Notes under the pieces: generated by a model
What the model saw: only the letters and a program-made list of their open reading frames with translations
The model's database searches: none
Told to the model about the DNA's origin: nothing
Part shown: one piece after another, positions 1 through 64,000 of the stretch
Position numbering within the stretch: the first letter of the stretch is position 1
Layout of the letters: each line of letters starts with the position of its first letter
Position numbers and translations under genes: made by a program
Origin: a phage
Length of the DNA stretch: 64,000 nucleotides
Direction: 5' to 3' (one strand)
NCBI GenBank assembly: GCA_012557565.1
Contig: GCA_012557565.1_3926.1

Positions 1-611
1 TCTTTAGCTCGCATATAGGTTTCATAAGTATCAACACCACACTTTTTAAGTTTAATGTACTCATTATCCAGAGCACGTTTAGTTTTGGCGTTGATTCGAA
101 TATCTTCTACAACACGAGTAAGAATCTCTGCATTCCATACACCCCACTCTTCAATCTCTGGTTTACGAACACCTACACGAGCACCCCATGCAGCCAAACC
201 GTGAGCACCCTTGTAACCCTTCGGTGTAGGTCTATCCATCCACTGCACACGAGATTGGATAAGTGAATCCTGAAAGAAGTCTCCCCAAGGTTTACACTTA
301 GGATTCTCAAAGTTCCACAGGTCAGGTGCAATATGATTAAACACCCACCAGTCATAACCTAAACCATTATGGATGCAAAGACGTTTAGCTTTCAGTGCAA
401 ACTCAACACCTTCACGTAGACCACCTTTAATGTACTTCGTGTACTTGTGACCAAGAATAGGCTCATCAGTGAACACCCACACAGGTGGTTCGTCACTGTC
501 ATCTTTGTAATCTGCAAATGCCATTACGTGAGCCTTAGTAAACTCAAGGAGCAACCCATCAGTTTCTGTATCACCAACCAAATGCAATTTTTCAAAATCT
601 ACATTGTTCAT
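1..611 (-). CDS. DNA polymerase, family A (T7 gp5-like), N-terminal 3'-5' exonuclease domain; partial, C-terminus lies beyond window start
   Basis: Own translation of the minus strand from ATG (complement of 609-611): MNNVDFEKLHLVGDTETDGL..., with DTETDGL exo motif and HNGxxYD / AHGLAAWG blocks resembling T7 DNA polymerase; RBS GGGAG upstream. Confidence 0.75.
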   Translation of the reverse strand, partial: MNNVDFEKLHLVGDTETDGLLLEFTKAHVMAFADYKDDSDEPPVWVFTDEPILGHKYTKYIKGGLREGVEFALKAKRLCIHNGLGYDWWVFNHIAPDLWNFENPKCKPWGDFFQDSLIQSRVQWMDRPTPKGYKGAHGLAAWGARVGVRKPEIEEWGVWNAEILTRVVEDIRINAKTKRALDNEYIKLKKCGVDTYETYMRAK

Positions 612-870
612 TTTTACTCCCTCTCAAATCATTCTGGATAATACCCTACAGCAATTTTCTTCAAAAAGCAAGTTGACAAACTACTTGACAAGGTGTTAGT
701 CTTTTCGAAGTGGGTTTTATCTTAATAGACTCCCTTTATAGATTAACTATACAGTTTCTTTAAAAGTCTTAAAAGATTTTTAATAGCTTTTAAAAAGCTT
801 TAAAGTTATATGTATAACATACATAAAGATAAGAGATTAAAATCTTTATAGATACTTAACAGAGGCAATC

Positions 871-1311
871 ATGCAGAGGATGTACGTTCACCCAGATATC
901 AATAACCTTGTCCAAGCTTTAGAAAGAGTTGAAGCACTTTACATTGAGGCTCAGAAGGAGTATGCTTATCAACATCGTCGAATGGTTGATGTTCAGCATG
1001 AGATAGAACTATCAAGTGGATACGACGAAGGTTTAAAGTGCTCGGTATTTGAGCACATGAAAGAGATATCTTCAGAAAGACGTAAAGCGAAAGACACAAT
1101 CTTTTTGATAGATACCTTAAAAAATAAGTTGCAAAATGGAACGGACTTAGATAGTCTATCCCAACTGCTTCAGGATGCAGAGAATACATGGGACAGAAAT
1201 TACTTCCCACGGTCTGAAAAAGGACTTGACTTCTCTTCACAAGAAAGCTTAAGATTGTCACGACTTACTATTAACAAAATGAGAGAGATTAAAGATGAAA
1301 ACTGTAAATGA
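871..1311 (+). CDS. hypothetical protein
   Basis: 146-aa ORF in track, first gene after a divergent intergenic region; no recognisable motif. Confidence 0.5.
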   Translation: MQRMYVHPDINNLVQALERVEALYIEAQKEYAYQHRRMVDVQHEIELSSGYDEGLKCSVFEHMKEISSERRKAKDTIFLIDTLKNKLQNGTDLDSLSQLLQDAENTWDRNYFPRSEKGLDFSSQESLRLSRLTINKMREIKDENCK

Positions 1312-2089
1312 GATTCTTGAAGAAAAAGGTATTGACGAAGCATTCATGCTGAACACTGTTGAGACTCTTGCTATCATTATGCGTAGCAACTCACTGTCAG
1401 GAAAATTTATCCCTGAATCTCTGCGTGTTGTAAAAAACGCTGTAGAGAATGATGAAGATTTCCGTAAAGAGGTTGAATACCTGTTGTCTAATAAGACTGA
1501 TGCTCTGAAGACCATCTTCATTGGTGTTGATGCTTTTGCAGCATACATCTTTGATGAAATTTACTCAGGTGGATACATCCAGATTACTGAGCAGGGTATT
1601 AAAGAGCTTGATAACATGAGTGATGAAGACCTTCTGAAAGGTATTTGTACGCCAGTTGCTGCTGTAATGGCATCACTAGAGAAGCGTATGAATGATAAGT
1701 CACCACGTTATGCAAAACTTGATTGGGGCTTTGATGAAGTATCTGAAAAGGCAATTCAGTATGCTGATGAGACAATGAATAAGCTGTCAGAGATTACTAA
1801 TGGTCTCACATTAGACCCTATTCAGGTGAAGGTAACTTCACTGTTAAACGCTATCTTTAGTATCATGGGTATCCATGCTTTACTTGAAGTTTCAAAAATG
1901 TTAGAGTCTGACCCAAGCTTTGTAGAGAGCATTTCACAAGGTGCTCATACAGCAGCACTCGGAGAAGTATTTAGCCAAACTGGTGCAGCAGTTCTTAGCA
2001 CCAAGATTGCAATCAACTTCGGTGAAGAGTTTGTTCAGCAGCTAGAAGCAATGTCTGAGCGTGAACTCACTGGTTCTAAACTACAATAA
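1295..2089 (+). CDS. hypothetical protein
   Basis: 264-aa ORF; followed by a GC hairpin plus T-run near 2101-2131. Confidence 0.55.
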   Translation: MKTVNEILEEKGIDEAFMLNTVETLAIIMRSNSLSGKFIPESLRVVKNAVENDEDFRKEVEYLLSNKTDALKTIFIGVDAFAAYIFDEIYSGGYIQITEQGIKELDNMSDEDLLKGICTPVAAVMASLEKRMNDKSPRYAKLDWGFDEVSEKAIQYADETMNKLSEITNGLTLDPIQVKVTSLLNAIFSIMGIHALLEVSKMLESDPSFVESISQGAHTAALGEVFSQTGAAVLSTKIAINFGEEFVQQLEAMSERELTGSKLQ

Positions 2090-2146
2090 TTGTGGCATAC
2101 CCTTAAGCCTCCTTAATTGGGGGCTTTTTATTATGGAGTGACTTAT

Positions 2147-2887
2147 ATGAAAAGTGTTATTGCATTTACTGGAAAAGCTCGTTCTGGAAAGGATACGTCT
2201 TGCAGCATTGTAAAAAATCTATTGAATGAGGCTGGATACACTGTTAAAGTGTTTGCGTTTGCCGATAACTTAAAAGCAACTGCTGGGTTTATCTTTGACT
2301 TAAACTGGCACGACCTATATGGTGATACGAAAGAAACGCCTAAAAAGTTTAGCTTAGATTTTGACAACCTTAACTCTCGTGTGGCATGGGCTTTCAATAT
2401 AAACATGAAAAGCAAGGGTATACAAGATGATGCAAAACTTTGTGGGGAAATCACAGACAGACTTATCAAAGAGTTAAAGAAAGTTGGTAAGCCAACATTG
2501 CTTACAAAGCTTGGTTTGAAAAATGAATATATGATTTCCTCAAGACAAATACAGCAAGTCTGGGGTAGTGAGGTTATCCGTAAAATTCTTGGAGAGCGTT
2601 TCTGGATTACAGACTTAGCAGAACGTATTGAAAAATTCTATGGTGATTGTGTTAAGAAAAGTCACATAGGTATTGCACTGATATGTGATTTAAGGTTTGA
2701 TATTGAAGCTGAGTTCCTTCAAAGCTATGATATCCAGATAATTGAGATTACAAGAAAAGATGCTATTCAGGTGGCTTCCCATAGCTCTGAACGTGGTATT
2801 TCCACTAACTTCTCTCGTGATATTATCCAGAATAATGGAACGATGGAAGAATTAGAGAGTAAACTTAAAACCATTATCAATCTGTAA
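2147..2887 (+). CDS. deoxynucleoside monophosphate kinase (T4 gp1-like)
   Basis: N-terminus MKSVIAFTGKARSGKDT matches the T4 dNMP kinase P-loop start; start moved from track 2117 to ATG 2147 because GGAG lies about 9 nt upstream. Confidence 0.7.
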   Translation: MKSVIAFTGKARSGKDTSCSIVKNLLNEAGYTVKVFAFADNLKATAGFIFDLNWHDLYGDTKETPKKFSLDFDNLNSRVAWAFNINMKSKGIQDDAKLCGEITDRLIKELKKVGKPTLLTKLGLKNEYMISSRQIQQVWGSEVIRKILGERFWITDLAERIEKFYGDCVKKSHIGIALICDLRFDIEAEFLQSYDIQIIEITRKDAIQVASHSSERGISTNFSRDIIQNNGTMEELESKLKTIINL

Positions 2888-2890
2888 AAG

Positions 2891-3091
2891 GTGTTGAAGA
2901 TGAGAGAGAATAACTTTAAAGTAATTGACCACCGTACAGTGGAACTCTCATCTCTTTCCAAAGAAGTTATGATGGAGCGACTTGAAAGGGTCGCTTCAAG
3001 AAGGAAAGAGATTGCAGAAGAAATCCATGAGCTTGATAAGATTGAAAACGGTCTTAAGGCAGAACTACAACGAAGAGGTGTGAATGGCTAA
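2891..3091 (+). CDS. hypothetical protein (coiled-coil-like)
   Basis: 66-aa ORF, overlaps next gene start. Confidence 0.4.
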   Translation: MLKMRENNFKVIDHRTVELSSLSKEVMMERLERVASRRKEIAEEIHELDKIENGLKAELQRRGVNG

Positions 3092-5075
3092 ACCGAGAAA
3101 ACTGAAAGATGCTGGAACATTTGTAGGTCACTGTGCATGTCCACGCCCTCAATGTTTATCTTCAGATGCAGGTTCTATATATCGTCATGATGACGGTTCA
3201 TATTCAATGACATGTTTCAGTTGTGGAAAAGGTTTTCCAGAGTGGGATTTTGATAAAGGGCAGATTGTGAGTACTCATACTTCAGGTTCAGAGAATAAAA
3301 ACCGTACATTTCGTGGTATGGATTTGGATGATGTGAAAGAAAACCTAGAAGCAATGGATTTAAAAGATAGGAAGATTCCTGCAAAAGTCCTTGAGCGTCT
3401 CGGTATTAAAGTTGATATTGATGATAACGGTGATATTGATGCACATTTCTATCCAACATACAAAAAGGATGAAGATGGTAAGTTGCAACATGTAGGCTAT
3501 CGTGTTCGTCACAAATATCCAGATGACTACCACAAAGAGCACTTACGTGGGAAGTTGAAAGACTTTTCTGGTGGTGTCGGAGATATTAAAGGTGAACTGG
3601 CTATGTTCGGTTCATGGATTGCTCCAGAAGGTGGTAACCGTCTTTTCATCTGGGAAGGTGAGATGGAATGTGCTACAGCAATCTACATGACTTCTTTAGC
3701 AATTAAAGATAAGTCTAGACGTAAGAATTACTGCCACGTTTCTGTACCATCTGGTGCTAATGTTAAGTCTATCAAAGAGAACTATCAGTATATTACTTCC
3801 TTTGATGAAATCTACCTGTGCTTTGATAATGATGAAGCAGGGGCTAAAGCAACTAAGGAAGCTGCTGGTATCTTACCTATTGAGAAAGTAAGACTGTTCC
3901 AGTATCCTGAAGGTATTAAAGACCTTAGTGAGTGGTGGACTAAGTTCTTCAAAGACAAAGATACAGTCTTAGAAGGATTTAAACAACGAATCTACAATGC
4001 ACCTCGTTACTGCCCTGCTGGTATCAAGAACTTTGCAGATGGTTTCGATGCTATGAAGAATCGTGGTCAGATTCCTTTAATTCCTTTCCCAGATTCTTTC
4101 GGGGATTTGAATAAGCTGACTTATGGCGGGTATGGTTTAGGTGAGATTACAACCCTTGCTGCACCTTCATCTGTAGGTAAATCTGCGTATACTCGTGAAA
4201 TGATTTACAAAGCATGGAAAGATACTGAGTACAACATCGGCGTAATCCCTGTTGAGGATACTTACGAAGAACTTATGGAAATGCTCTGTGCAATCCATCT
4301 TAGCAAGCAGATTTCAGAGATTCCTTACGATGAGCGTAATTGGGATGAGATTAAGGTTGCACATGCTGAGTTGTCAAAAGGTCGTCGTATTCACATCGTA
4401 GACCACCAAGGGGCAATTGACCAAGATAACCTGCTGGAGTTTGTTGACTATCTGGTTAATAGTCTTGATTGTAAGATTATCATCCTTGACCCTATTACAT
4501 TGGCACTGTCACGCTCTGATACAGATGAAGAAGAAGTTCTGTCTGAGTTACTTCGTCGCTGTAAGCGTTATCAGTATGCTCAGGTAAACGTGTGTCACGT
4601 TCGTAAGAGTGCAGGTGGTCAAAAGGCTAACTCTGAAGGTGGTGATATTTCTGAAGAAGATATCAAGGGTTCTGGTGCATACTTCCAGATTTCCATGAAC
4701 AACATTTTGCTTATGCGTAACAAGGTTGACCCAGACCCTGTTAAAAAGAACTTGACAAAAATCAAGTTAACAAAATGTCGTCGTCATGGTAAATCAACTG
4801 GTATTGCTGGTCACACTTGGTACAATCCAGATACAGGCCGTCTTGTAAAGGCTGCTGGCTGTGGTGTTGATATTGATGGTGCAGCAGAGAATATTCGTCA
4901 GCAGTTCGGTATTGGTGAGGCTGAAGACCATTATGATGACTCTATGCCACACTATGAAGATGTTGATTTTGACCGTGAATCTGGAGAGATTTACACACAA
5001 GAGCAACGTGAAAGCTCTACCATCCCACCTGTGATTAACGAGGATAATGATGACTGTCCGTTCGAAACTGATTGA
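3084..5075 (+). CDS. DNA primase-helicase (T7 gp4-like)
   Basis: N-terminal Cys-rich zinc-binding segment (CACPRPQC ... CFSCGKG), TOPRIM-like FDNDEAG motif, Walker A-like APSSVGKSAY, DnaB-family-like C-terminal half. Confidence 0.8.
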   Translation: MAKPRKLKDAGTFVGHCACPRPQCLSSDAGSIYRHDDGSYSMTCFSCGKGFPEWDFDKGQIVSTHTSGSENKNRTFRGMDLDDVKENLEAMDLKDRKIPAKVLERLGIKVDIDDNGDIDAHFYPTYKKDEDGKLQHVGYRVRHKYPDDYHKEHLRGKLKDFSGGVGDIKGELAMFGSWIAPEGGNRLFIWEGEMECATAIYMTSLAIKDKSRRKNYCHVSVPSGANVKSIKENYQYITSFDEIYLCFDNDEAGAKATKEAAGILPIEKVRLFQYPEGIKDLSEWWTKFFKDKDTVLEGFKQRIYNAPRYCPAGIKNFADGFDAMKNRGQIPLIPFPDSFGDLNKLTYGGYGLGEITTLAAPSSVGKSAYTREMIYKAWKDTEYNIGVIPVEDTYEELMEMLCAIHLSKQISEIPYDERNWDEIKVAHAELSKGRRIHIVDHQGAIDQDNLLEFVDYLVNSLDCKIIILDPITLALSRSDTDEEEVLSELLRRCKRYQYAQVNVCHVRKSAGGQKANSEGGDISEEDIKGSGAYFQISMNNILLMRNKVDPDPVKKNLTKIKLTKCRRHGKSTGIAGHTWYNPDTGRLVKAAGCGVDIDGAAENIRQQFGIGEAEDHYDDSMPHYEDVDFDRESGEIYTQEQRESSTIPPVINEDNDDCPFETD

Positions 5076-5328
5076 TAGTTATATGAAGAAGGGTTTTGAA
5101 CCCTTCTATTCAGAAAAAAGCAGAGAAAAATTTGTAAAAGAGTGCTTGACTAAGATAGAGCAGTTCGGTAAAGTACTCATCAACAAGGGACATGAAGTAA
5201 AGTTTGAACACTTATCAAAAGATAATGTTGAGCAGTTTGCATTAGCAATTGATGGTTTATCTACAGTTTACATCTTTACCTTGACTAATAAACATTTTGA
5301 ATATGAAATATATCGGAGAGATTCATGA
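5047..5328 (+). CDS. hypothetical protein
   Basis: 93-aa ORF overlapping 3' end of primase-helicase. Confidence 0.4.
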   Translation: MMTVRSKLIDSYMKKGFEPFYSEKSREKFVKECLTKIEQFGKVLINKGHEVKFEHLSKDNVEQFALAIDGLSTVYIFTLTNKHFEYEIYRRDS

Positions 5329-5463
5329 AACATTCTAAAGCATTCGAGAAAGTATTTGGCGATTCCATGAAAGCAACTGCTGGTAAACCTGCTGAATACT
5401 ATGTACAGAAGCGAGTTCGCATGGGTAAGACGGCTCGTAAAGCAGCTAAGAAACCTGCTTAAA
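5326..5463 (+). CDS. small basic hypothetical protein (45 aa)
   Basis: Own translation MKHSKAFEKVFGDSMKATAGKPAEYYVQKRVRMGKTARKAAKKPA; below track cutoff. Confidence 0.3.
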
Positions 5464-5547
5464 GTGTTTGACAAGGGAGTACGAAGTCTGTAAGATTGTA
5501 CTCCTTGATAGTTGAGTTGAAAGTTAATTTGAGAAAGAGGTATTAAA

Positions 5548-6411
5548 ATGTCTAAAGTTGTTAAAATGAAAGCTCCGGTAGAGAAGTACAATGGTCAAGA
5601 ACGTGAGACTCTTCGTTACCTGCTGAAAGATGTTTGGTTCTATTACCTGAACACTATTCCACGTCCTCAAAAGGGTAAATCTGTGGATAAGCATTTTCCG
5701 GGCAAAGATTGTAACTACAGCGTTTCAATTCTGGCAAAAGATGGTAACAAGCTCTTTAAAGAGTTCACCAAGTCTAAAAAGAGTCCTGAAGGTTGGGATA
5801 AAGTTACTACAGAGGCTGTTGATGCAGATGACTTCGAAGAGAAGTTTGGTTGTGAGCCTCCGTTTGAAGCTGACACCTATCACATCCTGAAGGTTAGCCG
5901 TTCAGCAGCATATAAAGACGGTGCTGTGTGGTCAGCAAAACAGAGTTTCCCTGTAATGCTGGTTGAAGAAATCAACGGTAAGCGTGTTGCAGTTAAGCAG
6001 CCTATGAAGAAAATCAAGGCAGCAAAATCTGATAAGCACGATGATGATAAGACTTACGATGTAATTCATCCAGATATTGCAGTTGGTAACGGCTCATTTG
6101 GTAGTGTGATTCTGGCGACTCACTTCTACACTTTTGAAGGTAACGTTCTGACTAAGCCAATTCAGGAACAATTCATCATTGATACTCTGGTTCCTTACAC
6201 TGGTGGTACTGGTGGTGCTACTGAAACTGAACTGGATGAAGATGAACTGGCAATGCTTGGCCTTGCAGGTGTTGAAGACAACGGTGAAATCACTGAAGAA
6301 GATGCAAAAGATTCTGGTGATGAAGGTAAAGGTGGTGATGACGATGACGACGACCTGCCAAACCCAGATGATGATGACGACGAAGATGATTTCGAAACTG
6401 ACGACGAGTAA
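5548..6411 (+). CDS. putative ssDNA-binding protein (T7 gp2.5-like), acidic C-terminal tail
   Basis: C-terminus DDDDDDLPNPDDDDDEDDFETDDE resembles the acidic Phe-containing tail of T7 gp2.5; position between primase-helicase and exonuclease; RBS AGAGG upstream. Confidence 0.45.
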   Translation: MSKVVKMKAPVEKYNGQERETLRYLLKDVWFYYLNTIPRPQKGKSVDKHFPGKDCNYSVSILAKDGNKLFKEFTKSKKSPEGWDKVTTEAVDADDFEEKFGCEPPFEADTYHILKVSRSAAYKDGAVWSAKQSFPVMLVEEINGKRVAVKQPMKKIKAAKSDKHDDDKTYDVIHPDIAVGNGSFGSVILATHFYTFEGNVLTKPIQEQFIIDTLVPYTGGTGGATETELDEDELAMLGLAGVEDNGEITEEDAKDSGDEGKGGDDDDDDLPNPDDDDDEDDFETDDE

Positions 6412-6461
6412 TAGTCAGTAACTACTACAAAGCCCTGTACAGACGTATGGGGCTTTTTCGT

Positions 6462-7514
6462 ATGGAGAGTACAATGGAACAATACACCTTAACAAAGCTC
6501 CCAGAGAGCGTTACACACGTCTTTATTGACTCTGATAGCATTGCTTACAAAGGTGCTTGTGTAGTTGAAAAAGCAAAGTACAAGTATGTGAATAAAATCA
6601 CTGCTGAAGAATCCGACGCTTTTGATAGTGCAAAACTGGCAGCACAATGGCTGTCTGACCAAAGAGTTTTAACTGAAGAGTTAGGACTTGACTTTGATGA
6701 AGATGAATGGGAAAGACAGACTTGGAAGGAGGCTAAGAGTGAAGCTGAAGCAATTATGGCTACACAGCAAGTTCTTCAGGAGTGGTTGAAAGTCGTTGGT
6801 AAAGAACGCAAATGGATGGGTTACCTTACTGAGAAAGGTGTTCACAAACACAAGGATATCAAAGGTCTTGAACACCAATACCAAGGTAACAGAAAAGAAG
6901 CTGTAACACCTACACACCTAGTTGCTTGTCGTGAGTATCTTCTGTCACGACCAGAGTTTAAGCTCCTAAAGGGGGGCTTCGAAGCAGACTCTATCGTTAT
7001 TGCAAAAGCTGAGAAGATGGGTAAAAAAGCTGCTCTGATGAGTATTGATAAAGACCTTCGTCAAGCTGAAGGAACTTACTGTATTGATATGACTTATGAG
7101 AAAGCTCCATTAATTTTCATTGCAGATAATAACGTTGGTGAGATTTGGGATTGCCCTATCAAATCTAAACCGAAAGCTAAGAAGACAGTCGGAGTAGGTT
7201 TTAAATTCCTCTGCTATCAAGCTGTAGCAGGTGATAATGCAGATAACTACTTCGGTTTAAAAGGTGCTGGTAAAGTTGCGGTGATGAATGCACTGGAAGG
7301 TAAAACTACCTACAAAGAGTGCTTAGACGCAATCTATGAACTTTATGCTAAGAAAGAGTCATATACTTATGAATCGTGGGATGGTCAGATTGTGACAAGA
7401 ACTCCACTAGAACTAATGGAGCAGCACTTCTGGATTGCTTATCAAGAACGAAATCCTAAAGATGATTTTACGTTTAAAAAATACAATTGGGAGCCAGTTA
7501 TGAATGAAGATTAA
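6462..7514 (+). CDS. putative 5'-3' exonuclease (T7 gp6-like)
   Basis: VFIDSDSIAY, GDNADNYFGLKGAG and EIWDCPIKS blocks resemble T7 gene 6 exonuclease; start uncertain (6447, 6462 or 6474). Confidence 0.5.
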   Translation: MESTMEQYTLTKLPESVTHVFIDSDSIAYKGACVVEKAKYKYVNKITAEESDAFDSAKLAAQWLSDQRVLTEELGLDFDEDEWERQTWKEAKSEAEAIMATQQVLQEWLKVVGKERKWMGYLTEKGVHKHKDIKGLEHQYQGNRKEAVTPTHLVACREYLLSRPEFKLLKGGFEADSIVIAKAEKMGKKAALMSIDKDLRQAEGTYCIDMTYEKAPLIFIADNNVGEIWDCPIKSKPKAKKTVGVGFKFLCYQAVAGDNADNYFGLKGAGKVAVMNALEGKTTYKECLDAIYELYAKKESYTYESWDGQIVTRTPLELMEQHFWIAYQERNPKDDFTFKKYNWEPVMNED

Positions 7515-8004
7515 AGGTTTTGGTAATTGCCCTGTTTATGGACATTGGATTTCACTGTGCGGGGAAATTGACCCCGCTAACTATTTTGGTTTTGTCTATT
7601 TAGTATACTGTAAGAAAACTGGACAATATTATATTGGAAAGAAACAATTTAATAACATCACTAAGAAAAAGGTTGCTGGAAAGACCAGACGTAAAGTCGT
7701 GACAAAAGAAAGTGATTGGATGACTTATCAAACATCTTCTGAATACATTAAGAAGGATATTGAATCTTTTGGTGAAAAAGAGTTTGACTTCTACATCATC
7801 CAGACTTACTATACGCGAGGTGGCTTAGTTTATGGCGAAGCTAACCTACAACATAAGTTTGACGTCATGACAAAAAGGATTGACTCTAAGCTTCGACTCT
7901 TCTACAATGCAAACATTGCAGCAATCAAGTTTCTTACAAAAGAGACTTATGATGAAGCTGAGAAGAGAATCACTAAAATCATGAAACTTAATGAGAGAGT
8001 TTAA
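7504..8004 (+). CDS. GIY-YIG-like motif protein (possible homing-endonuclease-like)
   Basis: FGFVYLVYCKKTGQYYIGKK matches the GIY-(9-11)-YIG spacing; weak. Confidence 0.35.
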   Translation: MKIKGFGNCPVYGHWISLCGEIDPANYFGFVYLVYCKKTGQYYIGKKQFNNITKKKVAGKTRRKVVTKESDWMTYQTSSEYIKKDIESFGEKEFDFYIIQTYYTRGGLVYGEANLQHKFDVMTKRIDSKLRLFYNANIAAIKFLTKETYDEAEKRITKIMKLNERV

Positions 8005-8221
8005 AATGTTTAATAAAATCAAAAATGACCATGTTTCTAAAATCCAGAGCGGCGTAGCAGCACTGAAGGAGACTATCAATAAAGCTAAGTCAGCTACAGA
8101 AGCTGAGATGGATGCTCTGGAATCACAAATTCAACATCTGTTAAGCAAACGTGTTGAACTCAAAGAACGAATGGACTATATTGAGTCTCAACAAAAGTTG
8201 TTTGAAGATAAGGAGGCTTAA
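7991..8221 (+). CDS. hypothetical protein
   Basis: 76-aa ORF. Confidence 0.4.
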   Translation: MREFKMFNKIKNDHVSKIQSGVAALKETINKAKSATEAEMDALESQIQHLLSKRVELKERMDYIESQQKLFEDKEA

Positions 8222-8976
8222 TGTTTAATTCCAGAGAATCCGTAAGAAATTGGAATCTACGTTGTGGCAATAATCCAAAAGAACCATACAGCACAGAGTA
8301 TTGGGAATCACTGAAAAGTCAATCTCTGTGTATGCTTGAAGAAGCTAGAGAGTTAGTCGCAGCAGTAGAAGCCAAAGACCCTGTTGAGACCCTTGATGCT
8401 CAAGCTGATTTGCAGTATGTACTTGACGGTTTAATTTTCCTGACACAACATGACCATGATGGTGCTATCAAGGCTGTTTGTGAAAACAACAACCTCAAAT
8501 ACACAGACGACTATCAAGAAGCTGTACAGCGAATGTTTGATATTGAAAAACGTACTGGTGATGAATGTTACCTGCGTCAATCAATTATTGAAGGTAAAGA
8601 GTGGTTTGCAATTATTCGCAAGTCTGATGGTAAGATTATGAAACAGTCTAATCTTCCAAAAGTTCAACTTGAAAGTTTTATTGCAGAAGTTGACGCAAAA
8701 GAATTATTTGTGGTAACATCTGACACATGCGTTATCTGCCAAGGACTGATTGGAAGTCTTGGTAGTCTTGGCATTAAAAACTTTTCTAAAGTTGAACCAA
8801 TCTCTTCAAAAGCAGATAAAGACTTCTGCCGTGAGAATGGATTATGGCTTGCGGATATTGTGTACTATGATGGTGAGAAGTTCCATGTAACCTCATATCC
8901 GAAATTGAATTATGATGCAATCAACCTCAAGCAGTGGTTGAAAGGAGTCGGTTATAATGGATTCACAGAACATTAA
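8221..8976 (+). CDS. hypothetical protein
   Basis: 251-aa ORF, ATGA overlap with upstream gene. Confidence 0.55.
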   Translation: MFNSRESVRNWNLRCGNNPKEPYSTEYWESLKSQSLCMLEEARELVAAVEAKDPVETLDAQADLQYVLDGLIFLTQHDHDGAIKAVCENNNLKYTDDYQEAVQRMFDIEKRTGDECYLRQSIIEGKEWFAIIRKSDGKIMKQSNLPKVQLESFIAEVDAKELFVVTSDTCVICQGLIGSLGSLGIKNFSKVEPISSKADKDFCRENGLWLADIVYYDGEKFHVTSYPKLNYDAINLKQWLKGVGYNGFTEH

Positions 8977-9283
8977 TAAAGGTGAAGAAGTGGTGGCAAA
9001 AAGCCACTTCTCCAACTACAACCTCTCTATGACAGTGTTTATGAATGATTCACTGTTAGACAAGTACGGAGAGAAGCCAGAAACGATTCTGGATAATGAA
9101 CAAGTATTAGCAGCAGTGTTGTATAAGTATGGCTTAAATATTGATAAACCGTACTCTTACGAGATTTGCCAGCACAGAAATACTTTTGGTAAAGTTGTTG
9201 TAGCCCCCCTGTTCATGGGTGTAGAGCGCACAGATGACCAGTGGATTTACTTGAAACGAAACTTGGATAGATACCATGTCTAA
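8957..9283 (+). CDS. hypothetical protein
   Basis: 108-aa ORF. Confidence 0.45.
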   Translation: MDSQNINKGEEVVAKSHFSNYNLSMTVFMNDSLLDKYGEKPETILDNEQVLAAVLYKYGLNIDKPYSYEICQHRNTFGKVVVAPLFMGVERTDDQWIYLKRNLDRYHV

Positions 9284-9611
9284 AATTAAAAAGTTAACTA
9301 AAGAAGAAATCAAAGCTGGTGAAGAACTAGGCAATGATAAGTTTGGTGAGACATTACATCATGGTGACTTTGTAATGTACACTGAAGATTGCAAAGGTCG
9401 CAGCGATATCAAATTTGGACGAGTTGTCTGCAAAGTACGTGGTAACTTTTCAATTGCACGACTTGAAGAAGATATTAGTGAGAAACTTGACATGGCATTC
9501 GATGAAGGTAAACGTTACTGGTACATGAATACAATGTATAAAGGTTCACTGACAAAAGTATCACAGAAGTTCGTTGAACTCTGGGAAAGTAAAAAGATTT
9601 TCAGCATTTAA
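9276..9611 (+). CDS. hypothetical protein
   Basis: 111-aa ORF; followed by terminator 9619-9642. Confidence 0.5.
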   Translation: MSKIKKLTKEEIKAGEELGNDKFGETLHHGDFVMYTEDCKGRSDIKFGRVVCKVRGNFSIARLEEDISEKLDMAFDEGKRYWYMNTMYKGSLTKVSQKFVELWESKKIFSI

Positions 9612-9618
9612 TCTCTAA

Positions 9619-9642
9619 GGGGTCTCTTCGGAGACCCTTTTT
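9619..9642 (+). terminator. rho-independent terminator
   Basis: GGGTCTC-TTCG-GAGACCC hairpin followed by TTTTT. Confidence 0.75.
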
Positions 9643-9662
9643 CACCTGTAGGATTTAATATA

Positions 9663-11897
9663 ATGATTACTACTATTCGCAAATCAGACGGTACAATCGT
9701 ACCATTCGAACCAGAACGTTTAAATAAATGGGCTTCATGGGCTGACAAGAGAGGAATTATCTGGTCAGAGGTTGTAATGGAAGCTATGAAGCGTGTCTAT
9801 GAAGGTTGCACAACGAAAGAAATGCACCAAGCTATGATTGACGTTTGTATTGATAAGCAAACTCAAGAGTACTCTGATATGGCTGGGAGGCTACTTCTTG
9901 GCATTATCTACAAAGAAGCTTTTGGTGGATTTACAAAGGTTCCTCAGTTACTTCCATTTGTGATGAAGATGGAGCAGATGGGACTTTGGGAACACATGGA
10001 TTACACACCTGAAGAGATTGACTACTTACAAGGTCACATCGTACATTCGAAAGATATCTCTTATGGGTATGCAGTGCTGAAGCAGTTCCGTGATAAGTAT
10101 GGAATCCGTGACATTAAAAGTGGTAAGCTGTTTGAGTCTCCACAGTTTATGTTCATGGGTATGGCTATGAAAGCCTTTGAAAGACAGCCTAAACAGCGTC
10201 GTTTAGATGATGTTATTAAGCTCTACACATATCTATCTGACCTGAAGATTAATGCTCCTACACCGTATCTGAATGGTCTGAGAGCTACAAAATCTGGCTA
10301 TGCTTCATGCTGCCTAATTAAAGCAAACGATACTGCTGAATCTCTTGGCATTGCTACAAAAGTAGCTTATGACATGACAACTAAGCAAGCAGGTATTGGT
10401 ATGCTGATGGAGACCAGAACAATTGGTGATGGAATCCGACAAAACACTATTGAGCATATGGGAAAACTCCCTTATTACAAGCTTGTACGTGCTGCTGTAG
10501 AAGCTAATAAGCAGAAGAGTCGTGGTGGTTCAGCTAATAACTTCTTCACTGCATTAGACCCACAGATTGAGGATTTGCTACGCTTGAAGCACCCTACAAC
10601 GGTTCCTGCAAAGCGTATTAATGAAATGGATTACTCATTTGGTGCAAATGATTACTTCTGGCAATGTGTACAGTACGATACAGATTGGTTGCTATTCTCT
10701 TACAAAGACGCACCAAGACTGTATGACATGTTCTACACAGCAAGTGCTGATGAATTTGCTATGGCAGTAGGTCACGCAGTTCATACAGGTGTTAAACATA
10801 AACGTGTAAAGGCTCGTGAAGTTGCCAAGTTGTTTATTCAGCAACGTTATGCTACAGGACGTGTTTACCCGTTCTTTACTAACAACGCAAACTATCATAC
10901 ACCTTTCAAAGAGCCTTTGAAAATGTCAAACCTGTGTATGGAGATTGTCTTACCAGTTCACGGTTTTGAGGATGAAAGAGACCTGTATAGCTACACAGCC
11001 AAGAAAGAAGATGGTGAAGTTGCTCTTTGCTTCCTAGCTAGTTTGGTTGCAGGGAGAATCACAGAAGATGAATACGCTGACGTTGCTTATTATGCTCTTG
11101 CAATGGTTGACTCCGTTATTGACCTTATGGATTATCCGTATCCGTCAATGCGTAACCATGTTCAGAAACGTCGTTCTGTTGGTATTGGTCTTACTAATGT
11201 GGCTCATTACCTTGCGAAGAACTATGTGAATTATTCATCAAGGGCTGGTAAAACTAAACTTCATGAGTTGGCTGAGATGCACTCTTACTTCTTGCATGAA
11301 GCATCTTTAAGACTTGCAAAAGAACGTGGTGTCCCAGAGTACATGCAGTTTACTAAGTACCCTGATGGTTGGGTTCCACCTAAGACTGCTAACAAGAAAA
11401 TTGATGAGAAGCACGATGCAAAACTTCGTTATGATTGGGATGACCTGTCACATCGAATTAAAGAAAATGGAGGTATCCGTAACTCTGTGTTAGAGGCTTA
11501 CATGCCTAATGAGAGTTCTTCTCTGGCAACTAACACGACAAACGGTCTGTACCCTATTCGTGACTTTATCTTAACTAAGAAGTCTGCAACTGGTAACGTT
11601 CTTTTTATTGTGCCTGATTATGAAGAGTTGAAGTATGTATATGAAATTGCTTGGGATATTGACACATTTGATATGATTGATTGCTATGCAATTGTTCAAA
11701 AATTCACTGGTCAAGCTATCTCTTCAGATTTCTATGTTGACTACTCGAAGTCTAAGAAGGTATCATTAGAGCAAGCTTTGAAGTACATGATTTATGCAAA
11801 CCTTGTTGGTTTGAAAACTATGTACTACCTTAACAGTCGTATCGGTGTTGGTAAATCAGCACTACAAGATGCCTACTGTGAGGGTTGTGGAGTTTAA
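9663..11897 (+). CDS. nrdA: ribonucleotide reductase class Ia large subunit
   Basis: 744 aa; ATP-cone-like N-terminus, NLCMEIVLP active-site block, C-terminal Cys pair (YCEGCGV). Confidence 0.9.
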   Translation: MITTIRKSDGTIVPFEPERLNKWASWADKRGIIWSEVVMEAMKRVYEGCTTKEMHQAMIDVCIDKQTQEYSDMAGRLLLGIIYKEAFGGFTKVPQLLPFVMKMEQMGLWEHMDYTPEEIDYLQGHIVHSKDISYGYAVLKQFRDKYGIRDIKSGKLFESPQFMFMGMAMKAFERQPKQRRLDDVIKLYTYLSDLKINAPTPYLNGLRATKSGYASCCLIKANDTAESLGIATKVAYDMTTKQAGIGMLMETRTIGDGIRQNTIEHMGKLPYYKLVRAAVEANKQKSRGGSANNFFTALDPQIEDLLRLKHPTTVPAKRINEMDYSFGANDYFWQCVQYDTDWLLFSYKDAPRLYDMFYTASADEFAMAVGHAVHTGVKHKRVKAREVAKLFIQQRYATGRVYPFFTNNANYHTPFKEPLKMSNLCMEIVLPVHGFEDERDLYSYTAKKEDGEVALCFLASLVAGRITEDEYADVAYYALAMVDSVIDLMDYPYPSMRNHVQKRRSVGIGLTNVAHYLAKNYVNYSSRAGKTKLHELAEMHSYFLHEASLRLAKERGVPEYMQFTKYPDGWVPPKTANKKIDEKHDAKLRYDWDDLSHRIKENGGIRNSVLEAYMPNESSSLATNTTNGLYPIRDFILTKKSATGNVLFIVPDYEELKYVYEIAWDIDTFDMIDCYAIVQKFTGQAISSDFYVDYSKSKKVSLEQALKYMIYANLVGLKTMYYLNSRIGVGKSALQDAYCEGCGV

Positions 11898-11904
11898 TTA
11901 AACA

Positions 11905-11925
11905 GGGGGCTGCAAAGCCCCTTTT
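11905..11925 (+). terminator. rho-independent terminator (weak T-run)
   Basis: GGGGC-tgcaaa-GCCCC then TTTT. Confidence 0.5.
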
Positions 11926-11934
11926 GGAGAAACC

Positions 11935-12210
11935 ATGTTAGAACTCATTCAAGATGCAAGGAACAGAGAACCAAACTGTGCTTTGTATCTGTATTATATT
12001 CCAAGAGAGTCTCTATATTATATTGCAGACTATCACCTGAAAGTTAAAATGCCAGATGGTTCTTGGAAAGAGCATCTTCGTTACATTGATTGCTTCAACC
12101 CAAGCAACACTTATGCAAGGTCTGTTGATATGTTTAAAGTTGACCGTTGGCAAGTTTTAACAGCGTCAGAAACCAGAGAATTTTATGAAACAGGAAACCT
12201 ACCATTATGA
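11935..12210 (+). CDS. hypothetical protein between nrdA and nrdB
   Basis: 91-aa ORF. Confidence 0.45.
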   Translation: MLELIQDARNREPNCALYLYYIPRESLYYIADYHLKVKMPDGSWKEHLRYIDCFNPSNTYARSVDMFKVDRWQVLTASETREFYETGNLPL

Positions 12211-13280
12211 TTAACCAACATCCAATCTTTTTAGGTGGTGAGCGAAAAACTTTTGACTCACTCAACAAACACTATCCAAAAATCTTTGAACTGTACAAAC
12301 AGCAGAAAGCACAAGACTGGTCTGAAGATGAGTTCCCGTTTGAGCAGTCACGATTAGACTTTGAAAGCGTTCCAGAATCAATGTCTGGTGTAATGCTTGA
12401 GATTCTTAAGTGGCAGTGGGAAGCTGATACACAGGTTGCTAAAAGTTTAGCATTTGCTTTTGCACCGTTCATCTCTGATGATATCTACGCAACGGCAATT
12501 ATGAAGCAATCTGAGATTGAGAACCTCCATGCCTTGACTTATTCAGAGATTGTTCGTCAGTGTATTAAGAATCCTGAAACAATCCTTGACGAGATTAACC
12601 AGAATACTGCTGTACAAGACCGCCTGAAGACTGTGAACAGAGCACTGGAAGAACTACTTGACGAGGGTATCAACTATCGCCTAGGTTATGTTCGTGACTC
12701 ACTGCTTGAGAAAGACCCTTTGCACTTCCACAAAGTGATTTTGAAAGGTCTCTTTGCAGTAACAGCCTTGGAAGGTGTATCCTTTATGGCATCCTTTGCA
12801 TGTACCTTTGCACTTGATGCACAAGATAAGTTCCAAGGTATTGCTCAGGCAGTACAGAAAATTATGCTTGATGAAATCCTTCACACGAAGATTGACATTG
12901 AAGCACTGAAAGAAACTTTGAAAGATGAAGAGTGGCAAGAAGCTTTCCGTCAGGTTCTCCCAGAAATCAAAGTAATTCTTGATGAAGTAGTTGAAAGTGA
13001 AGAGAAATGGTCTTATTATATTTTCTCTGAAGGACGTGCTGTTGTAGGGTTAAATACAAAACTTCTTCACGAATGGGTTTACTACAACGCCGCTCCATTG
13101 TATGATATGTTTGGTATTCCAAGAGACTTTGTAGCTCCTAAAGAACCACCTTTGAAATATATGATTAAGAAGATGGAAATTGATAAAGAGCAAAACGCTA
13201 ACCAAGAACAACAAAATGGTGCGTACCTTTTGAATACCGTTGTTGATGATTTAAATTCAGGATTTTTAGAGGTTCCTTAA
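12207..13280 (+). CDS. nrdB: ribonucleotide reductase class Ia small subunit
   Basis: 357 aa directly downstream of nrdA; ferritin-like carboxylate/His pattern (EILHTK block); C-terminal tail. Confidence 0.85.
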   Translation: MINQHPIFLGGERKTFDSLNKHYPKIFELYKQQKAQDWSEDEFPFEQSRLDFESVPESMSGVMLEILKWQWEADTQVAKSLAFAFAPFISDDIYATAIMKQSEIENLHALTYSEIVRQCIKNPETILDEINQNTAVQDRLKTVNRALEELLDEGINYRLGYVRDSLLEKDPLHFHKVILKGLFAVTALEGVSFMASFACTFALDAQDKFQGIAQAVQKIMLDEILHTKIDIEALKETLKDEEWQEAFRQVLPEIKVILDEVVESEEKWSYYIFSEGRAVVGLNTKLLHEWVYYNAAPLYDMFGIPRDFVAPKEPPLKYMIKKMEIDKEQNANQEQQNGAYLLNTVVDDLNSGFLEVP

Positions 13281-13522
13281 TGACTTATGTAATTTACTCA
13301 AAAGATGGATGCCCACAGTGTGTGACTGCTAAGAACTTTGCTCAGGCTCGTGGCTTAGACCATGTTGTTAGAATGCTTGGGAAAGATTATGAGCTAAGTG
13401 ACCTTATGGGTATTTCAAAAGTTCCTGTTCGTCAGATGCCTTTCATTATGAAGGTTGAAGATAATGAAATGAAAACAGTTGGAACACTACAAAACTTCAT
13501 GGCAGAGGTGAATAATGCTTAA
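13280..13522 (+). CDS. glutaredoxin/NrdH-like redoxin
   Basis: 80 aa with CPQC active-site motif near N-terminus; start overlaps nrdB stop. Confidence 0.65.
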   Translation: MTYVIYSKDGCPQCVTAKNFAQARGLDHVVRMLGKDYELSDLMGISKVPVRQMPFIMKVEDNEMKTVGTLQNFMAEVNNA

Positions 13523-13715
13523 ACGTTTATGGGATGGTTTTGTTGAAGATGCACCGATGATTGCTCTTGCATTCATGGTTACTAGCCTGTTTACTGATTT
13601 AAAACAAGGTGTCCTCTTCGGAGCTATGCTAGTATGGGTTATCTTTGAGATATTAGATATCAAACATGATTTGAGTGGAAAGCTTAAAAAGCTTATTGAA
13701 AAGTTTTCTAAGTAG
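13515..13715 (+). CDS. small hydrophobic hypothetical protein
   Basis: 66-aa ORF with hydrophobic segments. Confidence 0.4.
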   Translation: MLKRLWDGFVEDAPMIALAFMVTSLFTDLKQGVLFGAMLVWVIFEILDIKHDLSGKLKKLIEKFSK

Positions 13716-13726
13716 AATTAATATAA

Positions 13727-13749
13727 GGGTCTCTTCGGAGACCTTTTTT
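13727..13749 (+). terminator. rho-independent terminator
   Basis: GGTCTC-TTCG-GAGACC then TTTTTT; same hairpin sequence as at 9619. Confidence 0.75.
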
Positions 13750-13764
13750 GTATTAGGAGTCAGA

Positions 13765-15906
13765 ATGGTTAAAGTACAAATTATTAAGAAAGACGGTTCA
13801 CTGGAAAAACCAAATGTAAATAAAATCGTCGAAGCAGTTACCAAGTCAGCTAATAGAGTTGGCTACAAAGAGTTACCACTAGAAGTTATCCACGCTCTTG
13901 AATCAGCCTTTATGAGACTGCTTGTCAGAGCAACTAATCAGAATGCTATGCTCATCTCTGTAGATGATGTTCACAGTATTGTGGAAGGAACTCTGGCAGA
14001 GGTAAACCATGAAATCTATGAGTCATATTCAACCTACAGAAACTATCGTAAAGAGGTTGCACAGAATTGGGATGAACTTTACCAGAAAACTAAAGACACA
14101 CTCTTCTTAGGTGACCGTGAGAATGCTAACTTTGACAGTAGCTTAATCTCTACAAAAGGTTCAATCATCCGTGGGTATCTGACAAAAGAAATCTTTAAGC
14201 AGTATCACTTGACACCAGAAGAAGCAAGTGCTATTGAAGATGGATTCATTTATATCCATGACCTGAGAGATTTAATCTTCGGTGGTATTAACTGTTGCTT
14301 GTTTGACATTGGAAGTGTCTTGAAAGGTGGTTTTGAAATGTCCGGCATCGAATACTGTGAACCAAAGTCTGTACTTTCAGCTTTACAGGTTATTGGTGAC
14401 GTTGTACTCTCAGCAACTGCACAGCAGTTTGGTGGGTTCACTATCCCAGAGATTGACAAGGTTCTTGTGCCATATGCTAAGAAGTCTTTTGAATATCATC
14501 TGGAGAAAGCAAAGCAATACAATATCCCAAGTAAAGAAGTATACCACTATGCTAAAGAGCAACTACAGATTGAGCTGACACAAGGTTTTCAATCTCTGGA
14601 AATGAAGTTGAACACTGTTCCATGTAGTCGTGGTGACTTTGCATTCACAACTCTAACATTTGGTTTACTTGAACCAGACATGGCTAGTGAAGATAATCGT
14701 TTGCAATTTATGATTGCTAAGACTATCCTAGATGTTAGAATGAATGGACAAGGGAAATCTAAGAAGCCTGTTGTGTTCCCTAAATTGGTTTACATCTACG
14801 ATGAAACAAGACATATGTTAGACCCTTGGCAGGGACAACTTTATGATAAAGCTATTGAGTGTTGCTCTAAAGCTATGTATCCAGACTTCTTAAGTGTGTC
14901 TGGTCATGGTTCTGTTGCAGAAGCTTTTGAACGTTCAGGTGCAGTTATCTCTCCAATGGGTTGTAGGGCTTTCTTATCTCCTTACTATGATGAGGAAGGT
15001 AAAGAGTTCTACACAGGTAGAGCAAACATCGGTGCAGTGTCTCTTAATCTGCCGATGATTTACAAGTACTCTGAAGAGAATGGTTTAGACTTCTGGAAAG
15101 AGCTTGACAAATACCTTGAAATGATTCGAAGCTTCCATAAGAAGCGATATGAGATGATTGCTAATATGCCAGCAAGTTCTAACCCTTTAGCTTTCACACA
15201 AGGTGGATTGTATAAAGGACATAAGAAGCCAACTGATAAGATTGGTTGGGATACTGTTAAGTCTTTTACAGCATCTTTTGGCGTGACTGCATTAGATGAA
15301 TTAACAGTGCTTGCTCAAGGTAGAAGATTGCATGAGTCTGATGGTGATATTGCAAGCAAGGTTTTAAGCTATCTGAATAGCAAGCTGGAGCAGTTTAAGC
15401 AGGAAGACGGCTTCCTGTATGCACTTTATGGTACACCTGCTGAGAGTCTTTGTGGTACGCAATTGAAGCAGTTTAGAAATATGTTCGGAGTTGTTAAAGG
15501 TGTTTCTGATAAAGAATACTTCACAAACAGTTTCCACATGAATGTTGGTGCAGACATTACACCGTTTGAAAAGCAAGACTTAGAAGAACCTTTCTTCCAC
15601 TCTTGTAATGGTGGTCATATCCAGTACGTTCGTATTGCTAACCCAGAGAACCATAAAGCTATCAGGGCTTGTGTGACAAGAGGTATGGGTAAAGGTTTCT
15701 ATCAAGGTGTCAACTTTGATTTAGCAATCTGTGAAAATTGTGGTCACCGTCCAAGTGCAGATGTTGAATTATGCCCTAAGTGCAACTCACACGATATCTC
15801 TGTGATTAACCGTGTTTGTGGTTATCTTGGCTGGACTAAGATTAAAGGCACTTCCAGAATGAACGATGCAAAAATTGCTGAGATTCAGGATAGAAAATCT
15901 ATGTAA
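13765..15906 (+). CDS. nrdD: anaerobic ribonucleotide reductase (class III)
   Basis: C-terminal CPKCNSHD ... RVCGYLGW glycyl-radical/zinc motif; start moved to ATG 13765 (after terminator, AGGAG upstream) from track 13675. Confidence 0.85.
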   Translation: MVKVQIIKKDGSLEKPNVNKIVEAVTKSANRVGYKELPLEVIHALESAFMRLLVRATNQNAMLISVDDVHSIVEGTLAEVNHEIYESYSTYRNYRKEVAQNWDELYQKTKDTLFLGDRENANFDSSLISTKGSIIRGYLTKEIFKQYHLTPEEASAIEDGFIYIHDLRDLIFGGINCCLFDIGSVLKGGFEMSGIEYCEPKSVLSALQVIGDVVLSATAQQFGGFTIPEIDKVLVPYAKKSFEYHLEKAKQYNIPSKEVYHYAKEQLQIELTQGFQSLEMKLNTVPCSRGDFAFTTLTFGLLEPDMASEDNRLQFMIAKTILDVRMNGQGKSKKPVVFPKLVYIYDETRHMLDPWQGQLYDKAIECCSKAMYPDFLSVSGHGSVAEAFERSGAVISPMGCRAFLSPYYDEEGKEFYTGRANIGAVSLNLPMIYKYSEENGLDFWKELDKYLEMIRSFHKKRYEMIANMPASSNPLAFTQGGLYKGHKKPTDKIGWDTVKSFTASFGVTALDELTVLAQGRRLHESDGDIASKVLSYLNSKLEQFKQEDGFLYALYGTPAESLCGTQLKQFRNMFGVVKGVSDKEYFTNSFHMNVGADITPFEKQDLEEPFFHSCNGGHIQYVRIANPENHKAIRACVTRGMGKGFYQGVNFDLAICENCGHRPSADVELCPKCNSHDISVINRVCGYLGWTKIKGTSRMNDAKIAEIQDRKSM

Positions 15907-15975
15907 GTAGTTGACAAGGTGGTGTAGGTCTTGATAGGCTTGCATCACCTTTTTATTGGAGCAGAGTATTAAAAT

Positions 15976-16239
15976 ATGAGTTACGATTTTTGGCCTAAAT
16001 TTTGGTTATGGTTCCTTGGAATTGCATTAGCAATCATGGTTGGATTACTCATATATGACACTTATCAAACAAGAATTTGGATGAATGCAAACAATTGTCA
16101 GCAAACATCACAAAGTAGAGAATACATGTACTACATGACAGTAATCTCAGGGAATACGACAATTGTTGTTCCTCAAATTGGTACAGAGTACCTATATACT
16201 TGTGACAATAACCAAACTATATGGTGGTATGGCGAATGA
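15976..16239 (+). CDS. hypothetical membrane protein
   Basis: 87 aa, N-terminal hydrophobic helix. Confidence 0.4.
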   Translation: MSYDFWPKFWLWFLGIALAIMVGLLIYDTYQTRIWMNANNCQQTSQSREYMYYMTVISGNTTIVVPQIGTEYLYTCDNNQTIWWYGE

Positions 16240-16329
16240 TTAAGACATTCTTATTAGTTACCTTAGTAGGTTCTGTTCTACTAGGCTTTTTGTTAGGTCT
16301 TTTATACAACACATTGAAAGGAAAGAAAG

Positions 16330-16722
16330 ATGACTAAATTAAATAAAGCTCAGAGAGATTGGCTTAAAGATTATGCTTTAGAGTGCGGTTCTTGTGAGAA
16401 GACTCACAGAAAATACTCAGAGTTTTACCTCACTTGTACACTGATGATTGATGAAGCTGTCATTGGTGAATCTGAGGAAGAAGGTATTAGTATCCCTCCA
16501 TCACTATGTGGTAAAGTTTTGGTAGCAACTGGTACATGGTCAGACTCATATGGCACAGAGATTGGTGACCTATCCTTCTACAGCATTGAACAAACGATGA
16601 ATCCAAAGTATGTTGCTCTGATGACTCGTGCTCAGGAAGATGAACTCCTTCAGGAATTTATTAAAGAACACTGTGAAGAGTACGTCACAAAACATGTAAG
16701 GTTTGAAGTTGAGGTGATTTAA
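16330..16722 (+). CDS. hypothetical protein
   Basis: 130-aa ORF. Confidence 0.5.
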   Translation: MTKLNKAQRDWLKDYALECGSCEKTHRKYSEFYLTCTLMIDEAVIGESEEEGISIPPSLCGKVLVATGTWSDSYGTEIGDLSFYSIEQTMNPKYVALMTRAQEDELLQEFIKEHCEEYVTKHVRFEVEVI

Positions 16723-17207
16723 TGAATTACATGGAAATACGAAAATTCGATACAGCAAACGGTGAAGGTGCTCGTGTTAGTCTTTTTGTAGCTGGCTGCA
16801 AACACCACTGTGAAGGATGCTTTAACAGGGAGTCTTGGAAGTTTAATGCTGGTAAAGAGTTTACTTATGCAAACCTTTATGGCATCATGCAACTAATGAA
16901 CGATGATGCTATCAGTGGATTCTCTATATTAGGTGGAGAACCTCTTGATGACCGAAACGTACAGGAAGTGACAAATATCTGTAAGCGGATTAAGACTGTC
17001 TATCCAGATAAAACTATATGGTTGTGGACAGGTTACCAGCTACATGAAAAAATTCACTTAGAAGTGATGAAATATGTTGACGTGGTAGTAGATGGTAAGT
17101 ATGATGCTTCTAAACCGACACACAAACCGTATCGTGGGTCTGACAATCAAATACTGTGGAGAAAAGAGTATGGCTGGCAAGGTGACTGTCAATGGAGAGC
17201 AGAGTAG
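16722..17207 (+). CDS. nrdG: anaerobic RNR activating protein (radical SAM)
   Basis: N-terminal GCKHHCEGC cysteine cluster typical of NrdG-type activases; adjacent to nrdD. Confidence 0.8.
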   Translation: MNYMEIRKFDTANGEGARVSLFVAGCKHHCEGCFNRESWKFNAGKEFTYANLYGIMQLMNDDAISGFSILGGEPLDDRNVQEVTNICKRIKTVYPDKTIWLWTGYQLHEKIHLEVMKYVDVVVDGKYDASKPTHKPYRGSDNQILWRKEYGWQGDCQWRAE

Positions 17208-17448
17208 CTATTCAGGTAAGTGGACTTATAACATCAATTCACTTGACGAGTGGATGGTGAAAACTCATGAAAAGTTTGGAGAAAGTGGCTTAACAGCTTT
17301 AGCTGCGCTTGTTAAGCAGGTTACATTCACAGTTGATGAAAAATCAACGCTTGGTGATGGACAAATGCTTTTCACAGATGTAACATATGACAATGTTACG
17401 GTTATCATAGAAAAAGAAGAACTAGACCAGTTCTGTATTAAACTTTAA
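17171..17448 (+). CDS. hypothetical protein
   Basis: Track ORF 17092-17448 trimmed to internal ATG 17171 with GGAG upstream. Confidence 0.4.
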
Positions 17449-17463
17449 AAGAGAGATATTAAA

Positions 17464-17721
17464 ATGGGAATTTTTTCAAACATGAAAGCAGGTTTCTTAG
17501 CGGCTCTGGCGAAAGCAGCAGCTATCGTTTCAATGACTGGTAAACAAGTTGGTGTAGATGCTTCAGCGGTTGCACAGGTTCTTGCAAGTCAGATTGAACA
17601 GCAACCTTACATCCATGTTGGACGTGGTAAAGGTGGTAAGAAGCAAGCTCATCGCCAAACTGGTGCAGCAGCAATTAAACGTGCAGCTAAAAAAGCTCGC
17701 AACCGCAAACGTAGCAAGTAA
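17464..17721 (+). CDS. hypothetical protein, basic C-terminus
   Basis: 85-aa ORF. Confidence 0.45.
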   Translation: MGIFSNMKAGFLAALAKAAAIVSMTGKQVGVDASAVAQVLASQIEQQPYIHVGRGKGGKKQAHRQTGAAAIKRAAKKARNRKRSK

Positions 17722-17732
17722 GGATTATTAAA

Positions 17733-18044
17733 ATGGAAAAGATTTATAACACTCGTAAAATTCAGATTTCTATCCTGTGCCAGTTTATGGCTGATAAACA
17801 CAACTCCCACTATTGTGGTACAGGTTTCCTTACTTTAGGTGGTGGCTACATTAGCTTTAAAGAAGCTGTGAAGATGTACAACGAGCACCCTGAAGATGAC
17901 AAAGAGTTGAAACAACTGAAGCTTACTTATGACAAGAAGCGTAAGAAAATTGTATGCTTGAACAACCTTATCAAGCCAACTGAAAACGTTTATGATGCAA
18001 TTGGTGAGGAAGGTTTCTTAAAAGTCTTGAAAATAGCTCAGTAA
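17733..18044 (+). CDS. hypothetical protein
   Basis: 103-aa ORF. Confidence 0.5.
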   Translation: MEKIYNTRKIQISILCQFMADKHNSHYCGTGFLTLGGGYISFKEAVKMYNEHPEDDKELKQLKLTYDKKRKKIVCLNNLIKPTENVYDAIGEEGFLKVLKIAQ

Positions 18045-18057
18045 ACGTATATGATTA

Positions 18058-18084
18058 GGGAACTGTAAAAGGTTCCCTTTTTTA
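18058..18084 (+). terminator. rho-independent terminator
   Basis: GGGAAC-loop-GTTCCC then TTTTTT. Confidence 0.7.
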
Positions 18085-18097
18085 TTTTGGAGAAATC

Positions 18098-18613
18098 ATG
18101 TACCATTCAAATATGAAACGTGCTGCTGCAATGTCTGTTCTTCGTCTTGATTTTGATGAGCGTCAAGAGTTCATCGAGTCACATAAGTATGACCCTTCAA
18201 ATTCTAATCACATGGTGCTTTGGAATCGTGGTAAGTTCCGTGATAGTGCCTTGTTCCAGTACTACCCTCATTACACTATTGACAACCTCTATGAATACTG
18301 CGTTGTCAAGAACACTATTGCAACCCTTAATAAGCTTTGTAGATATTCTGGAAAGAAAGCTTTCACATTAGGCCACCATAAGCCTGTGACAAAAGGTGGA
18401 GAGCACCATTGCTCAAACTGGTTTATCCAGACACAAGAAGATAATCAGAAGCAAGGTGAGAAACTTCCTGAGACTCCTAAGATGACTTGGGAAGAACAGA
18501 AAGCATATCTTAAAAATAATATGCCACCAATGCTTGACAGGAGCTATGCAGTTCTGGCAATATCTCTCTTGTTGAAGTTTAGGGAAGTTTATGAGGCAAC
18601 TTATTATGTCTAG
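18098..18613 (+). CDS. HNH endonuclease-like protein
   Basis: GHHKPVTKGGEHHCSNWFIQTQEDNQKQG fits the HH...GG...N...Q/N HNH pattern. Confidence 0.5.
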   Translation: MYHSNMKRAAAMSVLRLDFDERQEFIESHKYDPSNSNHMVLWNRGKFRDSALFQYYPHYTIDNLYEYCVVKNTIATLNKLCRYSGKKAFTLGHHKPVTKGGEHHCSNWFIQTQEDNQKQGEKLPETPKMTWEEQKAYLKNNMPPMLDRSYAVLAISLLLKFREVYEATYYV

Positions 18614-18884
18614 AGAACAATGGGATATCAAAGAACTTATTAGTGAAGCTGGAAACGGTAGTGAGATGTATATGATACGTGGTCACGTCCCAGATGCACT
18701 TGCTATTGAGATGATTGACCACTACTCCAACGGATTCTATAAAGAATTTGGAGAGCCAAATATTGAACGTACTTGGACAAAACCAGTACCAGATGGAACA
18801 GGTAACTGTTTAGTTATTTATCACACTGTAGACCCAAAGAAATGTAAAACAGCTATGGCTGTAACATTTGTAACTTTTGACTGA
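18591..18884 (+). CDS. hypothetical protein
   Basis: 97-aa ORF; 3' end overlaps the 21-bp repeat at 18870. Confidence 0.45.
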   Translation: MRQLIMSREQWDIKELISEAGNGSEMYMIRGHVPDALAIEMIDHYSNGFYKEFGEPNIERTWTKPVPDGTGNCLVIYHTVDPKKCKTAMAVTFVTFD

Positions 18885-18890
18885 GAGAAA
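18870..18890 (+). repeat. 21-bp direct repeat GTAACTTTTGACTGAGAGAAA, copy 1
   Basis: Identical to 19834-19854; ends 5 nt before ATG 18896. Confidence 0.85.
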
Positions 18891-18895
18891 ATATT

Positions 18896-19345
18896 ATGAT
18901 TTTTTGTAATTTACAAAAACATGTAATAGAAATTTTGTATAAAGAGTTTGGAACAGAGGGGACATTTGATTCTAATGAGGCTATTGATGTACTTCGAAAG
19001 AAAAGCCTATACATTAGAGGTCAATCAATTAATAATGCTCGTGGTTACTTGACAGCATTACGACAAACTGGTGTACTAATGACTGTAGGCCAGATAAAAA
19101 GTAAAGGTAGACTGAGCATTAACCAGTTAAATAAATCCTTCATGGAAAAGCACATCCAGCTATCACCATTATTGGATGAATCACATGAAGAACCTAAAAA
19201 TAAAGATGAGAACAAAATTGTTGACACAGACCCTGACGTAAGGTACTTTATTGAAAGTGCGATGTTTAATACCTTAGAAGAGGCTGTTGAGCATTGCAAA
19301 AAACACATCATTAAGATTAAACGTGCAAAGATTATTTGGGAATAA
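18896..19345 (+). CDS. hypothetical protein, tandem paralog A
   Basis: 149 aa; clear similarity to the next ORF (ILYKEFGTEG.FDSNEA..LR ... KIIWE). Confidence 0.6.
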   Translation: MIFCNLQKHVIEILYKEFGTEGTFDSNEAIDVLRKKSLYIRGQSINNARGYLTALRQTGVLMTVGQIKSKGRLSINQLNKSFMEKHIQLSPLLDESHEEPKNKDENKIVDTDPDVRYFIESAMFNTLEEAVEHCKKHIIKIKRAKIIWE

Positions 19346-19371
19346 TTTACACTAGCTAAAGAGACAAAGTT

Positions 19372-19821
19372 ATGATTAGCTCATTTTATGTAACGCTTGT
19401 TGAGATACTACACGAAAAGTTCGGGACTGATAAGGAATTTGATTCCAATGAAGCGGTGAAAGCTCTAAGAAGTAATTGTGATTATCTTAAGAAAATGCCG
19501 ATAGCTAATTCAAGGTATTACTTATCAGCGTTGCGTAAAGTTGGGGTTCTCGTGACTGTCAAGCATGGTAGCAAAAATGGTGGAGTTCTTTATATCAACC
19601 AGTTAAGCAAACCATTTATGGAAAATGAACCACGACTAGCAAGACTGGTTACTGGTGTAAAAGACCAAGTAAAAACTACAGAAATCCAAATAATACAAGA
19701 ACAAAACCCAAATGTTAAGTACTTTATTGGTGAGATGATGTTTGATACAATGGATGAGGCAGTTGAGTATTGTAAAAAGAACATCATTAAATTAAAAAGA
19801 AAGAAAATTATTTGGGAATAA
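19372..19821 (+). CDS. hypothetical protein, tandem paralog B
   Basis: 149 aa; paralog of 18896-19345, same C-terminal KIIWE. Confidence 0.6.
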   Translation: MISSFYVTLVEILHEKFGTDKEFDSNEAVKALRSNCDYLKKMPIANSRYYLSALRKVGVLVTVKHGSKNGGVLYINQLSKPFMENEPRLARLVTGVKDQVKTTEIQIIQEQNPNVKYFIGEMMFDTMDEAVEYCKKNIIKLKRKKIIWE

Positions 19822-19833
19822 TAATTTACAAAC

Positions 19834-19854
19834 GTAACTTTTGACTGAGAGAAA
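19834..19854 (+). repeat. 21-bp direct repeat GTAACTTTTGACTGAGAGAAA, copy 2
   Basis: Identical to 18870-18890; ends 4 nt before ATG 19859. Confidence 0.85.
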
Positions 19855-19858
19855 TACT

Positions 19859-20740
19859 ATGGAAACTACTATTCAAGTTCTGCTTAATTCAAATTCAAAA
19901 GGTTCACACCAAGAGACCTTCAACATTATTCAGTTCCCTTCAGGGGAAATTGGTGGTAACTTTTCAGAAGACTTAGTAGATTTTGCTAAACATGCTGCTG
20001 GAAAAATTGAAAACGTAATCTTCACGGTACAAGGTTATGACAAAGACACCTTATTTGCATTAGCTTTGGCTAAAGAAGCAATTGACAACCTTATACCTCA
20101 ACAAACAACAATGAAGTCAGTGTTATTTGGTTTCTTACCAAATGCAAGATATGACCGACACATGTTTAAAGGAGATGCAGCAGCATTGAAAGTGTTTGCC
20201 AATCTGGTAAATGCTATGGAATTTGATTCTGTATGTGCTCTGGATGTTCACAGCAACGTAGCAGAAAATTTGTTCAAGTGCTTCTATAATGTTCCACAAA
20301 AAGCCGTTGCATCACACTTTGCAAGTGACCCACGAATTGATTACTTAGTGGCTCCAGATGCAGGTGCAGCTAAGAAGACAGAAGAAGCTGCTAAGGATGT
20401 TGAAAAGCCATATATCACAATGGCTAAGGTACGCAACCTAAAAACTGGTGAAATAACTGGTATGCGAATCCTTGATGATGTAGACTTAACAGGTAAGACT
20501 GTCATGATTCTGGATGATATCTGTGACGGTGGTCGTACCTTCATTGAGGCTGCAAAGTATCTTCGTGAAGCTGGTGCAGAACATGTAGAACTATATGTCA
20601 CTCATGGGATTTTCTCTAAAGGTGTTGAAAATCTTCTTGACAACGGTATTGACCATATCTACACTACAGATTCATTAGGAAGTGCTAAATGGCGTGGACT
20701 TTCACACTTCTCACAAGTGACTGTAGCAAATATTGAATAA
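19859..20740 (+). CDS. ribose-phosphate pyrophosphokinase (PRPP synthetase)-like phosphoribosyltransferase
   Basis: PRPP-binding motif VMILDDICDGGRT; start set to ATG 19859 (GAGAGAAA RBS) rather than track 19841, which lies inside the repeat. Confidence 0.65.
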   Translation: METTIQVLLNSNSKGSHQETFNIIQFPSGEIGGNFSEDLVDFAKHAAGKIENVIFTVQGYDKDTLFALALAKEAIDNLIPQQTTMKSVLFGFLPNARYDRHMFKGDAAALKVFANLVNAMEFDSVCALDVHSNVAENLFKCFYNVPQKAVASHFASDPRIDYLVAPDAGAAKKTEEAAKDVEKPYITMAKVRNLKTGEITGMRILDDVDLTGKTVMILDDICDGGRTFIEAAKYLREAGAEHVELYVTHGIFSKGVENLLDNGIDHIYTTDSLGSAKWRGLSHFSQVTVANIE

Positions 20741-20750
20741 AAACTTTAAA

Positions 20751-20766
20751 GGGGCTGCATAGCCCC
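20751..20766 (+). terminator. GC hairpin, possible weak terminator
   Basis: GGGGCT-gcat-AGCCCC, poor T-run. Confidence 0.35.
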
Positions 20767-20786
20767 ACTTTGAGAGAGATAAAAAG

Positions 20787-22604
20787 ATGACTAAATCAAT
20801 CTATGCAGTGCCAGCAGGACTTAACGCAGATGCTTACAAAGCTGGTCATATCTACCAGTATCCAGATGCTACTCAGTATCTTATGCTGAATTTAACGCCT
20901 CGTGGAGACAAATGGTTTAACTCTCCATTAGAAATTGATGGTGTTGTAGCATTTGGTATTCAGCGTTTTGTAAAAGACTATCTGGTAGACCACTGGAATG
21001 CAACGTTCTTTGAACGTGATAAGAAAGAAGCCATTGACGAAATCTTGGAAATCATGAATGGTGTACTTGGTGCAGATGCCATTGGTCGTCAACATTGGGA
21101 AGAACTTCATGACTTAGGTTATCTGCCTGTTGAAGTCTACTCTGTAGAGGAAGGTACAATTGTCCCTATGCGTGTCCCGATGATTATATTCAAAAACACT
21201 GTAGAGGGCTTCCATTGGGTAGCTGGTTATCTCGAAGATGCTTTCTCTGCTGAAATCTGGAAAGCTTGTACAATTGCAACTATTGCACTACATTACAAAC
21301 GTATTTGTAAGAAGTGGTCAGATTTGACCTGTGATAACGACTTCCATCTTCCTTGGCAGTGTCATGACTTTGCAATGCGTGGTATGTCTGGATTCACAGA
21401 TGATGCGTTTAACGCAGTAGGTCACCTGACAAGTTTTAAAGGTACTGACAGCTTCCCTGCTGTATACACAGCTAAACGTGCATATGGTCAGTTTATGACT
21501 GTAAGTGATATCGGGAACTCTGTACCAGCAACTGAACACTCTGTGATGTGTGCAAACATCTCATGGAATAGTTGTGCCAAAGAAGTAAGTGATTGGCATC
21601 TGCTACAGTCTGACAACTTGTTAGATGCAATGCGTTGGCGTGGTGAGGTAGAAACTTTCCAACGTCTTCTGACAGAAGTCTACCCAACTGGTATTGCAAG
21701 TGTTGTATCAGATACTTACAACTTCTGGAGAACTGTTACACAGATTTTACCAGAGCTACGTAATGTGATTCTGAATCGTGATGGTAAGTTGGTAATCCGT
21801 CCAGACTCTGGAGACCCTGTTCACATTGTTACTGGTTACAAAGCCATTGAGTGGGAAACTGCTAAGTCAATGTTCTACAAGCACATGAAAGAGCTTGCAC
21901 CGAACAATACACATCTGCATGACACAATCTTGAATTGTGAAATGTCTGATATTGGCTTTGGGTTCTCTGCTTGGCTAATCTCTGAAGGTTATGAGATGGT
22001 TGTTGATAAGGAAGATTTTGAATCTGCTGATACAATCAACCTGATTACCGCTCAGAAAACTGGACAGTTTACTGTGAAGCGTATGCTGACAGCAGAGATT
22101 GATGGGGCTATCCACACGCTGTATAACATCTTTGGTGGCACTGTTAACTCCAAAGGGTACAAAGTGCTGGATGAACATATTGGATTAATCTATGGAGATT
22201 CTATCACCCTTGAACGTGCTGATGAGATTCTCAAACGTCTTGCTGAGAAAGGTTTTGCAAGCTCTAACGTGGTGTTTGGTGTTGGTTCATACACTTACCA
22301 GTACCTGACTCGTGACACATTTGCATTCGCTGTTAAGGCTACACTTGCTCAAATGGATGGTGAAGAAATCATGCTGGCAAAAGACCCTAAAACTGACAGT
22401 GGTCTTAAGAAGTCTGCATTTGGTGGTGTAGTCCCAATGTGGGACGGTGATAAACTGGAAGCTGTAGATGGCTTAGGTTTTGAAGAGTTTGAAGGTGTCA
22501 TTGAGAACCCTCAGTGTGCACTGAAGCTTGTATTCTGTGACTCACAACCCTATGGTTATGTTAACCTTCGTGATGTACGAAAAGTTATTGACAACCAGAT
22601 TTAA
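20787..22604 (+). CDS. nadV: nicotinamide phosphoribosyltransferase (NAMPT/NadV family)
   Basis: 605 aa; N-terminal DAYKAGH...Y block and size match the NAMPT family; adjacent to PRPP synthetase-like gene. Confidence 0.75.
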   Translation: MTKSIYAVPAGLNADAYKAGHIYQYPDATQYLMLNLTPRGDKWFNSPLEIDGVVAFGIQRFVKDYLVDHWNATFFERDKKEAIDEILEIMNGVLGADAIGRQHWEELHDLGYLPVEVYSVEEGTIVPMRVPMIIFKNTVEGFHWVAGYLEDAFSAEIWKACTIATIALHYKRICKKWSDLTCDNDFHLPWQCHDFAMRGMSGFTDDAFNAVGHLTSFKGTDSFPAVYTAKRAYGQFMTVSDIGNSVPATEHSVMCANISWNSCAKEVSDWHLLQSDNLLDAMRWRGEVETFQRLLTEVYPTGIASVVSDTYNFWRTVTQILPELRNVILNRDGKLVIRPDSGDPVHIVTGYKAIEWETAKSMFYKHMKELAPNNTHLHDTILNCEMSDIGFGFSAWLISEGYEMVVDKEDFESADTINLITAQKTGQFTVKRMLTAEIDGAIHTLYNIFGGTVNSKGYKVLDEHIGLIYGDSITLERADEILKRLAEKGFASSNVVFGVGSYTYQYLTRDTFAFAVKATLAQMDGEEIMLAKDPKTDSGLKKSAFGGVVPMWDGDKLEAVDGLGFEEFEGVIENPQCALKLVFCDSQPYGYVNLRDVRKVIDNQI

Positions 22605-22618
22605 GTAAGTATTATAAG

Positions 22619-22640
22619 AGGCTCCTACTGGAGCCTTTTT
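22619..22640 (+). terminator. rho-independent terminator
   Basis: AGGCTCC-tact-GGAGCCT then TTTTT. Confidence 0.7.
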
Positions 22641-22657
22641 AATTTCTGGAGAGTGTT

Positions 22658-22879
22658 ATGAGATTTAATACAGATTTATTTTACACAGACAGCACTGGAT
22701 TCTTTGGTTGGTCTCCAGCAGCAGCTTGGCAGTTATGGTTTTCAGAAGATTACAGAGAGGATAGACAAGTCTTTGTAATGGACTACAAGTTCCCTGTAAA
22801 ACCAACTAAACGTCAGGTTAGAAAGCTTCGTAGAGAGTTTCGTAAAGTTTGCAAAGGGTTTATTAGCTATGAAAATTAA
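22658..22879 (+). CDS. hypothetical protein
   Basis: 73-aa ORF. Confidence 0.4.
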   Translation: MRFNTDLFYTDSTGFFGWSPAAAWQLWFSEDYREDRQVFVMDYKFPVKPTKRQVRKLRREFRKVCKGFISYEN

Positions 22880-23204
22880 ACAGATGAATGTCAATGTAAT
22901 CATTGAAGAACGTTGGGAAAACATTCAGCGTCCTGAAGATGGTCACAAGTTTATCAACGAACTGTTTCAAGCAGCACAGTCAGAGTTAGCTTCTGAGATT
23001 TATACAACGGTCACTTTGAAGGTTTACATCAAAGGTCTGCCACAAAATCATCAAGAGGCACTTGATTTGTTCCAAAAAGGGTTCTACAATCCAAATAAAA
23101 ATATACTTGAGAATAGTTTTGCAGTATCTTCGAGTATTGTTCATGACAGAAGTTTTGTTCTATTTAGAACTGTAGGAGAAAATGTATGCAAAGTTATTGG
23201 TTAG
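22869..23204 (+). CDS. hypothetical protein
   Basis: 111-aa ORF. Confidence 0.45.
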   Translation: MKIKQMNVNVIIEERWENIQRPEDGHKFINELFQAAQSELASEIYTTVTLKVYIKGLPQNHQEALDLFQKGFYNPNKNILENSFAVSSSIVHDRSFVLFRTVGENVCKVIG

Positions 23205-23365
23205 AGATTGTTCTATCATTAGGTTGTATTGTTGCCATTGCAGTGCTACTATGCAAGTACCTCTCAGAGACAGAACCTTGTGATGAGTGTGAAGGTTCCG
23301 GTATAGCCGGTATGGGACATTGTTGCCCTTACTGCAACGGAACTGGAAAGAAATTTAAAAAGTAA
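23186..23365 (+). CDS. small membrane-anchored zinc-finger protein (two CxxCxGxG motifs)
   Basis: Own translation (59 aa): MQSYWLEIVLSLGCIVAIAVLLCKYLSETEPCDECEGSGIAGMGHCCPYCNGTGKKFKK; AGGAG 7 nt upstream; below track cutoff. Confidence 0.4.
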   Translation: MQSYWLEIVLSLGCIVAIAVLLCKYLSETEPCDECEGSGIAGMGHCCPYCNGTGKKFKK

Positions 23366-23366
23366 C

Positions 23367-23396
23367 TTGACAGTGGCATCTATAAAATTATATAGT
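23367..23396 (+). promoter_or_regulatory. sigma70-like promoter upstream of rIIA
   Basis: TTGACA, 18-bp spacer, TATAGT. Confidence 0.5.
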
Positions 23397-23427
23397 TTGC
23401 CACATCGACAACTAAGGAGATATTCTT

Positions 23428-25800
23428 ATGCGCATGGTAAATGACCACGCAACGGTAATTAAAAGCTCAAGTACACTGGAAACCTCTCAGGCTCAGATTA
23501 AGATGACACCTGAAATGTTCAGTCTTCTAAGCTCAGGTGTTTACACATACAAAGAACGTGCTGTTATTCGTGAGTTATCTTGTAACGCAGTAGATGCTCA
23601 CATTGATTCTGGTAATGTTGATAAGCCTTTCTTGGTTCACTTGCCAACTCGTTTTGAGCCTTTCTTTGAAGTTCGTGATTTTGGTACAGGTCTGACTCAT
23701 GAAAAAGTCATGAAGCTTTATATGACCTATGGAGAATCTACAAAGAACGATTCAAATGACTACATCGGTGCTATGGGTATCGGTTCAAAGTCACCGTTTG
23801 CGATTGCTCAATCATTTACTGTATCAAGCTACGTTGATGGTGTTGTTAACAAGTACTCTGTATATCTTGAGAATGGTATTCCTCAAGTCACTAAGTTGAC
23901 TACTAACCCAACTACAGAGCCAAATGGTTTAGCTGTTCGAGTAGCGGTATCTGATAACCGTATTAACAAGTTTCATGAAGAAGCGAGCAATGTATACTCG
24001 TACTTTAAAGTTAAGCCAGAGTGTAATGTTGAGTACTATGACATTCTTGAAGCAATGACTTCCATTTCTCGTGAAGATGGTGTCTATGATGCAATGAAGT
24101 ACAAAGAGAACTGGCGCTCAAATAGTAATAGTGTCCATTTCAACGTAATCATGGGTAATATTGCTTATCCTGTTGAAATGGGTGAGTTGCTTGGTTCAGA
24201 GTTTACAAGTATTCTGCCTCAGTTCTTCCGTAGTGCTGTAGACCTTGTTAATATCTACATGCCAATTGGTTCAGTGGCTATTGCTGCATCTCGTGAAGCA
24301 TTACAGATGAATGAGACCACTAAGACAAAGATTGTTGAAGCCGTGAAGAAAATCACTAAGACAATCGTTGAAGATGTGGTTAAAGAGATTGCTAATAAGC
24401 CAACGCTGATTGATGCTGCTCAGGCTTATGATACCATGAGGAAAGAGGCTCGTGAAATCTTTAATCACGTCCAAGATTCTCTGGAGTGGCAAGGTCAGAA
24501 CTTGAAAAAGCTTGAACAAAAGCTTTTGGGTATTCGTCGTGGTCAGTTAACTGAAGCAGATGGTTCTCCATCATTCTTGAAAGATGATGCAGGTAACTTA
24601 AGGCTTGACAAAGACGGTAATCCAGTTCCTAATATTGGTAATCTGTATGAACCTGTAGCATATTACAAGTACAGCAGTCTGGAGAATCGTATTCGAGCAA
24701 CTTCAGCAACATATTCACAAGATGCTGCCATGTTTAGTATCTTTGGTGCAATGAGTAAAGATAAGTTGAGCAACTATTTGTTCCTTATCAATGACCGTCG
24801 AAACAAGAACGGGTCTGAAAAGACGACTGGTAAAAATCAGATTATCCGTGGAGCTTGCCGTGACCGTGAACAGGAAGATTCTAACTTCCGTCGCTACAAT
24901 GGTATTGCTTTCTTGTTCAGCAGTCAGCAGCAATTTGATGAATTTGTAGCTCTGCATATGCTTGACAAGACTATGTTAAGTGTGCATACAATGTCATCTA
25001 AAGAGCACCACTATGAGAAACGTACCATTGTACGTGGAGTGGTAAAACTGTATAAAGCATTCAAGTGTCCAAACTCTGACATAATCCGTTATACGGAAGT
25101 TAAGGAAAACTTTGATGATATTGAAGAACCACAATTGTACATTAAAGCACAGAGTGATGAAGTGCTAGGTGGTATCTTCTCATGCTCACCAGAACGTGCT
25201 GCAACGTTGATGACAGAATTAACTGGACAACCAGTTTATGTCTTCCGTAAAGCAAACTGGAAGAAGATTCCTGAAGATTGGACAGAAGTCAATGCACAGG
25301 TGATGAAAGATTTTATTGATAACACTCACTGGATTGAGTATCATCGTTACTTGACATATCAGTACATGACTGATAAGCATGATATCACAGATTGTAATGT
25401 TGTTGCTCGTAACTTCAACTTTGCTGGTAAGAAGAAGTCAAGAGGTCATGTATACAACAAAGACTTTGACTCAACAATCCTGTTAGAAGGGAATGAAGAT
25501 GCTGTAGAAGCAATGTTTGGTCGCTTGGCATACACTGCTGCACCAATTGCTTATAAAGAAATCTACAGCACTCTTGATACCATTCGCAGGAATATGAGAG
25601 GCTCTTGTAAGCCAAGAAAGATTCTGGACAATGCTAAGAAGCGTCTTGAAAGTAAGTTCAAATATTACTTTGAGAAACGCCGTAAAGAAAACTTCTTGCT
25701 TTCTAATCTGGATTGGAATAAAGTATCACCTGTTGAAGTTGGTAGATTCTTAGGATTTGATGTTAGAGGTCTGCCAGAAGATACCAACTGTTGGGAATAA
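23428..25800 (+). CDS. rIIA: rIIA protein (GHKL-ATPase-like N-terminus)
   Basis: RAVIRELSCNAVDAH and YIGAMGIGSKSPF blocks match T4 rIIA N-terminal motifs; 790 aa. Confidence 0.8.
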   Translation: MRMVNDHATVIKSSSTLETSQAQIKMTPEMFSLLSSGVYTYKERAVIRELSCNAVDAHIDSGNVDKPFLVHLPTRFEPFFEVRDFGTGLTHEKVMKLYMTYGESTKNDSNDYIGAMGIGSKSPFAIAQSFTVSSYVDGVVNKYSVYLENGIPQVTKLTTNPTTEPNGLAVRVAVSDNRINKFHEEASNVYSYFKVKPECNVEYYDILEAMTSISREDGVYDAMKYKENWRSNSNSVHFNVIMGNIAYPVEMGELLGSEFTSILPQFFRSAVDLVNIYMPIGSVAIAASREALQMNETTKTKIVEAVKKITKTIVEDVVKEIANKPTLIDAAQAYDTMRKEAREIFNHVQDSLEWQGQNLKKLEQKLLGIRRGQLTEADGSPSFLKDDAGNLRLDKDGNPVPNIGNLYEPVAYYKYSSLENRIRATSATYSQDAAMFSIFGAMSKDKLSNYLFLINDRRNKNGSEKTTGKNQIIRGACRDREQEDSNFRRYNGIAFLFSSQQQFDEFVALHMLDKTMLSVHTMSSKEHHYEKRTIVRGVVKLYKAFKCPNSDIIRYTEVKENFDDIEEPQLYIKAQSDEVLGGIFSCSPERAATLMTELTGQPVYVFRKANWKKIPEDWTEVNAQVMKDFIDNTHWIEYHRYLTYQYMTDKHDITDCNVVARNFNFAGKKKSRGHVYNKDFDSTILLEGNEDAVEAMFGRLAYTAAPIAYKEIYSTLDTIRRNMRGSCKPRKILDNAKKRLESKFKYYFEKRRKENFLLSNLDWNKVSPVEVGRFLGFDVRGLPEDTNCWE

Positions 25801-25813
25801 AAATAGTTTGACA

Positions 25814-25829
25814 GGGGCTGAAAAGCCCC
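25814..25829 (+). terminator. GC hairpin, possible terminator
   Basis: GGGGCT-gaaa-AGCCCC, weak T-run. Confidence 0.35.
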
Positions 25830-25879
25830 TTAGAATACGAACCACTAAGTAACTTTAAACAACAAAGAGAGATATTAAA

Positions 25880-27001
25880 ATGACTACTAAGACTAAAGCA
25901 CAAATCGACGCAGAAATCTACGCACTGGTTAAAGAAGGTAAACTTACCAAAACTGCAATTGCTCTGAAGTACAATACTTCAACTCGTTCTGTAGGTCGTG
26001 CTGTAGAGCGTCATGAAGCAACTTTACTGACAGGGAAAACCAAAGAAAAACCTGCGAGGACTCTGAAAGATATTGCAAAGGGTGCTAAGAAAGCTAAAGC
26101 AACTAAAAAGGTAGCTACTCAGAAACCTGTTGCAAAAGCTGTTAAAGAAGCAGTCAAAGCAGAACCTGTAAATGCTCTGCACGAAGCAATGCAGAATAAT
26201 AGTCAGATTGAATACATGATTACTGGTGACTCGGTTATCATGACTTTCGGTGCAGAGTCAGAGATTGTTGAATCAACTCACCCTAACTACACTGAAATTG
26301 TTATGGCTGTTGTATCAGGTGAGTACAAGAAAGCCTTTGAACTGATGAATATTCGCAAATCCATTGAGAACTTTACTCAGGGTGCTGTGACCATTAAAGG
26401 TGATAACCTGTACTACGGTGCTGTTCAAATGCGTTCAACTCTGGTAGACCGTATTCTGGACATGATGAAGAAAGGTGATGAAGGCTTTACCCGTCTGATT
26501 GCATTCTTCGAAAAACTGATGGAAAACCCATCAAAAGACTCTGTAGAACAACTTTGGGGCTTTGTGTCACACCTTGATGTTGAAATCGATGAAGAAGGTT
26601 ATATCATCGGTTGGAAGAAAGTCACAACTCGTAGTGGTAAACTGTTTGACTCTCGTACCTGCAAAGTTCCAAACGATTTGGGTAACATTGTTGAGATGCC
26701 ACGTTGGATGGTTGATAATAACCGTCATGTAACATGCTCTCAGGGTCTGCATGTTGGGGCTTGGGACTATGTAACTAGCTTCTCTGGTGACACTATCCTG
26801 AAAGTTCGTGTTCATCCTCGTGATGTTGTTTCAGTACCAACTGACTACAACGATATGAAAATGCGAGCTTCACGTTATGAAGTTGCAGCGATTGTGAATA
26901 GTCGCCGTGAAGTCATCAAAGAGTGGGATGGTTCAGAAGCACTTCATGTAGTTGTAGGAACTGCTGGTGAACTGATTTCTCAGCGTAAACGTGAAGTATA
27001 A
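25880..27001 (+). CDS. rIIB: rIIB protein
   Basis: LVDRILDMMKKGDEGF and VRVHPRDVVSVPTDYNDMKMRASRYEV blocks match T4 rIIB; directly downstream of rIIA. Confidence 0.8.
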   Translation: MTTKTKAQIDAEIYALVKEGKLTKTAIALKYNTSTRSVGRAVERHEATLLTGKTKEKPARTLKDIAKGAKKAKATKKVATQKPVAKAVKEAVKAEPVNALHEAMQNNSQIEYMITGDSVIMTFGAESEIVESTHPNYTEIVMAVVSGEYKKAFELMNIRKSIENFTQGAVTIKGDNLYYGAVQMRSTLVDRILDMMKKGDEGFTRLIAFFEKLMENPSKDSVEQLWGFVSHLDVEIDEEGYIIGWKKVTTRSGKLFDSRTCKVPNDLGNIVEMPRWMVDNNRHVTCSQGLHVGAWDYVTSFSGDTILKVRVHPRDVVSVPTDYNDMKMRASRYEVAAIVNSRREVIKEWDGSEALHVVVGTAGELISQRKREV

Positions 27002-27016
27002 TAAGTAAATTCCTAA

Positions 27017-27040
27017 AGGGCTGCTTCGGCAGCCTTTTTT
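27017..27040 (+). terminator. rho-independent terminator
   Basis: GGGCTGC-TTCG-GCAGCC then TTTTTT. Confidence 0.8.
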
Positions 27041-27042
27041 AT

Positions 27043-27070
27043 TTGAAAAATGTGCAGGATGATGTATAAT
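27043..27070 (+). promoter_or_regulatory. sigma70-like promoter
   Basis: TTGAAA, 16-bp spacer containing AATGTGCAGG, TATAAT. Confidence 0.55.
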
Positions 27071-27101
27071 TGTCTGCATGTTTAACAAAATAGGAGTGCA
27101 A

Positions 27102-27650
27102 ATGAAGAAATTTGTTTTAGGTTTGTGCTTATTCTTTACAGCACATTTAGCTACAGCATCTGACTGTCCAGAACTTACAATCAGTCAGAAAGTAAATATG
27201 TTAAAAGCATATAACTATGGCGAAGGACAGATGGGAAAAGGTTGGGGAATACCTTTAGCAGCTATAGCCTTACAAGAGTCACAATTAGGTGTCATGTTAG
27301 AAAATAAAAGGACTCATGATTATGGTGTTTTCCAGAATCACTTGAAGACTGTTGTAAAGCGTAACAAAATATCTCCAAAGGTTGCTAAGAAGAAGTTGGT
27401 AAGTGACTTCCATTACTCAGCAAAAGAGGCTCATAAAGAGTTGCTATTCTGGACAAAGGTTCACGGTAACCCAGATGGAAAGTACTCTATGAAGCGTGTC
27501 CTAGCTTCTTATAATGCTGGTTACAAATATAAGATTCCAAAGGCTAGACAATATTCTCAAGATGTGTACAATAACATGAAATTGCTTGCTCAATGTGAGT
27601 TTGCAACAAACATTAAAAAGGTAAAATATGAGCGAATCAAAACAATTTGA
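27102..27650 (+). CDS. secreted lytic transglycosylase (SLT)-like protein with signal peptide
   Basis: N-terminal MKKFVLGLCLFFTAHLATA signal-like segment; ALQESQLG ... DYGVFQ blocks resemble SLT catalytic-Glu region; start moved to ATG 27102 (AGGAG 8 nt upstream). Confidence 0.5.
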   Translation: MKKFVLGLCLFFTAHLATASDCPELTISQKVNMLKAYNYGEGQMGKGWGIPLAAIALQESQLGVMLENKRTHDYGVFQNHLKTVVKRNKISPKVAKKKLVSDFHYSAKEAHKELLFWTKVHGNPDGKYSMKRVLASYNAGYKYKIPKARQYSQDVYNNMKLLAQCEFATNIKKVKYERIKTI

Positions 27651-28323
27651 TACGGTTCTGTGTCATGCTTATGATATCAAACCACTTGATTTAGATATCA
27701 GTTCTGCAAGCTGGTCAGACGTTGCTAAAGCTGACTTTGCAGATACAGCAAGATGTGTTGCATGTAGCTTTGAAGACTTTCATTCAACAAAGACACAGAT
27801 TCCTTGTCAAGATTTGCTAACAGGTAAGACTGTATATGTGGGTCGTAATAGTCTTATCTTGGTTGCAAAGAACTTGGAAGAAAAACGTAAAATGGTCTTA
27901 GCAGATATTGATGGTGTTCTTACAAGTTTTGATAAGAAACTTAATGCAACTCTGTTAGATGATGGTACTTACTCACAGTACACTAACTTGGTGGACTCTC
28001 GCAGAGCTAAACCAACTTATGTTTTTAACATCCTGTGTGGGATATCACAAAATGCTGATATAGGATTCTTAACTGCTCGTGGTGAATCACAGAGAGTGGT
28101 CACTCATCTCTTCCTGAATGAAAATGTAGACAGTGATTTCTTACTGTTTATGCGTGGATTTGGTGACAATGAGATTAGTGCAGAAAGTTTGAAAGTTCGT
28201 ATGCTTCAGTCTTGCATTCTACCTTACTATGATGTAGTATGCTTTATAGAAGATACAGTAAAGAACGTGGCAAAGGTCGAAAGAATCCTTCCACACATTA
28301 AAACAATGTTAGTTAAAAACTGA
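27628..28323 (+). CDS. HAD-like hydrolase motif protein
   Basis: LADIDGVLT resembles HAD motif I (DxDG), but it lies about 90 aa into the ORF; true start may be internal. Confidence 0.4.
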   Translation: MSESKQFDTVLCHAYDIKPLDLDISSASWSDVAKADFADTARCVACSFEDFHSTKTQIPCQDLLTGKTVYVGRNSLILVAKNLEEKRKMVLADIDGVLTSFDKKLNATLLDDGTYSQYTNLVDSRRAKPTYVFNILCGISQNADIGFLTARGESQRVVTHLFLNENVDSDFLLFMRGFGDNEISAESLKVRMLQSCILPYYDVVCFIEDTVKNVAKVERILPHIKTMLVKN

Positions 28324-28334
28324 GAGAGAAAACC

Positions 28335-28799
28335 ATGCAAAATATTATAACAGTAGCTATCGATGCAACCGGAAACAAATCTGAAGTTGTTCGTCGTATC
28401 ATCAAAGACAACTTTGAAGGTAAAATCTTCCGAGCAGTAAACGTCAAAGCTGACGGAGAGATTCGTGAGTATCGTGCTCTGCTGAATGTTTCTAAACACG
28501 TTAAAGGTGTTGGTTCTACAACTGCTCACAAAGAAAATCTGATGACCATCTATGATATGGGTATGGCTTCAGAACTTGGTGCAGCAGGGATTGTAAAACA
28601 GGGAGCACCATACCGTTCCTTCAATCTGGAAACTGCTCTTATGCTTTCCTTCACAAGTGGTGAAAAGACTACCACTTATCTGTTTACTGATGCTGCAACG
28701 GTATCAGCTATCAAGGACAGCACCATTAAATCTGGGGTTAACGCTGCTGCTAAAGCCTCAACAATGGCTGCAAATGTGCTTGCTAAAGTTCTAGGTTAA
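28335..28799 (+). CDS. hypothetical protein
   Basis: 154-aa ORF; terminator follows. Confidence 0.5.
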   Translation: MQNIITVAIDATGNKSEVVRRIIKDNFEGKIFRAVNVKADGEIREYRALLNVSKHVKGVGSTTAHKENLMTIYDMGMASELGAAGIVKQGAPYRSFNLETALMLSFTSGEKTTTYLFTDAATVSAIKDSTIKSGVNAAAKASTMAANVLAKVLG

Positions 28800-28810
28800 G
28801 GTTAATATAG

Positions 28811-28832
28811 AGGCTCCTTCGGGAGCCTTTTT
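28811..28832 (+). terminator. rho-independent terminator
   Basis: GGCTCC-TTCG-GGAGCC then TTTTT. Confidence 0.8.
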
Positions 28833-28851
28833 CATTTATAGGAGAAGTTAA

Positions 28852-29199
28852 ATGACATTTAAAGAATTTTGTCAAGCAGCTTTTGTAATCATTTTTCTGT
28901 TAGGTGTAGGTGCTTGGGGCGGTTACACTTACAAGACTAGCCAAGTTAACGAGAAAGAGTTGACTAATCAGAAGCTTGTTAGTGTTGCTAAGGATGCTTA
29001 CCAAGAAGGTTTAGCAAATCTTAGTGCTAATTATAAAAATGATTTGAAAGATGTGCTTGCTAAAAACAAACACACAAAAGAGGTATTGACCTATGAAAAA
29101 ACTAAGACAGAGTTTTATAATATTTGTGCTACTGAGCCTTATATCGGGGTGTTCAACCAACAAAGTGAACAGTACCTTCAAAAACTCCCAAGTAAGTGA
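28852..29199 (+). CDS. putative i-spanin-like protein (N-terminal TM helix)
   Basis: N-terminal FVIIFLLGVGAWGGYTY hydrophobic helix then charged region; 3' end overlapped out of frame by a lipoprotein ORF. Confidence 0.45.
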   Translation: MTFKEFCQAAFVIIFLLGVGAWGGYTYKTSQVNEKELTNQKLVSVAKDAYQEGLANLSANYKNDLKDVLAKNKHTKEVLTYEKTKTEFYNICATEPYIGVFNQQSEQYLQKLPSK

Positions 29200-29362
29200 G
29201 AGTGACAAGTACACTCAGGAAGAGACTAGGTACACTGTCAAGGGTACTAAGGGTGAAGACCTTGCTAGTGCTATGGAGTTTTATCGTGATGGATTCTATG
29301 AATGTGCTATCAAGGCAAACAATTTGATTGATATGATTTTGTTAGGGAATAAACAGCAATGA
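29093..29362 (+). CDS. putative o-spanin-like outer-membrane lipoprotein
   Basis: MKKLRQSFIIFVLLSLISGCSTN: signal peptide with LISGC lipobox; start embedded in the 3' part of the preceding gene in another frame. Confidence 0.45.
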   Translation: MKKLRQSFIIFVLLSLISGCSTNKVNSTFKNSQVSESDKYTQEETRYTVKGTKGEDLASAMEFYRDGFYECAIKANNLIDMILLGNKQQ

Positions 29363-29628
29363 CAGAAAAGAGTGAAACGTTTTATGTAGAAGGTTACTTA
29401 CTTCTTCCAAGACCAAGTAACACTTATATGAGAATTGATTTCTTACCAACTATCATGGATGATGTAATGTGTCACCTGTTTATTCAGGGTATTACAGCAC
29501 AGTTAAAACATGTTGGAAGAGAATGTAAGATTCGTGTTGACAATCATCCTGAAATCAACGAGAATCACTACATCTGGTTCGGTGAAAACTCCAAAGAAAT
29601 CTACGCAACGTTAAAAACGAGGAAATGA
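29359..29628 (+). CDS. hypothetical protein
   Basis: 89-aa ORF. Confidence 0.45.
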   Translation: MTEKSETFYVEGYLLLPRPSNTYMRIDFLPTIMDDVMCHLFIQGITAQLKHVGRECKIRVDNHPEINENHYIWFGENSKEIYATLKTRK

Positions 29629-29784
29629 TTGTGGACAAACAGAAGCTTCTTAACTTGATTGAAGAGTATGGTGATACCCGTTTTAATATTGGTATTGCAC
29701 AGGTTAAAGATTCAATTGAAAACTCTACCTTATGGGAAGAAGCTTCAGAAGCAATCTTACAACAAATTAAAGAGGTAATCTATA

Positions 29785-30111
29785 ATGGAACTTAATGGTA
29801 AAACCATTGTAGCCGTCTTCTCAGATAATGAGAAAGATATTGGTGTAGCCCAAGTGACATATGGCAATGGTGAGTTTCTATATGGTGTAATCGCCATGAT
29901 TGGTACAAGAGGCGATACCCCAACATTCCAAGATTGTGTACATAAGCTCGAAGAGTCTGTTAGAAATCATTGGTGTCTCGTTTGGATGAACGATAATGAT
30001 ATCAAAGAGCGTTACGCTAAAATTGGTATTGACATTGTTGGTATTGAACATGTAGACTTATATCAACTAACTGAAAAGGTAATGTATGAAAGTTCTAATC
30101 GTCAGAAATAA
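29785..30111 (+). CDS. hypothetical protein
   Basis: 108-aa ORF. Confidence 0.5.
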   Translation: MELNGKTIVAVFSDNEKDIGVAQVTYGNGEFLYGVIAMIGTRGDTPTFQDCVHKLEESVRNHWCLVWMNDNDIKERYAKIGIDIVGIEHVDLYQLTEKVMYESSNRQK

Positions 30112-30307
30112 AAAGACACGGCAAATTATAGCATCTGGTATCTATGTAGGGAGAAGTGAAGTAATCCCGTTTACCGAGGTTTTCTCACATAAAGAAACCT
30201 TCAAATATTATTTGGATGAAGGCTTCTTACGTTCAAACGTTGAAAGTTTTAAACAGACTTTCACCAGTAATCGTACAGTCACTCAAGAGGTAATCTTAAA
30301 TGGCTGA
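30086..30307 (+). CDS. hypothetical protein
   Basis: 73-aa ORF. Confidence 0.4.
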   Translation: MKVLIVRNKKTRQIIASGIYVGRSEVIPFTEVFSHKETFKYYLDEGFLRSNVESFKQTFTSNRTVTQEVILNG

Positions 30308-30500
30308 TTTCTGCAAGAGTTGTTCTATTGAAATGTTTGGACGTGATACAGGAGACTTGAAAGGTCTTATCACTGAAGATGATTTCAAAGCTGGTTATGC
30401 TATGCCAACACTCTGTGAAGGTTGTGGTGGAATCTGGGTAGACCATGAAGGGCAACGTGTAAAACCTTCTGAAGATAAAGAATCGTGGGAGGAATGGTAA
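30300..30500 (+). CDS. hypothetical Cys-rich (zinc-ribbon-like) protein
   Basis: CKSCS ... CEGCGG cysteine pairs. Confidence 0.4.
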   Translation: MADFCKSCSIEMFGRDTGDLKGLITEDDFKAGYAMPTLCEGCGGIWVDHEGQRVKPSEDKESWEEW

Positions 30501-30501
30501 C

Positions 30502-31296
30502 ATGGGTATCGTAAAAATTATTAAAGGTGATATCTTTAAAGACTTTGATAATAAGAAGTTTGATATCATTGGTCACGGTTGTAACTGCATGAACTTAATG
30601 GGTGCAGGTATTGCAGCAACAATTGCTAAACGTTATCCAAAAGCTTATGAGACTGATGCTGAAGTTTATGCTACAGTTGGTGGTGAAGGTCATAAACCTA
30701 AGCATCTTATGCTTGGTAACATCTCTGTAGCACGTTTTAAGCAGGGTCGAATTGCTAACCTTTACACTCAGGTTATCACTGGTAAAGATGCACGATACAA
30801 TGCTTTAGAAGCAGCTTTGCAGCGTCTTAATAACTACTGCAAAGTAAACCAGCTTAAGAAAGTTGGACTTCCTATGATTGGTGCAGGGATTGGTGGTCTT
30901 GATAGCATGGCTGTGCTGTCTATCATCAATCAGACCATGAAAGATGTTGACGTTTATATGTATGTCTATGAAGATAAGATGTACAGTCAGTTGACTAGTC
31001 CGGTTACTGGTTGGGAAAACTTTAGTGAACCTCAATACTTTGATGGTGTTGCCGTGGTAGGCAAGGATAAAGTTACTCTCAAGGTGAAGCGTAATGGTAA
31101 GGTACACACCAGTTACCCTCCGGTTGAGAAGTACAATCGAAGTAACGCTCAAGTTACCCACCCGTTACAAGGCCATTGTCACAGAGCCGTAACATTTGGT
31201 GATGATGCAAGTGTGTATATCGGTGCTGCTACAGAAGAGTTTGCAGAGGATTATATCACACATGAGAATGTTAACTATGTTGAAGCACGTAACTAA
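30502..31296 (+). CDS. hypothetical protein (GHGCNC...MGAGIA motif, possibly macro-domain-like)
   Basis: 264 aa; motif IIGHGCNCMNLMGAGIAATIAKRYP vaguely recalls ADP-ribose-binding macro-like folds; unverified. Confidence 0.45.
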   Translation: MGIVKIIKGDIFKDFDNKKFDIIGHGCNCMNLMGAGIAATIAKRYPKAYETDAEVYATVGGEGHKPKHLMLGNISVARFKQGRIANLYTQVITGKDARYNALEAALQRLNNYCKVNQLKKVGLPMIGAGIGGLDSMAVLSIINQTMKDVDVYMYVYEDKMYSQLTSPVTGWENFSEPQYFDGVAVVGKDKVTLKVKRNGKVHTSYPPVEKYNRSNAQVTHPLQGHCHRAVTFGDDASVYIGAATEEFAEDYITHENVNYVEARN

Positions 31297-31320
31297 TAAG
31301 TTACCTAAATAGACATAGAC

Positions 31321-31368
31321 AAGCCCTCCAAAGTTTGAGTTTAAAATCTCAGGTAAGGAGGGCTTTTT
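31321..31368 (+). terminator. hairpin terminator (long loop)
   Basis: AAGCCCTCC ... GGAGGGCTT then TTTTT. Confidence 0.55.
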
Positions 31369-31556
31369 CATTTCAAATTTGTGCAGGTGCAATTGCATAG
31401 AACTCTGGACAGATTTCTTTAGCTGAACTCCAAAGGGAAAATTCATTTTCAATTTGTGCAGGTCTAGACTCCAAAGGGCTTTTTCATTTTCAATCTGTGC
31501 AGATGCAGTTGGACTCCAAAGGGAAAATTCATTTTCAATTTGTGCAGGTAGGTAGC
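31357..31556. repeat. tandem array: terminator-derived copy plus three 41-45 bp direct repeats (units start 31428, 31469, 31514)
   Basis: Unit CTCCAAAGGG(aaaat/ctttt)TCATTTTCAAT(T/C)TGTGCAG(G/A)T; shared TGTGCAGG core also at promoter 27043-27070. Confidence 0.85.
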
Positions 31557-31722
31557 TATAGGAAGCAAGACCCACCATCCCCTCTTACTCCCCTTCCTCC
31601 CAAAAGTCAAGAGAAAAATTTGTAGAGAACTGAAAAATAATTCTTGACTAGTTTTCTGTTTTCTGTTAGTTGCGTACACGCGTTTCATTCACAACTTTCC
31701 AAAAATATTTTTAAAAATTTTG

Positions 31723-31751
31723 TTGACTCTATGAATCCAGTTTTGTAGTAT
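31723..31751 (+). promoter_or_regulatory. sigma70-like promoter opening the small-gene region
   Basis: TTGACT, 17-bp spacer, TAGTAT; followed by GGGGCAAGCAAGCCCC hairpin and the CCTAAACTGGAG leader. Confidence 0.5.
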
Positions 31752-31803
31752 TTGCATCAACGGGGCAAGCAAGCCCCAACAATCCTAAACTGGAGAATCT
31801 AAG

Positions 31804-32010
31804 ATGTTATATCAACGTGAATTAATGATTGTTGACAACAACAAAACAAAGAAACGCCGTTTTTATATGCTAATCTGCGACGTTTGGCAACGTATCTCAG
31901 AAAAGGATTTTGATAAATATGTTGATACGTCAATCAGGTCTGATTGTTACCTGACAAATCACACAAGACAATTTACAAGACATACGGCAATTTATTACTA
32001 TAACGTTTAA
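31804..32010 (+). CDS. hypothetical small protein (cassette gene 1)
   Basis: 68 aa; conserved leader upstream. Confidence 0.5.
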   Translation: MLYQRELMIVDNNKTKKRRFYMLICDVWQRISEKDFDKYVDTSIRSDCYLTNHTRQFTRHTAIYYYNV

Positions 32011-32021
32011 AGGGCTTGACA

Positions 32022-32183
32022 ATGATTAAAGAAGGTTATGTAATAAAGTACAAAGGGCAAGACGGATACACAAAGTTGGGACGTGTTTTCTATCTCTATA
32101 CTTCAGTGATGGGCAATGAGTGTATAGCCCTTACAAATGGCGACAAAATAACCATGAAAGATTTTATAAAAATTATTTCATAA
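32022..32183 (+). CDS. hypothetical small protein (53 aa)
   Basis: Own translation MIKEGYVIKYKGQDGYTKLGRVFYLYTSVMGNECIALTNGDKITMKDFIKIIS; no cassette; below track cutoff. Confidence 0.3.
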   Translation: MIKEGYVIKYKGQDGYTKLGRVFYLYTSVMGNECIALTNGDKITMKDFIKIIS

Positions 32184-32268
32184 AGTACTTTACATGGGGT
32201 TTATAAATTGCTAGTATAAGCCCCAGATAAAGAGCTTTACCAACAATCCTAAACTGGAGAATCTAAAA

Positions 32269-32649
32269 ATGAAATATCGTGCGCCTAAATTTATCAACAA
32301 AGAAAACTTTCGTGATGCTCTGGAAAATTCCATGAATGAGCAGTTCAAAGGTAAAATCATTGTTGTTCACGCTTACAATTTTAAGTATGATGTAAATGGT
32401 AACAAGATAAACCACTACACCGCTACAATGTTAGATGGTACACTCTCAGGAGAAAAGGCTATTATAAATGCACTGGCTGGACGTGGTAAAACGTTAATCC
32501 GTTGCGATAAGCGCCGCTATCAAGGAAGTGCTTATGGTTATGAGGATGCAATCTATCATCTTGATAACATGGGTTACAACGTGGTAAAAGCTGGAGTATC
32601 TCAAATGATTGGCAGTGATGGCTATGTAACAATCTTTGAAATTAACTAA
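32269..32649 (+). CDS. hypothetical protein (cassette gene 2)
   Basis: 126 aa; conserved leader. Confidence 0.55.
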   Translation: MKYRAPKFINKENFRDALENSMNEQFKGKIIVVHAYNFKYDVNGNKINHYTATMLDGTLSGEKAIINALAGRGKTLIRCDKRRYQGSAYGYEDAIYHLDNMGYNVVKAGVSQMIGSDGYVTIFEIN

Positions 32650-32734
32650 TAAAGTACTTTACATGGGGTTTATAGTTCGATAGGATAAGCCCCAGATAAA
32701 GAACTTTATCACTAACCTAAACTGGAGTTTTAAA

Positions 32735-32992
32735 ATGGCTACTATCAAAAATATCGTAATTACTGCAAAGTCCCGTGATGACGCTCGCGCAACTGCTAAA
32801 AAATTAAATGGCAAAGTGGTTGACAACGGAAAAGAATCTGCTGTAAGATGGGGTGTGAAGACAGACAAGAAATTAACCCTTAAACATAGTTCTTACAACA
32901 TGTTTAAAGGTGTGAAAACTATCGGTAACACTAACGTATTCACAAAGCAAGGTTACAAAATGCACTTATCATTAACTGACAATTTAATCTGA
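32735..32992 (+). CDS. hypothetical protein (cassette gene 3)
   Basis: 85 aa; conserved leader variant. Confidence 0.55.
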   Translation: MATIKNIVITAKSRDDARATAKKLNGKVVDNGKESAVRWGVKTDKKLTLKHSSYNMFKGVKTIGNTNVFTKQGYKMHLSLTDNLI

Positions 32993-33083
32993 TAAAGTGC
33001 TTTACATGGGGTTTATAAGTTGTTAGTATAAGCCCCAGATAAAGAGCTTTACTAACCAATAGTCCTAAACTGGAGATTCTAAA

Positions 33084-33596
33084 ATGAAAACCACTGATGC
33101 TATTTTTGAAGTTGTAAAAGAAAAATACACCATTATTTATGCAGCAGTTAATTTCTATGAGCCTTCCCATTGTGTGGATAACTGGCAATTTACTGATGAG
33201 CATAAAGGAGGGATTACAATCAAAGTTAAGAATGCAGAACGTAACAGCTACAAATATGCAATCCCTACGCATTACCCACTTTCACAGCTTGCCAGTGACT
33301 ACGCAAAACAGGGAAGGGATAACCCATCATTGGAAGCTTACAAGAGCTTACAGGATGAGCTAGAAAGGGATTTAGAAGCTAATAGTTATATCTTGTATGC
33401 CTCAGTAATTGACGCTGAAGGGAACACGGTTTTAAATAGTTTTTCTCTTGCGTACTCTTTTGATTGGTGCTATCTTGACGGGGAAGATTTAGAGACACGT
33501 TTAGAAGAGGAAGTGTCGAACTCTGACGGGGAGACTGAAGTGATGGAACGTTTAGAAGCCTTGAAAGATTCAGTTATGAATATCTTTAATATCTAA
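33084..33596 (+). CDS. hypothetical protein (cassette gene 4)
   Basis: 170 aa; conserved leader. Confidence 0.55.
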   Translation: MKTTDAIFEVVKEKYTIIYAAVNFYEPSHCVDNWQFTDEHKGGITIKVKNAERNSYKYAIPTHYPLSQLASDYAKQGRDNPSLEAYKSLQDELERDLEANSYILYASVIDAEGNTVLNSFSLAYSFDWCYLDGEDLETRLEEEVSNSDGETEVMERLEALKDSVMNIFNI

Positions 33597-33679
33597 AAGT
33601 GCTTTACATGGGGTTATCAAGTTGATAAGATAGCCCCAGATAAAGAGCTTTACCAACAATCCTAAACTGGAGAATCAAA

Positions 33680-33976
33680 ATGTTTATTGCCGCAAACGTT
33701 AGAACTAAATTAAGCCAACTATTAAACAACATTCAATTCATTGAATCTATGCGCCGTCAATCTGAAGCTGTAGAGTGGTATCATGGAAAGATTAACAAAA
33801 AAGAAGTAATAGTTTGTGTATGGAACTTTTGTAGAGAATACAAAAAGCCGTTGCTTCAGGTTGATATCTATGATAACACTAACAAGTCATCGATTAAGAC
33901 CACTAGAGATATGATTGATTCATATGAAATTAGTCACACTGGAAAATTATTTCACAAAGGCGTAAACAAATGTTAA
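33680..33976 (+). CDS. hypothetical protein (cassette gene 5)
   Basis: 98 aa; conserved leader. Confidence 0.55.
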   Translation: MFIAANVRTKLSQLLNNIQFIESMRRQSEAVEWYHGKINKKEVIVCVWNFCREYKKPLLQVDIYDNTNKSSIKTTRDMIDSYEISHTGKLFHKGVNKC

Positions 33977-34317
33977 TCACATATACAGCTATTTTTATCT
34001 CTATTGTGGCGCTCTATAAAGCCTTTAAAGCGCATCAGTTAGCTAATAAGGCAATCACAAGGGATTTAAAAATAAACCTTGTAAGGGGCTTTATAGAGCG
34101 TTTAAGCTTGGAACAATTGAAACGTTTAGAGATGAGCTTTCGATTTAAAGCGGAGACATACAGAATCGACAACATTCTAGCAGGTGATTTTAAGCTAATT
34201 AGTGATTATGACATACTGTTAGAAGCAATTCAAGATATAAATTTAAAAGATTATTACATCGTAATAGCTCAAGAAATTAATAAAAAAGAGCTTGCAATGA
34301 AAAACCAAAACAAGTAA
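33970..34317 (+). CDS. hypothetical protein
   Basis: 115 aa; overlaps upstream gene by 7 nt, no own cassette. Confidence 0.5.
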   Translation: MLITYTAIFISIVALYKAFKAHQLANKAITRDLKINLVRGFIERLSLEQLKRLEMSFRFKAETYRIDNILAGDFKLISDYDILLEAIQDINLKDYYIVIAQEINKKELAMKNQNK

Positions 34318-34382
34318 AGTATTTATCAACGGGGAGGGAAAACTCCCCCACTAAGCAAAATTCCTAAACTGGAGAATCTAAA

Positions 34383-34655
34383 ATGTATACAACTAACAAT
34401 GGTCATACCCTTAATGTAACTCTAAAGCACTATGTAGACGGTGTATTGAACTTTGAAGAGTTAAGAGCAGAACAGCATTTATTAGACTGGCAAGTAGCAG
34501 GACTGCAAAAAACTGCTACGGGGTACGGTACAAAAATTCCTACATCTTGGAAAGTACGCTATTTAGGAAAGTTACGAAGAATTTATCAAGATGTTTATAG
34601 CAATAGTGGTGTAAGTTACATTATTGTTAACGGTAAAAAGTTGTATTTAGTCTAA
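34383..34655 (+). CDS. hypothetical protein (cassette gene 6)
   Basis: 90 aa; conserved leader. Confidence 0.55.
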   Translation: MYTTNNGHTLNVTLKHYVDGVLNFEELRAEQHLLDWQVAGLQKTATGYGTKIPTSWKVRYLGKLRRIYQDVYSNSGVSYIIVNGKKLYLV

Positions 34656-34743
34656 TAAATTGCTTTACATGGGGTTATCAGGTTGATAAGATAGCCCCAG
34701 ATAAAGAGATTTATCTGACACTAACCTAAACTGGAGAATCAAA

Positions 34744-35151
34744 ATGACTACTATTAATCATAAAGAAGTTGCAATTCTGAAAGCACGTTTGACTATTAAC
34801 CGTATCAACATTGTCACATCAGCAGCACCAGATGAAACATTGCATAATATTATTGGTAAAATTCAGGGTGTAGTAGTAGATGTAAAACAGATTAAAGAAG
34901 CTTTACAAGACGTAGCAGCGGGGGCTATAATTGACGGCGCACAATATGAAATGCAGGAAATGCTTTCAAAATCTAGAGTAATGAATAAAGAATTAGACTT
35001 GAAGATGTTTCGATTTGCTGTTAAAGTATGGCTATGTGTTGATTTTGATGCTAACTTTGCAATAGCTGATTTCTTTGCTACATGGTTACAGCGTAATTTA
35101 CCATCAGAAAAATTTCGTGAAATTTGCGATGCAATTTATTCAGAAATTTGA
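34744..35151 (+). CDS. hypothetical protein (cassette gene 7)
   Basis: 135 aa; conserved leader. Confidence 0.55.
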   Translation: MTTINHKEVAILKARLTINRINIVTSAAPDETLHNIIGKIQGVVVDVKQIKEALQDVAAGAIIDGAQYEMQEMLSKSRVMNKELDLKMFRFAVKVWLCVDFDANFAIADFFATWLQRNLPSEKFREICDAIYSEI

Positions 35152-35232
35152 TTGACACTGCAAAAACATAGTAGTAAAGTACACATCAACGGGGCAAGCA
35201 AGCCCCAACAATCCTAAACTGGAGAATCTAAA

Positions 35233-35790
35233 ATGAAATGCTTTCATGGTACTACTCAAGAAAACTTTTTAAACCTTATCAATGGCGGTGAAAAACCATC
35301 AGGGGCTTGGAATTGCTCTGATATGGATGGATGTTTTTACGTGTACCCTGTTAATAAGTTCTATGATGTAGAAAGTTTAGACGACGAACAAATCACAAAC
35401 GAAGGTATTAGAAACGCGCTTGATAGCGCAAGCATTACAGCAGCGTATCAAATGAAGTCTCAAAAACTTGTTATCTTGGAACTTGACATTCCAGAGGAAG
35501 ATTTACAAGATGACTGGAGTTGTGAGAATATGAGCGACGTTGCAAGCTTTACAGAATACTTTGATAAGGCATGGATTAAAAAGATTTACACAACTGAATT
35601 TAACGCTATGTTTTCACCTTTCTTTGTTCCTAATCTGAATAACAAAAATTTGGGGTATATGCCTGACGAACTACACAACATTGCAACAATGGTACAGCGT
35701 AGCGATGAAATGAATAATGTGTATATAGATATCTATGAATCTATGCACGAAAACGTAGCAGAAACGGCTTTAAGCGATTTAACAGCATAA
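35233..35790 (+). CDS. hypothetical acidic protein (cassette gene 8)
   Basis: 185 aa; conserved leader. Confidence 0.55.
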   Translation: MKCFHGTTQENFLNLINGGEKPSGAWNCSDMDGCFYVYPVNKFYDVESLDDEQITNEGIRNALDSASITAAYQMKSQKLVILELDIPEEDLQDDWSCENMSDVASFTEYFDKAWIKKIYTTEFNAMFSPFFVPNLNNKNLGYMPDELHNIATMVQRSDEMNNVYIDIYESMHENVAETALSDLTA

Positions 35791-35853
35791 ACTATAGAAT
35801 CGTACCAGTTAACTAGAAAATCCCCGCATAGGGGCTTACAAGAGGCTTAAATA

Positions 35854-36084
35854 ATGCTTACAACAATCTATCTTATCCTGTCTATTTGCAACGGCTCACA
35901 ATGTGACTTCAAAGGATTAGAAGAGTTTACAGGAAGCGAAAACAATGCTATTGTAGCATGTCAGATAGCAAGGCAAGACTATCCCACATCGGATGATATA
36001 CAGTGTTACTATAAATCAGAAGATGAGGAGGGGATTTACTTTGATAGTGTGAATGGTGAATATGAAATTCTTATTGAAAAGTAG
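35854..36084 (+). CDS. hypothetical protein with N-terminal hydrophobic segment
   Basis: 76 aa; own CCCC-gcata-GGGG hairpin plus AAGAGG RBS. Confidence 0.45.
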   Translation: MLTTIYLILSICNGSQCDFKGLEEFTGSENNAIVACQIARQDYPTSDDIQCYYKSEDEEGIYFDSVNGEYEILIEK

Positions 36085-36171
36085 TTGACACTGGAAACGC
36101 AAACAAGTAAAGTATTTATCAACGGGGAGGGAATGACCTTCCCCAACAATCCTAAACTGGAGAATCTAAAA

Positions 36172-36513
36172 ATGGCATACGTAACAATTATCACTGATAA
36201 AGAAAACTCTTCTTGGTCTACACAAGTAAACGACAAAATGACACCTATGCAATGCCTCAAATACTTTGAGCAATGGAACAGGGGGGAAGATGTAAGTCCT
36301 TTCCAAGTAATGCAGGTTGTGCATGTTGACAATGAAGGGAACAAAACTACACTTAACACTGAATACTATGCTACACGTTTTGATACTCGCAAAGAAGCTA
36401 TGCGGGAACTAAGAGAAAAGGGCTATAGTCACATTGCCGCTTTGATTTGGTCTGATTTGCTTAAAAAACAAGCATTAACCTATGTCAAGCCAGAAAAAAT
36501 CTTTATAAGCTAA
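36172..36513 (+). CDS. hypothetical protein (cassette gene 9)
   Basis: Track ORF 36085-36513 trimmed to ATG 36172 directly after the conserved leader. Confidence 0.55.
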   Translation: MAYVTIITDKENSSWSTQVNDKMTPMQCLKYFEQWNRGEDVSPFQVMQVVHVDNEGNKTTLNTEYYATRFDTRKEAMRELREKGYSHIAALIWSDLLKKQALTYVKPEKIFIS

Positions 36514-36711
36514 TCAATGACTTACAAAAATCTTTGAAAAAACTGTTGACAATACCCCTTGACATTGATAGATTTGTTCGAGGGGGTTTATCTAAAGGGA
36601 TTCACTTAAAAGATTCTTTATAGATAAGCTGAAAATTCTCTTGCAATGGGTTATCAAAATCTGTATAGTTTCAATCAAGCAATGAAACAATCCTAAACTG
36701 GAGAATCTAAG

Positions 36712-36849
36712 ATGTTAGAAGTCATTAAAAACCCTATCTTGTGTGGAATGATTGTATCTTTCGTTATTCCTTTTGGTCTTCTGATAGCAAGTGAAATTCA
36801 AGATTATTTCTTCAATAAAAAGCTTGCAATGACCAACAAAAACAAGTAA
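36712..36849 (+). CDS. small membrane protein (45 aa, cassette gene 10)
   Basis: Own translation MLEVIKNPILCGMIVSFVIPFGLLIASEIQDYFFNKKLAMTNKNK; conserved leader; below track cutoff. Confidence 0.45.
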   Translation: MLEVIKNPILCGMIVSFVIPFGLLIASEIQDYFFNKKLAMTNKNK

Positions 36850-36911
36850 AGTACTTATCAACGGGGAAGGATAGGACTTCCCCACTAAATCCTAAACTGG
36901 AGAATCTAAAA

Positions 36912-37439
36912 ATGAATAAGTTTCAAGCTATCAATCATATCCGTTCCAATGCCGTGATGAGCAAGCCAGTAAAAGACACTTTCGAATTTCGCTGCAATGA
37001 CAAGTTGTTTGCAGTCATTACGAAAGGGGAGGATAAAAAATATTATGTACATCGCCAAAACGTTAAGGTAGTAACAGCAGATAACTTTATGCAAGCTGTT
37101 GCAACAATCCTCCCTGATTTTATGGCACTAGTCGCAGAACTTTGTGAACATTGCATCAAATCATCAAAAGAAGAGTTAAACCGCTTTAAAATGGCTTATG
37201 AGCGCTCTATCAAGTCCCATAACATGTATATCATGCCGTTGGCACATGGGATTATGGCGATGGGTACAGGTTGCCACCCTTGCAAGCTTTACGACGTAGA
37301 AAACATCTATCTAAGCGAGACAAAAGACAGTGATTTTAACTTACAGTTAGGGCAAGCATTGAATGATATGATTAAACTACACGAAAAATCTGTAAAAGAT
37401 ATGGAAAAAGAGCTTGACGAAATCATCAGAACTCTATAA
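36912..37439 (+). CDS. hypothetical protein (cassette gene 11)
   Basis: 175 aa; conserved leader. Confidence 0.55.
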   Translation: MNKFQAINHIRSNAVMSKPVKDTFEFRCNDKLFAVITKGEDKKYYVHRQNVKVVTADNFMQAVATILPDFMALVAELCEHCIKSSKEELNRFKMAYERSIKSHNMYIMPLAHGIMAMGTGCHPCKLYDVENIYLSETKDSDFNLQLGQALNDMIKLHEKSVKDMEKELDEIIRTL

Positions 37440-37498
37440 AGTACTCATCAACGGGGAGGGAATGACCTTCCCCAACAATCCTAAACTGGAGACTAGAA

Positions 37499-37762
37499 AT
37501 GAATAACGCAGAAATCACTATCCTGTTACAGATTGGTACTGACAAAGAAGATATCCAACTTTGCAAACGTATAGAAAGTGACTGGTTTAACGGTGAAATC
37601 ATCGCAGAATCTTATGAAGTAGTTGGATTCATGAATGGTGAAATTGTAAGCCATTTCGGTTTAACTAAATCTGAAGCCGTTGCAAAGTATGACGTTTTAT
37701 CTTGTGAGATTCTTACAAAATACAATGAAAAAAGACTTGCAACTTATGCAGCAATGAATTAA
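37499..37762 (+). CDS. hypothetical protein (cassette gene 12)
   Basis: 87 aa; conserved leader. Confidence 0.55.
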   Translation: MNNAEITILLQIGTDKEDIQLCKRIESDWFNGEIIAESYEVVGFMNGEIVSHFGLTKSEAVAKYDVLSCEILTKYNEKRLATYAAMN

Positions 37763-37827
37763 TATTACTTTCAACGGGGAGGGAATGACCTTCCCCACTA
37801 AACAACCCTAAACTGGAGACTTAAAAG

Positions 37828-38004
37828 ATGAATTTTGAACAGCGTATGATTGCAAAATTTGGTGCTAAACGTTGGGAAGAAATGAAAAAAGAGCATGAAG
37901 AAAAGAAAAATGAAGAGATGGTAGTCATCACTGGTACAGACTTGTTAAATCATTCAGTTACTAACTACATCATTTCCGGTAACTCTTACAAGAAAGTGAT
38001 TTAA
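37828..38004 (+). CDS. hypothetical small protein (58 aa, cassette gene 13)
   Basis: Own translation MNFEQRMIAKFGAKRWEEMKKEHEEKKNEEM...; conserved leader. Confidence 0.45.
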   Translation: MNFEQRMIAKFGAKRWEEMKKEHEEKKNEEMVVITGTDLLNHSVTNYIISGNSYKKVI

Positions 38005-38080
38005 AGTATTGACAAGGGGGCTTCAAAGCCCCTACTATAGAGACTCAATAAACAATAATCCTAAACTGGAGATTCTAAAA

Positions 38081-38329
38081 ATGGCAACTATCCGCGCAAC
38101 TGTTAACAATTTTGGTTTTTATGCTCTGGACGTTAAGTTTGACATGGTAAACACTGGAAATGCTTTTGATATGGTTGATATGTGTCTGAAAGCAACTGTG
38201 AAAGAATACAACCCTGCTGAATGGTTCTGGAAAGAAACGAAAGAGGAGATTTTAGCAAATGGCGTTTTATCTTACTATTGGGGCGATTCTCTTATCTCTA
38301 TCTATTACGATAAAGAAGGCCGCAACTAA
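38081..38329 (+). CDS. hypothetical protein (cassette gene 14)
   Basis: Track ORF 38009-38329 trimmed to ATG 38081 after the conserved leader. Confidence 0.55.
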   Translation: MATIRATVNNFGFYALDVKFDMVNTGNAFDMVDMCLKATVKEYNPAEWFWKETKEEILANGVLSYYWGDSLISIYYDKEGRN

Positions 38330-38369
38330 CAAGACGCCGCAACGGGGCAAATAGCCCCAGACACCTTTA

Positions 38370-38391
38370 CAGCCCCTTCAATGGGGCTTTT
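38370..38391 (+). terminator. rho-independent terminator ending the plus-strand block
   Basis: AGCCCC-ttcaat-GGGGCT then TTTTT. Confidence 0.7.
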
Positions 38392-38814
38392 TGACGTCTA
38401 TACAGAACCCTTCCTAGAATCTTACCAGACCTTTAGAATAATAACTCTATAGCTTACTCTATATCATCTTATCAAGTCAACTAACTTTTCCCTTAAATAT
38501 AAGCCCATAACCCGAAAGGGAAGGGCAATCCCTAAAACGCCCTAAAACGCTCTATACGGGCTTATCATCTCATCTTAAGCAATCATATTAACCACTTCTT
38601 AAAAGCCCTTTATAGAGCTTTCTAGAGCCTTAAAAGAATCTTATAAGGGGTATAAGCTTTATTATCTCGTTAGTATCTTGTGAATAGTTAAACAGGGGCT
38701 TGATAATAGCTTCAAAGTATGCTATGGAGTCTAAAAAGAGCTTAAAAGTAACGTAAAAGTTAGCCCCCTTTACATTCTCTTAACAAAATCTTAACAAATG
38801 CAACATAGTTATGC

Positions 38815-38865
38815 TTGTTAGCCCCTTGTTAAATCCTTGTTAGTGGTATGTTAAGAGCTTGTTAG
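38815..38865 (+). repeat. phased array of 5 TGTTA(G/A) motifs at 11-bp spacing
   Basis: Motif starts at 38815, 38826, 38837, 38848, 38859; inverted-orientation copies (TTAACAA) at 38779 and 38790. Confidence 0.8.
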
Positions 38866-39126
38866 ACACTTTGAAGTCCCTGTATAAGCCCCTGTAAAGG
38901 GCTATAAAGAGCTATATAGTCAGTTGGGCTATAGATACTAGTAAGAACCTTAGAAGAGGTCACACAGAGCTATACAGGGCTTTTAAGAGGTATGTTTAGA
39001 GAATCACTGAGAGGGATAGGGAACGATAAGAGAAGAGATAGTGACCATGTTAATAGATTGTTAAACATGTTAAGAACTTAATAGACACTTGTTAATAATC
39101 TTAACAAAATAACTTTTAAATTTAAC

Positions 39127-39268
39127 ATGTTAGGGACTTGTTAGCATCTTGTTAGAACCTTGTAAGAACTGTTAAGCACTTGTTACACCCTTGTTAGTTC
39201 TGTTAAGAAACTGTTAAGAACTTTAGAGACTTGTTAGGGACTTGTTAGAGTTGTAAAGAAATTGTTAA
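39127..39268 (+). repeat. helically phased array of 14 (C)TTGTTAG-type motifs
   Basis: Motif starts 39127, 39138, 39149, 39160, 39169, 39180, 39191, 39200, 39211, 39221, 39231, 39242, 39251, 39262; spacings 9-11 bp, mean about 10.4. Confidence 0.85.
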
Positions 39269-39335
39269 TGATATTTTAAGATTTTGCAAAGGGGATGTTA
39301 CAGGGCTGTTAAGGGCTACTAAGCAGATATACATC

Positions 39336-39359
39336 CATGAGGTAGATTCTACCGAATCC
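39336..39359 (+). repeat. 24-bp direct repeat ATGAGrTAGATTCTAyCGAATCCA, copy 1 (internal GATTC/GAATC palindrome)
   Basis: Near-identical copy at 39959-39982. Confidence 0.75.
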
Positions 39360-39958
39360 ACTAGTAGATATTTTTCAGATTCTCCCAAGAACCTAAAAAG
39401 TGACCTACCTAGTCTATTTTATAAAAATTTTATAGAACTGAATAACTATCTATACACTATCTTATATAAAACAGGAATTAACAGGCTTATAAGATATCTT
39501 GTTAGTAACGTGTTAGACCTTGTAGGATAAGCCTTAGAAGGGAATACCTGTTTAGTGTTATATAACAGTCTATATAGAGGCTTAGTAATCCCTAGTGATT
39601 CTGCTATATAGGGTACTATCTTGGACATAATGGGTTACTGTTAAGTAACACAGATAACCTAGAGATTAAGATGGGTATAGGGGCTTCTAAGGGGCTAGGA
39701 AGAGGTTAGGAAGGTGATTGTATAGGGTTGATTAATGGTAGGCTTAGAAGGCTTTATAGAGGGCTATATAGAGAGCACTATTTAGGGACTAAGAGGCTAT
39801 ATAGATACTATATAATACTATATAGAGATGATGCTTAGAGAGGGTGTTTAGAAGGGTATAGATATTTTATCACATATCATGGTGACCCAAGATGAACGGA
39901 GTGAATCCCAAATTTTATAAAAATATAAATTTCGTAAATTTTACTCAATAAAAACCCC

Positions 39959-39982
39959 TATGAGATAGATTCTATCGAATCC
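39959..39982 (+). repeat. 24-bp direct repeat, copy 2
   Basis: Matches 39336-39359 with two mismatches. Confidence 0.75.
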
Positions 39983-40003
39983 ATTTTAAGGGGCTGTATA
40001 GTC

Positions 40004-40675
40004 TTACATCAATTCACTAAGCATGGCTTGCAATGAAGTTTTAGAAGTCTGGAAGAAGTGTGTGAACCCATTATGACGTTCTCTTACCTGAATCATTATC
40101 TGGTCACCCTTAATCGGGTGTGAACTAATATGGTATTCATTCATGTTCAGTACAACACCCAAACCATCTATAATGTGTCTGAGTATGTCATATTCAACAA
40201 ATTCTTCTTTACCTGTGACCTTGATACAAACACCTTTGTTGGTTCTCTTAGGGTTTATATCTTCCATAACCAGCATTTGTTGTCCACCAAGAGAAATCAT
40301 AGAGAACTCTTTACGGTTCTGCTGCTTAACATACATCTCAAGTTTCTTCAAAGTATCTTCAAAGAACGGATAAGATTTCTTGACAAAGATACCTTCAAGT
40401 GGCTCTTTACCTGAATCTTCTCGTTCCATCTTAAGTCGATTAACAAGTAATTCTAAAGACCACTTCTCACTTTCATCAAGATATGTATTGATATCATCTA
40501 GACTCAGTACCAGATACTTTCTTTCAAGTTCAAACTTTTTCATCTCTATCAAATCCTTAAAACATTTCTTAGTAATTGCTTCCCATTCTTCGGAGTTCTT
40601 TCTCTTCCTCTTCAGATGGGGAACCATATCTGTTAAGTTCTTCCAACTCTTCTTCAGTAGGTGTCCCATAATCAC
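40004..40675 (-). CDS. hypothetical protein
   Basis: 223-aa ORF, last gene of the minus-strand module. Confidence 0.5.
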   Translation of the reverse strand: MIMGHLLKKSWKNLTDMVPHLKRKRKNSEEWEAITKKCFKDLIEMKKFELERKYLVLSLDDINTYLDESEKWSLELLVNRLKMEREDSGKEPLEGIFVKKSYPFFEDTLKKLEMYVKQQNRKEFSMISLGGQQMLVMEDINPKRTNKGVCIKVTGKEEFVEYDILRHIIDGLGVVLNMNEYHISSHPIKGDQIMIQVRERHNGFTHFFQTSKTSLQAMLSELM

Positions 40676-41106
40676 ATCTTAAGTTTGAAAGTATTTTTAC
40701 CATTGACCTGAATATACCCATCATTTTCAACTATCCAGTGTGCGGTTGAGAATGCACTATATGCGTTTGCTTCACCATAACCAATAAACTTACCATTACA
40801 CCCACTTTCAATAAGTATTGTACCTACTGGTTCACCTGTACCAATGGTTTCTACAATATAGAGTGTGTTTAGCTTTATGGAGCTATCTTCAGTCTCTTCT
40901 TTGAAGCGTTCAGGTAGAGACATATCAAGCCCTTCAGTTATTACAGATTGCATGTAAGCTTCTGAACACTCCCAGATAAAGCTATGAAGAAGAACCTTTG
41001 CAGCATGTCTTGAACAACCAAATTCTGCAACGATATCTTTATACATATCATCTTTAGTTCCATTGTTTAGTAAAGCTTTACGTACCACATCTTTAACATT
41101 CTTCAT
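40672..41106 (-). CDS. hypothetical protein
   Basis: Track ORF 40672-41157; start probably at an internal Met (about 41106) to avoid overlapping the upstream gene. Confidence 0.4.
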   Translation of the reverse strand: MKNVKDVVRKALLNNGTKDDMYKDIVAEFGCSRHAAKVLLHSFIWECSEAYMQSVITEGLDMSLPERFKEETEDSSIKLNTLYIVETIGTGEPVGTILIESGCNGKFIGYGEANAYSAFSTAHWIVENDGYIQVNGKNTFKLKM

Positions 41107-41389
41107 CGTTCCAATCCTCATCTCTCTCGATTTGAAATTCTTCAGGTAACTCTGCAACTGCTTTCAAGTAATAAGCTTCTTGGATGCTGCAAAGGTCTTC
41201 GTAACCACCATTCATAAGCCAGTTATAACCTTGTGGCACACCTTTTTCATCACAGAATCCAGTATAGAACATTGCTTTATGAATCATGTTAAGTGGTTTG
41301 TAAGCAACTTCCACAATATAGAAGGTATTGTCTTTCCAACCACCTTCTGGTGGATGAATACCCTTCACGCCTCTACTTTCTGGTGTCAT
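41093..41389 (-). CDS. hypothetical protein
   Basis: 98-aa ORF. Confidence 0.5.
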   Translation of the reverse strand: MTPESRGVKGIHPPEGGWKDNTFYIVEVAYKPLNMIHKAMFYTGFCDEKGVPQGYNWLMNGGYEDLCSIQEAYYLKAVAELPEEFQIERDEDWNDEEC

Positions 41390-41402
41390 AAAATTTCCTC
41401 AA

Positions 41403-41426
41403 TAAAAGGGGCTGTTACACCCCTTC
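41403..41426 (-). terminator. rho-independent terminator (minus strand)
   Basis: Minus-strand reading GGGGTG-taacag-CCCC then TTTT. Confidence 0.55.
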
Positions 41427-41430
41427 GAAA

Positions 41431-41613
41431 TTACTCTTTATCTTTCTTAGCAGATTTCTTCTTAGCCGTTGCTGCAATAGCAAGGTCTACAAGTTGCGCT
41501 AAGTCAGCTTTCAGAACCGTTACAGGTTGTTCGTTGTAGAATCCTTTGTCAAGGTATTCTTTGAACTCTTCTAAGGTTTCAAATCCAAAAGGTTTGATAG
41601 GTGTTCTAATCAT
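41431..41613 (-). CDS. hypothetical small protein
   Basis: 60-aa ORF. Confidence 0.4.
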   Translation of the reverse strand: MIRTPIKPFGFETLEEFKEYLDKGFYNEQPVTVLKADLAQLVDLAIAATAKKKSAKKDKE

Positions 41614-41683
41614 TTACCCTCCGAGATATCTTTTAAGATTTTCTGGTTAATCATTTCCGCAATAGCATAGCGGATACAAACTA

Positions 41684-42190
41684 CTAAAATTTTAGGTTGC
41701 ATTCTTTACTTACCTCTTCAAACTTACTCTCAAACTCTACAATCTTCTTCTTGTAAGTTGTCATTCTCAAACATGATAGGATGATACCAACTATTGGAAT
41801 CACATACAAGAACCAAATCTCAGAAATTTTCTTCTCAGCTTGGTTAAACGTTAAATCCTGCATGTACATGCCACCGAAGGAGATTACACAAATCATAGCA
41901 AGGAATACAGATAACATGATTGCTATTCCTGCCCACCCTCTGGTATTATGTTCAGCATTTCTACGCTTATTTTCAAGATTGATAAGTTCGTTGTAGTCTG
42001 CTGAGAAGTCTCTGTAGAAAGCTTTCAAGTACTCTCTGCTGTAACCTTCAAAACATCCTGTACCAAACCAATTTTCACCTCCAAAGTGTGAAATAGTTCC
42101 TTCTTCACCGTTTGCTTTCACAATCTTGAAAGATACATGGTGTCTTGACTTCTCATAAGAAATCTGGTCTCTTGAATCTTCATAAATCAT
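41684..42190 (-). CDS. hypothetical membrane protein (two predicted TM segments)
   Basis: Hydrophobic stretches WAGIAIMLSVFLAMICVISF and LYVIPIVGIILSCL. Confidence 0.5.
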   Translation of the reverse strand: MIYEDSRDQISYEKSRHHVSFKIVKANGEEGTISHFGGENWFGTGCFEGYSREYLKAFYRDFSADYNELINLENKRRNAEHNTRGWAGIAIMLSVFLAMICVISFGGMYMQDLTFNQAEKKISEIWFLYVIPIVGIILSCLRMTTYKKKIVEFESKFEEVSKECNLKF

Positions 42191-42405
42191 TGTTCAATCC
42201 TCTTTAATCGTGCATTCCACTCTCTGTCAATCATTCTCTGGAATGTCTTACCTCTTGGAGTAACATTCTTAAGTGACTCTTCAGTACATACCAGAATATC
42301 ACCTCTGGCAAACTTGCCATAGCACTGTTTAGTCTTCTTAGCTCGTCTGTACTGCTCAGAAACAGAGAGCTTCCAGTATTCACCTAGAGTTGTAAACTTT
42401 TTCAT
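42187..42405 (-). CDS. hypothetical protein
   Basis: 72-aa ORF, ATGA-coupled. Confidence 0.45.
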   Translation of the reverse strand: MKKFTTLGEYWKLSVSEQYRRAKKTKQCYGKFARGDILVCTEESLKNVTPRGKTFQRMIDREWNARLKRIEQ

Positions 42406-43142
42406 TCTTTCACCATTGCATTGTAGAATTGCCTTTGAATCTCTTCAGCAATCTGATAAGGTGTGAAACCAGCTTTTAACATCATCCTGACTGTGTACTC
42501 AATGTCATTCTTATTAACCACATGGTCTGTGACACTGATTGCTTCTTTTAACTCTTCAGCTTTCTTTCTAGCATCTTCACAAGCATTGGTCAACATGGAG
42601 TCAAATTTCTTTTGTGGTGTAGTCCAAGCATGACTATGTGGATTCGCATCACAGAAATACTTGAAGTAATCTCTGACATTATCTACGACCAGAGTTTGAT
42701 GACCGTTTTCTTTAGTTTGATATCTAGACTCTTGCTCAGGTACATCTGCGAGTCTGTGTGTAGGAGCCTCAATAGTAACATCAATCGTTCTAACCTTTGG
42801 AGTTACCTCTTTCTTCAGAGTCGGAGTTGCCTCAAAAGTTGCCTTTTCAGACTCTTCATCTTTAACAATTCCAGTATCTACCAAAGCAATACCAAGGAGG
42901 TCTCTAAAGCTTCCTGTGAATACCAGATTTTCTATATCAGCAGTTGAATAAACTTTACCAGCCCACAAATGTCCTTCTGCAAGGTTTTGAGAATCTGGGT
43001 ACAGCTTGAAGTGTATATTTTTCAAAGGTCTGAAGTACACTACACCACTATCAGAGACATGTGTGACCGTGGCTGCAACTCTACGCAATGGGTTTTCCTT
43101 GACATATATAAATATTGTATCTGATTCATTAACTTTGTTCAT
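42402..43142 (-). CDS. hypothetical protein
   Basis: 246-aa ORF. Confidence 0.55.
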   Translation of the reverse strand: MNKVNESDTIFIYVKENPLRRVAATVTHVSDSGVVYFRPLKNIHFKLYPDSQNLAEGHLWAGKVYSTADIENLVFTGSFRDLLGIALVDTGIVKDEESEKATFEATPTLKKEVTPKVRTIDVTIEAPTHRLADVPEQESRYQTKENGHQTLVVDNVRDYFKYFCDANPHSHAWTTPQKKFDSMLTNACEDARKKAEELKEAISVTDHVVNKNDIEYTVRMMLKAGFTPYQIAEEIQRQFYNAMVKE

Positions 43143-43212
43143 TTTATCTCTCCAACAAAAAAGGGAACCACCTTTCGATAGCTCCCATCATACAAAATTC
43201 TAGATATTACTG

Positions 43213-43806
43213 TCAAGTATATTTTCTAGGCAGTAACTTACTTTTTCTGCTTCGAACATCTTCAAGGATAGCTATGAAGTCATCAGAAGCACCCTTCCAA
43301 GGGCTGAAGTTTGGGATATGCTGACGAATAGCTTCAATAATCGTCTTCATACCTGTGTTCTTCATCCACCAATCTGAGCTTGAAGCAGTCATAACAAAGA
43401 ACTGCTCATCATCGGTTAAGATGACCTCTTTAGTGAATGGGGAGGTGTACGTGGTGATAACTGAACCGCCATTCATGTAATATGTACGCTTGTGGACTTT
43501 ATCAAGCATATCATGTAGGTCACCAAACAGTTTCACAACCTCTTGGTGGTTAATGTCTTTCTCAAGGTCTAAACGGTACTTCAGAAGTGCTTCATCAACT
43601 TCTTTAGATGAGAACTTAAAGTACTGCACATCTTCAATGATACATGCAGAGATGTTGTTAACATCCATAGTCAATTTGACAACTTTTGCTGGTGAGTTAA
43701 TGTTTGGCTGGAACGCAGCAAGCACACCCTGAACATTACCGTAGTGTTGAACTAATGCAACTTGTGGAGAATCAACTCCACCATTTTCTTTAATGTTTAC
43801 ACTCAT
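43213..43806 (-). CDS. hypothetical protein
   Basis: 197-aa ORF. Confidence 0.55.
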   Translation of the reverse strand: MSVNIKENGGVDSPQVALVQHYGNVQGVLAAFQPNINSPAKVVKLTMDVNNISACIIEDVQYFKFSSKEVDEALLKYRLDLEKDINHQEVVKLFGDLHDMLDKVHKRTYYMNGGSVITTYTSPFTKEVILTDDEQFFVMTASSSDWWMKNTGMKTIIEAIRQHIPNFSPWKGASDDFIAILEDVRSRKSKLLPRKYT

Positions 43807-43807
43807 A

Positions 43808-44152
43808 CTATAACTTCCTCACTAAATACTTTTTAAGTGGTGTCTTCGGTTTTTCAAAGACCTCAATAGAATCTATTTTAATACCCTCACCACGCATACC
43901 TGTGGATTGGTAGATGTAGAACTCAAGCATCCCTATATTTTTAGCTGGCATATCATGCTTAACAAAGATGGTCACTGAATCTTCACTTTTAAAGATTACT
44001 GTACCGTCTTTATACACAAGCTTATCAGGTTGTTTATAGTCAAGCATATCAAACATCAGAAATAGTCTTTGCTGACATTTGTCCAGCCTTGATGACAGGG
44101 CTTCTTGTATATCTGCAAAATTCTTATAAACAACGATGTGGAGCTTAAGCAT
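43808..44152 (-). CDS. hypothetical protein
   Basis: Track ORF 43808-44245; start probably internal Met at 44152. Confidence 0.45.
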   Translation of the reverse strand: MLKLHIVVYKNFADIQEALSSRLDKCQQRLFLMFDMLDYKQPDKLVYKDGTVIFKSEDSVTIFVKHDMPAKNIGMLEFYIYQSTGMRGEGIKIDSIEVFEKPKTPLKKYLVRKL

Positions 44153-44438
44153 CTGCGTATTCTCTGACGAAGAAGTAGTTGATTTTGTTATCAGATACCA
44201 GAAGGTCATAGCAAGTAATTTCGAACTTACTCTTTTCAGCATCATAGCTAGTGTATGGCTCGGAAACTTGCTTTGTTGACACTTTTGGGTTATTAGGGTT
44301 TAAAAGGCCACCATAGAGTTTCTTAATGGCCTTTGAAACTACACCCCAGATAACATCATCAGTAAGTTCTTCGTACAGGTCAAACTCAGCTTCATAACTG
44401 AAGTCATTTATTGGGAAAATAACCTGTACTTTACTCAT
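44145..44438 (-). CDS. hypothetical protein
   Basis: 97-aa ORF. Confidence 0.5.
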   Translation of the reverse strand: MSKVQVIFPINDFSYEAEFDLYEELTDDVIWGVVSKAIKKLYGGLLNPNNPKVSTKQVSEPYTSYDAEKSKFEITCYDLLVSDNKINYFFVREYADA

Positions 44439-44439
44439 A

Positions 44440-44823
44440 TCAGATTACCTGTGTAACTTGCAAAGCTTCTGTTACGGAGATATCACCAACTTTTTCTTCT
44501 TTGATGAAGGTGAAAGTCAGAAGAGTAGGGTCTGTAACCTCATCTTCCAGAGGGACACCATTTAGTTCATCAAAGATAGATTGTGTAGTCCAATCTTCCT
44601 GGCCATCTGGGTAGTGGTAAGCATAAAGTGGGAAGATAGTATCATACCACCCAAATACTGGACAGCCATCTTTATCATCACGAACATGGCGTAGTACATT
44701 TTCAGAATTTGTAAAACGAAGAAAAAGTTCTCCATTACGCTCATATATTGTAGCATCTACTAACTCATGTGTTTTCATGCCACGACGTGAAGTGTCAACT
44801 TTGACTTGAATCTCTTTATTCAT
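44440..44823 (-). CDS. hypothetical protein
   Basis: Track ORF 44440-44856; start likely internal Met near 44823. Confidence 0.45.
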   Translation of the reverse strand: MNKEIQVKVDTSRRGMKTHELVDATIYERNGELFLRFTNSENVLRHVRDDKDGCPVFGWYDTIFPLYAYHYPDGQEDWTTQSIFDELNGVPLEDEVTDPTLLTFTFIKEEKVGDISVTEALQVTQVI

Positions 44824-45226
44824 AATAACCTCTCTCAGCTTTCTCAATTTTGTCAAGAAGTTTCATACACTGGTCGTTATGGTAAATAGCCTCACGATTG
44901 TGTACTTCCTTCTGCTTCTCAAGTAGAGTTTTATAGTAACCTGATAACTGCTCTCTTGTCAAGGGGTGTTCTGAAATAATGTCTAAGGAACTCTCACCTA
45001 ACGAGAAAAACAAACCATTATCATCTACGTTGTAGAGTTCATTTGTGAAGAATCCCTTGTTAGCCATCGTGATAGGTGAACGCTCAATAACTTCCACAAT
45101 AAACTTGGTAATAACCTTATCACCGTAAGTGATAAGCTTGCTTCCATAAATCCTTACTTTCATACCACTTCTGGTATACTTAAAAGTCCCAACATCATCA
45201 GCCCAAAGTTTCATAGTTTTCTCCAT
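44816..45226 (-). CDS. hypothetical protein
   Basis: 136-aa ORF. Confidence 0.5.
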   Translation of the reverse strand: MEKTMKLWADDVGTFKYTRSGMKVRIYGSKLITYGDKVITKFIVEVIERSPITMANKGFFTNELYNVDDNGLFFSLGESSLDIISEHPLTREQLSGYYKTLLEKQKEVHNREAIYHNDQCMKLLDKIEKAERGYYE

Positions 45227-45232
45227 AGAAAT

Positions 45233-45256
45233 AAAAAAGGCTCCCGAAGGAGCCTC
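45233..45256 (-). terminator. rho-independent terminator (minus strand) downstream of endolysin
   Basis: Minus-strand reading GGCTCC-TTCG-GGAGCC then TTTTTT. Confidence 0.75.
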
Positions 45257-45264
45257 TTAATCTA

Positions 45265-45735
45265 CTATTTTGGATAAACAGCGTCAAGGTAAATTTTGGC
45301 TTCCAAACTACGCCTATTTTGTAGACCCTTGGAAGTTACTTTTTGACCATTCACTGTAATCTTGTTCCACCACTGCATAGCTTCTGCACAACCAGCTTTG
45401 TTACCAGCATTGTGACGCTTGATAAAAGTTGAATCCTGCATAGCACCGATGCCAATGTTGTAAGTCTCTACAACAAGTGCGTCAAATTCGTTCTGCGTAG
45501 TTGGAACCTTAATTGCTCTGTTTACTGCACCTACATAGTTTTCAACATCTGCAAGGAGATATTGAACAGCTTGTTCAGCAGTAATCTTCATCCCCATTGT
45601 TACAGGTCTTCCGTTGATACGGATTGTTCCATAGCCGATTGTGGGGATTCCAGCAGAGTCTTTATAAGCTTCTAAGCGAAGCCCTTCAAAGAACTTAATG
45701 GCTTCTAAGCCTTTACTTGAGAGTTGCATTATCAA
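45265..45735 (-). CDS. endolysin (phage lysozyme, GH24-like)
   Basis: LEAIKFFEGLRLEAYKDSAGIPTIGYG is the characteristic phage lysozyme N-terminal block. Confidence 0.75.
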   Translation of the reverse strand: MIMQLSSKGLEAIKFFEGLRLEAYKDSAGIPTIGYGTIRINGRPVTMGMKITAEQAVQYLLADVENYVGAVNRAIKVPTTQNEFDALVVETYNIGIGAMQDSTFIKRHNAGNKAGCAEAMQWWNKITVNGQKVTSKGLQNRRSLEAKIYLDAVYPK

Positions 45736-46364
45736 CCTCCTACTGCGTTAATAACCACCTTGGCAGATTGGGATGTGATTGAGCCACCTACACCAGTTAC
45801 AACACAAGAGTAAGTACCTTCATCATCAGCTTTAGAAGTCGGTGTCTTTTCATATGTTGCAGATGTTGCTGAAGGGATATCTACATCATCTTTCTTCCAC
45901 TGATAACCAGTTGCACCAGTAGCAACAACTGAAAGTGTAAGTGTTCCACCCTCGTTGACAGTTTGGTCAGTTGGCTGCTGTGTAATAACTGGAGGTGTGA
46001 TTGCATCCTTCAACTTTGCATTAAGCATAGAGAAAGGTTTAACCCTTGCCAACCATTCACAATAAACTGTGTCAACATCCTTCCCATTGATGATTGCATA
46101 CTGCAAGTCCATGAAGAAGTCAGCAGTCCTCATCTGAGCACCAACTGAATATAAAAGTTCTTCACTAAATGGGACTGTGTAGTCTGGTGTGTAATTGAAG
46201 TCAGTAACTTCTGGAATATCAGACTCAGGCCACGGTGAGCTATATGTCAGAGGCAGAACGGCCTCTTGATACTTTCTGAAGTCGTATCTTTTGCCAGCTT
46301 TAACATTCGCTACAAAGTCTTTAACGAACTCTTTAAAATCTGGATATGTCTTTGCTTTAATCAT
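45732..46364 (-). CDS. hypothetical protein with C-terminal Ig-like domain
   Basis: C-terminal PPVITQQPTDQTVNEGGTLTLSVVATGATGYQWKKDD...GTYSCVVTGVGGSITS has an I-set Ig-like pattern; N-terminal 120 aa paralogous to next gene. Confidence 0.55.
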   Translation of the reverse strand: MIKAKTYPDFKEFVKDFVANVKAGKRYDFRKYQEAVLPLTYSSPWPESDIPEVTDFNYTPDYTVPFSEELLYSVGAQMRTADFFMDLQYAIINGKDVDTVYCEWLARVKPFSMLNAKLKDAITPPVITQQPTDQTVNEGGTLTLSVVATGATGYQWKKDDVDIPSATSATYEKTPTSKADDEGTYSCVVTGVGGSITSQSAKVVINAVGG

Positions 46365-46729
46365 TTCTTAGCCTCTAATCTTGCATTTAGTCTAAAATAA
46401 CCTTTGTGCTGCGGTGAAACATCACCTACAACAACTCCGTCAATCTTATAGCCTTTACCCATCACATATTGAATATCCATCAAAAATGTACCAAGACCAA
46501 CGATATGAAACATTGGGTAAAGAAGTTCTTCAGTATCTGGTAGAGGAATTTTAGGTGTGTATTCGGAATGTGTTTCGGTAGGGTTGATATCCTTCTCAGG
46601 CCATTTGCTATCACGCCATGTTAAGGGTGTCGGAAGTACATCATCAAGATTATACCTGTCACCTTCTTGAACACTTTGGACATAAGATTGTAGGAAGCAA
46701 TAAAAGTCTTTTCCACTCTTTGCCTTCAT
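46361..46729 (-). CDS. hypothetical protein, paralog of the N-terminal domain of 45732-46364
   Basis: Shared blocks YPDFKEFV/GKDFYCFL, RYDF/RYNL, EELLY, FFMDLQYA/FLMDIQYV. Confidence 0.5.
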   Translation of the reverse strand: MKAKSGKDFYCFLQSYVQSVQEGDRYNLDDVLPTPLTWRDSKWPEKDINPTETHSEYTPKIPLPDTEELLYPMFHIVGLGTFLMDIQYVMGKGYKIDGVVVGDVSPQHKGYFRLNARLEAKK

Positions 46730-46746
46730 TATCTATCCTTAACAAA

Positions 46747-46768
46747 TAAAAGGGGCTTTCGCCCCATA
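46747..46768 (-). terminator. rho-independent terminator (minus strand)
   Basis: Minus-strand reading GGGGC-gaaa-GCCCC then TTTT. Confidence 0.65.
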
Positions 46769-46772
46769 AAAC

Positions 46773-47363
46773 TTAAGCCATAGTCTTAAGCATGTTTTTA
46801 AGTTTTTTGAGATTCATTGTCTCATCCAACTTAAATCCAAATCCATTGACGTATTCAATGAAATCAGATTTCTTACTCAGAGATAACGCATAGTTCATGT
46901 CAAAGTCATTACTTGGAGTGGACTCTGGAGAGGTGTTCACATCGAAAGAAATCTCTGTGGATGCCTCTTCAGACTCTCTGAGGTTATCAATCACAACACA
47001 TGTGTAGTTTGCTGGAGAGAACGATGTTGAACCAGCCACATAACTGTATTTAGCATTGTGGATAAGATTTGAGAATACTTTGAAGAATGTTTCTGAATCA
47101 TGACATACCAGTTTAAATTCACTATTAGCACCTAGAGCCATGAGTGAATATGGACTTTCACCATCAATGCTATAATCTGGGTTCATTGCCTGAACAGTAA
47201 CACGCATCAAGTTATTTGCAATTGTTTTCTGTTTAAATGAATCAGGTACGTAGTGCATACCTCTTTCACATTGATTAACCAACTCTTTAAGAAGGTCATC
47301 AGAATATGGTGAAGTGATTGATACAGACCCGTCACCATTATAATTAAAACTCACGTTTAACAT
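46773..47363 (-). CDS. hypothetical protein
   Basis: 196-aa ORF. Confidence 0.5.
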   Translation of the reverse strand: MLNVSFNYNGDGSVSITSPYSDDLLKELVNQCERGMHYVPDSFKQKTIANNLMRVTVQAMNPDYSIDGESPYSLMALGANSEFKLVCHDSETFFKVFSNLIHNAKYSYVAGSTSFSPANYTCVVIDNLRESEEASTEISFDVNTSPESTPSNDFDMNYALSLSKKSDFIEYVNGFGFKLDETMNLKKLKNMLKTMA

Positions 47364-47590
47364 TTATCAGTTCTCCTACGATTGATAATCTTGCTGCAAT
47401 AGAGAAATGAAGCAAATTCACTGGAAGAAACCATTAGAACCTGTTCACTAGATTGAGCTATTGCTCTGAAATACATACCAGTTAGTGCATCATAGTGCTT
47501 ATTCTTTCCAATTGAAGTGATATACCCATGACTCTTTGCAGTTTGGTATAAATCAATAATATCTGTGATTTCTAGTTGGGAGCTACACAT
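47357..47590 (-). CDS. hypothetical protein
   Basis: 77-aa ORF, first gene of minus-strand module. Confidence 0.45.
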   Translation of the reverse strand: MCSSQLEITDIIDLYQTAKSHGYITSIGKNKHYDALTGMYFRAIAQSSEQVLMVSSSEFASFLYCSKIINRRRTDKC

Positions 47591-53654: not shown

Positions 53655-53882
53655 ATGTTTAAACTCATAGTTGAAAAACACCCAGAAGATGACAAGCTTG
53701 AAACAGGGAGATTTGGAGATACTTTCTTTATCAGAGTTGGCTGGAAAGCTGACCCATTAGAAGTTAGAAAGATTGTCTACAACTTTGCTGGTTTGGAATT
53801 AAAGCAAGTCATCTTTGAAACAATGTTGCCAGAAAATAAAGATACATGCAATAACGCATATATTCTTACAAGAGTTAGTTAG
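53655..53882 (+). CDS. hypothetical small protein, tandem paralog 2
   Basis: 75 aa MFKLIVEKHPEDDKLE... paralogous to 53383-53610 (shared FETMLPENKDTCNNAYILTRV). Confidence 0.55.
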   Translation: MFKLIVEKHPEDDKLETGRFGDTFFIRVGWKADPLEVRKIVYNFAGLELKQVIFETMLPENKDTCNNAYILTRVS

Positions 53883-53956
53883 GGGATTAGTTTACAAGGT
53901 TAAAACCTCGGTCTTTGAAATCGAAGAAGTTGGTTCAATTCCAACATCCCCCGCCA
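53881..53956 (+). tRNA. tRNA-Gln(TTG)
   Basis: D-stem GTTT/AAAC, anticodon stem TCGGT/ATCGA, loop CTTTGAA, T-arm GTTGG-TTCAATT-CCAAC, CCA; 1:72 mismatch. Confidence 0.7.
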
Positions 53957-53958
53957 AT

Positions 53959-54037
53959 GCTCCATTACTCCAATTGGCAGAGAGGCCAGACTTAAAATCT
54001 GTGTTATGTATCGGTTCGAATCCGATATGGAGTACCA
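53959..54037 (+). tRNA. tRNA-Leu(TAA)-like, short variable arm
   Basis: Acceptor GCTCCAT/ATGGAGT, 3-bp D-stem, loop CTTAAAA, about 7-nt variable region, A73, CCA; 79 nt. Confidence 0.6.
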
Positions 54038-54043
54038 AATATT

Positions 54044-54119
54044 AGCAGTGTAGCATAACTGGCAATGCTCCAGCCTCTGAAGCTGAAAGATTAAGGTTCA
54101 AATCCTTACGCTGCTGCCA
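54044..54119 (+). tRNA. tRNA-Gln(CTG)
   Basis: D-arm GCAT-AACTGGCA-ATGC, loop CTCTGAA, T-arm TAAGG-TTCAAAT-CCTTA, CCA. Confidence 0.7.
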
Positions 54120-54121
54120 CT

Positions 54122-54149
54122 TCTAAGGGTTCTTACGAGAGTCCTTAAA
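54122..54149 (+). other. conserved-loop hairpin (loop GTTCTTACGAGAGT), copy 2
   Basis: Stem TAAGG/CCTTA around the loop seen at 50798-50811. Confidence 0.6.
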
Positions 54150-54150
54150 T

Positions 54151-54227
54151 GTGGCCTTATCATAAATGGATAATGACCCATGCTGTGAACATGGTCTATA
54201 CGGGTTCGATTCCCGTAGGTCACCCCA
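54151..54227 (+). tRNA. tRNA-His(GTG)
   Basis: Acceptor GTGGCCT/AGGTCAC, D-stem TCAT/ATGA, anticodon stem CCATG/CATGG, loop CTGTGAA, C73, CCA; no encoded G-1. Confidence 0.75.
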
Positions 54228-54235
54228 ATTTTAAT

Positions 54236-54311
54236 AGCTCAATTAGCTTATATGGTTAAAGCGCGTGTCTGAAAAACATGAGAACAGGGTTCAAATCCCG
54301 ATGGGCTACCA
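54236..54311 (+). tRNA. tRNA-Phe(GAA), imperfect T-stem
   Basis: Anticodon stem CGTGT/ACATG, loop CTGAAAA, D-stem GCTT/AAGC, CCA; T-stem has mismatches. Confidence 0.55.
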
Positions 54312-54327
54312 ACTTTATAGGTGCATA

Positions 54328-55062
54328 ATGAAAGAGATGACAGAACAAGGTAAAGAGATTTTTAATCTCCTTAAAACTGGTAATGGGTTCTCTAACCCTC
54401 TTATTACTGGTGCAGCAGTTCTTGGTGGTACTGTAGCTGCTTCTCAATCATTAGTGAACTCAATTAGTTCTGTAACAGACCCTGCAACACAACAGATTTT
54501 AGTTGCTGCTGGACTGACAACAGCCTTATTAGGAAGCTTCACAACAAGCCTTGGAAGTACAACTTCAACGACAAGTACACTCACTGAGTATGGACAAAAG
54601 TCTGTAGATGAGTTTTCACAACGTATGCAAGTAGCTAAAGGTTACTCTAACGTTATGGGAGCAGCAGGTGAACAGGTTGGATGTACACCGTTTAGCGGTA
54701 TCATGGGCGTAGCTACCGAGTACGGTAATAAAGCGATGGATTTGATTAATACCTCCATAGACGCTGTAAATAGCGTCCTAAGCGATTTGCAAGATGCAAT
54801 CGACCAAGGACTAGATACAATCTCTGAACTCGCTACACAGGCCGTTACAGCGATTAATGAGGGTATTACAAAGATTACTGCATATGCTAATGAAGTAACT
54901 CAGATGATTGCAGATGAAGCAGCACTGATTGCAGAATACCTGAAAACAAATATTAATGGTTTCCTTGCGAATGTTCTACCAAGCTGGTTTGACGATTCAT
55001 GTAAAACTGGTGTGATTGATACTATCGCAACTCCAGAGATGAAAGAAGCTCTGAACAAATAA
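54328..55062 (+). CDS. hypothetical Thr/Ser/Ala-rich protein inside the tRNA cluster
   Basis: Track ORF 54265-55062 overlaps tRNA-Phe; trimmed to ATG 54328 (AGGTG 4 nt upstream). Confidence 0.5.
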   Translation: MKEMTEQGKEIFNLLKTGNGFSNPLITGAAVLGGTVAASQSLVNSISSVTDPATQQILVAAGLTTALLGSFTTSLGSTTSTTSTLTEYGQKSVDEFSQRMQVAKGYSNVMGAAGEQVGCTPFSGIMGVATEYGNKAMDLINTSIDAVNSVLSDLQDAIDQGLDTISELATQAVTAINEGITKITAYANEVTQMIADEAALIAEYLKTNINGFLANVLPSWFDDSCKTGVIDTIATPEMKEALNK

Positions 55063-55063
55063 T

Positions 55064-55156
55064 GGAAGATTAACCCTAAAAGGTAAGGGAGCAGTTTGCT
55101 AAACTGCCAGTAACCGAGAAATCGGCGTACCAGTTCAAGTCTGGTATCTTCCTCCA
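55064..55156 (+). tRNA. tRNA-Ser(GCT), class II
   Basis: Perfect acceptor GGAAGAT/ATCTTCC, anticodon stem GCAGT/ACTGC, loop TTGCTAA, long variable arm, T-arm ACCAG-TTCAAGT-CTGGT, CCA. Confidence 0.75.
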
Positions 55157-55162
55157 AATTAT

Positions 55163-55238
55163 GTGTCGGTGTCAGAAATGGTTATGTGCCTGTCTGCAAA
55201 ACAGGTTTATGAGGGTTCGAGTCCCTTCCGATACTCCA
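55163..55238 (+). tRNA. tRNA-Cys(GCA)
   Basis: Anticodon stem CCTGT/ACAGG, loop CTGCAAA, T-arm GAGGG-TTCGAGT-CCCTT, CCA. Confidence 0.75.
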
Positions 55239-55270
55239 ATTTATATTAATATCTCTCTCAAAGTTATTAT

Positions 55271-55330
55271 GCCCTGCTATGAGTATTCTCCCTTTCGCTA
55301 CCGGAGAGTATTTTTAGACAGGGCTTTTTT
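55271..55330 (+). terminator. long compound hairpin plus T6, probable terminator after tRNA cluster
   Basis: GCCCTG ... CAGGGC then TTTTTT. Confidence 0.5.
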
Positions 55331-55395
55331 ATAGAGTTATACTTTATGGGAAGACCTATACAGTATGTCTCTGGCATACATTGTGGTTTCTCCTT

Positions 55396-55419
55396 GACGG
55401 TCTCTGCACCGTCTTTTTT
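55396..55419 (+). terminator. rho-independent terminator
   Basis: GACGGT-ctctgc-ACCGTC then TTTTTT. Confidence 0.7.
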
Positions 55420-55457
55420 CAGGAGAATCACTATAACTTTAATTTTGGAGAAATACA

Positions 55458-55664
55458 ATGAACGAGACTAATGTTTACAAAGAACTATATGAAACTCAGA
55501 AACAGGCTCAGATGCTTCAGGCAACTGTAATGGCTGTGGCTGAACGTTTAATTGTTGCAACTGGTATTAACCCACAAGAAGCAACGATGGATAAACTTCT
55601 TAATTTAGTAGATGAAAAGTTTGGTGTAGAACCTAAACAGGAATCTGAAGAAGTTTCTGAATAA
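55458..55664 (+). CDS. hypothetical small protein, first gene of morphogenesis operon
   Basis: 68 aa; RBS GGAGAAA upstream; immediately upstream of large terminase. Confidence 0.5.
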   Translation: MNETNVYKELYETQKQAQMLQATVMAVAERLIVATGINPQEATMDKLLNLVDEKFGVEPKQESEEVSE

Positions 55665-55685
55665 TTCTATTTGCAGAGGTGCTTA

Positions 55686-57287
55686 ATGGACTTAAATGTT
55701 ATTAAGCAGAAGCGAGTGGAAGATGTAAGGAAAGTCCTAGCAGGTGAGTTGGGGCTTTCTGAAGAAGTAAAAGATATTATCAAATCCTTTGGTAAAGACC
55801 CCTCTAAATTCCTTCCAACTCAAATTCTGACTTTATTAAGATACACCCCAGACCAAGTAAGACTCATCTTTAAATTGATGACTGACAAGAACTATGTAGC
55901 TCCACAGCCTGGCTCTCAAGAGGTATTCTTGAACACTAATGCTGACTTGGTACTATATGGTGGTGCTGCTGGTGCTGGTAAGACTGCTGCCCTATTAATG
56001 GACTCACTAAGGTTCATTGAAGACCCAAACTATAATGCTGTTTATTTCCGTCGAAATACAACACAGTTACAAGGTGGTCTATGGCCTGCGGCTAAGAAGT
56101 TATTTGGTAAGTTTGGTGGAGTTCCACATGAACAGAAAATGACTATCACTTTCCCTTCTGGAGCAACTATCAAGTTTACTTATTTGGAACTTGAGAAACA
56201 CTCAGAAGGTCACCAAGGTATCGAATACTCAGCTATTTATTTCGACGAAGGTACACACTTCTCGGCTTCACAGATTTCATATCTTCAGACACGTTTACGT
56301 TCTGGTGCTGAAGGTGACTCATATATGAAAATCTCAATGAACCCAGATAGAGACCACTTTATTTATGATTGGGTAGAACCTTTCCTAGATGATGCTGGAT
56401 ATCCAGACCCAGAGAAGTGCGGCAGGATTCGTTGGTATGTTATGAATGATGGTGTCATGGTTTCTGATTGGGATAGAGATAAAATTCTTGAAATGTTCCC
56501 TCTTGAGATTCCTCAAACATATACCTTTATTTCCGGTACAATCGATGACAACCCTATTCTAGATTTCCTTGAACCTAAGTATCGTGGTAAATTAGAAAAC
56601 AACACACCAGTTAACGTTGCACGTTTACGTTTTGGTAACTGGAAAGCTCGTGCTGAAGGTTCAAACTACTGGCAAAGACAATGGTGTGAAATTGTTGATA
56701 GTGTTCCAGCAGACGTATTTGACGTAAGAGCATGGGACTTAGCAGCAACATTACCTTCTGAGGTTAACCCTAACCCTGACTGGACAGCAGGTGTTAAAAT
56801 GGGTAAATCTAAAAAAGATGGTTGCTATTATGTGATTAACGTAGTAAGATTTAGAGATAGACCTTCTGGAGTTGAAACACAAATTAACCAAACTGCTGAA
56901 GGTGATGGTAAGCGCACAGGTATTTTTATCCCTCAAGACCCCGGCGCTGCTGGTAAATCCTACGCAACCTCCCTTATTAGAAAACTTGCTGAGAAAGGTT
57001 TCCGAGCAAGAGCTAAACCAACAAATAAAGATAAAGTCACCCGTTTTGCAGGTTTCTCTGCTGCTTCTGAGGCAGGACTTGTCAAAATTGTTAGAGGCTC
57101 TTGGAATGAAGCATATTTCCAAGAACTAGAAGGTTTTTGTGGTGATGGTCGTACTAAGGATGACCAAGTGGATGCTACCAGTGATGCTTTCAACAGTCTA
57201 AACGAAGTTAAACTATTCAAGCCACCTTCAATGGGTGCTCATACAGATATTATGAAGAGTAATCCATATCAGGGGCTAAGACGATAA
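55686..57287 (+). CDS. terminase large subunit
   Basis: Walker A LYGGAAGAGKTAALL near N-terminus, size and C-terminal nuclease-like region; start set to ATG 55686 (GAGGTG upstream) rather than track TTG 55671. Confidence 0.75.
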   Translation: MDLNVIKQKRVEDVRKVLAGELGLSEEVKDIIKSFGKDPSKFLPTQILTLLRYTPDQVRLIFKLMTDKNYVAPQPGSQEVFLNTNADLVLYGGAAGAGKTAALLMDSLRFIEDPNYNAVYFRRNTTQLQGGLWPAAKKLFGKFGGVPHEQKMTITFPSGATIKFTYLELEKHSEGHQGIEYSAIYFDEGTHFSASQISYLQTRLRSGAEGDSYMKISMNPDRDHFIYDWVEPFLDDAGYPDPEKCGRIRWYVMNDGVMVSDWDRDKILEMFPLEIPQTYTFISGTIDDNPILDFLEPKYRGKLENNTPVNVARLRFGNWKARAEGSNYWQRQWCEIVDSVPADVFDVRAWDLAATLPSEVNPNPDWTAGVKMGKSKKDGCYYVINVVRFRDRPSGVETQINQTAEGDGKRTGIFIPQDPGAAGKSYATSLIRKLAEKGFRARAKPTNKDKVTRFAGFSAASEAGLVKIVRGSWNEAYFQELEGFCGDGRTKDDQVDATSDAFNSLNEVKLFKPPSMGAHTDIMKSNPYQGLRR

Positions 57288-57299
57288 TAGGTAGAAAGA

Positions 57300-58766
57300 A
57301 TGGCAGATATCACAGAAACACAAGAAAGCCTTCCTCCATTCAGAATGGGTGAGGTTGGGAGTCTTGGCCTTAAAGTTCGCTCAGGAAGAATCTATGAAGA
57401 ACCTAGACAGGCTTTAAGATTCCCAGAAAGTATTAAGACTTTCCAACTTATGATGAGAGACCCTTCAGTAGCAGCCTCTGTAAATATTATTAAGATGTTT
57501 GTCAGAAAGGTTAACTGGAGATTCGTACCACCGAAGGGAAAAGAGAAAGATGCCAAGATGATTGAAAGGGCTAATTTCTTTAACTCACTAATGAATGACA
57601 TGGAGCACGATTGGGCTGACTTTATTAACTCTGTAATGTCATTCTGTACTTACGGTTTCTGTGTAAACGAGAAAGTTTATAAGAAACGTCAAGGTAAGAA
57701 AGGTAAGTACCCTTCAAAATATAATGATGGTTTAATTGGTTGGGCTAAATTACCAATCCGTAATCAGACTACATTAGATAAATGGTACTTTGACTCTGAC
57801 TATAGAAAAGTCATTGGTGTTAGACAGAACCTGCGTAATGTTTCCCATATTGCAGGAGCAATTAATCTTGGTGAACAACCATTGACAAGAAAGCTTCCTA
57901 GAAGTAAATTCTTATTGTTCAAATATGACGATGAGTACGGGAACCCAGAAGGACGTTCACCATTACTTAATGCTTACGTTCCTTGGAAATACAAAGTCCA
58001 GATTGAAGAGTTTGAGGCTGTAGGTGTTTCCAGAGACTTAGTAGGTATGCCAAAGATTGGTCTTCCACCTGATTATTTAGGTGAAGATGCAGAACCTGAA
58101 AAGAAAGCGTTTGTTAAATACTGTCAAGAAGTAGTAAATGACTTAATCGCTAACGATAGAGCAGGTTTAATCTGGCCTAGATTTATCGACCCAGAAACTA
58201 AAGAGGATATTTTTGAGTTCTCATTAGTTTCTAGACAGGGTGCTAAAGCTTATGACACAGGTTCTATTATCGATAGATACTCTAAGCAGATTATGATGGC
58301 ATTTATGTCAGACGTTCTTGCTATGGGTCAGTCAAAGTATGGTTCATTCTCTTTGGCAGATTCTAAGACAAGCTTACTGGCAATGTCAGTTGATATTCTT
58401 CTGAAACAAGTCAAGAATGTAATTAACCGTGATTTGGTTGCTCAGACTTATGCACTGAATATGTGGGATGATGAAGAACACGTAGAAATTGTGTATGATG
58501 ATATTGAGACTCCAGATTTGGAAGCTATTGCATCCTTTATTCAGAAGACCGTTGCAGTTGGTGCTCTGGAAGTTGACAAACCATTGTCTAACAAGCTTAG
58601 AGAATATCTTGACCTTGAACCTGCTGATGAGTCTAAACCAGTATCTGAGAAGCTATCTCCAAACACTCAAAGTCGTTCTGGTGATGGTTATCAAACTGCT
58701 GGAGAAGGGACTGCTAAAACTCCTTCAGCTAAAGACCCAAGTACGGCTAATAAGGCAAACAAATAA
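57300..58766 (+). CDS. putative portal protein
   Basis: 488 aa immediately downstream of large terminase (synteny only). Confidence 0.5.
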   Translation: MADITETQESLPPFRMGEVGSLGLKVRSGRIYEEPRQALRFPESIKTFQLMMRDPSVAASVNIIKMFVRKVNWRFVPPKGKEKDAKMIERANFFNSLMNDMEHDWADFINSVMSFCTYGFCVNEKVYKKRQGKKGKYPSKYNDGLIGWAKLPIRNQTTLDKWYFDSDYRKVIGVRQNLRNVSHIAGAINLGEQPLTRKLPRSKFLLFKYDDEYGNPEGRSPLLNAYVPWKYKVQIEEFEAVGVSRDLVGMPKIGLPPDYLGEDAEPEKKAFVKYCQEVVNDLIANDRAGLIWPRFIDPETKEDIFEFSLVSRQGAKAYDTGSIIDRYSKQIMMAFMSDVLAMGQSKYGSFSLADSKTSLLAMSVDILLKQVKNVINRDLVAQTYALNMWDDEEHVEIVYDDIETPDLEAIASFIQKTVAVGALEVDKPLSNKLREYLDLEPADESKPVSEKLSPNTQSRSGDGYQTAGEGTAKTPSAKDPSTANKANK

Positions 58767-59266
58767 TGGCAGAAGTTATCTCTATTTCCAATGCTACGCG
58801 AGTGCATTCTTATAGAGGTGTCTTAATTATCACTGATGAATTAACTGTAGAGGCTGGCTCAAGGGTCAGCCTTTCAGGGTATGTAAGTGATGGTGGAACC
58901 TCTGACGTTTTCACTATTTGTAGGTTACTTGATGCTCCAATGAGCGGAAAACAGTTTATTTCAAACAATTGTAACGAAATTGTTAAAATTCCATTTGACA
59001 GTTCATGCCTTTTGGGTGTAAAGTTATATAACTGTGAGAATAAACGTGTTAACGTTAATAGTGTTGAAGCTGCATTCATTACCATTGATACAGCATTTAA
59101 ATCTCCAATGACAGTAAACAAAGAGTCTAACAGACTTGAGTACATTTTTTCACAAAATGATTACAAAGTACTTGTCAAAGGTAAAGTTTATGATATGATT
59201 GTAAATGTGGTGGATGAATCTGGTAACCATTCAACAATCCTTAAACAAAAAGTAAGGTTTAATTAA
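58766..59266 (+). CDS. hypothetical head-morphogenesis-region protein
   Basis: 166-aa ORF, ATGA-coupled to portal. Confidence 0.45.
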   Translation: MAEVISISNATRVHSYRGVLIITDELTVEAGSRVSLSGYVSDGGTSDVFTICRLLDAPMSGKQFISNNCNEIVKIPFDSSCLLGVKLYNCENKRVNVNSVEAAFITIDTAFKSPMTVNKESNRLEYIFSQNDYKVLVKGKVYDMIVNVVDESGNHSTILKQKVRFN

Positions 59267-59598
59267 TGGGAACATTAACGATTGATGGTAAGAATAAAAT
59301 CCTAGCCACACTAACCCCAACGACTATTGTATTACACAATGTAGACCCAACGGCAGACCCTACAGCAAATAAGGTTACGCAGCCAGTGGCTATTCTATTT
59401 TCAGAACCTAATAACGGCTTAATTGCTTCAGAAGATACAGTTAATATTACTGTTCCTGCTTCTGCAACGGTTTCTCATTTTAGCCTATGGGATGACAAAT
59501 CTAAGTGCGTGGCAACAGGTGCTTTAAGTAGACCTCAGTTCTTTGCTGAAGAAGGTATTTACGTTATCTCTTCAGTGTCCGTTGACTTAAACAAATAG
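59266..59598 (+). CDS. hypothetical protein
   Basis: 110-aa ORF. Confidence 0.45.
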   Translation: MGTLTIDGKNKILATLTPTTIVLHNVDPTADPTANKVTQPVAILFSEPNNGLIASEDTVNITVPASATVSHFSLWDDKSKCVATGALSRPQFFAEEGIYVISSVSVDLNK

Positions 59599-59609
59599 GG
59601 TGAGTAAAA

Positions 59610-60956
59610 ATGAGTTCGAATATCTTCAGACTTGCTGATAGATTATTCAACCAACCTTTACTAGCCACAGAATCATTAGCACACTCAGCAGCGACTTATG
59701 TAAATAACCGCTTGTTAGGTGATGTTCAAGCAGCAGTAAACTTTGATAAACCTAAAGGTGATGCAAGAAGTCTTTTAAAAGTTAAAGATGATATTGCTAT
59801 TATCCCTATTATGGGTGGCCTAACACATCGTATGACCTTTATGGATGCAATGTGTACTGGTGGGCTAAGCTCTTATGAGGGTTTACGTAGAGGCTTTGAC
59901 GAAGCTGTAGCAGACGAATCTATCAAGACTATCGTACTGCACGTTGATTCAGGTGGTGGTGAAGCGTCAGGTTGTTTTGAGTTGGCACGTCACATCATGG
60001 CCTGTAGAGGCAAAAAGAAAATTATTGCTTATGTAGATGAGTTTGCTTGCTCTGCTGCATATGCTCTTGCATCTTCTGCTGAAGAAATTATTGCATCACC
60101 AGATGCAGATGTTGGTTCAATCGGTGTAATTATGGTTCACCAAGAATTGACAAAGGCTTTTGAAAAGAATGGCGTTACAATTAACGTTATTAAGGCTGGT
60201 GAATTTAAAGGTATGGGTTCTCCATTCCAAGCATTATCAGAAGAAAGCAAGAATAGACTTCAAAAGAGAATTGATGACACCTACGAAACTTTTACTAGTT
60301 TTGTTGCAGACTCACGTAATATCTCTGAAGAAGCTGTAAAGAATACTGAGGCGAATGTTTATTCTGCTCAGGAAGCTCTTGAACTTGGTTTAATTAATTC
60401 TATCATGTCTCAAGATGATTTCTTAAATTACTTACAAGGTTCTGAAGAAGCTCCTGTAAGTTTAAACACAAACAATTCAGGTGAAGAAATGACTGAACAA
60501 GAAAAGCAAGAACTAGAAGCTCTGCGTCTTCAGGTTGCTCAAATGAAAGCTAAGGAACAGGAAGCAGCACTTACAGATTTAACTGGTAAGATTTCTGCAT
60601 ATGCTGAAGCTTTTGGATTTGACGCAAAAGAAGCTGCAACAGCTATTTTAGGTGCTGGTCTTGATAACCCTCTGAGTGTTCTGTTTATGAATGCTATGGA
60701 AGGTGCTAACCAGAAACTTAATGAAACTATCGCGTCCCATGCTTCTGCCATGTCTGAGAAGGATTCTGAAATCACTAAGCTGAAAGAAACTGCTGGTGCT
60801 GTTCTGGAACACTCAAACGCTATGGAAGAACTTGGCAATGACGGCGAAGCAGAAGTGGATGACGGTAAAGACACCGCTCCAGAAGCAAATGCTAATGCTA
60901 ACGCTGACCAACGCAAACTGGCTCTCCAGAATGCTTTGAAAACTCTTATCAAATAA
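59610..60956 (+). CDS. prohead protease (S49/ClpP-like) with C-terminal coiled-coil, scaffold-like region
   Basis: IVLHVDSGGGEASGCFELARHI ... IIAYVDEFACSAAYALASSAEEIIASPDADVGSIGVIMVH resembles S49-family peptidase catalytic region; Ala/Glu-rich C-terminal half. Confidence 0.65.
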   Translation: MSSNIFRLADRLFNQPLLATESLAHSAATYVNNRLLGDVQAAVNFDKPKGDARSLLKVKDDIAIIPIMGGLTHRMTFMDAMCTGGLSSYEGLRRGFDEAVADESIKTIVLHVDSGGGEASGCFELARHIMACRGKKKIIAYVDEFACSAAYALASSAEEIIASPDADVGSIGVIMVHQELTKAFEKNGVTINVIKAGEFKGMGSPFQALSEESKNRLQKRIDDTYETFTSFVADSRNISEEAVKNTEANVYSAQEALELGLINSIMSQDDFLNYLQGSEEAPVSLNTNNSGEEMTEQEKQELEALRLQVAQMKAKEQEAALTDLTGKISAYAEAFGFDAKEAATAILGAGLDNPLSVLFMNAMEGANQKLNETIASHASAMSEKDSEITKLKETAGAVLEHSNAMEELGNDGEAEVDDGKDTAPEANANANADQRKLALQNALKTLIK

Positions 60957-60968
60957 GGAACACAAATA

Positions 60969-61346
60969 ATGGCATATCAAGGTTTTACACATTTAGGTAA
61001 CAGAGAACCTCTTAACGATATTATCCTTTGGGAACAGATTACACCAACTGGACATTCTCGTAAAGAGTACGCTCCAGTAGCCAGCACAGAATACCGTGTA
61101 GGTGAAGTTCTGAAAGCTGATGGTACTAAGGTCGCAGCAGGTGAAGAATCTCAGGCAGACTCTGTATGTATCGTTAACTTCTACGCAGACCTGCAACTGT
61201 CTTATCATGGTCAGTTAAAAGTCGTTGGTATCTACCGTGACGCTGAACTGAAAGACATGCTGACTTTGGCAGAAAGCGTTGATGCTGCTGCTGTCAAGAC
61301 TGCTCTGAAGGCGAAAGGTATTGATTTCGTCCCAACTGGCCTGTAA
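60969..61346 (+). CDS. hypothetical head protein
   Basis: 125 aa between protease and putative major capsid gene. Confidence 0.45.
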   Translation: MAYQGFTHLGNREPLNDIILWEQITPTGHSRKEYAPVASTEYRVGEVLKADGTKVAAGEESQADSVCIVNFYADLQLSYHGQLKVVGIYRDAELKDMLTLAESVDAAAVKTALKAKGIDFVPTGL

Positions 61347-61377
61347 TTAATAATAAGACATTCTGGAGAATTTTACA

Positions 61378-62481
61378 ATGTTGACTAATTCTGAAAAAAG
61401 CAGATTTTTCCTTGCTGATTTAACTGGTGAAGTCCAGTCTATTCCAAATACTTACGGATATATCTCTGGTCTGGGACTGTTCCGTTCTGCTCCACAAACA
61501 CAGACTACTTTCCTGATGGACTTGACTGATTGGGATATTAGCTTGCTGGATGCGGTAGACCGTACTAGCCGTAAAGCTGAGACTAGCGCTCCTGAGCGTG
61601 TTCGTCAGATTAGCTTCCCAATGATGTACTTCAAGGAAGTTGAAAGCATTACTCCTGATGAGATTCAGGGTGTTCGTCAGCCAGGCACTGCAAATGAACT
61701 GACTACTGAAGCAGTTGTACGTGCTAAGAAGCTGATGAAGATTCGTACCAAGTTCGATATTACTCGTGAGTTCCTGTTCATGCAAGCTCTGAAGGGTAAA
61801 GTTATTGATGCTAACGGTGTTCTGTACGCAGACCTGTACAAGCAGTTCGATGTAACTAAGAAGACTATCTACTTCGACTTGGACAACCCGAACTCTGATA
61901 TCGATGCACATATTGAAGACCTGCGTATGCACATGGAAGATGAAGCTAAGACAGGTACTGTAATCAACGGTGAAGAAATTCACATCGTTGTTGACAGAAC
62001 TTTCTTCAGTAAGCTTATCAAGCATCCTAAGATTCGTGACGCATACCTTGCACAGCAGACTCCGCTGGCTTGGCAACAGATTACTGGTTCTCTGAGAACT
62101 GGTGGTACTGATGGTGTTCAGGCTCACATGAACCGCTTCTACTACGGTGGTGTTGTATTCGTACAGTACAACGGTAAGTTCAAAGACAAGCGTGGTAAGA
62201 CTCATACTCTGGTTAGCATTGACGGTGTATCTGATACTAATGTTGGTGTAGGTCACGCATTCCCTAACGTAGCAATGTTGGGTGAAGCTAACAACATCTT
62301 CGAAGTTGCTTACGCTCCATGTCCTAAGATGGGTTATGCAAACACTCTGGGTCAGGAACTGTATGTGTTCGAATATGAGAAAGACCGTGACGAAGGTATT
62401 GACTTCGAAGCCCACTCTTACATGCTGCCATACTGCACACGTCCTCAACTGCTTGTTGACGTTCGTTCAGACGCTGAGTAA
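61378..62481 (+). CDS. putative major capsid protein
   Basis: 367 aa, position after protease/scaffold, biased codon usage (synteny only). Confidence 0.5.
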   Translation: MLTNSEKSRFFLADLTGEVQSIPNTYGYISGLGLFRSAPQTQTTFLMDLTDWDISLLDAVDRTSRKAETSAPERVRQISFPMMYFKEVESITPDEIQGVRQPGTANELTTEAVVRAKKLMKIRTKFDITREFLFMQALKGKVIDANGVLYADLYKQFDVTKKTIYFDLDNPNSDIDAHIEDLRMHMEDEAKTGTVINGEEIHIVVDRTFFSKLIKHPKIRDAYLAQQTPLAWQQITGSLRTGGTDGVQAHMNRFYYGGVVFVQYNGKFKDKRGKTHTLVSIDGVSDTNVGVGHAFPNVAMLGEANNIFEVAYAPCPKMGYANTLGQELYVFEYEKDRDEGIDFEAHSYMLPYCTRPQLLVDVRSDAE

Positions 62482-62503
62482 TAACTTGAAAGGAGGGTTA
62501 TAA

Positions 62504-62953
62504 ATGTGTTATACAGGCGACCCCGCTAATAACCCTCTTGATAGAGTTCGAATCCTCTGCACCGATACTGACAACAATGAAATCCTCATTGACCAATCGG
62601 TGCTAGAGTGGTTCTACCAAGAATCTGGAAAGGATGAAAAGAAAGCAGCCATCAAAGCTCTTAAATATTTACTCTTTCAAGTAGCCAAGATGGGAGATGA
62701 GAAAGTTGGTGGTGTTTATTTACGAAACTCTTCCAGATTCAAATCTCTGAAAGCTGTCTATGACGACCTAGTTAAAAGCTCTGTTAGTGGCCTCCCTTAT
62801 GCGGGTGGTATTAACCAGTGTGATATTGATATGCGTCGTCAAAATCCTTGCTCTGTCAAGAAATATACTGAATATGGCGATGCTGTTAGATACAACGGTA
62901 GAGATTACTGTGAACGTGTCAATGGTGTATTTATTATCGAGCGAGATGAATAA
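62504..62953 (+). CDS. hypothetical protein
   Basis: 149-aa ORF. Confidence 0.45.
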   Translation: MCYTGDPANNPLDRVRILCTDTDNNEILIDQSVLEWFYQESGKDEKKAAIKALKYLLFQVAKMGDEKVGGVYLRNSSRFKSLKAVYDDLVKSSVSGLPYAGGINQCDIDMRRQNPCSVKKYTEYGDAVRYNGRDYCERVNGVFIIERDE

Positions 62954-63435
62954 TGGTTAAAAGGGTTATTCACCCCGCTAGAGCTAAATTAGTCGGGGCT
63001 ATGAAGAACTTGCATACGGCTAATGCTCAAGTTGGGTATTTTCAGGAACAAGGTCAACATAGCTCTGGTTTTTCTTACTCTGCTTTAATGTACTTGCATG
63101 AAGTTATTGGTGTACCAGCAGCTTCAGGTAAAGTATATCGTAGGTTGTTTGAAATTACTATGATGTTACACAGACAGACCTTGTTAGAGCAGACTAAGAA
63201 GAATCTCTATAAGCAATTAAACAGTCTTAATACTGACCCCTCAGATACTTTAGAAGCATTTGCAAAGAGTGCTCAGAAAGCAATTAAAAGAGGTTTTGGT
63301 AATACGGCTATATTGCCTCCTAACGCTCCATCTACAGTTAAAAAGAAAGGCTTCAATGCCCCTCTTGTGGAAACTGGAGATTTACGAGATAACCTTGCTT
63401 ATAAAATCTCTACTAAGAAAGGTATTAAAAAATGA
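62953..63435 (+). CDS. hypothetical protein
   Basis: 160-aa ORF. Confidence 0.45.
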   Translation: MVKRVIHPARAKLVGAMKNLHTANAQVGYFQEQGQHSSGFSYSALMYLHEVIGVPAASGKVYRRLFEITMMLHRQTLLEQTKKNLYKQLNSLNTDPSDTLEAFAKSAQKAIKRGFGNTAILPPNAPSTVKKKGFNAPLVETGDLRDNLAYKISTKKGIKK

Positions 63436-63833
63436 GACTCTTAAATAGACACAGCTTTGTAGTTAAAAGAAAGGTATCTGAAGATGGTTATTACAATGAA
63501 GATGGTGATTGGGTAGCTTCACAGGATATTGTATCAATTAACTGTAAAGGTAATATCCAACCTTATATTAAGGGTTCTGTAAAGAATGGTACACAGATTG
63601 TTTTACCTGAAGGTATCAGATTGACAGATACAAGAATCCTTTTCACTGTAGCTGAGTTAAGAACGTCTGATGATGTTGATTGGACTGAAGCGGATATTGT
63701 CATGATTAAGGGACACGAATACGAAGTCTTTATGACAATGGATTGGTCTGAACAATTAGCTCACACATCCCATTATGAGTATATCATTATTAGAAGGGAT
63801 AAGATGAATGCAGTTAGAAACAGCAGAACTTGA
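63432..63833 (+). CDS. hypothetical protein
   Basis: 133-aa ORF. Confidence 0.45.
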   Translation: MRLLNRHSFVVKRKVSEDGYYNEDGDWVASQDIVSINCKGNIQPYIKGSVKNGTQIVLPEGIRLTDTRILFTVAELRTSDDVDWTEADIVMIKGHEYEVFMTMDWSEQLAHTSHYEYIIIRRDKMNAVRNSRT

Positions 63834-64000
63834 GAAAGGTATTGTCCGAGTTTTGGTTGATGTTATTGGTCACCGTTTAGCGAGAGACAAGAATAACAGA
63901 CCAAATGTTATTAGGGCTTACCCTTCAGATAATTCCAATGATAAAGGTCTAAAACCAGACCAGCCTTTTATTACAGTATACTGTCAAGATGCCACCACAC
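63808..64000 (+). CDS. hypothetical protein, partial (runs off window end)
   Basis: Own translation from ATG 63808: MQLETAELEKGIVRVLVDVIGHRLARDKNN..., open to the window end. Confidence 0.4.
   Translation, partial: MQLETAELEKGIVRVLVDVIGHRLARDKNNRPNVIRAYPSDNSNDKGLKPDQPFITVYCQDATT

Follow-up and report, generated by a model that had tools for sequence, protein, structure and literature searches.

A two-gene module bracketed by a duplicated gene junction upstream of the PRPP synthetase gene in a Felix O1-like phage

Genes and repeats at the locus

The window, by which we mean the whole 64-kb stretch of DNA analysed, belongs to a Mooglevirus-like phage of the subfamily Ounavirinae (Felix O1 group). 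Two small paralogous genes, referred to below as the cassette or unit, lie between a 92-aa gene (the upstream gene) and a PRPP synthetase-like gene (prs), and each side of the pair carries a copy of a short direct repeat (R1 and R2). The features of the locus are:

18098..18613, + strand: 171-aa conserved gene (phrog_3500) with weak HNH similarity
18606..18884, + strand: upstream 92-aa gene, Mordin gp9 homolog (phrog_4726, E=3.5e-57)
18861..18899, + strand: repeat copy 1 (R1), extended form GTAACATTTGTAACTTTTGACTGAGAGAAAATATTATGA, exact core 18870-18890
18882-18884, + strand: TGA stop within R1; besides this 3' end of the upstream gene, R1 holds a ribosome-binding site (GAGAG) and the start of paralog A (ATGA)
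18896..19345, + strand: paralog A, 149 aa (phrog_29478)
19346..19371, + strand: intergenic spacer between A and B, in which a separate ribosome-binding site, AAAGAGACAAAGTT, precedes the ATG of paralog B
19372..19821, + strand: paralog B, 149 aa (phrog_29478)
19825..19862, + strand: repeat copy 2 (R2), extended form TTTACAAACGTAACTTTTGACTGAGAGAAATACTATGG, exact core 19834-19854
19859..20740, + strand: PRPP synthetase-like gene (prs; ribose-phosphate pyrophosphokinase), Pfam PF00156 (Pribosyltran) and PF14572 (Pribosyl_synth), phrog_619 E=1.3e-98
20787..22604, + strand: nicotinamide phosphoribosyltransferase gene (NadV-like), Pfam NAPRTase and NAMPT_N, the next gene in the same operon-like block

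Our promoter and terminator scan placed a promoter-like site and a terminator-like hairpin (18027-18078) ahead of the 171-aa gene, whose HNH similarity comprises matches to phrog_2214 HNH (E=2e-5) and IscB HNH (E=6e-4). As the first gene to follow them, it probably opens the transcription unit that includes the cassette; a terminator is annotated at the equivalent place in the relatives Mordin and Moogle. Annotations of Mordin, KPS64 and Moogle show the upstream gene as a CDS of 279 nt, and the identity of prs is likewise backed by annotations in relatives. Paralogs A and B are 48% identical to each other (BLASTP E=3e-36).

Consensus scans of the cassette returned 10 promoter-like sites against 10.0 expected and no terminator-like site on the + strand within it or at its ends, and the Mordin annotation also places no terminator there. 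Between 17500 and 21000, no RNA family was matched in Rfam at E<=1, and hence no riboswitch or known leader RNA. The G+C content of the cassette is 33.2% compared to a window mean of 38.7% (sd 2.2), placing it in the lowest 0.24% of 964-nt windows, a composition that would fit a foreign origin at some past time.

The repeat corresponds to a gene junction

An earlier note on this DNA had described exact 21-bp direct repeats that end 4-5 nt before two start codons and enclose two 149-aa paralogs, a description borne out in every element. The 21-mer GTAACTTTTGACTGAGAGAAA occurs exactly twice in the window, on the + strand, and its copies end 5 nt before the ATG of paralog A (18896) and 4 nt before that of prs (19859). 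No further copy was found in the 64 kb even when 3 mismatches were allowed, and 100 dinucleotide shuffles yielded none, for a chance expectation of 0.

Around the exact 21-nt core extends an imperfect repeat of ~39 nt (18861-18899 vs 19825-19862), in which 31 of 39 positions match, and which is exact over 37 nt in Mordin and over 38 nt in Henu11. This extended repeat contains the last seven codons and the stop of the upstream gene, a ribosome-binding site and the ATGA with which both paralog A and prs begin; in copy 1, the first 15 nt of the 21-mer still belong to the upstream gene, as its last four codons and TGA stop. Judged from a junction table of 27 genomes, R1 is the ancestral junction between the upstream gene and prs. 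R2 combines the prs ribosome-binding site and ATG with a non-coding fossil of the upstream gene 3' end (ACAAAC allele) and its stop, and an undecayed form of it, AGTAACAAACGTAACTTTTGACTGAGAGAAATATTATGA, occupies the R2 position in KMM2 and Henu11. Since the last codons and stop of the upstream gene recur in R2, where they are non-coding, the repeat is a duplicated junction rather than a conserved ribosome-binding site, and a real junction duplication accompanied insertion. The earlier proposal of a cassette inserted with duplication of the prs leader can therefore be kept, backed by this fossil and by the empty sites described below, except that the duplicated part is larger than the leader and extends from the seventh-last codon to the ATGA.

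It could be argued that there was no event at all, and that the 21-mers are a conserved translational-coupling or ribosome-binding motif next to paralogs that are ordinary residents, given that both copies stand directly before start codons and share a GAGAG Shine-Dalgarno-like core. This explanation is refuted by the empty sites and by the gene fragment in R2: of the 21 nt, 15 derive from the upstream gene (coding sequence plus stop) and recur at a non-coding place, relatives lack precisely the block between the copies, chance accounts for none of the copies, and the 9-nt leader core TGAGAGAAA is absent elsewhere in the window and is thus no generic ribosome-binding motif.

At the cassette termini we found no terminal inverted repeats, only AT-rich inverted matches with 73-91% complementarity, and no G+C stem-loop was found in the repeat. 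The A-B spacer of the window genome holds no clear repeat remnant. The label of a moron-style insertion, one of two routes the earlier note had considered, does not hold, as in the consensus scans neither promoters nor terminators of the cassette rise above chance, and it relies on the ribosome-binding site and start codon supplied by the duplication.

Occupied and empty sites in related phages

Relatives were drawn from GenBank phage records and Logan/ENA contigs and compared at this junction, as the earlier note had suggested; far from all sharing the arrangement, most have a single repeat copy before prs and lack the paralogs. The upstream gene is present in ~231 phage records and the A/B family in only 16, so that ~93% of genomes are empty, and the spacing from the upstream gene to prs is 8-13 nt in 15 of the 27 compared loci. 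Empty sites, including those of KPS64, Moogle, Michonne, Sf13, Sf14, KMM4, garuso and H12, have exactly one repeat copy. Scans of IMG/VR returned nothing for paralog A and, for the upstream gene, five loci, most of which seem to repeat isolates already sequenced.

Two pairs of close relatives differ in occupancy. Mordin (occupied) and Michonne (empty) are separated by four substitutions in the ~22 kb around the site (3 over the 18.4 kb on the left and 1 over the 3.56 kb on the right) and by a block of exactly 965 nt, with 0 substitutions within 3.9 kb to the left or 731 nt to the right of the repeats and no flanking tract of converted markers. KMM2 (occupied) and KMM4 (empty) show 1 difference in the 800 nt to the left. 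Occupied genomes are non-monophyletic in the trees of both flanks.

The number of units at this one locus varies between 0, 1 and 2. Most genomes have 0; the window, Mordin, KMM2, Henu11, Pr103Blw and the Logan contig L029 have 1; and finno, ESCO49/50, Seyj1-1 and others have 2. Among Felixounaviruses, the array reads [A][B] in Pr103Blw, [g1][g2] in L029 and [g1][g2][A][g4] in finno-type genomes, and some of these phages thus have a related two-gene unit, or two of them, at this site, every unit accompanied by a junction copy that has decayed. In finno, the direct repeat is 74-76% identical, the segment that was duplicated begins 12 nt upstream of the stop codon of the upstream gene, and g3 is preceded by a decayed copy of the repeat.

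Divergence of the unit and its flanks

Among occupied genomes, the cassette has diverged about as much as its surroundings. The cassettes of KMM2 and Mordin differ by ~3.1% and their left flanks by ~2.5%, and the window differs from KMM2 by ~7% in cassette and left flank alike. Between genera, protein identity of the window to the Felixounavirus Pr103Blw is 77% for A, 58% for B, 74% for prs and 62% for the upstream gene. The prs genes of KMM2 and KMM4 contain apparent frameshifts, which make dN/dS values involving KMM2 prs meaningless, and these were ignored. For the paralogs, omega is 0.05-0.26 (B alone 0.20-0.26); A and B are under purifying selection, with B evolving faster than A, as the identities to the Felixounavirus types also reflect. 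Selection on A and B together with their co-divergence with the flanks indicates that the module is old, and cassette divergence that tracks the flanks favours long residence and secondary loss.

The reverse history would be a recent gain, in which the lineage of the window, and separately Mordin and KMM2, took the unit from a co-infecting relative, either as an excised circle [R-A-B] entering a single junction copy by a single crossover or through a double crossover confined to the repeats, the empty sites being ancestral in most lineages. The repeat alleles speak partly for it: in the window and KMM2, R1 has the resident allele ACATTT and R2 a different one, ACAAAC, as predicted for integration of a circle with the crossover inside the repeat. 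Similarly, a divergent patch in the upstream gene between KMM2 and Henu11 ends inside R1, while their cassettes are 99.4% identical. The preponderance of empty genomes, the atypically low G+C content and the mini-circle precedent in T4-type phages (PMC2839356) point the same way. Independent imports, however, would not make cassette divergence equal left-flank divergence among occupied genomes, and R2 of Mordin has the resident, not the donor, allele. The flanks of Mordin and Michonne are identical up to the repeats, which would require both crossovers to fall inside 37 nt, and the low divergence between KMM2 and Henu11 runs ~1.5 kb past R2, leaving only one boundary at a repeat. On balance, we regard recent gain as possible but rather unlikely.

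One observation on the repeats tells against the reading of an old module. In Mordin and Henu11, both repeat copies are identical and each matches the upstream-gene allele of its own genome, which requires gene conversion or recent re-formation and would not fit an old repeat subject to decay only.

The paralogous proteins

No significant sequence match to A, B or the upstream gene was found in Pfam, NCBIfam or the PDB (at E<=1 in the PDB for A and B). The predicted structures of the proteins have a confident winged-helix N-terminal domain (residues 1-95 in paralog A) with the H1-S1-H2-H3-S2-wing-S3 topology of winged-helix proteins, and a C-terminal domain modelled at low confidence; paralog A has a conserved C-terminal motif of ~40 aa, YFI..MF.T..EAVEHCKK.IIK.KR.KIIWE. 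Sequence identity to MarR-, SarX- and PadR-type and other winged-helix domains is only 8-15%, no Pfam or NCBIfam match above threshold places A and B in a curated family such as MarR or PadR, and the C-terminal 40-residue motif has no recognised counterpart among winged-helix proteins. Fold-search matches include MukF, Scc1 and NLR, and in BFVD a fold search recovered nothing beyond the family itself and small phage wHTH proteins of a generic kind. The predicted fold suggests that A and B may bind DNA, and they probably work as a pair; winged-helix domains can also mediate protein contacts, as in the MukF, Scc1 and NLR matches.

The A/B family is tiny and restricted to these phages, with only four representatives at 50% identity among 1.84 billion. 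A profile search of these representatives recovered the family itself, including a short subfamily, and one distant C-terminal match, P0013, which lies on an unrelated contig with rIIB, a different context that gives no functional clue. Two further candidates were set aside. A Transposase_29 match (E=0.005) scored 15.5 bits against a cut-off of 27, and homology between the upstream gene and paralog A, suspected from a common 18-nt stretch (YKEFG motif, L001), was rejected at an hhalign probability of 1.7%.

These protein data bear on whether the unit is an actively mobile element, be it a moron, a homing-endonuclease cassette or a transposon-like element, with its own machinery and a target-site duplication. 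Direct repeats around the unit, its absence in relatives and its atypical G+C content are what such an element would leave, homing endonuclease genes are common indels nearby (for example, in the prs-nadV gap of Moogle and ESCO50), and a weakly HNH-like gene lies two genes upstream. Yet neither A nor B has a nuclease, transposase or integrase signature in Pfam, PHROGs or NCBIfam, which, with the winged-helix fold of the N-terminal domain, also removes the homing-style route of the earlier note. Terminal inverted repeats, an own promoter and a terminator are likewise missing, and 37-39 nt far exceeds typical target-site duplications. Moreover, no repeat flanks the HNH insertion that Moogle carries between prs and nadV, so homing in these phages leaves no such signature. 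An element of this kind is thus very improbable. The Moogle insertion was also our ground for discarding junction duplication as a general signature of insertion in this group.

Discussion

We propose, with a probability of roughly 60%, that A and B form an old, dispensable two-gene module residing in a duplicated junction, which is deleted or duplicated by recombination between the repeats. The module sits between the conserved 92-aa gene and the PRPP synthetase gene and is bracketed by two copies of a junction in which the upstream gene's final seven codons and its stop are joined to the Shine-Dalgarno sequence and ATGA. With the junction duplicated, the first inserted gene and the displaced prs would keep the same translation-initiation context, such that the module could do without a promoter and a terminator. 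Its direct repeats of 37-39 nt, decayed in the window to a 21-nt exact core, would be substrates for phage homologous recombination. Exchange between them would precisely remove the 965-nt unit and restore the ancestral junction, the state of most relatives, and the reciprocal unequal exchange would duplicate the unit, which could account for the four-gene arrays of some Felixounaviruses. The unit could also return, either by the deletion running in reverse or when co-infecting phages cross over inside the repeats.

Recombination between the repeats is the mechanism that we infer from the comparison of genomes, and most empty sites are probably losses that occurred through it. Because the module is old and related units exist in Felixounavirus, several losses account for its patchy distribution better than several insertions would. 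The direction of any single event is a matter of interpretation, and the difference between Mordin and Michonne could equally be a precise repeat-mediated insertion.

A more far-reaching idea is that the unit is a mobile 'translational cassette' that leaves as a mini-circle and re-enters at the junction of upstream gene and prs in other Ounavirinae, with A/B or the HNH-like protein binding or cutting the junction and thereby stimulating exchange. Such a system would resemble an integron, but work at a ribosome-binding site and without a recombinase. Although we consider it quite improbable, it is compatible with the repeat alleles of the window and KMM2 and with the boundary of the Henu11 patch in R1.

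The locus can be compared with several known systems. Morons, reportedly defined by Juhala et al. in 2000 as transcription units made autonomous by a promoter and a terminator of their own, are known mainly from temperate phages. Like them, the unit is an extra, dispensable block of atypical composition between genes that are adjacent in relatives; unlike them, it appears to lack a promoter and terminator and to be co-transcribed with its neighbours, and it is flanked by a duplicated junction. In the summary of PMC2839356, morons are extra genes between genes adjacent in related phages.

A closer parallel is found in T4-type phages, which excise and shuffle ORFan cassettes between short flanking repeats termed PeSLs (promoter-early stem-loop; Arbiol et al. 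2010, PMC2839356), also treated by Comeau et al. 2014 (PMC4122927). There, as here, small genes lie between two copies of a short, conserved intergenic element, and a close relative has a single copy and no gene. In the mechanism proposed and partly demonstrated for PeSLs, recombination between the flanking copies causes deletion and releases a mini-circle able to reintegrate; as such events are targeted to intergenic junctions, neighbouring genes stay undisrupted. PeSLs differ in being ~100 nt long, in occurring many times per genome, dispersed over hyperplastic regions, and in carrying a sigma-70 promoter, a stem-loop terminator and a Shine-Dalgarno sequence that provide transcriptional insulation. 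The repeat described here is a 37-39-nt duplicate of one specific junction, found at this site only, with neither promoter nor stem-loop, and would confer translational rather than transcriptional autonomy. Separately, the same window contains a PeSL-like repeat family at 31.7-38.1 kb.

For recombination in T4, small patches of homology are sufficient (Singer et al. 1982, cited by PMC2839356). In virulent phages, recombination between short direct repeats gives precise deletions that leave one copy and reciprocal tandem duplications, and both outcomes are seen at this locus. Although the mechanism is generic, the repeats in this case are functional initiation regions, and both recombination products would therefore remain fully expressed. 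We found nothing specific on this indel in the literature on Mooglevirus and Felixounavirus.

As an instance of phages probably gaining, losing and duplicating accessory genes through short-repeat recombination, the locus is ordinary but unusually clear; it does not overturn current ideas, and its value is illustrative rather than conceptual. It illustrates how accessory genes may come and go, or multiply, within an operon of a virulent phage while the neighbours remain unharmed. Because the whole initiation region is duplicated, the newcomer and the gene it displaces would both still be translated, and the same duplication would later serve as the homology for removing or doubling the block. 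The Mordin/Michonne pair together with the series of 0, 1 and 2 units offers a ready system for measuring short-repeat recombination in Felix O1-like phages, which are used for typing and therapy of Salmonella, Shigella and E. coli. Finally, the locus points to an always-paired family of winged-helix proteins within the NAD+/PRPP salvage operon of these phages.

Gene order and the repeat at the gp9-prs junction

The closest relatives of the 3-kb region around the site belong to the genus Mooglevirus (Ounavirinae), with Citrobacter phage BSwM KMM2 (92.3%), Mordin (91.5%) and Shigella phage Henu11 (90.8%) as the best matches and weaker matches to Felixounavirus. Local gene order runs from nrdG through several small ORFs to a 171-aa gene, gp9, the paralogs A and B, the PRPP synthetase-like gene prs and a NadV-like gene.

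Genes around the site in the window
18098-18613, 171-aa gene with weak HNH similarity
18606-18884, gp9, 92 aa, phrog_4726 (named after the Mordin homolog)
18896-19345, paralog A, 149 aa
19372-19821, paralog B, 149 aa
19859-20740, prs, PRPP synthetase-like
20787-22604, NadV-like nicotinamide phosphoribosyltransferase

The 171-aa gene, two genes upstream of the cassette and kept in all relatives, matches phrog_2214 (HNH) at E=2e-5 and the NCBIfam IscB HNH region at E=6e-4, contains the motif HHKPVTKGGEHH...N, and has no Pfam match at E<=0.1. Its product might be an active nuclease, in which case it could turn the surrounding region into a hotspot of recombination. The prs gene is split into two annotated ORFs in KMM2 (L007 3967-4847) and KMM4 (L022 2601-3274), both Baltic Sea isolates; a sequencing error or a true pseudogene could account for this apparent frameshift.

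The 21-mer GTAACTTTTGACTGAGAGAAA occurs exactly at 18870-18890 and 19834-19854, with no further site in the window even when three mismatches are allowed (chance expectation zero), and flanks two paralogs that are 48% identical. The earlier note had described these repeats and 149-aa proteins correctly, and its cassette between duplicated leader copies is real; its term 'leader' was too narrow, as the duplicated stretch also takes in part of the upstream gene and the start codon. The opening 15 nt of copy 1 are the final four codons of gp9 and its TGA stop, and around the 21-mer a longer repeat can be aligned between 18861-18899 and 19825-19862 (31/39 positions match), of which the 21-mer is the surviving core. 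This longer repeat, R, is intact in Mordin (TAACATTTGTAACTTTTGACTGAGAGAAATATTATGA twice, exact over 37 nt) and Henu11 ((A)GTAACAAACGTAACTTTTGACTGAGAGAAATATTATGA twice), from which its span could be read: the last seven codons of gp9, the stop, a GAGAG Shine-Dalgarno sequence and the ATGA common to the starts of A (ATGATTTTTT) and prs (ATGAAAACT). Within the 64 kb the leader core TGAGAGAAA has no other occurrence, which sets R apart from a generic ribosome-binding motif.

Across Ounavirinae, the ribosome-binding region of the gp9-prs leader is a (GA)n tract of ~2 to 9 units (for example gagagagagagagagagaaaact in L031, ~2985-3002; also L018, L017 and window 18883-18888), which may be slippage-prone and could tune translation. 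An imperfect hairpin at 18892-18928 (18-nt arms, 78% complementary, 1-nt loop) spans the A start codon; it could affect initiation, or may reflect chance in AT-rich sequence.

The gene pair is a presence/absence polymorphism bounded by R

We compared 27 loci, mostly from GenBank phage records. At 15 of these, prs starts 8-13 nt after gp9, with one R and without the paralogs, which is the arrangement that the earlier note had predicted for relatives. Using tblastn, gp9 homologs were found in 231 phage records, versus 16 for the A/B family; together with the single-R empty sites, this identifies the block between the repeats as a presence/absence polymorphism bounded exactly by R. The sharpest case is that of Mordin (occupied) and Michonne (empty), assigned to the same species by ICTV, which differ by 3 substitutions in 18.4 kb to the left of the site and 1 in 3.56 kb to the right, the nearest 3.9 kb on the left and 731 nt on the right being free of substitutions; the difference at the site is exactly the 965-nt unit. 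Over the 800 nt to the left, occupied KMM2 and empty KMM4 are identical but for one position, and neighbour-joining trees of either flank intermix occupied and empty genomes. Elsewhere, Mordin and Michonne (L036/L037 1-2500) show 111 differences, all in ~2.5 kb of the family-A DNA polymerase gene, a recombinant patch in otherwise nearly identical genomes.

In Felixounavirus, 12 records contain family members, every one between gp9 and prs. An A-type gene followed by a B-type gene is found in Pr103Blw and in 24 Logan/ENA contigs with a gene for its B-type protein (inspected at six loci), g1 followed by g2 in one Logan contig (L029), and the four-gene array g1, g2, A-type, g4 in finno-type phages. 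The two halves of the finno array form a direct repeat, 74-76% identical from 12 nt before the gp9 stop; g3 and g1 both begin ATGATTTTTTGCAA, and a decayed R precedes g3 (19/26 positions match, shuffle p ~0.01). At every occupied site a remnant of R precedes prs; at one extreme it is 38 exact nt, at the other a bare ribosome-binding site, with forms like TTTTATTGAGAGAGAG between. Loci thus carry 0, 1 or 2 units, each R-bounded: the three outcomes that recombination between direct repeats, equal or unequal, is expected to yield. Each unit is a pair, with no family gene occurring singly among the genomes examined. In Salmonella phage fBSPA4 (L010 2040-2140), the four-gene array is kept directly after the 171-aa gene homolog, and gp9 is gone but for its ~last 30 nt.

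A small protein family under purifying selection

The A/B family (phrog_29478) is very small: among 5.8 billion proteins it forms eleven clusters at 90% identity, and among 1.84 billion it has four representatives at 50% identity. Wherever the genomic context of a family gene was inspected, the gene lay at the gp9-prs locus. All hits are family members except one distant relative, P0013 (125 aa; L028 4001-4378, Logan SRR31815898 contig), which has the C-terminal motif alone in common with A/B (FFVGEIWF..EAIEHCRQHIIQKKTRKIVWE) and is encoded in a different phage context, on an unrelated contig, downstream of rIIB, an SLT-domain gene and a weakly HAD/PNKP-like gene; this motif may be an independent module. 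Purifying selection acts on A and B (omega 0.05-0.26), both of them real genes. They are predicted to be small DNA-binding (or possibly protein-binding) winged-helix proteins forming a heteromeric pair, and could serve as an accessory regulator or host-interaction factor tied to the NAD+/PRPP salvage operon.

A consensus scan of the cassette, ends included, gave no promoter or terminator signal beyond the chance level; the closest such features, a hairpin resembling a terminator and a site resembling a promoter, precede the 171-aa gene at 18027-18078. Transcription of A and B is therefore most likely shared with prs and nadV, and the duplicated leader most likely serves their translation. Without transcriptional signals of its own, the cassette is not a moron in the defined sense, one of two labels proposed in the earlier note. 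The other, homing, fails for want of a nuclease signature in A/B; with no transposase or integrase signatures in the proteins and no terminal inverted repeats on the cassette, a transposon is excluded as well. A search of Rfam gave no match for the region. Moogle does carry a genuine HNH homing gene between prs and nadV (L003 3286-3777), as do phiSUSP1 and ESCO50 (L009 4755-5246), with no direct repeat on either side; present in some genomes of both genera, this is a second indel in the operon, mechanistically different from the cassette.

Probable loss and possible re-insertion of the unit

Divergence of the cassette tracks that of its flanks. KMM2 and Mordin differ at 30 of 976 nt in the cassette and at ~25 per kb in the left flank, and the window and KMM2 diverge by ~7% in both. 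Between genera, protein identities of the window and Felixounavirus Pr103Blw are 77% for A, 58% for B, 74% for prs and 62% for gp9. Such divergence is expected if the module had resided at the site since before the split of the two genera and had then undergone many losses; imports that were independent and recent should not reproduce the divergence of the flanks. To explain the Mordin/Michonne difference by insertion, two crossovers would have to be placed within 37 nt, since the flanks show no difference up to R; for a deletion, a single R-by-R exchange would do. Taken together, these two observations favour loss as the common event, to which we assign a probability of roughly 0.6; the module is ancient, and has probably been lost more often than gained.

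Some features also fit R-mediated re-insertion of the unit. The two copies differ in allele in the window and KMM2: copy 1 has that of the resident gp9, ACATTT, and copy 2 has ACAAAC, which Felixounavirus and Henu11 also show. This is what would be expected if an excised circle had integrated or a crossover had fallen inside R. Between KMM2 and Henu11, a strongly divergent gp9 patch stops at -15, inside copy 1, and the cassettes share 99.4% identity. Mordin and Henu11 each have two exactly identical copies, of their own allele type, an identity that implies recent re-formation or gene conversion. At 33.2% GC, the cassette ranks among the lowest 0.24% of windows of its size, which would fit an origin that was ultimately foreign. 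The Henu11 patch (L008), 15-400 nt upstream of the gp9 stop, is a mosaic ~20% divergent from KMM2, with both sides >98% identical.

Other repeats in the window and comparison with PeSL elements

A 43-nt repeat (..CTCCAAAGGG....TTCATTTTCAATTTGTGCAGGT) occurs four times at 31346-31549, spaced 41-75 nt apart. Twenty-five tRNA genes are clustered on the + strand at 50010-55238, where an imperfect 272-nt tandem duplication (53330-53873, 74% identical) overlaps the 3' half of tRNA-Arg(acg) (53288-53364) and stops just before tRNA-Gln(ttg) (53881). At 31700-38100, 13 copies of the conserved leader AACAATCCTAAACTGGAGAATCTAAAATG each lie directly 5' of a small ORF, most preceded by a G+C stem-loop (e.g. 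GGGGAGGGAATGACCTTCCCC, ~36124-36144) and TTGACA / TAAAGT promoter-like boxes; these make up a PeSL-like family of cassettes that combine promoter, stem-loop and SD, in an apparently early region.

The nearest described analogue of the gp9-prs cassette is PeSL-mediated shuffling in T4-type phages, where ORFans lie between two copies of a conserved promoter-stem-loop-SD element and are deleted in close relatives, one element remaining, and where excised mini-circles have been detected (PMC2839356). In both systems ORFans are bounded by repeats, a single repeat marks the empty site, and events fall at a harmless intergenic position. Unlike PeSL, R is a one-off duplication of a specific gene junction, without promoter or stem-loop, and provides translational rather than transcriptional autonomy. 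The locus is less a surprise than a tidy, experimentally tractable illustration.

Follow-up and report, generated by a model that had tools for sequence, protein, structure and literature searches.

A probable two-component spanin encoded by overlapping genes in a Moogle/Felix O1-type phage of enterobacteria

The closest described relatives of the locus examined here come from Moogle and Mijalis, Citrobacter phages of the genus Mooglevirus (Ounavirinae), whose records name the two ORFs i-spanin and o-spanin and give each a ribosome-binding site (CPT_Moogle122/CPT_Moogle121, AIW03859/AIW03858; Mijalis 126/125). The Mijalis announcement refers to "an overlapping bimolecular spanin complex" (PMC5543628), and the Moogle genome paper reports the endolysin, both spanins and a putative holin at scattered sites, an arrangement that Moogle shares with Felix O1-like phages. 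Kongari et al. (2018; PMC6139136) assign Moogle, Felix O1, wV8, UAB_Phi87 and others to overlapped 'JH2' families, comprising 15 members for the i-spanin and 11 for the o-spanin, with Felix O1 p014 and its overlapping partner belonging to these same families. At least one periplasmic cysteine is present in 507 of 528 curated two-component spanin systems. A search of the literature found no experiments on the Felix O1-type (JH2) spanin family.

Lambda Rz/Rz1 shares with the present pair its proposed mechanism, in which an inner-membrane subunit and an outer-membrane lipoprotein make C-terminal contact and form intermolecular disulfides, with membrane fusion following once the wall is degraded. 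Rz1 is, however, fully embedded in Rz, proline-rich with a penta-proline, and encoded in the S-R-Rz cassette, whereas the pair described here is partly overlapped, encodes a mature o-spanin without proline and lies 15.9 kb from the endolysin gene. By gene architecture, proline content and the lack of a Pfam spanin match, the pair falls outside the lambda Rz/Rz1 family. P2 LysB/LysC is the prototype of the overlapped architecture, and the likeness extends to an o-gene that begins in the 3' part of the i-gene, in the +1 frame, and extends beyond the i-gene stop codon, as well as to the products, a type-II inner-membrane protein and an outer-membrane lipoprotein. The P2 pair sits in a lysis cassette, unlike the pair described here. 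P2 constitutes a separate family in Kongari et al. (2018), and the two are likened by the definition of the architecture.

The T4 pair PseT.3/PseT.2 resembles the present one in size (117/99 aa versus 115/89 aa here), in its location outside a lysis cassette and one gene from the polynucleotide kinase gene (pseT/pnk), and in an o-spanin with a predicted C-terminal helix and without proline enrichment. T4 endolysin gene e and holin gene t are located elsewhere in the T4 genome. The T4 pair has been validated experimentally by complementation of lambda, T4 and lambda being the only systems with such functional data in the literature consulted. It differs in having 'separated' genes with a 4-nt overlap, and in its periplasmic cysteines, which number 0 + 2 versus 1 + 1 here. 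The shared pnk neighbourhood raised the idea of homology to the T4 spanins, which was rejected when BLASTP of both subunits against PseT.3/PseT.2 returned no alignment at E<=100. The pair falls outside the T4 family, and the pnk neighbourhood common to both is treated as coincidence or relic.

The overlapping genes and their products

The stretch of DNA analysed, referred to as the window, is 64,000 nucleotides (64 kb) long, and an ORF pair within it is very probably the two-component spanin of a Moogle/Felix O1-type myophage (Ounavirinae) of enterobacteria. Topology, gene architecture and curation form the basis of the assignment, and from them we infer the function. The sequence features of two-component spanins, a functional class defined by Summer et al. 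(2007) and Kongari et al. (2018), are found together in the pair, encompassing the topology of the products, the gene order and overlapped architecture, an o-spanin start of its own, periplasmic cysteines, and coding in both frames. This feature was known from annotation, publication and curation, to which direct evidence of dual-frame selection is added here. Positions are given in Table 1.

Table 1. Positions of the spanin genes, their signals and the genes and elements discussed in the text
Feature	Position	Strand	Basis or remark
Polynucleotide kinase	27628-28323	+	
154-aa ORF	28335-28799	+	no assigned function
Intrinsic-terminator-like hairpin and T-run	28809..28838	+	GAGGCTCC-TTCG-GGAGCCTT; terminator scan
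i-spanin Shine-Dalgarno, AGGAG	28840..28844	+	7 nt 5' of ATG; also in Kongari 2018 supplement
i-spanin gene, 115 aa	28852..29199	+	ORF list, hydropathy, phrog_1152, curated spanin table
Hydrophobic stretch of i-spanin	28867-28923		residues 6-24
o-spanin Shine-Dalgarno, GAGGT	29080..29084	+	inside i-spanin CDS, 8 nt 5' of ATG
o-spanin gene, 89 aa	29093..29362	+	ORF list, pattern search, phrog_4180
Dual-coding overlap, 107 nt	29093..29199	+	i-spanin residues 81-115 / o-spanin residues 1-36
Lipobox LISGC	29138-29152		o-spanin
Macro-domain/phosphatase gene	30502-31296	+	
Endolysin, soluble T4-lysozyme-type muramidase	45265..45735	-	phrog_7, E=6e-56; NCBIfam lysozyme-family; Moogle homologue annotated endolysin

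Signal peptide and membrane helix calls were obtained by hydropathy and pattern matching, complemented by the curators' LipoP-based set, which lists the same protein pair. The 115-aa protein has a sole hydrophobic stretch (FCQAAFVIIFLLGVGAWGG, Kyte-Doolittle 1.86), followed by a polar, charged tail rich in K, E, D and Q, with D/E/K/R making up 26 of the 115 residues. Its cysteines occupy positions 7 and 92, the conserved Cys92 sitting in the periplasmic domain, which is predicted to span residues ~28-115 (~88 residues) and to be mostly helical. A single N-terminal transmembrane segment with a largely helical periplasmic domain is the topology of a type-II i-spanin, the presumed orientation being N-in/C-out. 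AF2 models of both subunits were single-sequence and of low confidence (pLDDT 51 and 64), and their secondary structure alone was used. For the i-spanin, a membrane helix and four periplasmic helices are predicted, at 40-55, 59-71, 81-92 and 97-111, with low pLDDT. The identical 115-aa protein is given in the Kongari 2018 supplement (PMC6139136) with a periplasmic domain of 66% helix and one coiled-coil segment at 52-79. In the profile search, the protein matched phrog_1152, 'Rz-like spanin' (E=1e-34). Its AGGAG leader is kept in 28 of the 29 related loci, the exception being locus L032, with the leader TAGAGGATACTAAAA.

The second ORF is read in the +1 frame with respect to the first. The N-terminus of its 89-aa product is MKKLRQSFIIFVLLSLISGC, comprising a basic n-region, a hydrophobic core, the lipobox LISGC with Cys20, and Ser at +2. 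The lipoprotein signal covers residues 1-19, with the predicted cleavage site lying between MKKLRQSFIIFVLLSLISG and CST. The mature protein has 70 aa with one further cysteine, the conserved Cys71, and there are 0 prolines in the 89 aa. By pattern match, the lipobox Cys of signal peptidase II (SPII) is present without the Lol-avoidance Asp at +2, as is characteristic of an o-spanin. When the strict lipoprotein-signal pattern was run over every ORF of 50 aa or more in the six frames of the 64-kb window, it matched the 89-aa ORF alone. In the AF2 model, the signal forms a helix, residues ~31-54 form a disordered linker, and a C-terminal helix spans 55-88, with pLDDT of 80-88 over residues 61-80; a linker followed by such a helix fits an o-spanin. 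The Shine-Dalgarno context AAGAGGTA is unchanged in 29/29 related loci, and the ribosome-binding site is annotated in Moogle and Mijalis.

These results agree with the preliminary description, in which a 115-aa ORF with an N-terminal transmembrane helix and a subsequent charged region was followed by a second ORF, starting in its 3' part in another frame and carrying the lipobox LISGC. That reading had been made to depend on a lipoprotein signal and on a ribosome-binding site and conservation of the second ORF. The signal is present by pattern match, a conserved GAGGT was found, and the ORF is under purifying selection, as described below.

The best PHROG match of the o-spanin is phrog_4180 (E=1e-48), labelled 'unknown function', along with a weak match to the spanin-labelled phrog_456 (Rz-like spanin, E=0.006). 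Neither protein had a meaningful match in Pfam or NCBIfam; weak NCBIfam matches to Gram-positive lipoproteins span the signal peptide only and were discounted. Points that speak against the spanin reading are the o-spanin's best PHROG family, which has no function label, the lack of a Pfam/NCBIfam match for either protein, the absence of proline from the mature o-spanin, unlike in Rz1, and the low confidence of the AF2 models.

Catalogued and distant relatives

Megablast of positions 27500-30500 against the phage collection returned Moogle (KM236239) and Mijalis (KY654690) at 99.0% identity over 100% of the query. No substantive difference separates these loci from that of the window, with the same lengths, overlap, Shine-Dalgarno sequences and neighbourhood (rIIB, pnk, one ORF, pair). 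The 115-aa protein is letter-for-letter the 'Moogle_OIS' entry of the Kongari supplement, classified as 'ovl' with an overlap of 107 nt and an AGGAG leader, and the supplement gives the same 107-nt overlap for Felix O1. By sequence, the two proteins are members of the JH2 (Felix O1-type) families and of PHROG 1152 and 4180. The o-spanin is 100% identical to that of IMG/VR contig L004 and that of Salmonella phage S.Kent 1-2-1. In tblastn, 319 and 307 phage records match the i- and o-spanin, respectively, most of them from Ounavirinae. Taken over its full length, the window is related to Moogle in a mosaic fashion, with 98-99% identity at 20.8-32.3 kb and 80-92% across most of the remaining sequence.

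The comparison with curated spanin families proposed in the preliminary description finds the pair in the Kongari 2018 catalogue, under JH2. What had been called an overlapped i-spanin-like and o-spanin-like pair agrees with the Moogle and Mijalis annotation, two genome announcements and the curated catalogue. The pair would represent the outer-membrane-disruption module of a well-sampled group of enterobacterial phages, and biocontrol and therapy are existing or proposed uses of several members.

More distant relatives occur in an Erwinia phage, whose pair has ~30% identity to the window's spanins, and in Kuravirus (phiEco32-like podophages, e.g. EK5 and NJ01), where each subunit has a homologue (pairwise E of 3e-11 and 2e-11). 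Neither Cys92 of the i-spanin nor Cys71 of the o-spanin varies among Mooglevirus, Felixounavirus, an Erwinia phage and a Kuravirus. Two motifs are kept in the Erwinia phage and EK5, namely EK..(P)xF.N.C...Y...FN in the i-spanin and E-[FWY]-[YW]-x-D-x4-C-A...N-x-L in the o-spanin. The Kuravirus pair resembles the window's in its C-terminal motifs YEKTKxxFYNxC...FN and E[FW]YxDxxxxCA...N.L, in both cysteines, in its location outside the lysis cassette and in the macro-domain gene that follows, but differs in its podovirus background and in its identity of only 28-32%. These distant relatives support the view that the C-terminal regions are probably the functional core of the spanins. In Kongari 2018, the Kuravirus i-spanins are grouped with the JH2 family but the o-spanins are not; the likeness in sequence points to homology between the Kuravirus and Felix O1-type o-spanins, though they are catalogued separately.

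In EK5 and the Erwinia phage Prophecy, the homologous pair adjoins neither an endolysin nor a holin gene. The family never adjoins endolysin or holin genes, even in Kuravirus, which removes guilt-by-association support and counts against the spanin reading.

Lysis genes, genomic setting and proposed function

The true start of the endolysin gene is likely the ATG at 45729. It lies 15.9 kb from the spanin pair on the opposite strand, in agreement with the preliminary description, which put the distance at about 16 kb. That the window contains an endolysin is in keeping with the spanin reading. For the holin, the hydropathy of all 40-250 aa ORFs in the window was screened, followed by PHROG scans of plausible membrane proteins. 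No holin was recognised adjoining the pair or the endolysin, as had been anticipated, and the candidate membrane proteins 13515, 15976, 23186, 33970, 36712 and 41684 matched only PHROG families of 'unknown function'. The 'putative holin' of Moogle had no tblastn match within the window; its gene follows the tail-fibre gene, at Moogle 36143-36517, and thus belongs to a part of the genome that lies outside the window. The holin of Felix O1-like phages is only putative. The distance from the endolysin had been singled out as noteworthy; the distance itself stands, but it is not unusual, such separation being documented as the rule in Felix O1-like phages. In these and in T4-like phages, lysis genes are normally scattered.

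On the plus strand, the order is rIIB, a hypothetical gene, polynucleotide kinase, the 154-aa ORF, a hairpin, the spanin pair, small ORFs and the macro-domain/phosphatase gene. The hairpin, which can also be written GAGGCTCC-TTCG-GGAGCCTTTTTCATTT, ends directly 5' of the i-spanin Shine-Dalgarno, has an RNA fold of -14.8 kcal/mol, is conserved in most related loci and is annotated as a terminator in Mijalis. No convincing promoter was found between the hairpin and the i-spanin Shine-Dalgarno. With a conserved terminator directly upstream and no convincing promoter, read-through is the likeliest source of mRNA, and the pair is probably transcribed in this way at a modest level.

The position after a terminator, in an early-looking block, is naively odd for a late lysis function and is a point against the spanin reading, offset by the T4 spanin genes, which lie in a comparable block beside pseT.

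For a two-component spanin, the following sequence of events is proposed, after the paradigms of lambda Rz/Rz1 and T4 PseT.3/PseT.2. The i-spanin would be anchored in the inner membrane, with its helical tail extending into the periplasm. The o-spanin would be lipidated at Cys20, cleaved by signal peptidase II and Lol-sorted to the inner leaflet of the outer membrane, the outer membrane being the expected destination because the +2 residue is Ser. The C-terminal domains of the two subunits would bind each other through the peptidoglycan mesh, and homodimers may be disulfide-locked via Cys92 in the i-spanin and Cys71 in the o-spanin. Once the holin frees the endolysin and the wall is degraded, the complexes would collapse and fuse the inner and outer membranes, representing the last step of lysis.

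A different role for an envelope-spanning complex, such as lysis timing or inhibition with rIIA/rIIB, or envelope remodelling, with some other factor disrupting the outer membrane, is considered quite improbable. The pair lies near rIIB, in an early-type context behind a terminator, and such a role would be in keeping with a lytic function that is deduced and a group holin that is putative. Against it, no second ORF with a lipoprotein signal occurs in the window, which spans part of the genome; the pair has all topological and architectural features of a two-component spanin, and curators file it as one.

An early superinfection-exclusion or receptor-masking lipoprotein, like T5 Llp or the Cor proteins, with the membrane protein unrelated or accessory, is judged very improbable. 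It would suit the early-type block, containing rIIB, polynucleotide kinase and small ORFs away from endolysin and holin, and a lipoprotein whose best PHROG family has no assigned function and whose link to lysis is itself deduced. It is opposed by the obligatory pairing with a type-II membrane protein through a conserved 107-nt overlap, which is a spanin signature, by one conserved periplasmic cysteine per partner, as in spanin dimers, and by the validated T4 spanin genes, which occupy a comparable non-cassette site by pnk. The pair is, moreover, co-conserved in phages of Citrobacter, Salmonella, E. coli, Shigella and Erwinia and in Kuravirus podophages; these hosts, and presumably their receptors, differ, and conservation of a receptor-specific exclusion protein over such a range would be unexpected. 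Strict pairing, cross-host co-conservation and the cysteine pattern disfavour both of these roles.

Returning to the spanin reading, a broader and tentative proposal, which we regard as possible but doubtful, is that the Ounavirinae/Kuravirus module constitutes a structurally distinct spanin class, characterised by a proline-free o-spanin whose conserved C-terminal helix (E-F/W-Y-x-D-x4-C-A...N-x-L) would pair with a conserved C-terminal Cys motif of the i-spanin, and perhaps expressed through terminator read-through from an early/middle operon, uncoupled from endolysin and holin. If so, the spanin supply would be set well before lysis, following a regulatory logic unlike that of cassette phages, and the o-spanins of Ounavirinae and Kuravirus would form one family.

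Selection on both reading frames

Patterns of variation were examined in 29 loci with 79-100% amino-acid identity, obtained by an IMG/VR scan with the 89-aa protein, of which 27 distinct sequences were used for site counts. All 29 loci keep the ORFs of 115 and 89 aa, the start codon, the 107-nt overlap, the SGC lipobox, the GAGGT core and Cys71. In the i-only segment (241 nt), 39% of sites are variable (95 sites), with 59 of the 95 falling at position 3 of the first frame. In the o-only segment (160 nt), variability is 43% (69 sites), and the preferred position shifts to position 3 of the second frame (46/69). The overlap itself is 24% variable, with changes evenly spread and no codon-position bias. 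Pairwise dN outside the overlap ranges from 0.03 to 0.15, versus dS of 0.41-1.9 where estimable and otherwise saturated; for the o-only segment, the corresponding values are 0.065-0.147 versus 0.57, 1.9 or saturated. Third-position bias outside the overlap, combined with suppressed variability inside it, indicates selection on both frames. Both frames are protein-coding and under purifying selection, with double constraint in the overlap.

That only the first ORF is genuine, the second with its 'lipobox' being a chance frame, might be argued from the frequency of short overlapping ORFs by chance and from the many deposited genomes of this phage group in which the second ORF is unannotated as o-spanin, but it is effectively refuted by the substitution pattern, with 46 of 69 variable sites downstream of the overlap at second-frame position 3 and low dN alongside high dS, as well as by the length, start, GAGGT, SGC and Cys71 being invariant in 29 loci, by recognisable homologues of the second ORF in Erwinia phages (31-35% identity) and Kuravirus (28%), and by its standing as the only lipoprotein-signal ORF of the 64-kb window.

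An antisense ORF at 29011-29214 (67 aa, hydrophobic) was dropped, the substitutions fitting the two plus-strand frames.

The results also serve as an annotation check, given that in many deposited genomes of the group one or both genes are still called 'hypothetical protein', or the o-spanin start is placed too far downstream. Several GenBank records have Kuravirus o-spanins annotated from a start that omits the lipoprotein signal, among them EK5, whose o-spanin is annotated from a downstream start.

Transcriptional context and neighbours of the spanin pair

The expression of the spanin genes seems to depend on terminator read-through, since the hairpin of a conserved intrinsic terminator ends directly at the i-spanin ribosome-binding site, with nothing resembling a promoter in between. 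In two relatives, L006 and L032, the sequence context upstream of the pair is different.

A polynucleotide kinase gene lies one gene away from the spanin pair, and at the T4 pseT locus (L035, T4 134002-135781) the spanin genes pseT.2 and pseT.3 are likewise separated from pseT by one gene. Because the T4 spanin proteins show no sequence similarity to those of the window, this common kinase neighbourhood is either a coincidence or an old syntenic relic. On the downstream side, the pair is followed by a macro-domain/phosphatase gene, and in Kuravirus EK5 a gene annotated as 'Appr-1-p processing enzyme' (3463-3903 of the EK5 locus, L036) directly follows the homologous spanin pair. The spanin pair and the macro-domain gene may form a small module common to myophage and podophage lineages.

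In EK5 and Erwinia phage Prophecy, the coding sequences deposited at the o-spanin position, as o-spanin or 'hypothetical', start too far downstream and have no signal peptide; the full-length ORFs begin with MRKLNQFFIMSALVMSMSAC... in EK5 and MKRLSNLFFLTSVLVMTTASC... in Prophecy, each with a lipobox.

Holin candidates

A 168-aa membrane protein encoded on the strand of the endolysin gene, approximately 3 kb from it, is a possible candidate for the holin; its N-terminal half is soluble, and two transmembrane helices lie toward the C-terminus. The 'putative holin' annotated in the Citrobacter phage Moogle contains a single N-terminal membrane helix followed by a long, helical-looking tail rich in Q, E and K. 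A protein resembling an i-spanin or T4 T could have such a topology just as well as a classical holin, and the holin of this phage group therefore remains putative.

Features of the window and of related loci discussed in the text
Feature	Position	Strand	Description
Stretches without Moogle counterpart (examples)	18899-19833, 32274-32992, 53368-53880		
Polynucleotide kinase gene	27628-28323		One gene from spanin pair
Intrinsic-terminator hairpin	28809-28838	+	Conserved; abuts i-spanin ribosome-binding site
Macro-domain/phosphatase gene	30502-31296	+	phrog_335, E=2e-106; 1.1 kb downstream of spanin pair
Tandem repeat, family D8	31346-31549		Four copies of ~43-nt unit ACTCCAAAGGGAAAATTCATTTTCAATTTGTGCAGGT
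168-aa membrane protein	41684-42190	-	phrog_4343, family without function label
tRNA cluster	50010-55238	+	25 tRNA genes, one strand only
Moogle 'putative holin'	L034 10644-11018 (Moogle 36143-36517), outside window		124 aa; phrog_4038, family without function label
EK5 deposited CDS	L036 3203-3463		Start too far downstream; no signal peptide
Prophecy deposited CDS	L037 2501-2776		Start too far downstream; no signal peptide

Genome mosaicism and repeated elements

The window (1-64000) is a mosaic Mooglevirus-like genome, with 98-99% identity to Moogle and Mijalis at about 20.8-32.3 kb and 80-92% over most of the remaining sequence. Shigella phage ESh19 is the best match at 36-46 kb (92%), and Moogle lacks a counterpart to several segments of about 200-930 bp.

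A tandem repeat lies close behind the macro-domain gene. Further on, a conserved leader comprising a ribosome-binding site and start codon, AACAATCCTAAACTGGAGAATCTAAAATG, occurs in 13 copies on the plus strand at 31741-38085, each preceding a small ORF. Most copies carry an upstream G+C-rich hairpin, GGGGAGGGAATGACCTTCCCC or GGGGCAAGCAAGCCCC, together with an A/T-rich AAAGTACTTTACA-like box, the whole constituting a predicted repeated promoter/hairpin/RBS cassette. These cassettes resemble the promoter-early stem-loop elements of T4-type phages, elements that can promote the shuffling of genes as modules.

The Moogle tRNAs homologous to those of the window's cluster are annotated in GenBank on the strand equivalent to the window's minus strand, as mapped by the window-Moogle alignment, which looks like a strand error in the GenBank record or its feature table.

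Follow-up and report, generated by a model that had tools for sequence, protein, structure and literature searches.

Genomic setting of the array

The window, i.e. the whole stretch of 64,000 nucleotides that was analysed, belongs to a Moogle-like phage of the Ounavirinae and shares 97% identity with SUSP1. It carries a repeat array in a 507-bp gene-free gap, with a macro-domain gene on one side and a block of small early genes on the other. The macro-domain gene is the last gene of the upstream plus-strand operon and fixes the position of the array in the genome: the macro protein of Kolesnikvirus shows 36% identity, and the array still lies 3' of its gene. The array is the border between the operon running from rIIA to the macro-domain gene and the block of small early genes (~7 kb), which reaches the right end of the genome. 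The features of this region and of a related site at 27 kb are the following.

27015-27038, plus strand: terminator after the rIIB homologue, homologous to t2 of Felix O1 (sequence, terminator scan, comparison with Felix O1)
27032-27059, plus strand: fifth, solitary copy of the core, GCCTTTTTTATTTGAAAAATGTGCAGGA (22.0 bits), fused to the terminator tail
30502-31296, plus strand: macro-domain ('phosphatase') gene (ORF list; Pfam Macro, E 7e-8; annotated homologues in relatives)
31321-31368, plus strand: intrinsic terminator homologous to t13 of Felix O1 (sequence, fold, Felix O1 Table 2)
31361-31388, plus strand: copy 0, core GGCTTTTTCATTTCAAATTTGTGCAGGT (41.1 bits; identity 0.92), fused to the 3' arm and T-run of the terminator
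31389-31427, plus strand: long spacer between copy 0 and unit 1 (identity 0.69), variable between genera
31428-31463, plus strand: unit 1, left arm CTCCAAAGG and core GGAAAATTCATTTTCAATTTGTGCAGGT, A-run type (40.1 bits; core identity 0.88)
31469-31504, plus strand: unit 2, left arm and core GGCTTTTTCATTTTCAATCTGTGCAGAT, T-run type (41.4 bits; core identity 0.90)
31515-31549, plus strand: unit 3, left arm and a core with the sequence of that of unit 1 (core identity 0.92, left arm 0.61)
31570-31601, plus strand: C-run tract ACCCACCATCCCCTCTTACTCCCCTTCCTCCC, four G-runs on the minus strand (sequence)
31601-31672, no strand assigned: conserved A-tract block with back-to-back -35 elements (identity 0.90; hexamer layout, 18 genomes)
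31723-31751, plus strand: predicted early promoter P2, TTGACT-17-TAGTAT, with an upstream A/T tract (promoter scan)

The annotated 581-bp terminal repeat (DTR) of phage Pr103Blw corresponds by homology to positions 38763-39340 of the window. This places the array 7.2-7.8 kb (8.8%) from the right end of the ~88.5-kb genome; records ordered with PhageTerm put it ~7 kb from this end. Many records open near the array, but it was rejected as a genome terminus or packaging site since the DTR maps ~7.3 kb downstream. The UAB_Phi87 record has an arbitrary start inside the tRNA cluster and therefore gives no terminus position. The 'repeat_region' at the start of the Andreotti record is an assembly break within the array. 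The interior of the array, ordinary repeat DNA to assemblers, is a break point in two assemblies. A host origin was not found, the array having no match among 5,426 E. coli genomes.

Downstream of the array, the C-run tract is present in Mooglevirus, Suspvirus, the Felix O1 type and Kolesnikvirus and is replaced in another Felixounavirus group. The A-tract block, whose AA/TT helical periodicity ranks in the top 4% of genome windows, would contain a pair of promoters: a predicted rightward promoter P1 (TTGACT at 31644-49, 17 nt, TGtTAGTTG at 31664-72) and a candidate leftward promoter (-35 at 31610-31605, weak -10 TAAGAG at 31587-31582). The leftward candidate reads TTGACG-18-TATACT in Kolesnikvirus, TTGACT-17-TGgTAGCCT in one Felixounavirus group and TTGACT-17-TAAGAG in the window; between two Kolesnikvirus species, its hexamers are conserved and its spacer has 5 changes. 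P2 probably drives the first small early gene (31804-32010). Across genera, the TTGAC of its -35 and most -10 positions are identical, and the remaining hexamer positions vary.

Four copies of a two-part core

Three direct repeats starting at 31428, 31469 and 31514 had been listed in the first-pass annotation. The repeats themselves hold, but CTCCAAAGGG starts at 31428, 31469 and 31515, and the core is present in four copies, not three, since the terminator tail at 31361-31388 is copy 0. The core is a 27-base two-part motif, W5-TCATTTT-N6-GTGCAG-R, repeated in the same orientation at 31361-88, 31436-63, 31477-504 and 31522-49. Each site consists of box A (TCATTTT preceded by a run of A or T), about six variable bases and box B, GTGCAG(G/A).

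A repeat search retrieved the four copies with spacings of 75, 41 and 45, and the 22-mer TTCATTTTCAATTTGTGCAGGT, with three mismatches at most, occurs four times for 0.00 expected. Tandem Repeats Finder reported 31427-31549 (period 45, 2.9 copies, score 165) as the strongest short-period array in the window. As in iteron-type arrays, there are at least three same-orientation repeats unique to the genome. Unit 2 is the nearest copy of the loop-deleted terminator described below and matches the Kolesnikvirus unit U1 at 24 of 28 positions. The left arm of unit 3 reads GGCAAG in Felixounavirus and Kolesnikvirus.

Probable descent of the units from a terminator

A terminator hairpin had been proposed at 31321-31368, and it is confirmed: arms and T-run are present in the sequence, and minimum-energy and centroid folds both contain the hairpin. 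Its Felix O1 counterpart, t13, has a dG of -21.8 kcal/mol (PMC3185647). The hairpin consists of a 9-bp G/C stem, with 5' arm AAGCCCTCC (31321-31329) and 3' arm GGAGGGCTT (31357-31365), a 27-nt loop with an inner stem and a T-run ending at 31368. A simple terminator scan missed it because of the length of this loop. The 5' arm differs in sequence between Mooglevirus and Felixounavirus, with pairing retained.

The units had been described as the terminator with its loop deleted, which holds true here: removal of 31334-31359 from 31326-31396 gives unit 2 (31469-31513), and its match with the terminator extends beyond the core, GTGCAG(G/A)TGCA(A/G)TTG. In Mooglevirus and SUSP1-type phages alone, the left arm CTCCAAAG corresponds to the 5' arm of the terminator; in Felixounavirus and Kolesnikvirus, it does not. 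In every lineage, the unit starts with a G/C-rich remnant of the 3' arm, followed by a T-run and a CATTT tail. This run and tail are common to terminators t2, t5 and t13 of the phage, box A being its generic terminator tail, CTTTTT(C/T)ATTT. In the array, the G/C stem-loop and T-run of an intrinsic terminator are found at 31321-31368 only. Units 1-3 are not terminators, since they retain a T- or A-run and a remnant of the 3' arm but have neither 5' arm nor hairpin. They probably arose when the 3' half of an intrinsic terminator, along with the sequence that follows it, was copied several times, and this copying would date from before the split of the Ounavirinae genera.

A solitary fifth copy at 27 kb

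The first-pass annotation also placed the core at 27043-27060, over a promoter, and suggested a reused protein-binding site. A related site does lie on a promoter there, but the consensus as written does not fit, the sequence being TTTGAAAAATGTGCAGG, which matches copy 0 at 14 of 17 positions. The fifth copy overlaps the -35 and spacer of a TTGAAA-16-TATAAT promoter (27043-27070), which includes TGTGCAGG at 27051-27058. Taken alone, TGTGCAGG is not above chance (4 matches for 1.74 expected; 10 of 100 shuffles reach 4). The whole site scores 22.0 bits with the weight matrix of the array units, the best score in shuffled windows being 7.9 +/- 3.8 and none of 200 reaching 22. In Felixounavirus, the GTGCAG of this site is kept and the -35 has drifted to TTGTAT.

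In the window and the rest of a 97%-identical genome (~90 kb), the core is found only in the array and at this one promoter. It is therefore not a general promoter element, since it occurs nowhere else in the genome. Kolesnikvirus has no 27-kb site, its core being restricted to the array. Hence, the genome-wide motif search speaks against a reused promoter element, the core lying at a single promoter and, in Kolesnikvirus, at none. Nor do repeat variation and a promoter regulon survive as a reading of the locus, the copy number being invariant and no other promoter carrying the core. Of the suggested reused binding site, the binding of a protein can be retained, as core-specific conservation fits it; reuse at promoters cannot.

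Conservation of the array in the Ounavirinae

Four copies at the same location are carried by ~256 Felix O1-like records. With the Kolesnikvirus array as query, 257 records were obtained, 29 of which are from Erwinia phages; Kolesnikvirus has four copies as well. Counting by regular expression gave four copies in 15 of the 17 aligned genomes. The count of three in L019 results from a base change in a core, and contig L056 truly has three copies, without unit 1. In L056, the upstream gene and hairpin are replaced, and the array is still directly 3' of an operon-ending terminator. The array is thus not a variable-number tandem repeat, and the copy-number differences that had been anticipated among relatives come down to three copies in one contig and four in nearly all others.

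In a comparison of 16 genomes, in effect about three deep lineages since the relatives are not phylogenetically independent, mean pairwise identity is 0.88-0.92 in the cores versus 0.47-0.69 in the spacers. Within the cores, only the N6 gap varies, and all copies share an unchanged GTGCAG. To judge from these sequence comparisons, the cores are under selection. Between the window and Kolesnikvirus, the proteins of the region share 35-60% identity, the cores match at 20-24 of 28 positions and the array is among the few non-coding stretches with remaining DNA similarity. Since the motif is nearly unchanged across the subfamily, it resembles a docking site for a protein rather than leftover repeat DNA.

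Unit types correspond across lineages, the A-run units to U3 and the T-run units to U1 and U4 of Kolesnikvirus. Box B is GTGCATA(G/A) in all four Kolesnikvirus units and GTGCAG(G/A) in all Felix, Moogle and Susp units. Such a concerted change is the pattern expected if the sites track the specificity of one evolving partner; gene conversion among units could also produce it. In box A, A-run and T-run are interchangeable, which fits a function at the DNA level, since the two are equivalent as duplex DNA and not as RNA. The spacing from copy 0 to unit 1 is 75, 73 or 83, one phage having a 10-bp insertion in the long spacer. Units are spaced by 37-39 bp in Kolesnikvirus versus 39-45 bp elsewhere; helical register is thus not kept, which speaks against strict face-of-helix cooperativity. 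An exact-pattern scan of IMG/VR gave mostly single chance matches, with 2-3 matches only in Felix O1-like contigs, and a locus search anchored on the macro protein returned close relatives only.

Other identities considered for the units

A sigma-70 promoter was taken to have -35 and -10 hexamers 16-18 bp apart, with A at position 2 and T at position 6 of the -10. Promoters were rejected on both strands: a scan listed none of this type in the units, only the 27-kb site having these features, and the candidate -10s 3' of box B show no conservation and include none usable at a fixed distance. A protein-coding function was also rejected, the spacings of 41, 37 and 73 not being multiples of 3 and relatives differing by 2- and 4-bp indels. 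The ORFs annotated over the array in several GenBank records disagree in strand, frame and extent. Structured RNA was rejected on three negative results, i.e. single-sequence folds of both strands (z-scores -0.18 and +0.15), the alignment fold of the array (-9.8 kcal/mol, covariation term -0.55) and an Rfam search (best E-value ~1).

The array is not a cluster of DnaA boxes. The reverse complement of box B in the window, ACCTGCACA, matches the DnaA box TTATNCACA at 6 of 9 positions, with mismatches at positions 1-3, and the five perfect DnaA boxes of the window all lie away from the array. In Kolesnikvirus, the corresponding sequences CTATGCACA and TTATGCACG match at 8 of 9, a score reached about once per kb by chance, and the DnaA reading fits this lineage only. 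For other host factors, consensus sequences were compared by eye. The IHF match (10/13 to the lambda H' core) has the wrong invariant bases. Fis, CRP, sigma-54, sigma-E, PhoP and PhoB do not fit at invariant positions, nor do the MarA/SoxS marbox, the CsrA GGA motif and the UP element. With ~10 consensus sequences tried, a partial match by chance is expected, and such matches are leads at most. A CRISPR-like array was rejected (four units, short conserved 'spacers'), and neither intrinsic curvature nor an A/T-rich unwinding element was found inside the array. Among neighbouring genes, no DNA-binding Pfam domain was detected, the ORFans beside the macro-domain gene having no Pfam match at all. 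The gene directly downstream of the array is not conserved between genera. The literature search returned no description of the array, of an origin or of transcript maps for Felix O1-like phages.

Possible functions of the array

We lean towards the array being a cis-acting DNA element that offers four same-orientation sites to a single protein, probably encoded by the phage, which binds DNA in a sequence-specific way. With the four sites occupied, this protein would form a complex at a fixed landmark, the border between operon and early block, just upstream of the conserved back-to-back promoter pair, and this complex would most likely serve a function needed once per genome. A single cis-acting start or checkpoint site, either a replication origin or a T5-like stop of DNA entry, can be envisaged, although we hold it less probable than the binding of a protein as such. 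Our first choice for the role of the complex, a tentative one, is replication-origin function or control of an origin. Several observations argue against an origin: no initiator gene was found near the array, which is flanked by the macro-domain protein and ORFans; its A+T content (62%) equals the genome average, with no helical A-tract phasing; and GC skew does not switch at the array, where a small change runs opposite to leading-strand expectation. GC skew is dominated by the direction of transcription. The nearest stretches with 77-83% A+T are 60-170 bp from the array and double as UP elements of promoters. Furthermore, another gene-free region rich in repeats, at 38.3-40.0 kb, qualifies just as well as a candidate origin.

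Second comes a somewhat doubtful role for the complex in insulating or controlling the promoters beside the array. The array-P1 distance, which ranges from ~95 to ~204 bp, and the other ~18 early promoters, which lack the motif, argue against promoter control. More generally, the locus could be a transcriptional boundary, an explanation we rate as rather unlikely, in which a bound protein or the DNA itself would back up t13, block polymerases arriving from either side or tune the divergent promoters. By analogy with the lambda Q-binding element or the T4 MotA box, and with as much doubt, the 27-kb site would be an operator or activator box in the gene-3 promoter. This fits the constant position of the array directly 3' of an operon-ending terminator, including in L056 and Kolesnikvirus, the location of P1 and P2 downstream of it, and the candidate leftward promoter that points into it. 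It also fits the fifth site, which covers the -35 and spacer of a good promoter and keeps GTGCAG where the -35 drifts. However, a single promoter-linked site in ~90 kb, and none in Kolesnikvirus, means that there is no regulon; the conservation of GTGCAG at 27 kb does not exceed the local 80% background (0.8^6 ~0.26), the array-promoter distance varies two-fold and the units have no usable -10 at a fixed distance. That the leftward promoter would instead produce an antisense non-coding RNA of ~260-330 nt, with four linear repeats that would prime replication or work as a decoy or sponge, appears improbable. This promoter candidate does persist in all three lineages despite sequence turnover, its hexamers being conserved between two Kolesnikvirus species across a spacer with 5 changes, but in the lineage of the window its -10, TAAGAG, lacks the key final T. 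Moreover, neither strand has a conserved or unusually stable fold or an Rfam family, on the minus strand no U-run comes after the t13 hairpin, and the A-/T-run swap in box A is neutral for DNA and not for RNA. A CsrA-type sponge is unlikely since the GGA motifs of the minus strand are not conserved.

A checkpoint for DNA entry is a version of the single-site reading that we consider very improbable. By analogy with the injection stop signal (iss) of T5, the array would hold incoming DNA once the terminal early block has entered. Its distance from the right end (7.2-7.8 kb according to the Pr103Blw DTR, ~7 kb in PhageTerm-ordered records) is similar to that of the T5 iss, 7.9% from the end (bioRxiv 10.1101/866236), and Kolesnikvirus box B matches at 8 of 9 positions the DnaA boxes that are the proposed T5 stop. 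Against this, the literature searched reports no two-step entry for Felix O1-like phages, box B of the window matches the DnaA box at only 6 of 9 positions with no consensus DnaA box nearby, and chance alone yields an 8/9 match about once per kb. Apart from that of the terminator, the region has no large inverted repeat or palindrome of the kind typical of the T5 iss, and since transcription of the early genes runs towards the end, their promoters would enter last. Finally, the units could be a functionless relic, i.e. copies of a terminator tail made by strand slippage or recombination and kept by chance or hitch-hiking. Their clear derivation from a terminator, a box A that is the phage's generic terminator tail and the two assemblies broken inside the array are in line with this origin. 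The relic explanation was already disfavoured and has hardly any probability left: cores are much more conserved than spacers, the array is kept across lineages with 35-60% protein identity, its copy number is stable, and box B is uniform in each genome and different between lineages. The binding of one protein to the four sites remains the reading that we prefer.

Significance

Felix O1-type phages are classic diagnostic phages for Salmonella and nowadays a frequent component of cocktails for therapy and biocontrol. How they time transcription, where they start replication and how their DNA enters have yet to be described, and the 2010 genome paper on this type stated that temporal regulation was unknown. 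An array that is unique in the genome, subfamily-wide and endowed with a lineage-specific box gives a concrete handle on these questions, and the swap of GTGCAGG versus GTGCATA offers a ready-made specificity test to find the partner protein. If the array is an origin, the specificity of the putative phage initiator has shifted between Kolesnikvirus (GTGCATA) and the Felix, Moogle and Susp lineages (GTGCAGG). If it is an entry stop, it delimits the ~7.5-kb host-takeover block that enters first. In either case, the element would stem from the co-option of repeated terminator tails. It is also a clean case of such a tail being copied and then recruited into a putative protein-binding array. The array is an obvious site to keep or avoid in genome engineering of these phages, and it explains the spurious ORF calls and assembly breaks found here in public records.

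Comparison with known systems

The hairpin at 31321-31368 is the homologue of the published t13 of Felix O1, and the units are derivatives of a terminator tail. At the 27-kb site, as in T4-type PeSL cassettes, a promoter comes directly after a stem-loop. Unlike t13 and these cassettes, units 1-3 have neither hairpin nor usable -10 and are thus neither terminators nor promoters; furthermore, the conserved box B has no counterpart in PeSL cassettes. The 27-kb motif spans ~-45 to -19 (box A at -38 to -33, box B at -26 to -20) of a promoter whose -10 is good and whose -35 is poor in Felixounavirus, in a way that recalls the T4 MotA box (-30) and the lambda Q-binding element (-35 to -10). In contrast to these boxes, there is one such promoter per genome and the four array copies have no promoter. 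No homologue of MotA, AsiA or Q has been reported for Felix O1-type phage.

The sopC locus of the F plasmid consists of 12 tandem 43-bp repeats in one orientation, each with one specific protein site. The array shares with it same-orientation repeats and a spacing of ~43 bp, i.e. four helical turns; it differs in that a ParB-type protein, the product of an adjacent gene, binds a 7-bp inverted repeat in the sopC units, and in its spacing of 37-39 bp in Kolesnikvirus. We know of no partition genes here and would expect none in a virulent phage.

Located within a 10-kb terminal repeat, the T5 iss region spans 1.2-1.6 kb and combines nested inverted repeats with palindromes and paired DnaA boxes. 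Unlike it, the array is 190 bp of simple direct repeats outside a ~0.6-kb terminal repeat, without consensus DnaA boxes in this lineage. However, the T5 iss is a conserved repeat-rich gene-free region, 7.9% from the end, which has less conserved neighbours and bounds the host-takeover gene block (bioRxiv 10.1101/866236). Likewise, the array region is conserved, gene-free and repeat-rich, lies ~8-9% from the genome end, bounds the small early gene block and is better conserved than the surrounding genes.

The replication genes of Felix O1-type phage resemble those of T7. T7-type initiation is not known to require iterons. Compared with the iterons of lambda ori, P1 oriR and RK2 oriV, the array has a larger centre-to-centre distance (37-45 bp versus ~22 bp), no adjoining initiator gene and no directly abutting A/T-rich unwinding element. 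Nevertheless, it shares with them three to five direct repeats of at least ~20 bp in one orientation, uniqueness in the genome, a gene-free location beside promoters and A/T-rich DNA, and a sequence that co-varies with its partner, here a putative one, between related replicons.

Array position and unit anatomy

Over 30800-32300, nucleotide identity is 97% with Escherichia phage SUSP1 and 90-95% with Moogle-like phages of Citrobacter and Shigella, which places the window among the Ounavirinae (Felix O1-type myoviruses), with a genome of some 88-90 kb. The array occupies a gene-free gap of 507 bp between a macro-domain gene and a row of about 18 small plus-strand genes, for which no Pfam family was found. 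The terminator hairpin and the downstream repeats described by the first-pass annotation are both present. However, since the terminator's own tail carries a further core (copy 0), the conserved core exists in four copies and not three. This core is made of box A (an A- or T-run followed by TCATTTT), about six variable bases and box B, GTGCAG(G/A).

Features of the gap and its borders
30502-31296: macro-domain ("phosphatase") gene, Pfam Macro
31321-31368: terminator hairpin
31361-31388: core copy 0, in the terminator tail
31436-31463: core of unit 1
31477-31504: core of unit 2
31522-31549: core of unit 3
31570-31601: C-run tract, four G-runs on the minus strand
31582-31610, minus strand: candidate leftward promoter directed at the array (TTGACT, 17 nt, TAAGAG)
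31601-31651: conserved block (identity 0.90) with two back-to-back -35 elements and A-tracts between them
31644-31649: TTGACT of predicted rightward promoter P1, followed by 17 nt and TGtTAGTTG
31723-31751: rightward promoter P2 (TTGACT-17-TAGTAT)
31800-38330, plus strand: small-gene row on the far side of the gap, first gene beginning at 31804

The cores start 75, 41 and 45 bp apart, and a 22-mer core allowing at most 3 mismatches occurs four times against 0.00 expected. The hairpin is listed as terminator t13 in the Felix O1 genome paper, which mentions twelve direct repeats of at least 24 bp without naming the array among them and states that temporal regulation is unknown (PMC3185647). Searches of a set of open-access papers turned up no account of the array and neither an origin nor a transcript map for Felix O1-type phages.

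Unit 2 equals the terminator region minus bases 31334-31359, with a likeness running on beyond the core, so that the earlier description of a terminator with its loop deleted is right for this genome. Furthermore, since box A is the tail common to this phage's terminators t2, t5 and t13, CTTTTT(C/T)ATTT, and each unit starts with a G/C-rich stub resembling the 3' hairpin arm, the units are best seen, from their sequence, as copies of the terminator 3' half plus about 25 bases downstream. The proposed origin from a terminator thus stands for this lineage, and the tail duplication predates the genus split. In several relatives (L007, L001, L013), a fair -10 hexamer, TATAGT, TATTAT or TAGAGT, directly follows copy 0, 17 bp past TTTTCA, and might form a weak rightward promoter; it is absent from the window, which has TGCAAT there (31361-31396 compared).

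Conservation among relatives

In a sensitive search, 256 phage records proved to carry the array, Felix O1 (7970-8261) among them. In nine Mooglevirus and Suspvirus genomes, the gap can be aligned end to end with the same four copies. The anticipated variation in copy number was not borne out: a regular expression recovered four copies in 15 of 17 aligned genomes, and Kolesnikvirus also has four. The apparent three copies of one relative (L019) result from a single base change in the unit 1 core. An IMG/VR contig (L056) truly has three, unit 1 being missing; its upstream gene and hairpin differ, its tail and box B are unchanged, and it shows a recombination joint at the terminator. In this contig (IMGVR_UViG_2974574300_000001, 4250-4838), the macro gene is swapped for another gene.

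Kolesnikvirus (phiEa21-4-like phages of Erwinia, Salmonella, Hafnia and Cronobacter) carries its array at the matching position, after the macro gene's terminator, with four units (U1-U4) spaced 37, 37 and 39 bp. In the Kolesnikvirus genome compared, the proteins encoded here share just 35-60% identity with those of the window, yet the unit cores match at 20-24 of 28 positions. Outside genes, DNA similarity between the two persists in the array, in the early promoter modules and in a portion of the terminal region, and nowhere else.

The cores have a mean pairwise identity of 0.88-0.92, the spacers between them one of 0.47-0.69. Within cores, variation is located in the 6-7 bases from TCATTT(T) to GTGCAG, the latter being invariant in every copy of all Felix, Moogle and Susp genomes examined. 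By contrast, all four Kolesnikvirus units have GTGCATA(G/A) instead of GTGCAG(G/A), and box B has thus changed in concert between lineages. Not all units have the left arm CTCCAAAG; Felixounavirus copy 3, and U2 and U3 of Kolesnikvirus, have GGCAA(G/C) instead. Ahead of TCATTTT, units have either an A-run (AAAAT or AAAAA) or a T-run (TTTTT), and unit types match across genera (window A-run units best resemble U3, T-run units U1 and U4). A-runs and T-runs are equivalent in duplex DNA, not in RNA.

The distant site proposed at 27 kb is real, although the 8-mer TGTGCAGG is at chance level by itself. A weight matrix built from the array units scores 22.0 bits at 27032-27059, against 7.9 +/- 3.8 for the mean best score of 200 shuffled windows and 13.9 bits for the next-best real match. 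Like copy 0, this site is joined to the tail of a terminator, here the rIIB terminator (Felix O1 t2), and shares bases with both the -35 and the spacer of a TTGAAA-16-TATAAT promoter. However, reuse of the core at promoters did not hold up: the window has five occurrences of the composite motif, the 28 kb of SUSP1 missing from the window has none, and an 85-kb Kolesnikvirus genome has four, all within the array. A promoter regulon is therefore ruled out.

Flanking promoters and genome ends

The C-run tract, a potential G-quadruplex motif in a genome of 38% G+C, has been kept in Mooglevirus, Suspvirus, the Felix O1 type and Kolesnikvirus; in one group of Felixounavirus its place is taken by a G-rich tract on the plus strand. 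The conserved GTCAAG is, reverse-complemented, a leftward TTGACT. Since a -10-like hexamer lies 17-18 bp beyond TTGAC(T/G) in all three lineages, amid unrelated intervening sequence, and since the Kolesnikvirus hexamers are kept between two species with a variable spacer, a leftward promoter that reads into the array is plausible. Its -10 is weak in the window (TAAGAG) and good in Kolesnikvirus (TTGACG-18-TATACT).

The array is not a genome end, the homologue of the annotated 581-bp terminal repeat of Pr103Blw (PMC8303462) being at 38763-39340; the array thus lies 7.2-7.8 kb inside the right end, at about 8.8% of the genome. Terminal repeats of similar size were demonstrated experimentally in UAB_Phi87 (PMC4837284), whose record is opened away from its repeat. 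The surrounding 1.67 kb (38330-40004) is gene-free, separates plus- from minus-strand genes and is dense in 10-11-bp tandem repeats, e.g. TGTTAGAGACT x11.7 at 39128-39250. It probably contains the physical ends and packaging signals and is also a candidate alternative origin. Farther along, the tRNA region has a 272-bp tandem duplication at 53330-53885 (two copies, 76% identical), whose consensus opens with a tRNA 3' end (GGTTCGAATCC) and continues into a short reading frame. Two deposits have the array at a record edge, Andreotti (MN850610, positions 1-235, with a 22-bp "repeat_region" annotated inside it) and KhF1 (KT184313, record end); these look like assembly breaks at repeats, not physical ends.

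Possible roles of the array

Spacings of 41, 37 and 73 and 2- or 4-bp indels among relatives break any frame, which rules out a coding array. Open reading frames annotated over it are mutually inconsistent in strand and frame and look spurious and not conserved. They include "hypothetical proteins" over 31165-31688 (Moogle115, Mordin_126, Sf13 gp58, SB18 QHI00560; L001, L004, L007, L010, L143) and three plus-strand frames in pEC-M719. Structured RNA, promoter activity of the units and a host-derived array were also rejected, and the array DNA has neither curvature nor unusual A/T-richness.

Protein binding, as initially proposed, is the best-supported class, and we lean, with moderate confidence, towards a DNA site read four times by one sequence-specific, more likely phage-encoded, putative protein. 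This reading rests on the two-part asymmetric core, strict orientation and stable count of four, on the uniqueness in the genome and extreme conservation confined to cores, and on the neutral A-run/T-run swap with a box uniform per genome and lineage-specific. Hosts of one bacterial order have in common DNA-binding factors of very similar specificity. Since the hosts of these lineages share an order and the boxes nevertheless differ by lineage, the partner is more likely encoded by the phage.

A need arising once per genome would fit an origin of replication or the region that controls it, which is also suggested by the iteron-like layout, the divergent promoters and A/T-rich DNA nearby, and the insulating upstream terminator. 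However, no initiator gene is adjacent, no unwinding element abuts the array, a skew signal is absent, and the repeat-rich region at 38.3-40.0 kb competes. Almost as likely is a role in controlling or insulating the promoters next to the array. A role at the RNA level is a weaker explanation, as is a T5-like DNA-entry stop, which is based on array position, on likeness to the iss region of T5 (bioRxiv 10.1101/866236) and on an 8/9 DnaA-box match that is true of Kolesnikvirus only. The conservation pattern speaks against a neutral relic.

The element is a putative direct-repeat protein-binding array, a variant of an existing class, and is of moderate note for its great age, its uniqueness in the genome and its openness to direct test. 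In the adjacent small-gene row (31800-38330), many genes are preceded by a promoter (TTTACA-17-TAGTAT/TAAGAT), a 5'-UTR hairpin and a CCTAAACTGGAGA ribosome site, a repeated module keeping 75-86% DNA identity with Kolesnikvirus and resembling the promoter/stem-loop cassettes of T4-type phages.

What the first reader, a model, noticed from the sequence alone, without database searches (positions are those of the whole stretch)
31723..38080. Fourteen small genes each carrying a near-identical promoter/hairpin/RBS cassette
In 6.3 kb, 14 of 17 small ORFs are preceded by the leader (A)CAATCCTAAACTGGAGAATCTAAAATG, far more conserved than a Shine-Dalgarno needs. Upstream of each leader is one of two cassette types: AAAGTAyTTTACATGGGG-loop-CCCC (overlapping a TTTACA-17-TAGTAT promoter-like element) or AAAGTAyTTATCAACGGGGAGGGAA-loop-TTCCCC. 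The gene products are unrelated to one another. This resembles the promoter-early stem-loop cassettes proposed to drive modular gene shuffling in hyperplastic regions of T4-type phages; the conserved GGAG leader could also be the target of a shared translational repressor or an SD-cleaving endoribonuclease.
Basis: partly seen in the sequence, partly recalled or inferred. Interest (0 to 1): 0.75.

Follow-up and report, generated by a model that had tools for sequence, protein, structure and literature searches.

The report
Phage early-gene cassettes with shared leader
A Felix O1-like phage packs 17 small unknown genes into a block where 14 carry their own promoter, hairpin and an identical start-site leader; related phages swap genes exactly at that leader, as reported for T4-like phages, and part of the pattern was already published.

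Summary
CCTAAACTGGAG occurs exactly 14 times in the window, all on the + strand at 31784-38071, each 7-9 nt before an ATG. Nothing else in 64 kb resembles it.

The window is a Felix O1-like myovirus (Ounavirinae), not a T4-type phage. All 14 leaders sit behind a sigma70-like -35/-10 pair with a 17-18 nt spacer. Five are type A, where a conserved, covarying hairpin of about 22 bp spans the whole promoter. Seven are type B, with a short GC hairpin at the predicted 5' end of the transcript. Two fit neither type.

Across 11 related genomes, 139 of 142 leaders keep the exact 12-mer. Single genes are gained, lost, replaced or moved with exchange points at that 12-mer. The window itself is a mosaic whose nearest relative switches at cassette boundaries. 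This matches the anatomy and behaviour of PeSL cassettes, now seen outside T4-like phages.

Prior art exists. The Felix O1 paper (2010) listed the repeats. The Mordin announcement (2015) reported the 26-bp leader as resembling mycobacteriophage start-associated sequences, role unknown.

No RegB or RegA homologue is present. Extended 16S pairing does not explain the leader. In folding models the conserved CC pairs with the Shine-Dalgarno sequence.

The parts
31322..31369 (+). Intrinsic terminator after the macro-domain gene; upstream boundary of the cluster
   Evidence: Read directly from the sequence: agccctcc...ggagggct followed by ttttt. It corresponds to t13 of Felix O1.
31723..31803 (+). 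Cassette 1, type B. -35 TTGACT at 31723, -10 TAGTAT ending 31751, hairpin 31762-31777, leader core 31784-31795, ATG 31804
31804..32010 (+). Gene, 68 aa (family 5), unknown function
32022..32183 (+). Gene, 53 aa (family 6), no leader, abuts the preceding gene
32181..32268 (+). Cassette 2, type A. Long hairpin 32181-32239 enclosing -35 TTTACA at 32189 and -10 TAGTAT ending 32217; core 32248-32259; ATG 32269
   Evidence: (dG -26.4, z -4.8)
32269..32649 (+). Gene, 126 aa (family 7); absent from Moogle and Felix O1
32649..32734 (+). Cassette 3, type A. Hairpin 32649-32709, -35 at 32658, -10 TAGGAT ending 32686, core 32716-32727
32735..32992 (+). Gene, 85 aa (family 8); absent from Moogle and Felix O1
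32993..33083 (+). Cassette 4, type A. Hairpin 32993-33051, -35 at 33001, -10 TAGTAT ending 33029, core 33064-33075
33084..33596 (+). Gene, 170 aa (family 9)
33596..33679 (+). Cassette 5, type A. Hairpin 33596-33651 (inner stem version TTATC/GATAG), -35 at 33603, -10 TAAGAT ending 33631, core 33661-33672
33680..33976 (+). Gene, 98 aa (family 10)
33970..34317 (+). Gene, 115 aa (family 11), no leader, overlaps the preceding gene. Its last codons are encoded by the type B promoter sequence
34292..34382 (+). Cassette 6, type B. -35 TTGCAA at 34292, -10 TAAAGT ending 34320, hairpin 34331-34348, core 34363-34374
34383..34655 (+). Gene, 90 aa (family 12)
34655..34743 (+). Cassette 7, type A. Hairpin 34655-34714 (outer stem AAATT/AGATTT, the compensated version), -35 at 34664, -10 TAAGAT ending 34692, core 34725-34736
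34744..35151 (+). Gene, 135 aa (family 13)
35152..35232 (+). Cassette 8, type B. -35 TTGACA at 35152, -10 TAAAGT ending 35180, hairpin 35191-35206, core 35213-35224. The 98% identity to phiSUSP1 ends exactly at its ATG (35233)
35233..35790 (+). Gene, 185 aa (family 14)
35854..36084 (+). Gene, 76 aa (family 15), no leader; own SD AAGAGG after a small hairpin
36085..36171 (+). Cassette 9, type B. -35 TTGACA at 36085, -10 TAAAGT ending 36113, hairpin 36124-36144, core 36151-36162
36172..36513 (+). Gene, 113 aa (family 16)
36641..36711 (+). Cassette 10, no hairpin. -35 TTGCAA at 36641, -10 TATAGT ending 36669, core 36692-36703
36712..36849 (+). Gene, 45 aa (family 17), hydrophobic; absent from phiSUSP1, Moogle and PC79-13
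36824..36911 (+). Cassette 11, type B. -35 TTGCAA at 36824 (inside gene 17), -10 TAAAGT ending 36852, hairpin 36863-36883, core 36891-36902
36912..37439 (+). Gene, 175 aa (family 18)
37414..37498 (+). Cassette 12, type B. -35 TTGACG at 37414, -10 TAAAGT ending 37442, hairpin 37453-37473, core 37480-37491
37499..37762 (+). Gene, 87 aa (family 19); variable among relatives
37737..37827 (+). Cassette 13, type B. -35 TTGCAA at 37737, -10 TAATAT ending 37765, hairpin 37776-37796, core 37807-37818
37828..38004 (+). Gene, 58 aa (family 20); present in only 4 of the 11 genomes
38009..38080 (+). Cassette 14. -35 TTGACA at 38009, hairpin 38016-38032 inside an 18-nt spacer, -10 TACTAT ending 38038, core 38060-38071
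38081..38329 (+). Gene, 82 aa (family 21); last gene of the cluster
38372..38392 (+). Intrinsic terminator (gcccc ttcaat ggggc ttttt); downstream boundary of the cluster
   Evidence: Read from the sequence. A terminator is annotated at the equivalent place in Moogle and Mordin.

Best explanation
The interval is the hyperplastic early-gene block of a Felix O1-like (Ounavirinae) phage. It is built from self-contained expression cassettes that behave like the PeSL cassettes of T4-like phages.

Each cassette supplies a host sigma70 promoter, a hairpin, and a standard 5' leader (core CCUAAACUGGAG, containing the Shine-Dalgarno GGAG) placed 7-9 nt before the ATG of an unrelated small gene. Host RNA polymerase is inferred to start at every cassette soon after infection.

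In type A, read-through RNA from upstream folds into a hairpin of about 22 bp spanning the next promoter. I infer that it insulates, processes or stabilises the upstream message. In type B, a short GC hairpin forms the 5' end of the new transcript, and I infer that it stabilises it.

The leader is identical in front of every gene, so it is the longest stretch of homology between neighbouring cassettes and between co-infecting relatives. Recombination there deletes, inserts, replaces or moves one gene together with its downstream promoter, without disturbing expression of the neighbours.

Shown here: the repeat, its restriction to this block, conservation and covariation of the hairpin, leader-bounded indels, one translocation, and mosaicism. 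Inferred: promoter activity, early timing, hairpin function, and the recombination mechanism.

The leader's conservation beyond GGAG is not explained by rRNA pairing. My best guess is that it forms a small hairpin containing the SD, which sets or regulates initiation for the whole gene class.
For: Repeat and scope:
- 14 exact cores occur only in this block.
- In the complete phiSUSP1 genome, all 14 exact cores and all type A and B marks lie in one 6.5-kb block on one strand.

Promoters:
- All 14 cassettes have a -35/-10 pair with a 17-nt spacer (13 cassettes) or 18-nt spacer (1 cassette), matching 8-10 of 12 consensus positions.
- In 41 distinct type B copies embedded in unrelated upstream genes, conservation peaks at an A-tract, TTGAC/TTGCA, and TAAAGT after a variable 17-nt spacer, then ATCAACGGGG.

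Hairpin:
- Type A folds at -25 to -27 kcal/mol with z of -3.8 to -4.8.
- On 46 distinct copies, 99.2% of cells are paired, against 31-65% when the partner is slid. One pair switches G-C to U-A in 10 copies. 0 of 500 shuffles reach the observed covariation score.
- The inner stem exists in at least four compensated versions. Erwinia phage M7 has GGTG..CACC.
- Frequent U.G pairs favour pairing in + strand RNA.

Shuffling:
- Gene maps of 11 genomes show single-gene presence/absence and replacement. Family 49 sits in two different slots.
- At junctions, the shorter form always has the upstream promoter, then the leader, then the downstream gene. Sequence 5' of the core follows the upstream gene, and the spacer after GGAG follows the downstream gene.
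- Identity of 98% to phiSUSP1 stops at the ATG at 35233. The nearest relative changes phiSUSP1 > Mordin > Moogle > ESh22 at cassette boundaries.

Anatomy and timing:
- The anatomy matches the published PeSL definition and its subclasses, including mapped crossovers between the -10 and the ATG.
- In Felix O1 RT-PCR, ORFs 16, 20, 21 and 22 of the block peak at 5 min.
Against: - There is no transcript-start, reporter or recombination experiment for any Ounavirinae phage in the searchable literature.
- The generic promoter scan is not enriched over shuffles in this AT-rich region (32 found against 24.9 +/- 5.7). The promoter case therefore rests on position, spacing and conservation.
- None of the hairpins is followed by a T-run, so they are not canonical intrinsic terminators.
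- The Felix O1 RT-PCR places ORFs 17, 19 and 23 at 25 min.
- Exchange within a 12-27 bp identity is short for ordinary homologous recombination.
- Not every rearrangement is leader-bounded. Family 6 is lost in Mordin and Felix O1, and an intragenic deletion in KMM4 removes genes 18-20.
- Gene order is otherwise collinear, so 'shuffling' is mostly gain, loss and replacement.
- The SD is predicted to be mostly paired (0.28 unpaired against 0.46 in control genes). The leader is therefore not simply an optimally open ribosome binding site.
Confidence: 0.7

Rival explanations
1. The leader is mainly an operator for a trans-acting, phage-encoded post-transcriptional regulator (a translational repressor or an endoribonuclease). 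This factor would switch the whole immediate-early class off together. On this view, recombination at the leader is a by-product. This is compatible with the cassette reading for the promoter and hairpin.
For: - The 12-mer is invariant in 139 of 142 copies, while flanks and coding sequence diverge by 5-40%.
- Conservation goes well beyond the 4-nt GGAG, and 16S pairing does not explain it.
- The leader is confined to one gene class genome-wide.
- Erwinia phages use a different but related leader although host anti-SD sequences are the same (my knowledge). This fits co-evolution with a phage factor.
- The conserved CC pairs with the SD in models. All leader variants keep a small SD-containing hairpin built from different sequences. 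That is the usual form of a translational operator.
- GGAG followed by an A-rich tract is the context of T4 RegB sites (my knowledge).
Against: - No RegB or RegA homologue exists in the window or in the complete phiSUSP1 genome.
- RegB homologues appear only in T4-like records in the rows sampled from 1,138 hits.
- No candidate RNA-binding protein was identified.
- The mini-hairpin is only 3-4 bp (-0.9 to -3.6 kcal/mol), at the limit of what folding models can support.
- Felix O1 carries two leader variants in one genome.
Confidence: 0.3
2. The leader has no function beyond an ordinary Shine-Dalgarno sequence. Its uniformity would be concerted evolution: repeated recombination and gene conversion among cassettes and among co-infecting relatives keep the copies identical.
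For: - Exchange points map to the leader, and mosaicism is pervasive.
- Lineage-specific leader variants occur in Felix O1 and the Erwinia phages.
- Tandem partial cassette duplications occur in Mordin.
Against: - Conversion tracts would not be expected to stop so sharply. Information content falls from 2 bits to below 1 bit within a few bases on either side of the 12-mer.
- The core is identical across genera whose orthologous genes differ by 20-40%.
- All divergent variants retain the CC...GG pairing and the 7-9 nt spacing.
Confidence: 0.15
3. The block is one operon read from the first promoter (31723), as in the T7 early region. The type A hairpins would be RNase III-type processing sites that cut the polycistronic RNA into monocistronic messages. 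The internal -35/-10 matches would be incidental to the hairpin sequence.
For: - There are no internal intrinsic terminators between 31400 and 38370.
- Type A is an imperfect duplex of about 22 bp with internal loops, the general form of RNase III substrates (my knowledge).
- U.G pairs indicate selection on + strand RNA.
- The predicted cut zone and the predicted internal start site nearly coincide.
Against: - Type B, cassette 10 and cassette 14 have -35/-10 pairs that are not part of any long hairpin, yet they are conserved at exactly the hexamers with a variable spacer.
- The 17-nt spacing holds in 13 of 14 cassettes.
- PeSLs of the same anatomy were shown to be very strong promoters.
- Processing and internal promoters can coexist.
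Confidence: 0.1
4. The invariant core plus the imperfect hairpin is the site of a dedicated site-specific or structure-specific recombination system, a phage analogue of integron gene cassettes, rather than a substrate for general recombination.
For: - Exchange points resolve to a 12-nt core, which is short for homologous recombination.
- A conserved imperfect hairpin with internal loops lies next to the core in type A.
- One gene occupies two different slots.
- The PeSL authors raised the same possibility.
Against: - No recombinase was identified.
- Seven type B and two other cassettes lack the long hairpin but take part in the same exchanges.
- Identity around the core often extends to 20-27 bp, and phage recombination systems use short homologies.
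- Order is largely collinear.
Confidence: 0.04

Closest known systems
PeSL (promoter-early stem-loop) cassettes of T4-like phages (Arbiol et al. 2010, PMC2839356; Comeau et al. 2014, PMC4122927)
   Same: - The upstream stop codon lies in AT-rich sequence.
- There is a sigma70 -35/-10 pair with a 17-nt spacer.
- A GGGG...CCCC stem-loop with G.T pairs lies between or over the boxes, or just after the -10.
- An SD and ATG sit at the 3' end.
- The elements cluster among small ORFans.
- Indels and replacements between close relatives have crossovers between the -10 and the ATG.
   Different: - The host phage belongs to another family-level group (Ounavirinae, about 88 kb).
- The segment between promoter and ATG is an invariant 12-26 nt leader rather than just an SD.
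- The type A inverted repeat is about 22 bp and spans the whole promoter.
- Terminator activity, promoter strength and mini-circles, all shown for RB49/phi1, are untested here.
Start-associated sequences (SAS) and extended SAS of cluster K mycobacteriophages (Pope et al. 2011, PMC3203893; 2024 Adephagia paper, PMC11373665)
   Same: - A short asymmetric repeat containing the SD lies a few nt before the ATG of 11-19 unrelated non-structural genes, in one orientation and with ATG preferred.
- Conservation goes beyond rRNA pairing.
- About half the copies also have an upstream promoter with an imperfect inverted repeat.
- The role is unknown.
- The Mordin authors drew this parallel themselves.
   Different: - The sequence is unrelated (GGGATAGGAGCCC against CCTAAACTGGAG), and so are the host phylum and the phage type.
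- ESAS repeats were judged not to covary as RNA, whereas the type A stem here does.
- SAS sites are spread over a genome arm, while here all copies sit in one contiguous 6.5-kb block.
- Leader-bounded gene exchange has not been described for SAS.
T4 RegB (GGAG-cleaving endoribonuclease) and RegA (translational repressor) control of early mRNAs
   Same: A class of early messages shares a GGAG Shine-Dalgarno sequence in an A-rich context that could be hit together (sequence; RegB and RegA properties from the T4 annotation, and from my knowledge).
   Different: No RegB or RegA homologue is present. T4 targets do not share a long invariant leader.
RNase III processing hairpins between phage T7 early genes (my knowledge, not checked here)
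   Same: Long imperfect hairpins sit between consecutive early genes with no terminator function.
   Different: T7 early genes share upstream promoters only. Here each hairpin encloses its own -35/-10 pair.

Membership tests
PeSL cassettes | Repeated composite intergenic motif concentrated in a variable region of small ORFan genes | tested here: met
   There are 14 copies in 6.4 kb and none elsewhere. The 17 products lack domains. Gene content varies among 11 genomes.
PeSL cassettes | sigma70-type -35 and -10 boxes about 17 nt apart with AT-rich sequence upstream | tested here: met
   All 14 cassettes have such a pair, with 8-10 of 12 matches and a 17-nt spacer in 13. The conservation profile shows an A-tract, the -35 and the -10. 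This is sequence evidence only; activity was not tested.
PeSL cassettes | Stable stem-loop with G-run/C-run and G.T pairs, placed within, over or next to the promoter | tested here: met
   12 of 14 cassettes have the expected hairpin and cassette 14 has a spacer hairpin. The stem is conserved with covariation, and U.G pairs are common.
PeSL cassettes | Element begins at the upstream stop codon and ends with SD and ATG | tested here: met
   The stop codon TAA lies inside aTAAAGT in types A and B, and GGAG sits 7-9 nt before the ATG.
PeSL cassettes | Indels and replacements between close relatives with crossovers inside the element | tested here: met
   Junction analysis, mosaic identity table, and the break at 35233. 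Exceptions are noted.
PeSL cassettes | Stem-loop acts as transcription terminator or attenuator | not testable with these tools
   No T-run follows any hairpin. A reporter assay is needed.
PeSL cassettes | Neighbouring elements recombine to give mini-circles | not testable with these tools
   This needs inverse PCR or deep sequencing of lysates.
PeSL cassettes | Described in T4-like myoviruses | tested here: not met
   The window and all 288 cassette-bearing records are Ounavirinae. This concerns the scope of the original description, not the mechanism.
SAS / ESAS | Short asymmetric repeat containing the SD, a few nt before the start codon of a subset of genes, in one orientation | tested here: met
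SAS / ESAS | Consensus 5'-GGGATAGGAGCCC | tested here: not met
   The core here is CCTAAACTGGAG, so it is not the same sequence family.
SAS / ESAS | Conserved positions that cannot pair with 16S rRNA | tested here: met
   Only GGAG pairs with the anti-SD. The longest complement anywhere in 16S is 6 nt, below the shuffled median of 7.
SAS / ESAS | A subset has an upstream promoter with an imperfect inverted repeat | tested here: met
   5 of 14 cassettes are type A.
RegB-type SD cleavage | RegB-family endoribonuclease encoded by the phage | tested here: not met
   BLASTP E = 53 against the ORF annotated as RegB-like, which is a Vs.1 homologue at E = 6e-14. tblastn best E is 1.5 in the window and 1.8 in the complete phiSUSP1 genome. 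The sampled rows of 1,138 RegB-bearing records are all T4-like.
RegB-type SD cleavage | Cleavage within GGAG of early messages | not testable with these tools
   This needs 5'-end mapping during infection.
RegA-type translational repression | RegA-family repressor encoded by the phage | tested here: not met
   tblastn best E is 6 in the window and 0.6 in phiSUSP1.

The most novel reading that the evidence does not exclude
The leader is the cis-acting operator of an unrecognised phage-encoded RNA-binding regulator. Its form would be a small hairpin in which a conserved CC(U) pairs with the Shine-Dalgarno sequence, with loop UAAACU. The regulator would gate translation or decay of the whole immediate-early class, and the operator would co-evolve with it (enteric against Erwinia variants). 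This would be a new RegA/RegB-like circuit unrelated in sequence. It would also be the first tractable E. coli model for the unsolved 'start-associated sequence' problem of mycobacteriophages.
Probability: 0.25. Interest if true: 0.7.

Novelty: new variant of a known kind. Interest (0 to 1): 0.5.

Why it matters
If the reading holds, promoter-hairpin cassettes that let a phage add, drop and swap small early genes without disturbing their neighbours are not peculiar to T4-like phages. They would be a recurrent design, also present in Felix O1-like phages and in form resembling the ESAS/SAS elements of mycobacteriophages.

The block is a ready-made map of exchangeable accessory genes, probably host-takeover or anti-defence genes, in a phage group widely used for Salmonella and E. 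coli typing, biocontrol and therapy.

The invariant leader poses the same unanswered question as SAS: why conserve far more than a Shine-Dalgarno sequence? Here the question arises in phages of E. coli K-12, where reporters, host mutants and infection time-courses are easy.

Practically, the cassette is a compact, standardised expression unit, and the leader is a natural landing site for engineering these phages.

Tried and rejected
1. RegB lead. The Mordin record calls the gene after rIIB 'similar to T4 RegB'. The window's equivalent (27078-27650) is a homologue of T4 Vs.1, the neighbour of regB (E = 6e-14), and not of RegB (E = 53). It has only a weak SLT hit and a signal-peptide-like N-terminus. 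The label traces to Felix O1 ORF3, 'protein in vs-regB intergenic region'.
2. RegB and RegA elsewhere. None in the window or in the complete phiSUSP1 genome. The sampled rows of RegB-bearing phage records are all T4-like.
3. Extended mRNA-16S pairing as the reason for leader conservation. Rejected, because the longest complement is 6 nt and shuffled leaders do better.
4. 'Maximally open RBS'. Not supported, because the SD is predicted to be more paired than in control genes.
5. Rfam. No family matches (two chance hits with E above 0.6).
6. Hairpins as canonical intrinsic terminators. Rejected, because there are no T-runs.
7. TAAACT as a -10-like element, either a second promoter or a sigma70-dependent pause. 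There is no suitably spaced -35, the element lies about +30 to +45 from the predicted start, and the Erwinia variants lose the key T. Not pursued.
8. TAAAGNNCTTTA as a protein operator. It is better explained as part of the long type A stem, because the two arms covary and several inner-stem versions coexist in one genome.
9. A weak leader-like hit before the Vs.1 gene of Felix O1 and PC79-13 (ACTAAACAGGAG) is not a true copy, and the window lacks it.
10. One literature search was badly framed and returned nothing useful on Ounavirinae transcript maps.

Full report
**What is there.** The 12-mer CCTAAACTGGAG occurs exactly 14 times in the 64-kb window. All copies are on the + strand between 31784 and 38071. 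Chance gives 0.23, and no shuffle reaches 14. Each copy is followed 7-9 nt later by the ATG of a small ORF. A weight matrix built only from leaders of ten other phages scores these 14 sites at 31.7-40.4 bits. Nothing else in the window scores above 12, and shuffles peak at 9.5. The block holds 17 + strand genes of 45-185 aa. The three without a leader abut or overlap the gene before them. The products fall into 17 separate BLAST families. The nine cluster products scanned against PHROGs each match a different family of unknown function. None of the 17 has a Pfam domain. The block is bounded by two ordinary terminators, at 31322-31369 and 38372-38392.

**Whose genome.** The window is a Felix O1-like myovirus of the subfamily Ounavirinae. 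The first half of the interval is 98% identical to Escherichia phage phiSUSP1. Other parts are closest to Citrobacter phages Moogle and Mordin. It is not a T4-type phage, although it shares rIIA/rIIB and a Vs.1 homologue with T4.

**Anatomy.** All 14 leaders sit 50-70 nt downstream of a sigma70-like -35/-10 pair. The spacer is 17 nt in 13 cases and 18 nt in one, with 8-10 of 12 consensus matches.
- Five cassettes are type A (TTTACA-N17-TAGTAT, TAAGAT or TAGGAT).
- Seven are type B (TTGACA or TTGCAA-N17-TAAAGT, TAGTAT or TAATAT).
- One (36641) has a promoter and no hairpin. One (38009) has a short hairpin inside the spacer.

The generic promoter scan is not enriched over shuffles in this AT-rich DNA (32 found against 24.9 +/- 5.7). 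The case for promoters therefore rests on fixed position, spacing and conservation. In 41 distinct type B copies from 11 genomes, which lie in the 3' ends of unrelated upstream genes, conservation peaks at an A-tract, at TTGAC/TTGCA, at TAAAGT after a variable 17-nt spacer, and at ATCAACGGGG.

It is an imperfect hairpin of about 21-23 bp running from the upstream stop codon (aTAAAGTrCTTTACATGGGG...) to about +12 (...CCCCAGATAAAGAGCTTTAy). It folds at -25 to -27 kcal/mol with z of -3.8 to -4.8. On 46 distinct copies the consensus structure has 99.2% of cells paired, against 31-65% when partners are slid. One pair switches G-C to U-A in 10 copies, and no shuffle reaches the observed covariation score. 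These copies are related by descent, so the number of independent events is small. The inner stem exists in at least four compensated versions within and between genomes. An Erwinia phage has GGTG..CACC in place of GGGG..CCCC. Frequent U.G pairs point to pairing in + strand RNA. The coexistence of different stem sequences in one genome argues against a sequence-specific DNA-binding protein. Type B has a GC stem of 5-8 bp at the predicted +8 to +28 of its own transcript. No hairpin is followed by a T-run.

**Comparative test.** I mapped genes and cassettes in ten relatives: phiSUSP1, Moogle, Mordin, Silverhawkium, ESh22, KMM4, SFPB, Sf19, PC79-13 and Felix O1.
- Order is collinear, but single genes come and go. 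Families 7, 8, 17, 19, 20, 32, 33, 46 and 48 vary.
- One slot holds alternative genes (32 or 57).
- Family 49 sits in two different slots.
- Felix O1 has 9 genes where the window has 17.

At base resolution the shorter genome always has the promoter and hairpin of the first cassette, then the leader, then the gene that follows the second cassette. Sequence 5' of the core travels with the upstream gene. The spacer after GGAG travels with the downstream gene, for example GGAGACTAGAA-ATG always with family 19. Exchange points therefore fall in or at the invariant core. The 98% identity to phiSUSP1 ends exactly at the ATG at 35233.

Gene-by-gene identities show a mosaic:

| Window genes (families) | Nearest relative | Nucleotide identity |
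|---|---|---|
| 5-13 | phiSUSP1 | 96-99.8% |
| 14-15 | Mordin | ~95% |
| 16, 18, 19 | Moogle | ~95% |
| 17 | Silverhawkium | 88% |
| 20-21 | ESh22 / KMM4 | 98-99% |

Exceptions exist. The loss of family 6 in Mordin and Felix O1, and a deletion within genes 18-20 in KMM4, are not leader-bounded.

**The leader.** Across the 11 loci there are 142 leaders, and 139 carry the exact 12-mer. Information content drops sharply a few bases either side. In the complete phiSUSP1 genome, all 14 exact copies and all type A and B marks lie in one 6.5-kb block. The cassette occurs in 288 phage records, essentially all Ounavirinae. Erwinia phage M7 has the same architecture with related but distinct leaders (CCTTATAAAGGAA, CCTTAAACAGGAA). 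Felix O1 has a second variant (CCTTAAACTAGGAG).

Only GGAG pairs with the anti-SD. The longest complement of the leader anywhere in E. coli 16S rRNA is 6 nt, below the median for shuffled leaders. In predicted primary transcripts the SD is mostly paired (mean unpaired probability 0.28, against 0.46 for 24 other genes in the window). Its partner is the conserved CC (median pair probability about 0.87), and CC>AA in silico restores 0.43. All four leader variants keep a small SD-containing hairpin made from different sequences, with energies of only -0.9 to -3.6 kcal/mol. I treat this as a lead, not a result.

**Candidates for a trans-acting factor.** The ORF annotated in Mordin as 'similar to RegB' corresponds to window 27078-27650. 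It is a homologue of T4 Vs.1 (E = 6e-14), not of RegB (E = 53). Neither RegB nor RegA has a homologue in the window or in the complete phiSUSP1 genome. RegB homologues occur in 1,138 phage records, and the sampled rows are all T4-like. Rfam has no matching family.

**What is known.**
- PeSLs of T4-like phages are defined by the upstream stop codon in AT-rich sequence, sigma70 boxes, a GGGG...CCCC stem-loop with G.T pairs in one of five positions relative to the promoter, and an SD and ATG. They are located among ORFans, and mapped crossovers fall between the -10 and the ATG. Promoter and terminator activities were shown by reporters. Every sequence-level feature is met here. The activities and mini-circles are untested, and the taxonomic scope differs. 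In the searchable literature PeSLs are described only in T4-like phages.
- The Felix O1 genome paper listed the 57-bp and 39-bp repeats that are the type A and B cassettes, but did not interpret them. It also stated that temporal control was unknown.
- The Mordin announcement reported the 26-bp leader upstream of 8 genes and likened it to the start-associated sequences of cluster K mycobacteriophages, role unknown.
- SAS/ESAS share the form: an SD-containing repeat before unrelated non-structural genes, half with an upstream promoter plus inverted repeat. Their role was still unknown in 2024.
- Felix O1 RT-PCR puts four genes of the block at peak expression at 5 min and three at 25 min.

**Verdict.** The finding is real and striking. 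It is best read as a PeSL-like set of early-gene expression cassettes in a second phage group, carrying an SAS-like invariant leader that doubles as the exchange point. Parts were already noticed in print. What is new here:
- the link between promoter, hairpin and leader;
- the true extent and covariation of the hairpin;
- the leader-bounded indels and the mosaic;
- the exclusion of RegB, RegA and rRNA pairing;
- the SD-pairing lead.

What the leader does beyond providing GGAG remains open.

Noticed in passing
window 31372-31560 (tandem array called at 31427-31549): There are about three to four direct copies of a ~45-bp unit (ACTCCAAAGGGAAAATTCATTTTCAATTTGTGCAGGT...). They lie in the non-coding gap between the macro-gene terminator and the first cassette promoter. 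The function is unknown; they could be iteron-like or regulator-binding sites.
   Followed up: no
window 36514-36640: A 200-bp gap between genes 16 and 17 holds two hairpins. One is a 16-bp imperfect stem (GUUUAUCUAAAGGGAUUC...GAUUCUUUAUAGAUAAGC). Its sequence (aaagggattcacttaaaagattctttatagataagc) is conserved upstream of family 17 or 18 in all relatives. It is not part of the cassette pattern and is unexplained.
   Followed up: partly
window 38400-39950: About 1.6 kb of non-coding DNA lies between the cluster and the convergent - strand genes. It is packed with short repeats, for example an 11-nt period repeated 11.7 times at 39128-39250 and CCCTAAAACG repeated 2.5 times. The same gene-free gap exists in Moogle, Felix O1 and phiSUSP1, and several GenBank records start or end near it. 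It could be an origin or a packaging or terminal region.
   Followed up: no
window 27078-27650: This ORF is a homologue of T4 Vs.1 (31% identity, E = 6e-14), with a signal-peptide-like N-terminus and a weak SLT hit. The Mordin GenBank note 'similar to T4 endoribonuclease RegB' is an annotation slip that could mislead others.
   Followed up: yes
window 34292-34317 and 36824-36849: The type B promoter (-35 through -10) is translated as the C-terminus of the upstream gene. As a result, unrelated proteins 11 and 17 end in the same peptide (K-[EK]-L-A-M-x-N-x-N-K-stop), and the stop codon lies inside the -10 TAAAGT. The cassettes therefore contribute coding sequence to their upstream neighbours.
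   Followed up: partly
L003 (Mordin) 5407-5551: One and a half type A cassettes lie in tandem, joined at the CTTTAC sub-repeat (...CCCCAGATAAAGAGCTTTACCAA|CTTTACATGGGG...), where gene 6 is missing. This looks like a scar of recombination within the cassette rather than at the leader.
   Followed up: no
window 30502-31296: A macro-domain protein (Pfam Macro, E = 7e-8) is encoded immediately upstream of the cassette block and is conserved in all relatives. It is probably an ADP-ribose-binding or -removing early function.
   Followed up: no
L011 (Felix O1) 9983-12057: Felix O1 carries two leader variants in one genome. CCTAAACTGGAG follows type A cassettes, and CCTTAAACTAGGAG follows type B cassettes. 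This would limit A-to-B exchanges in that lineage.
   Followed up: no
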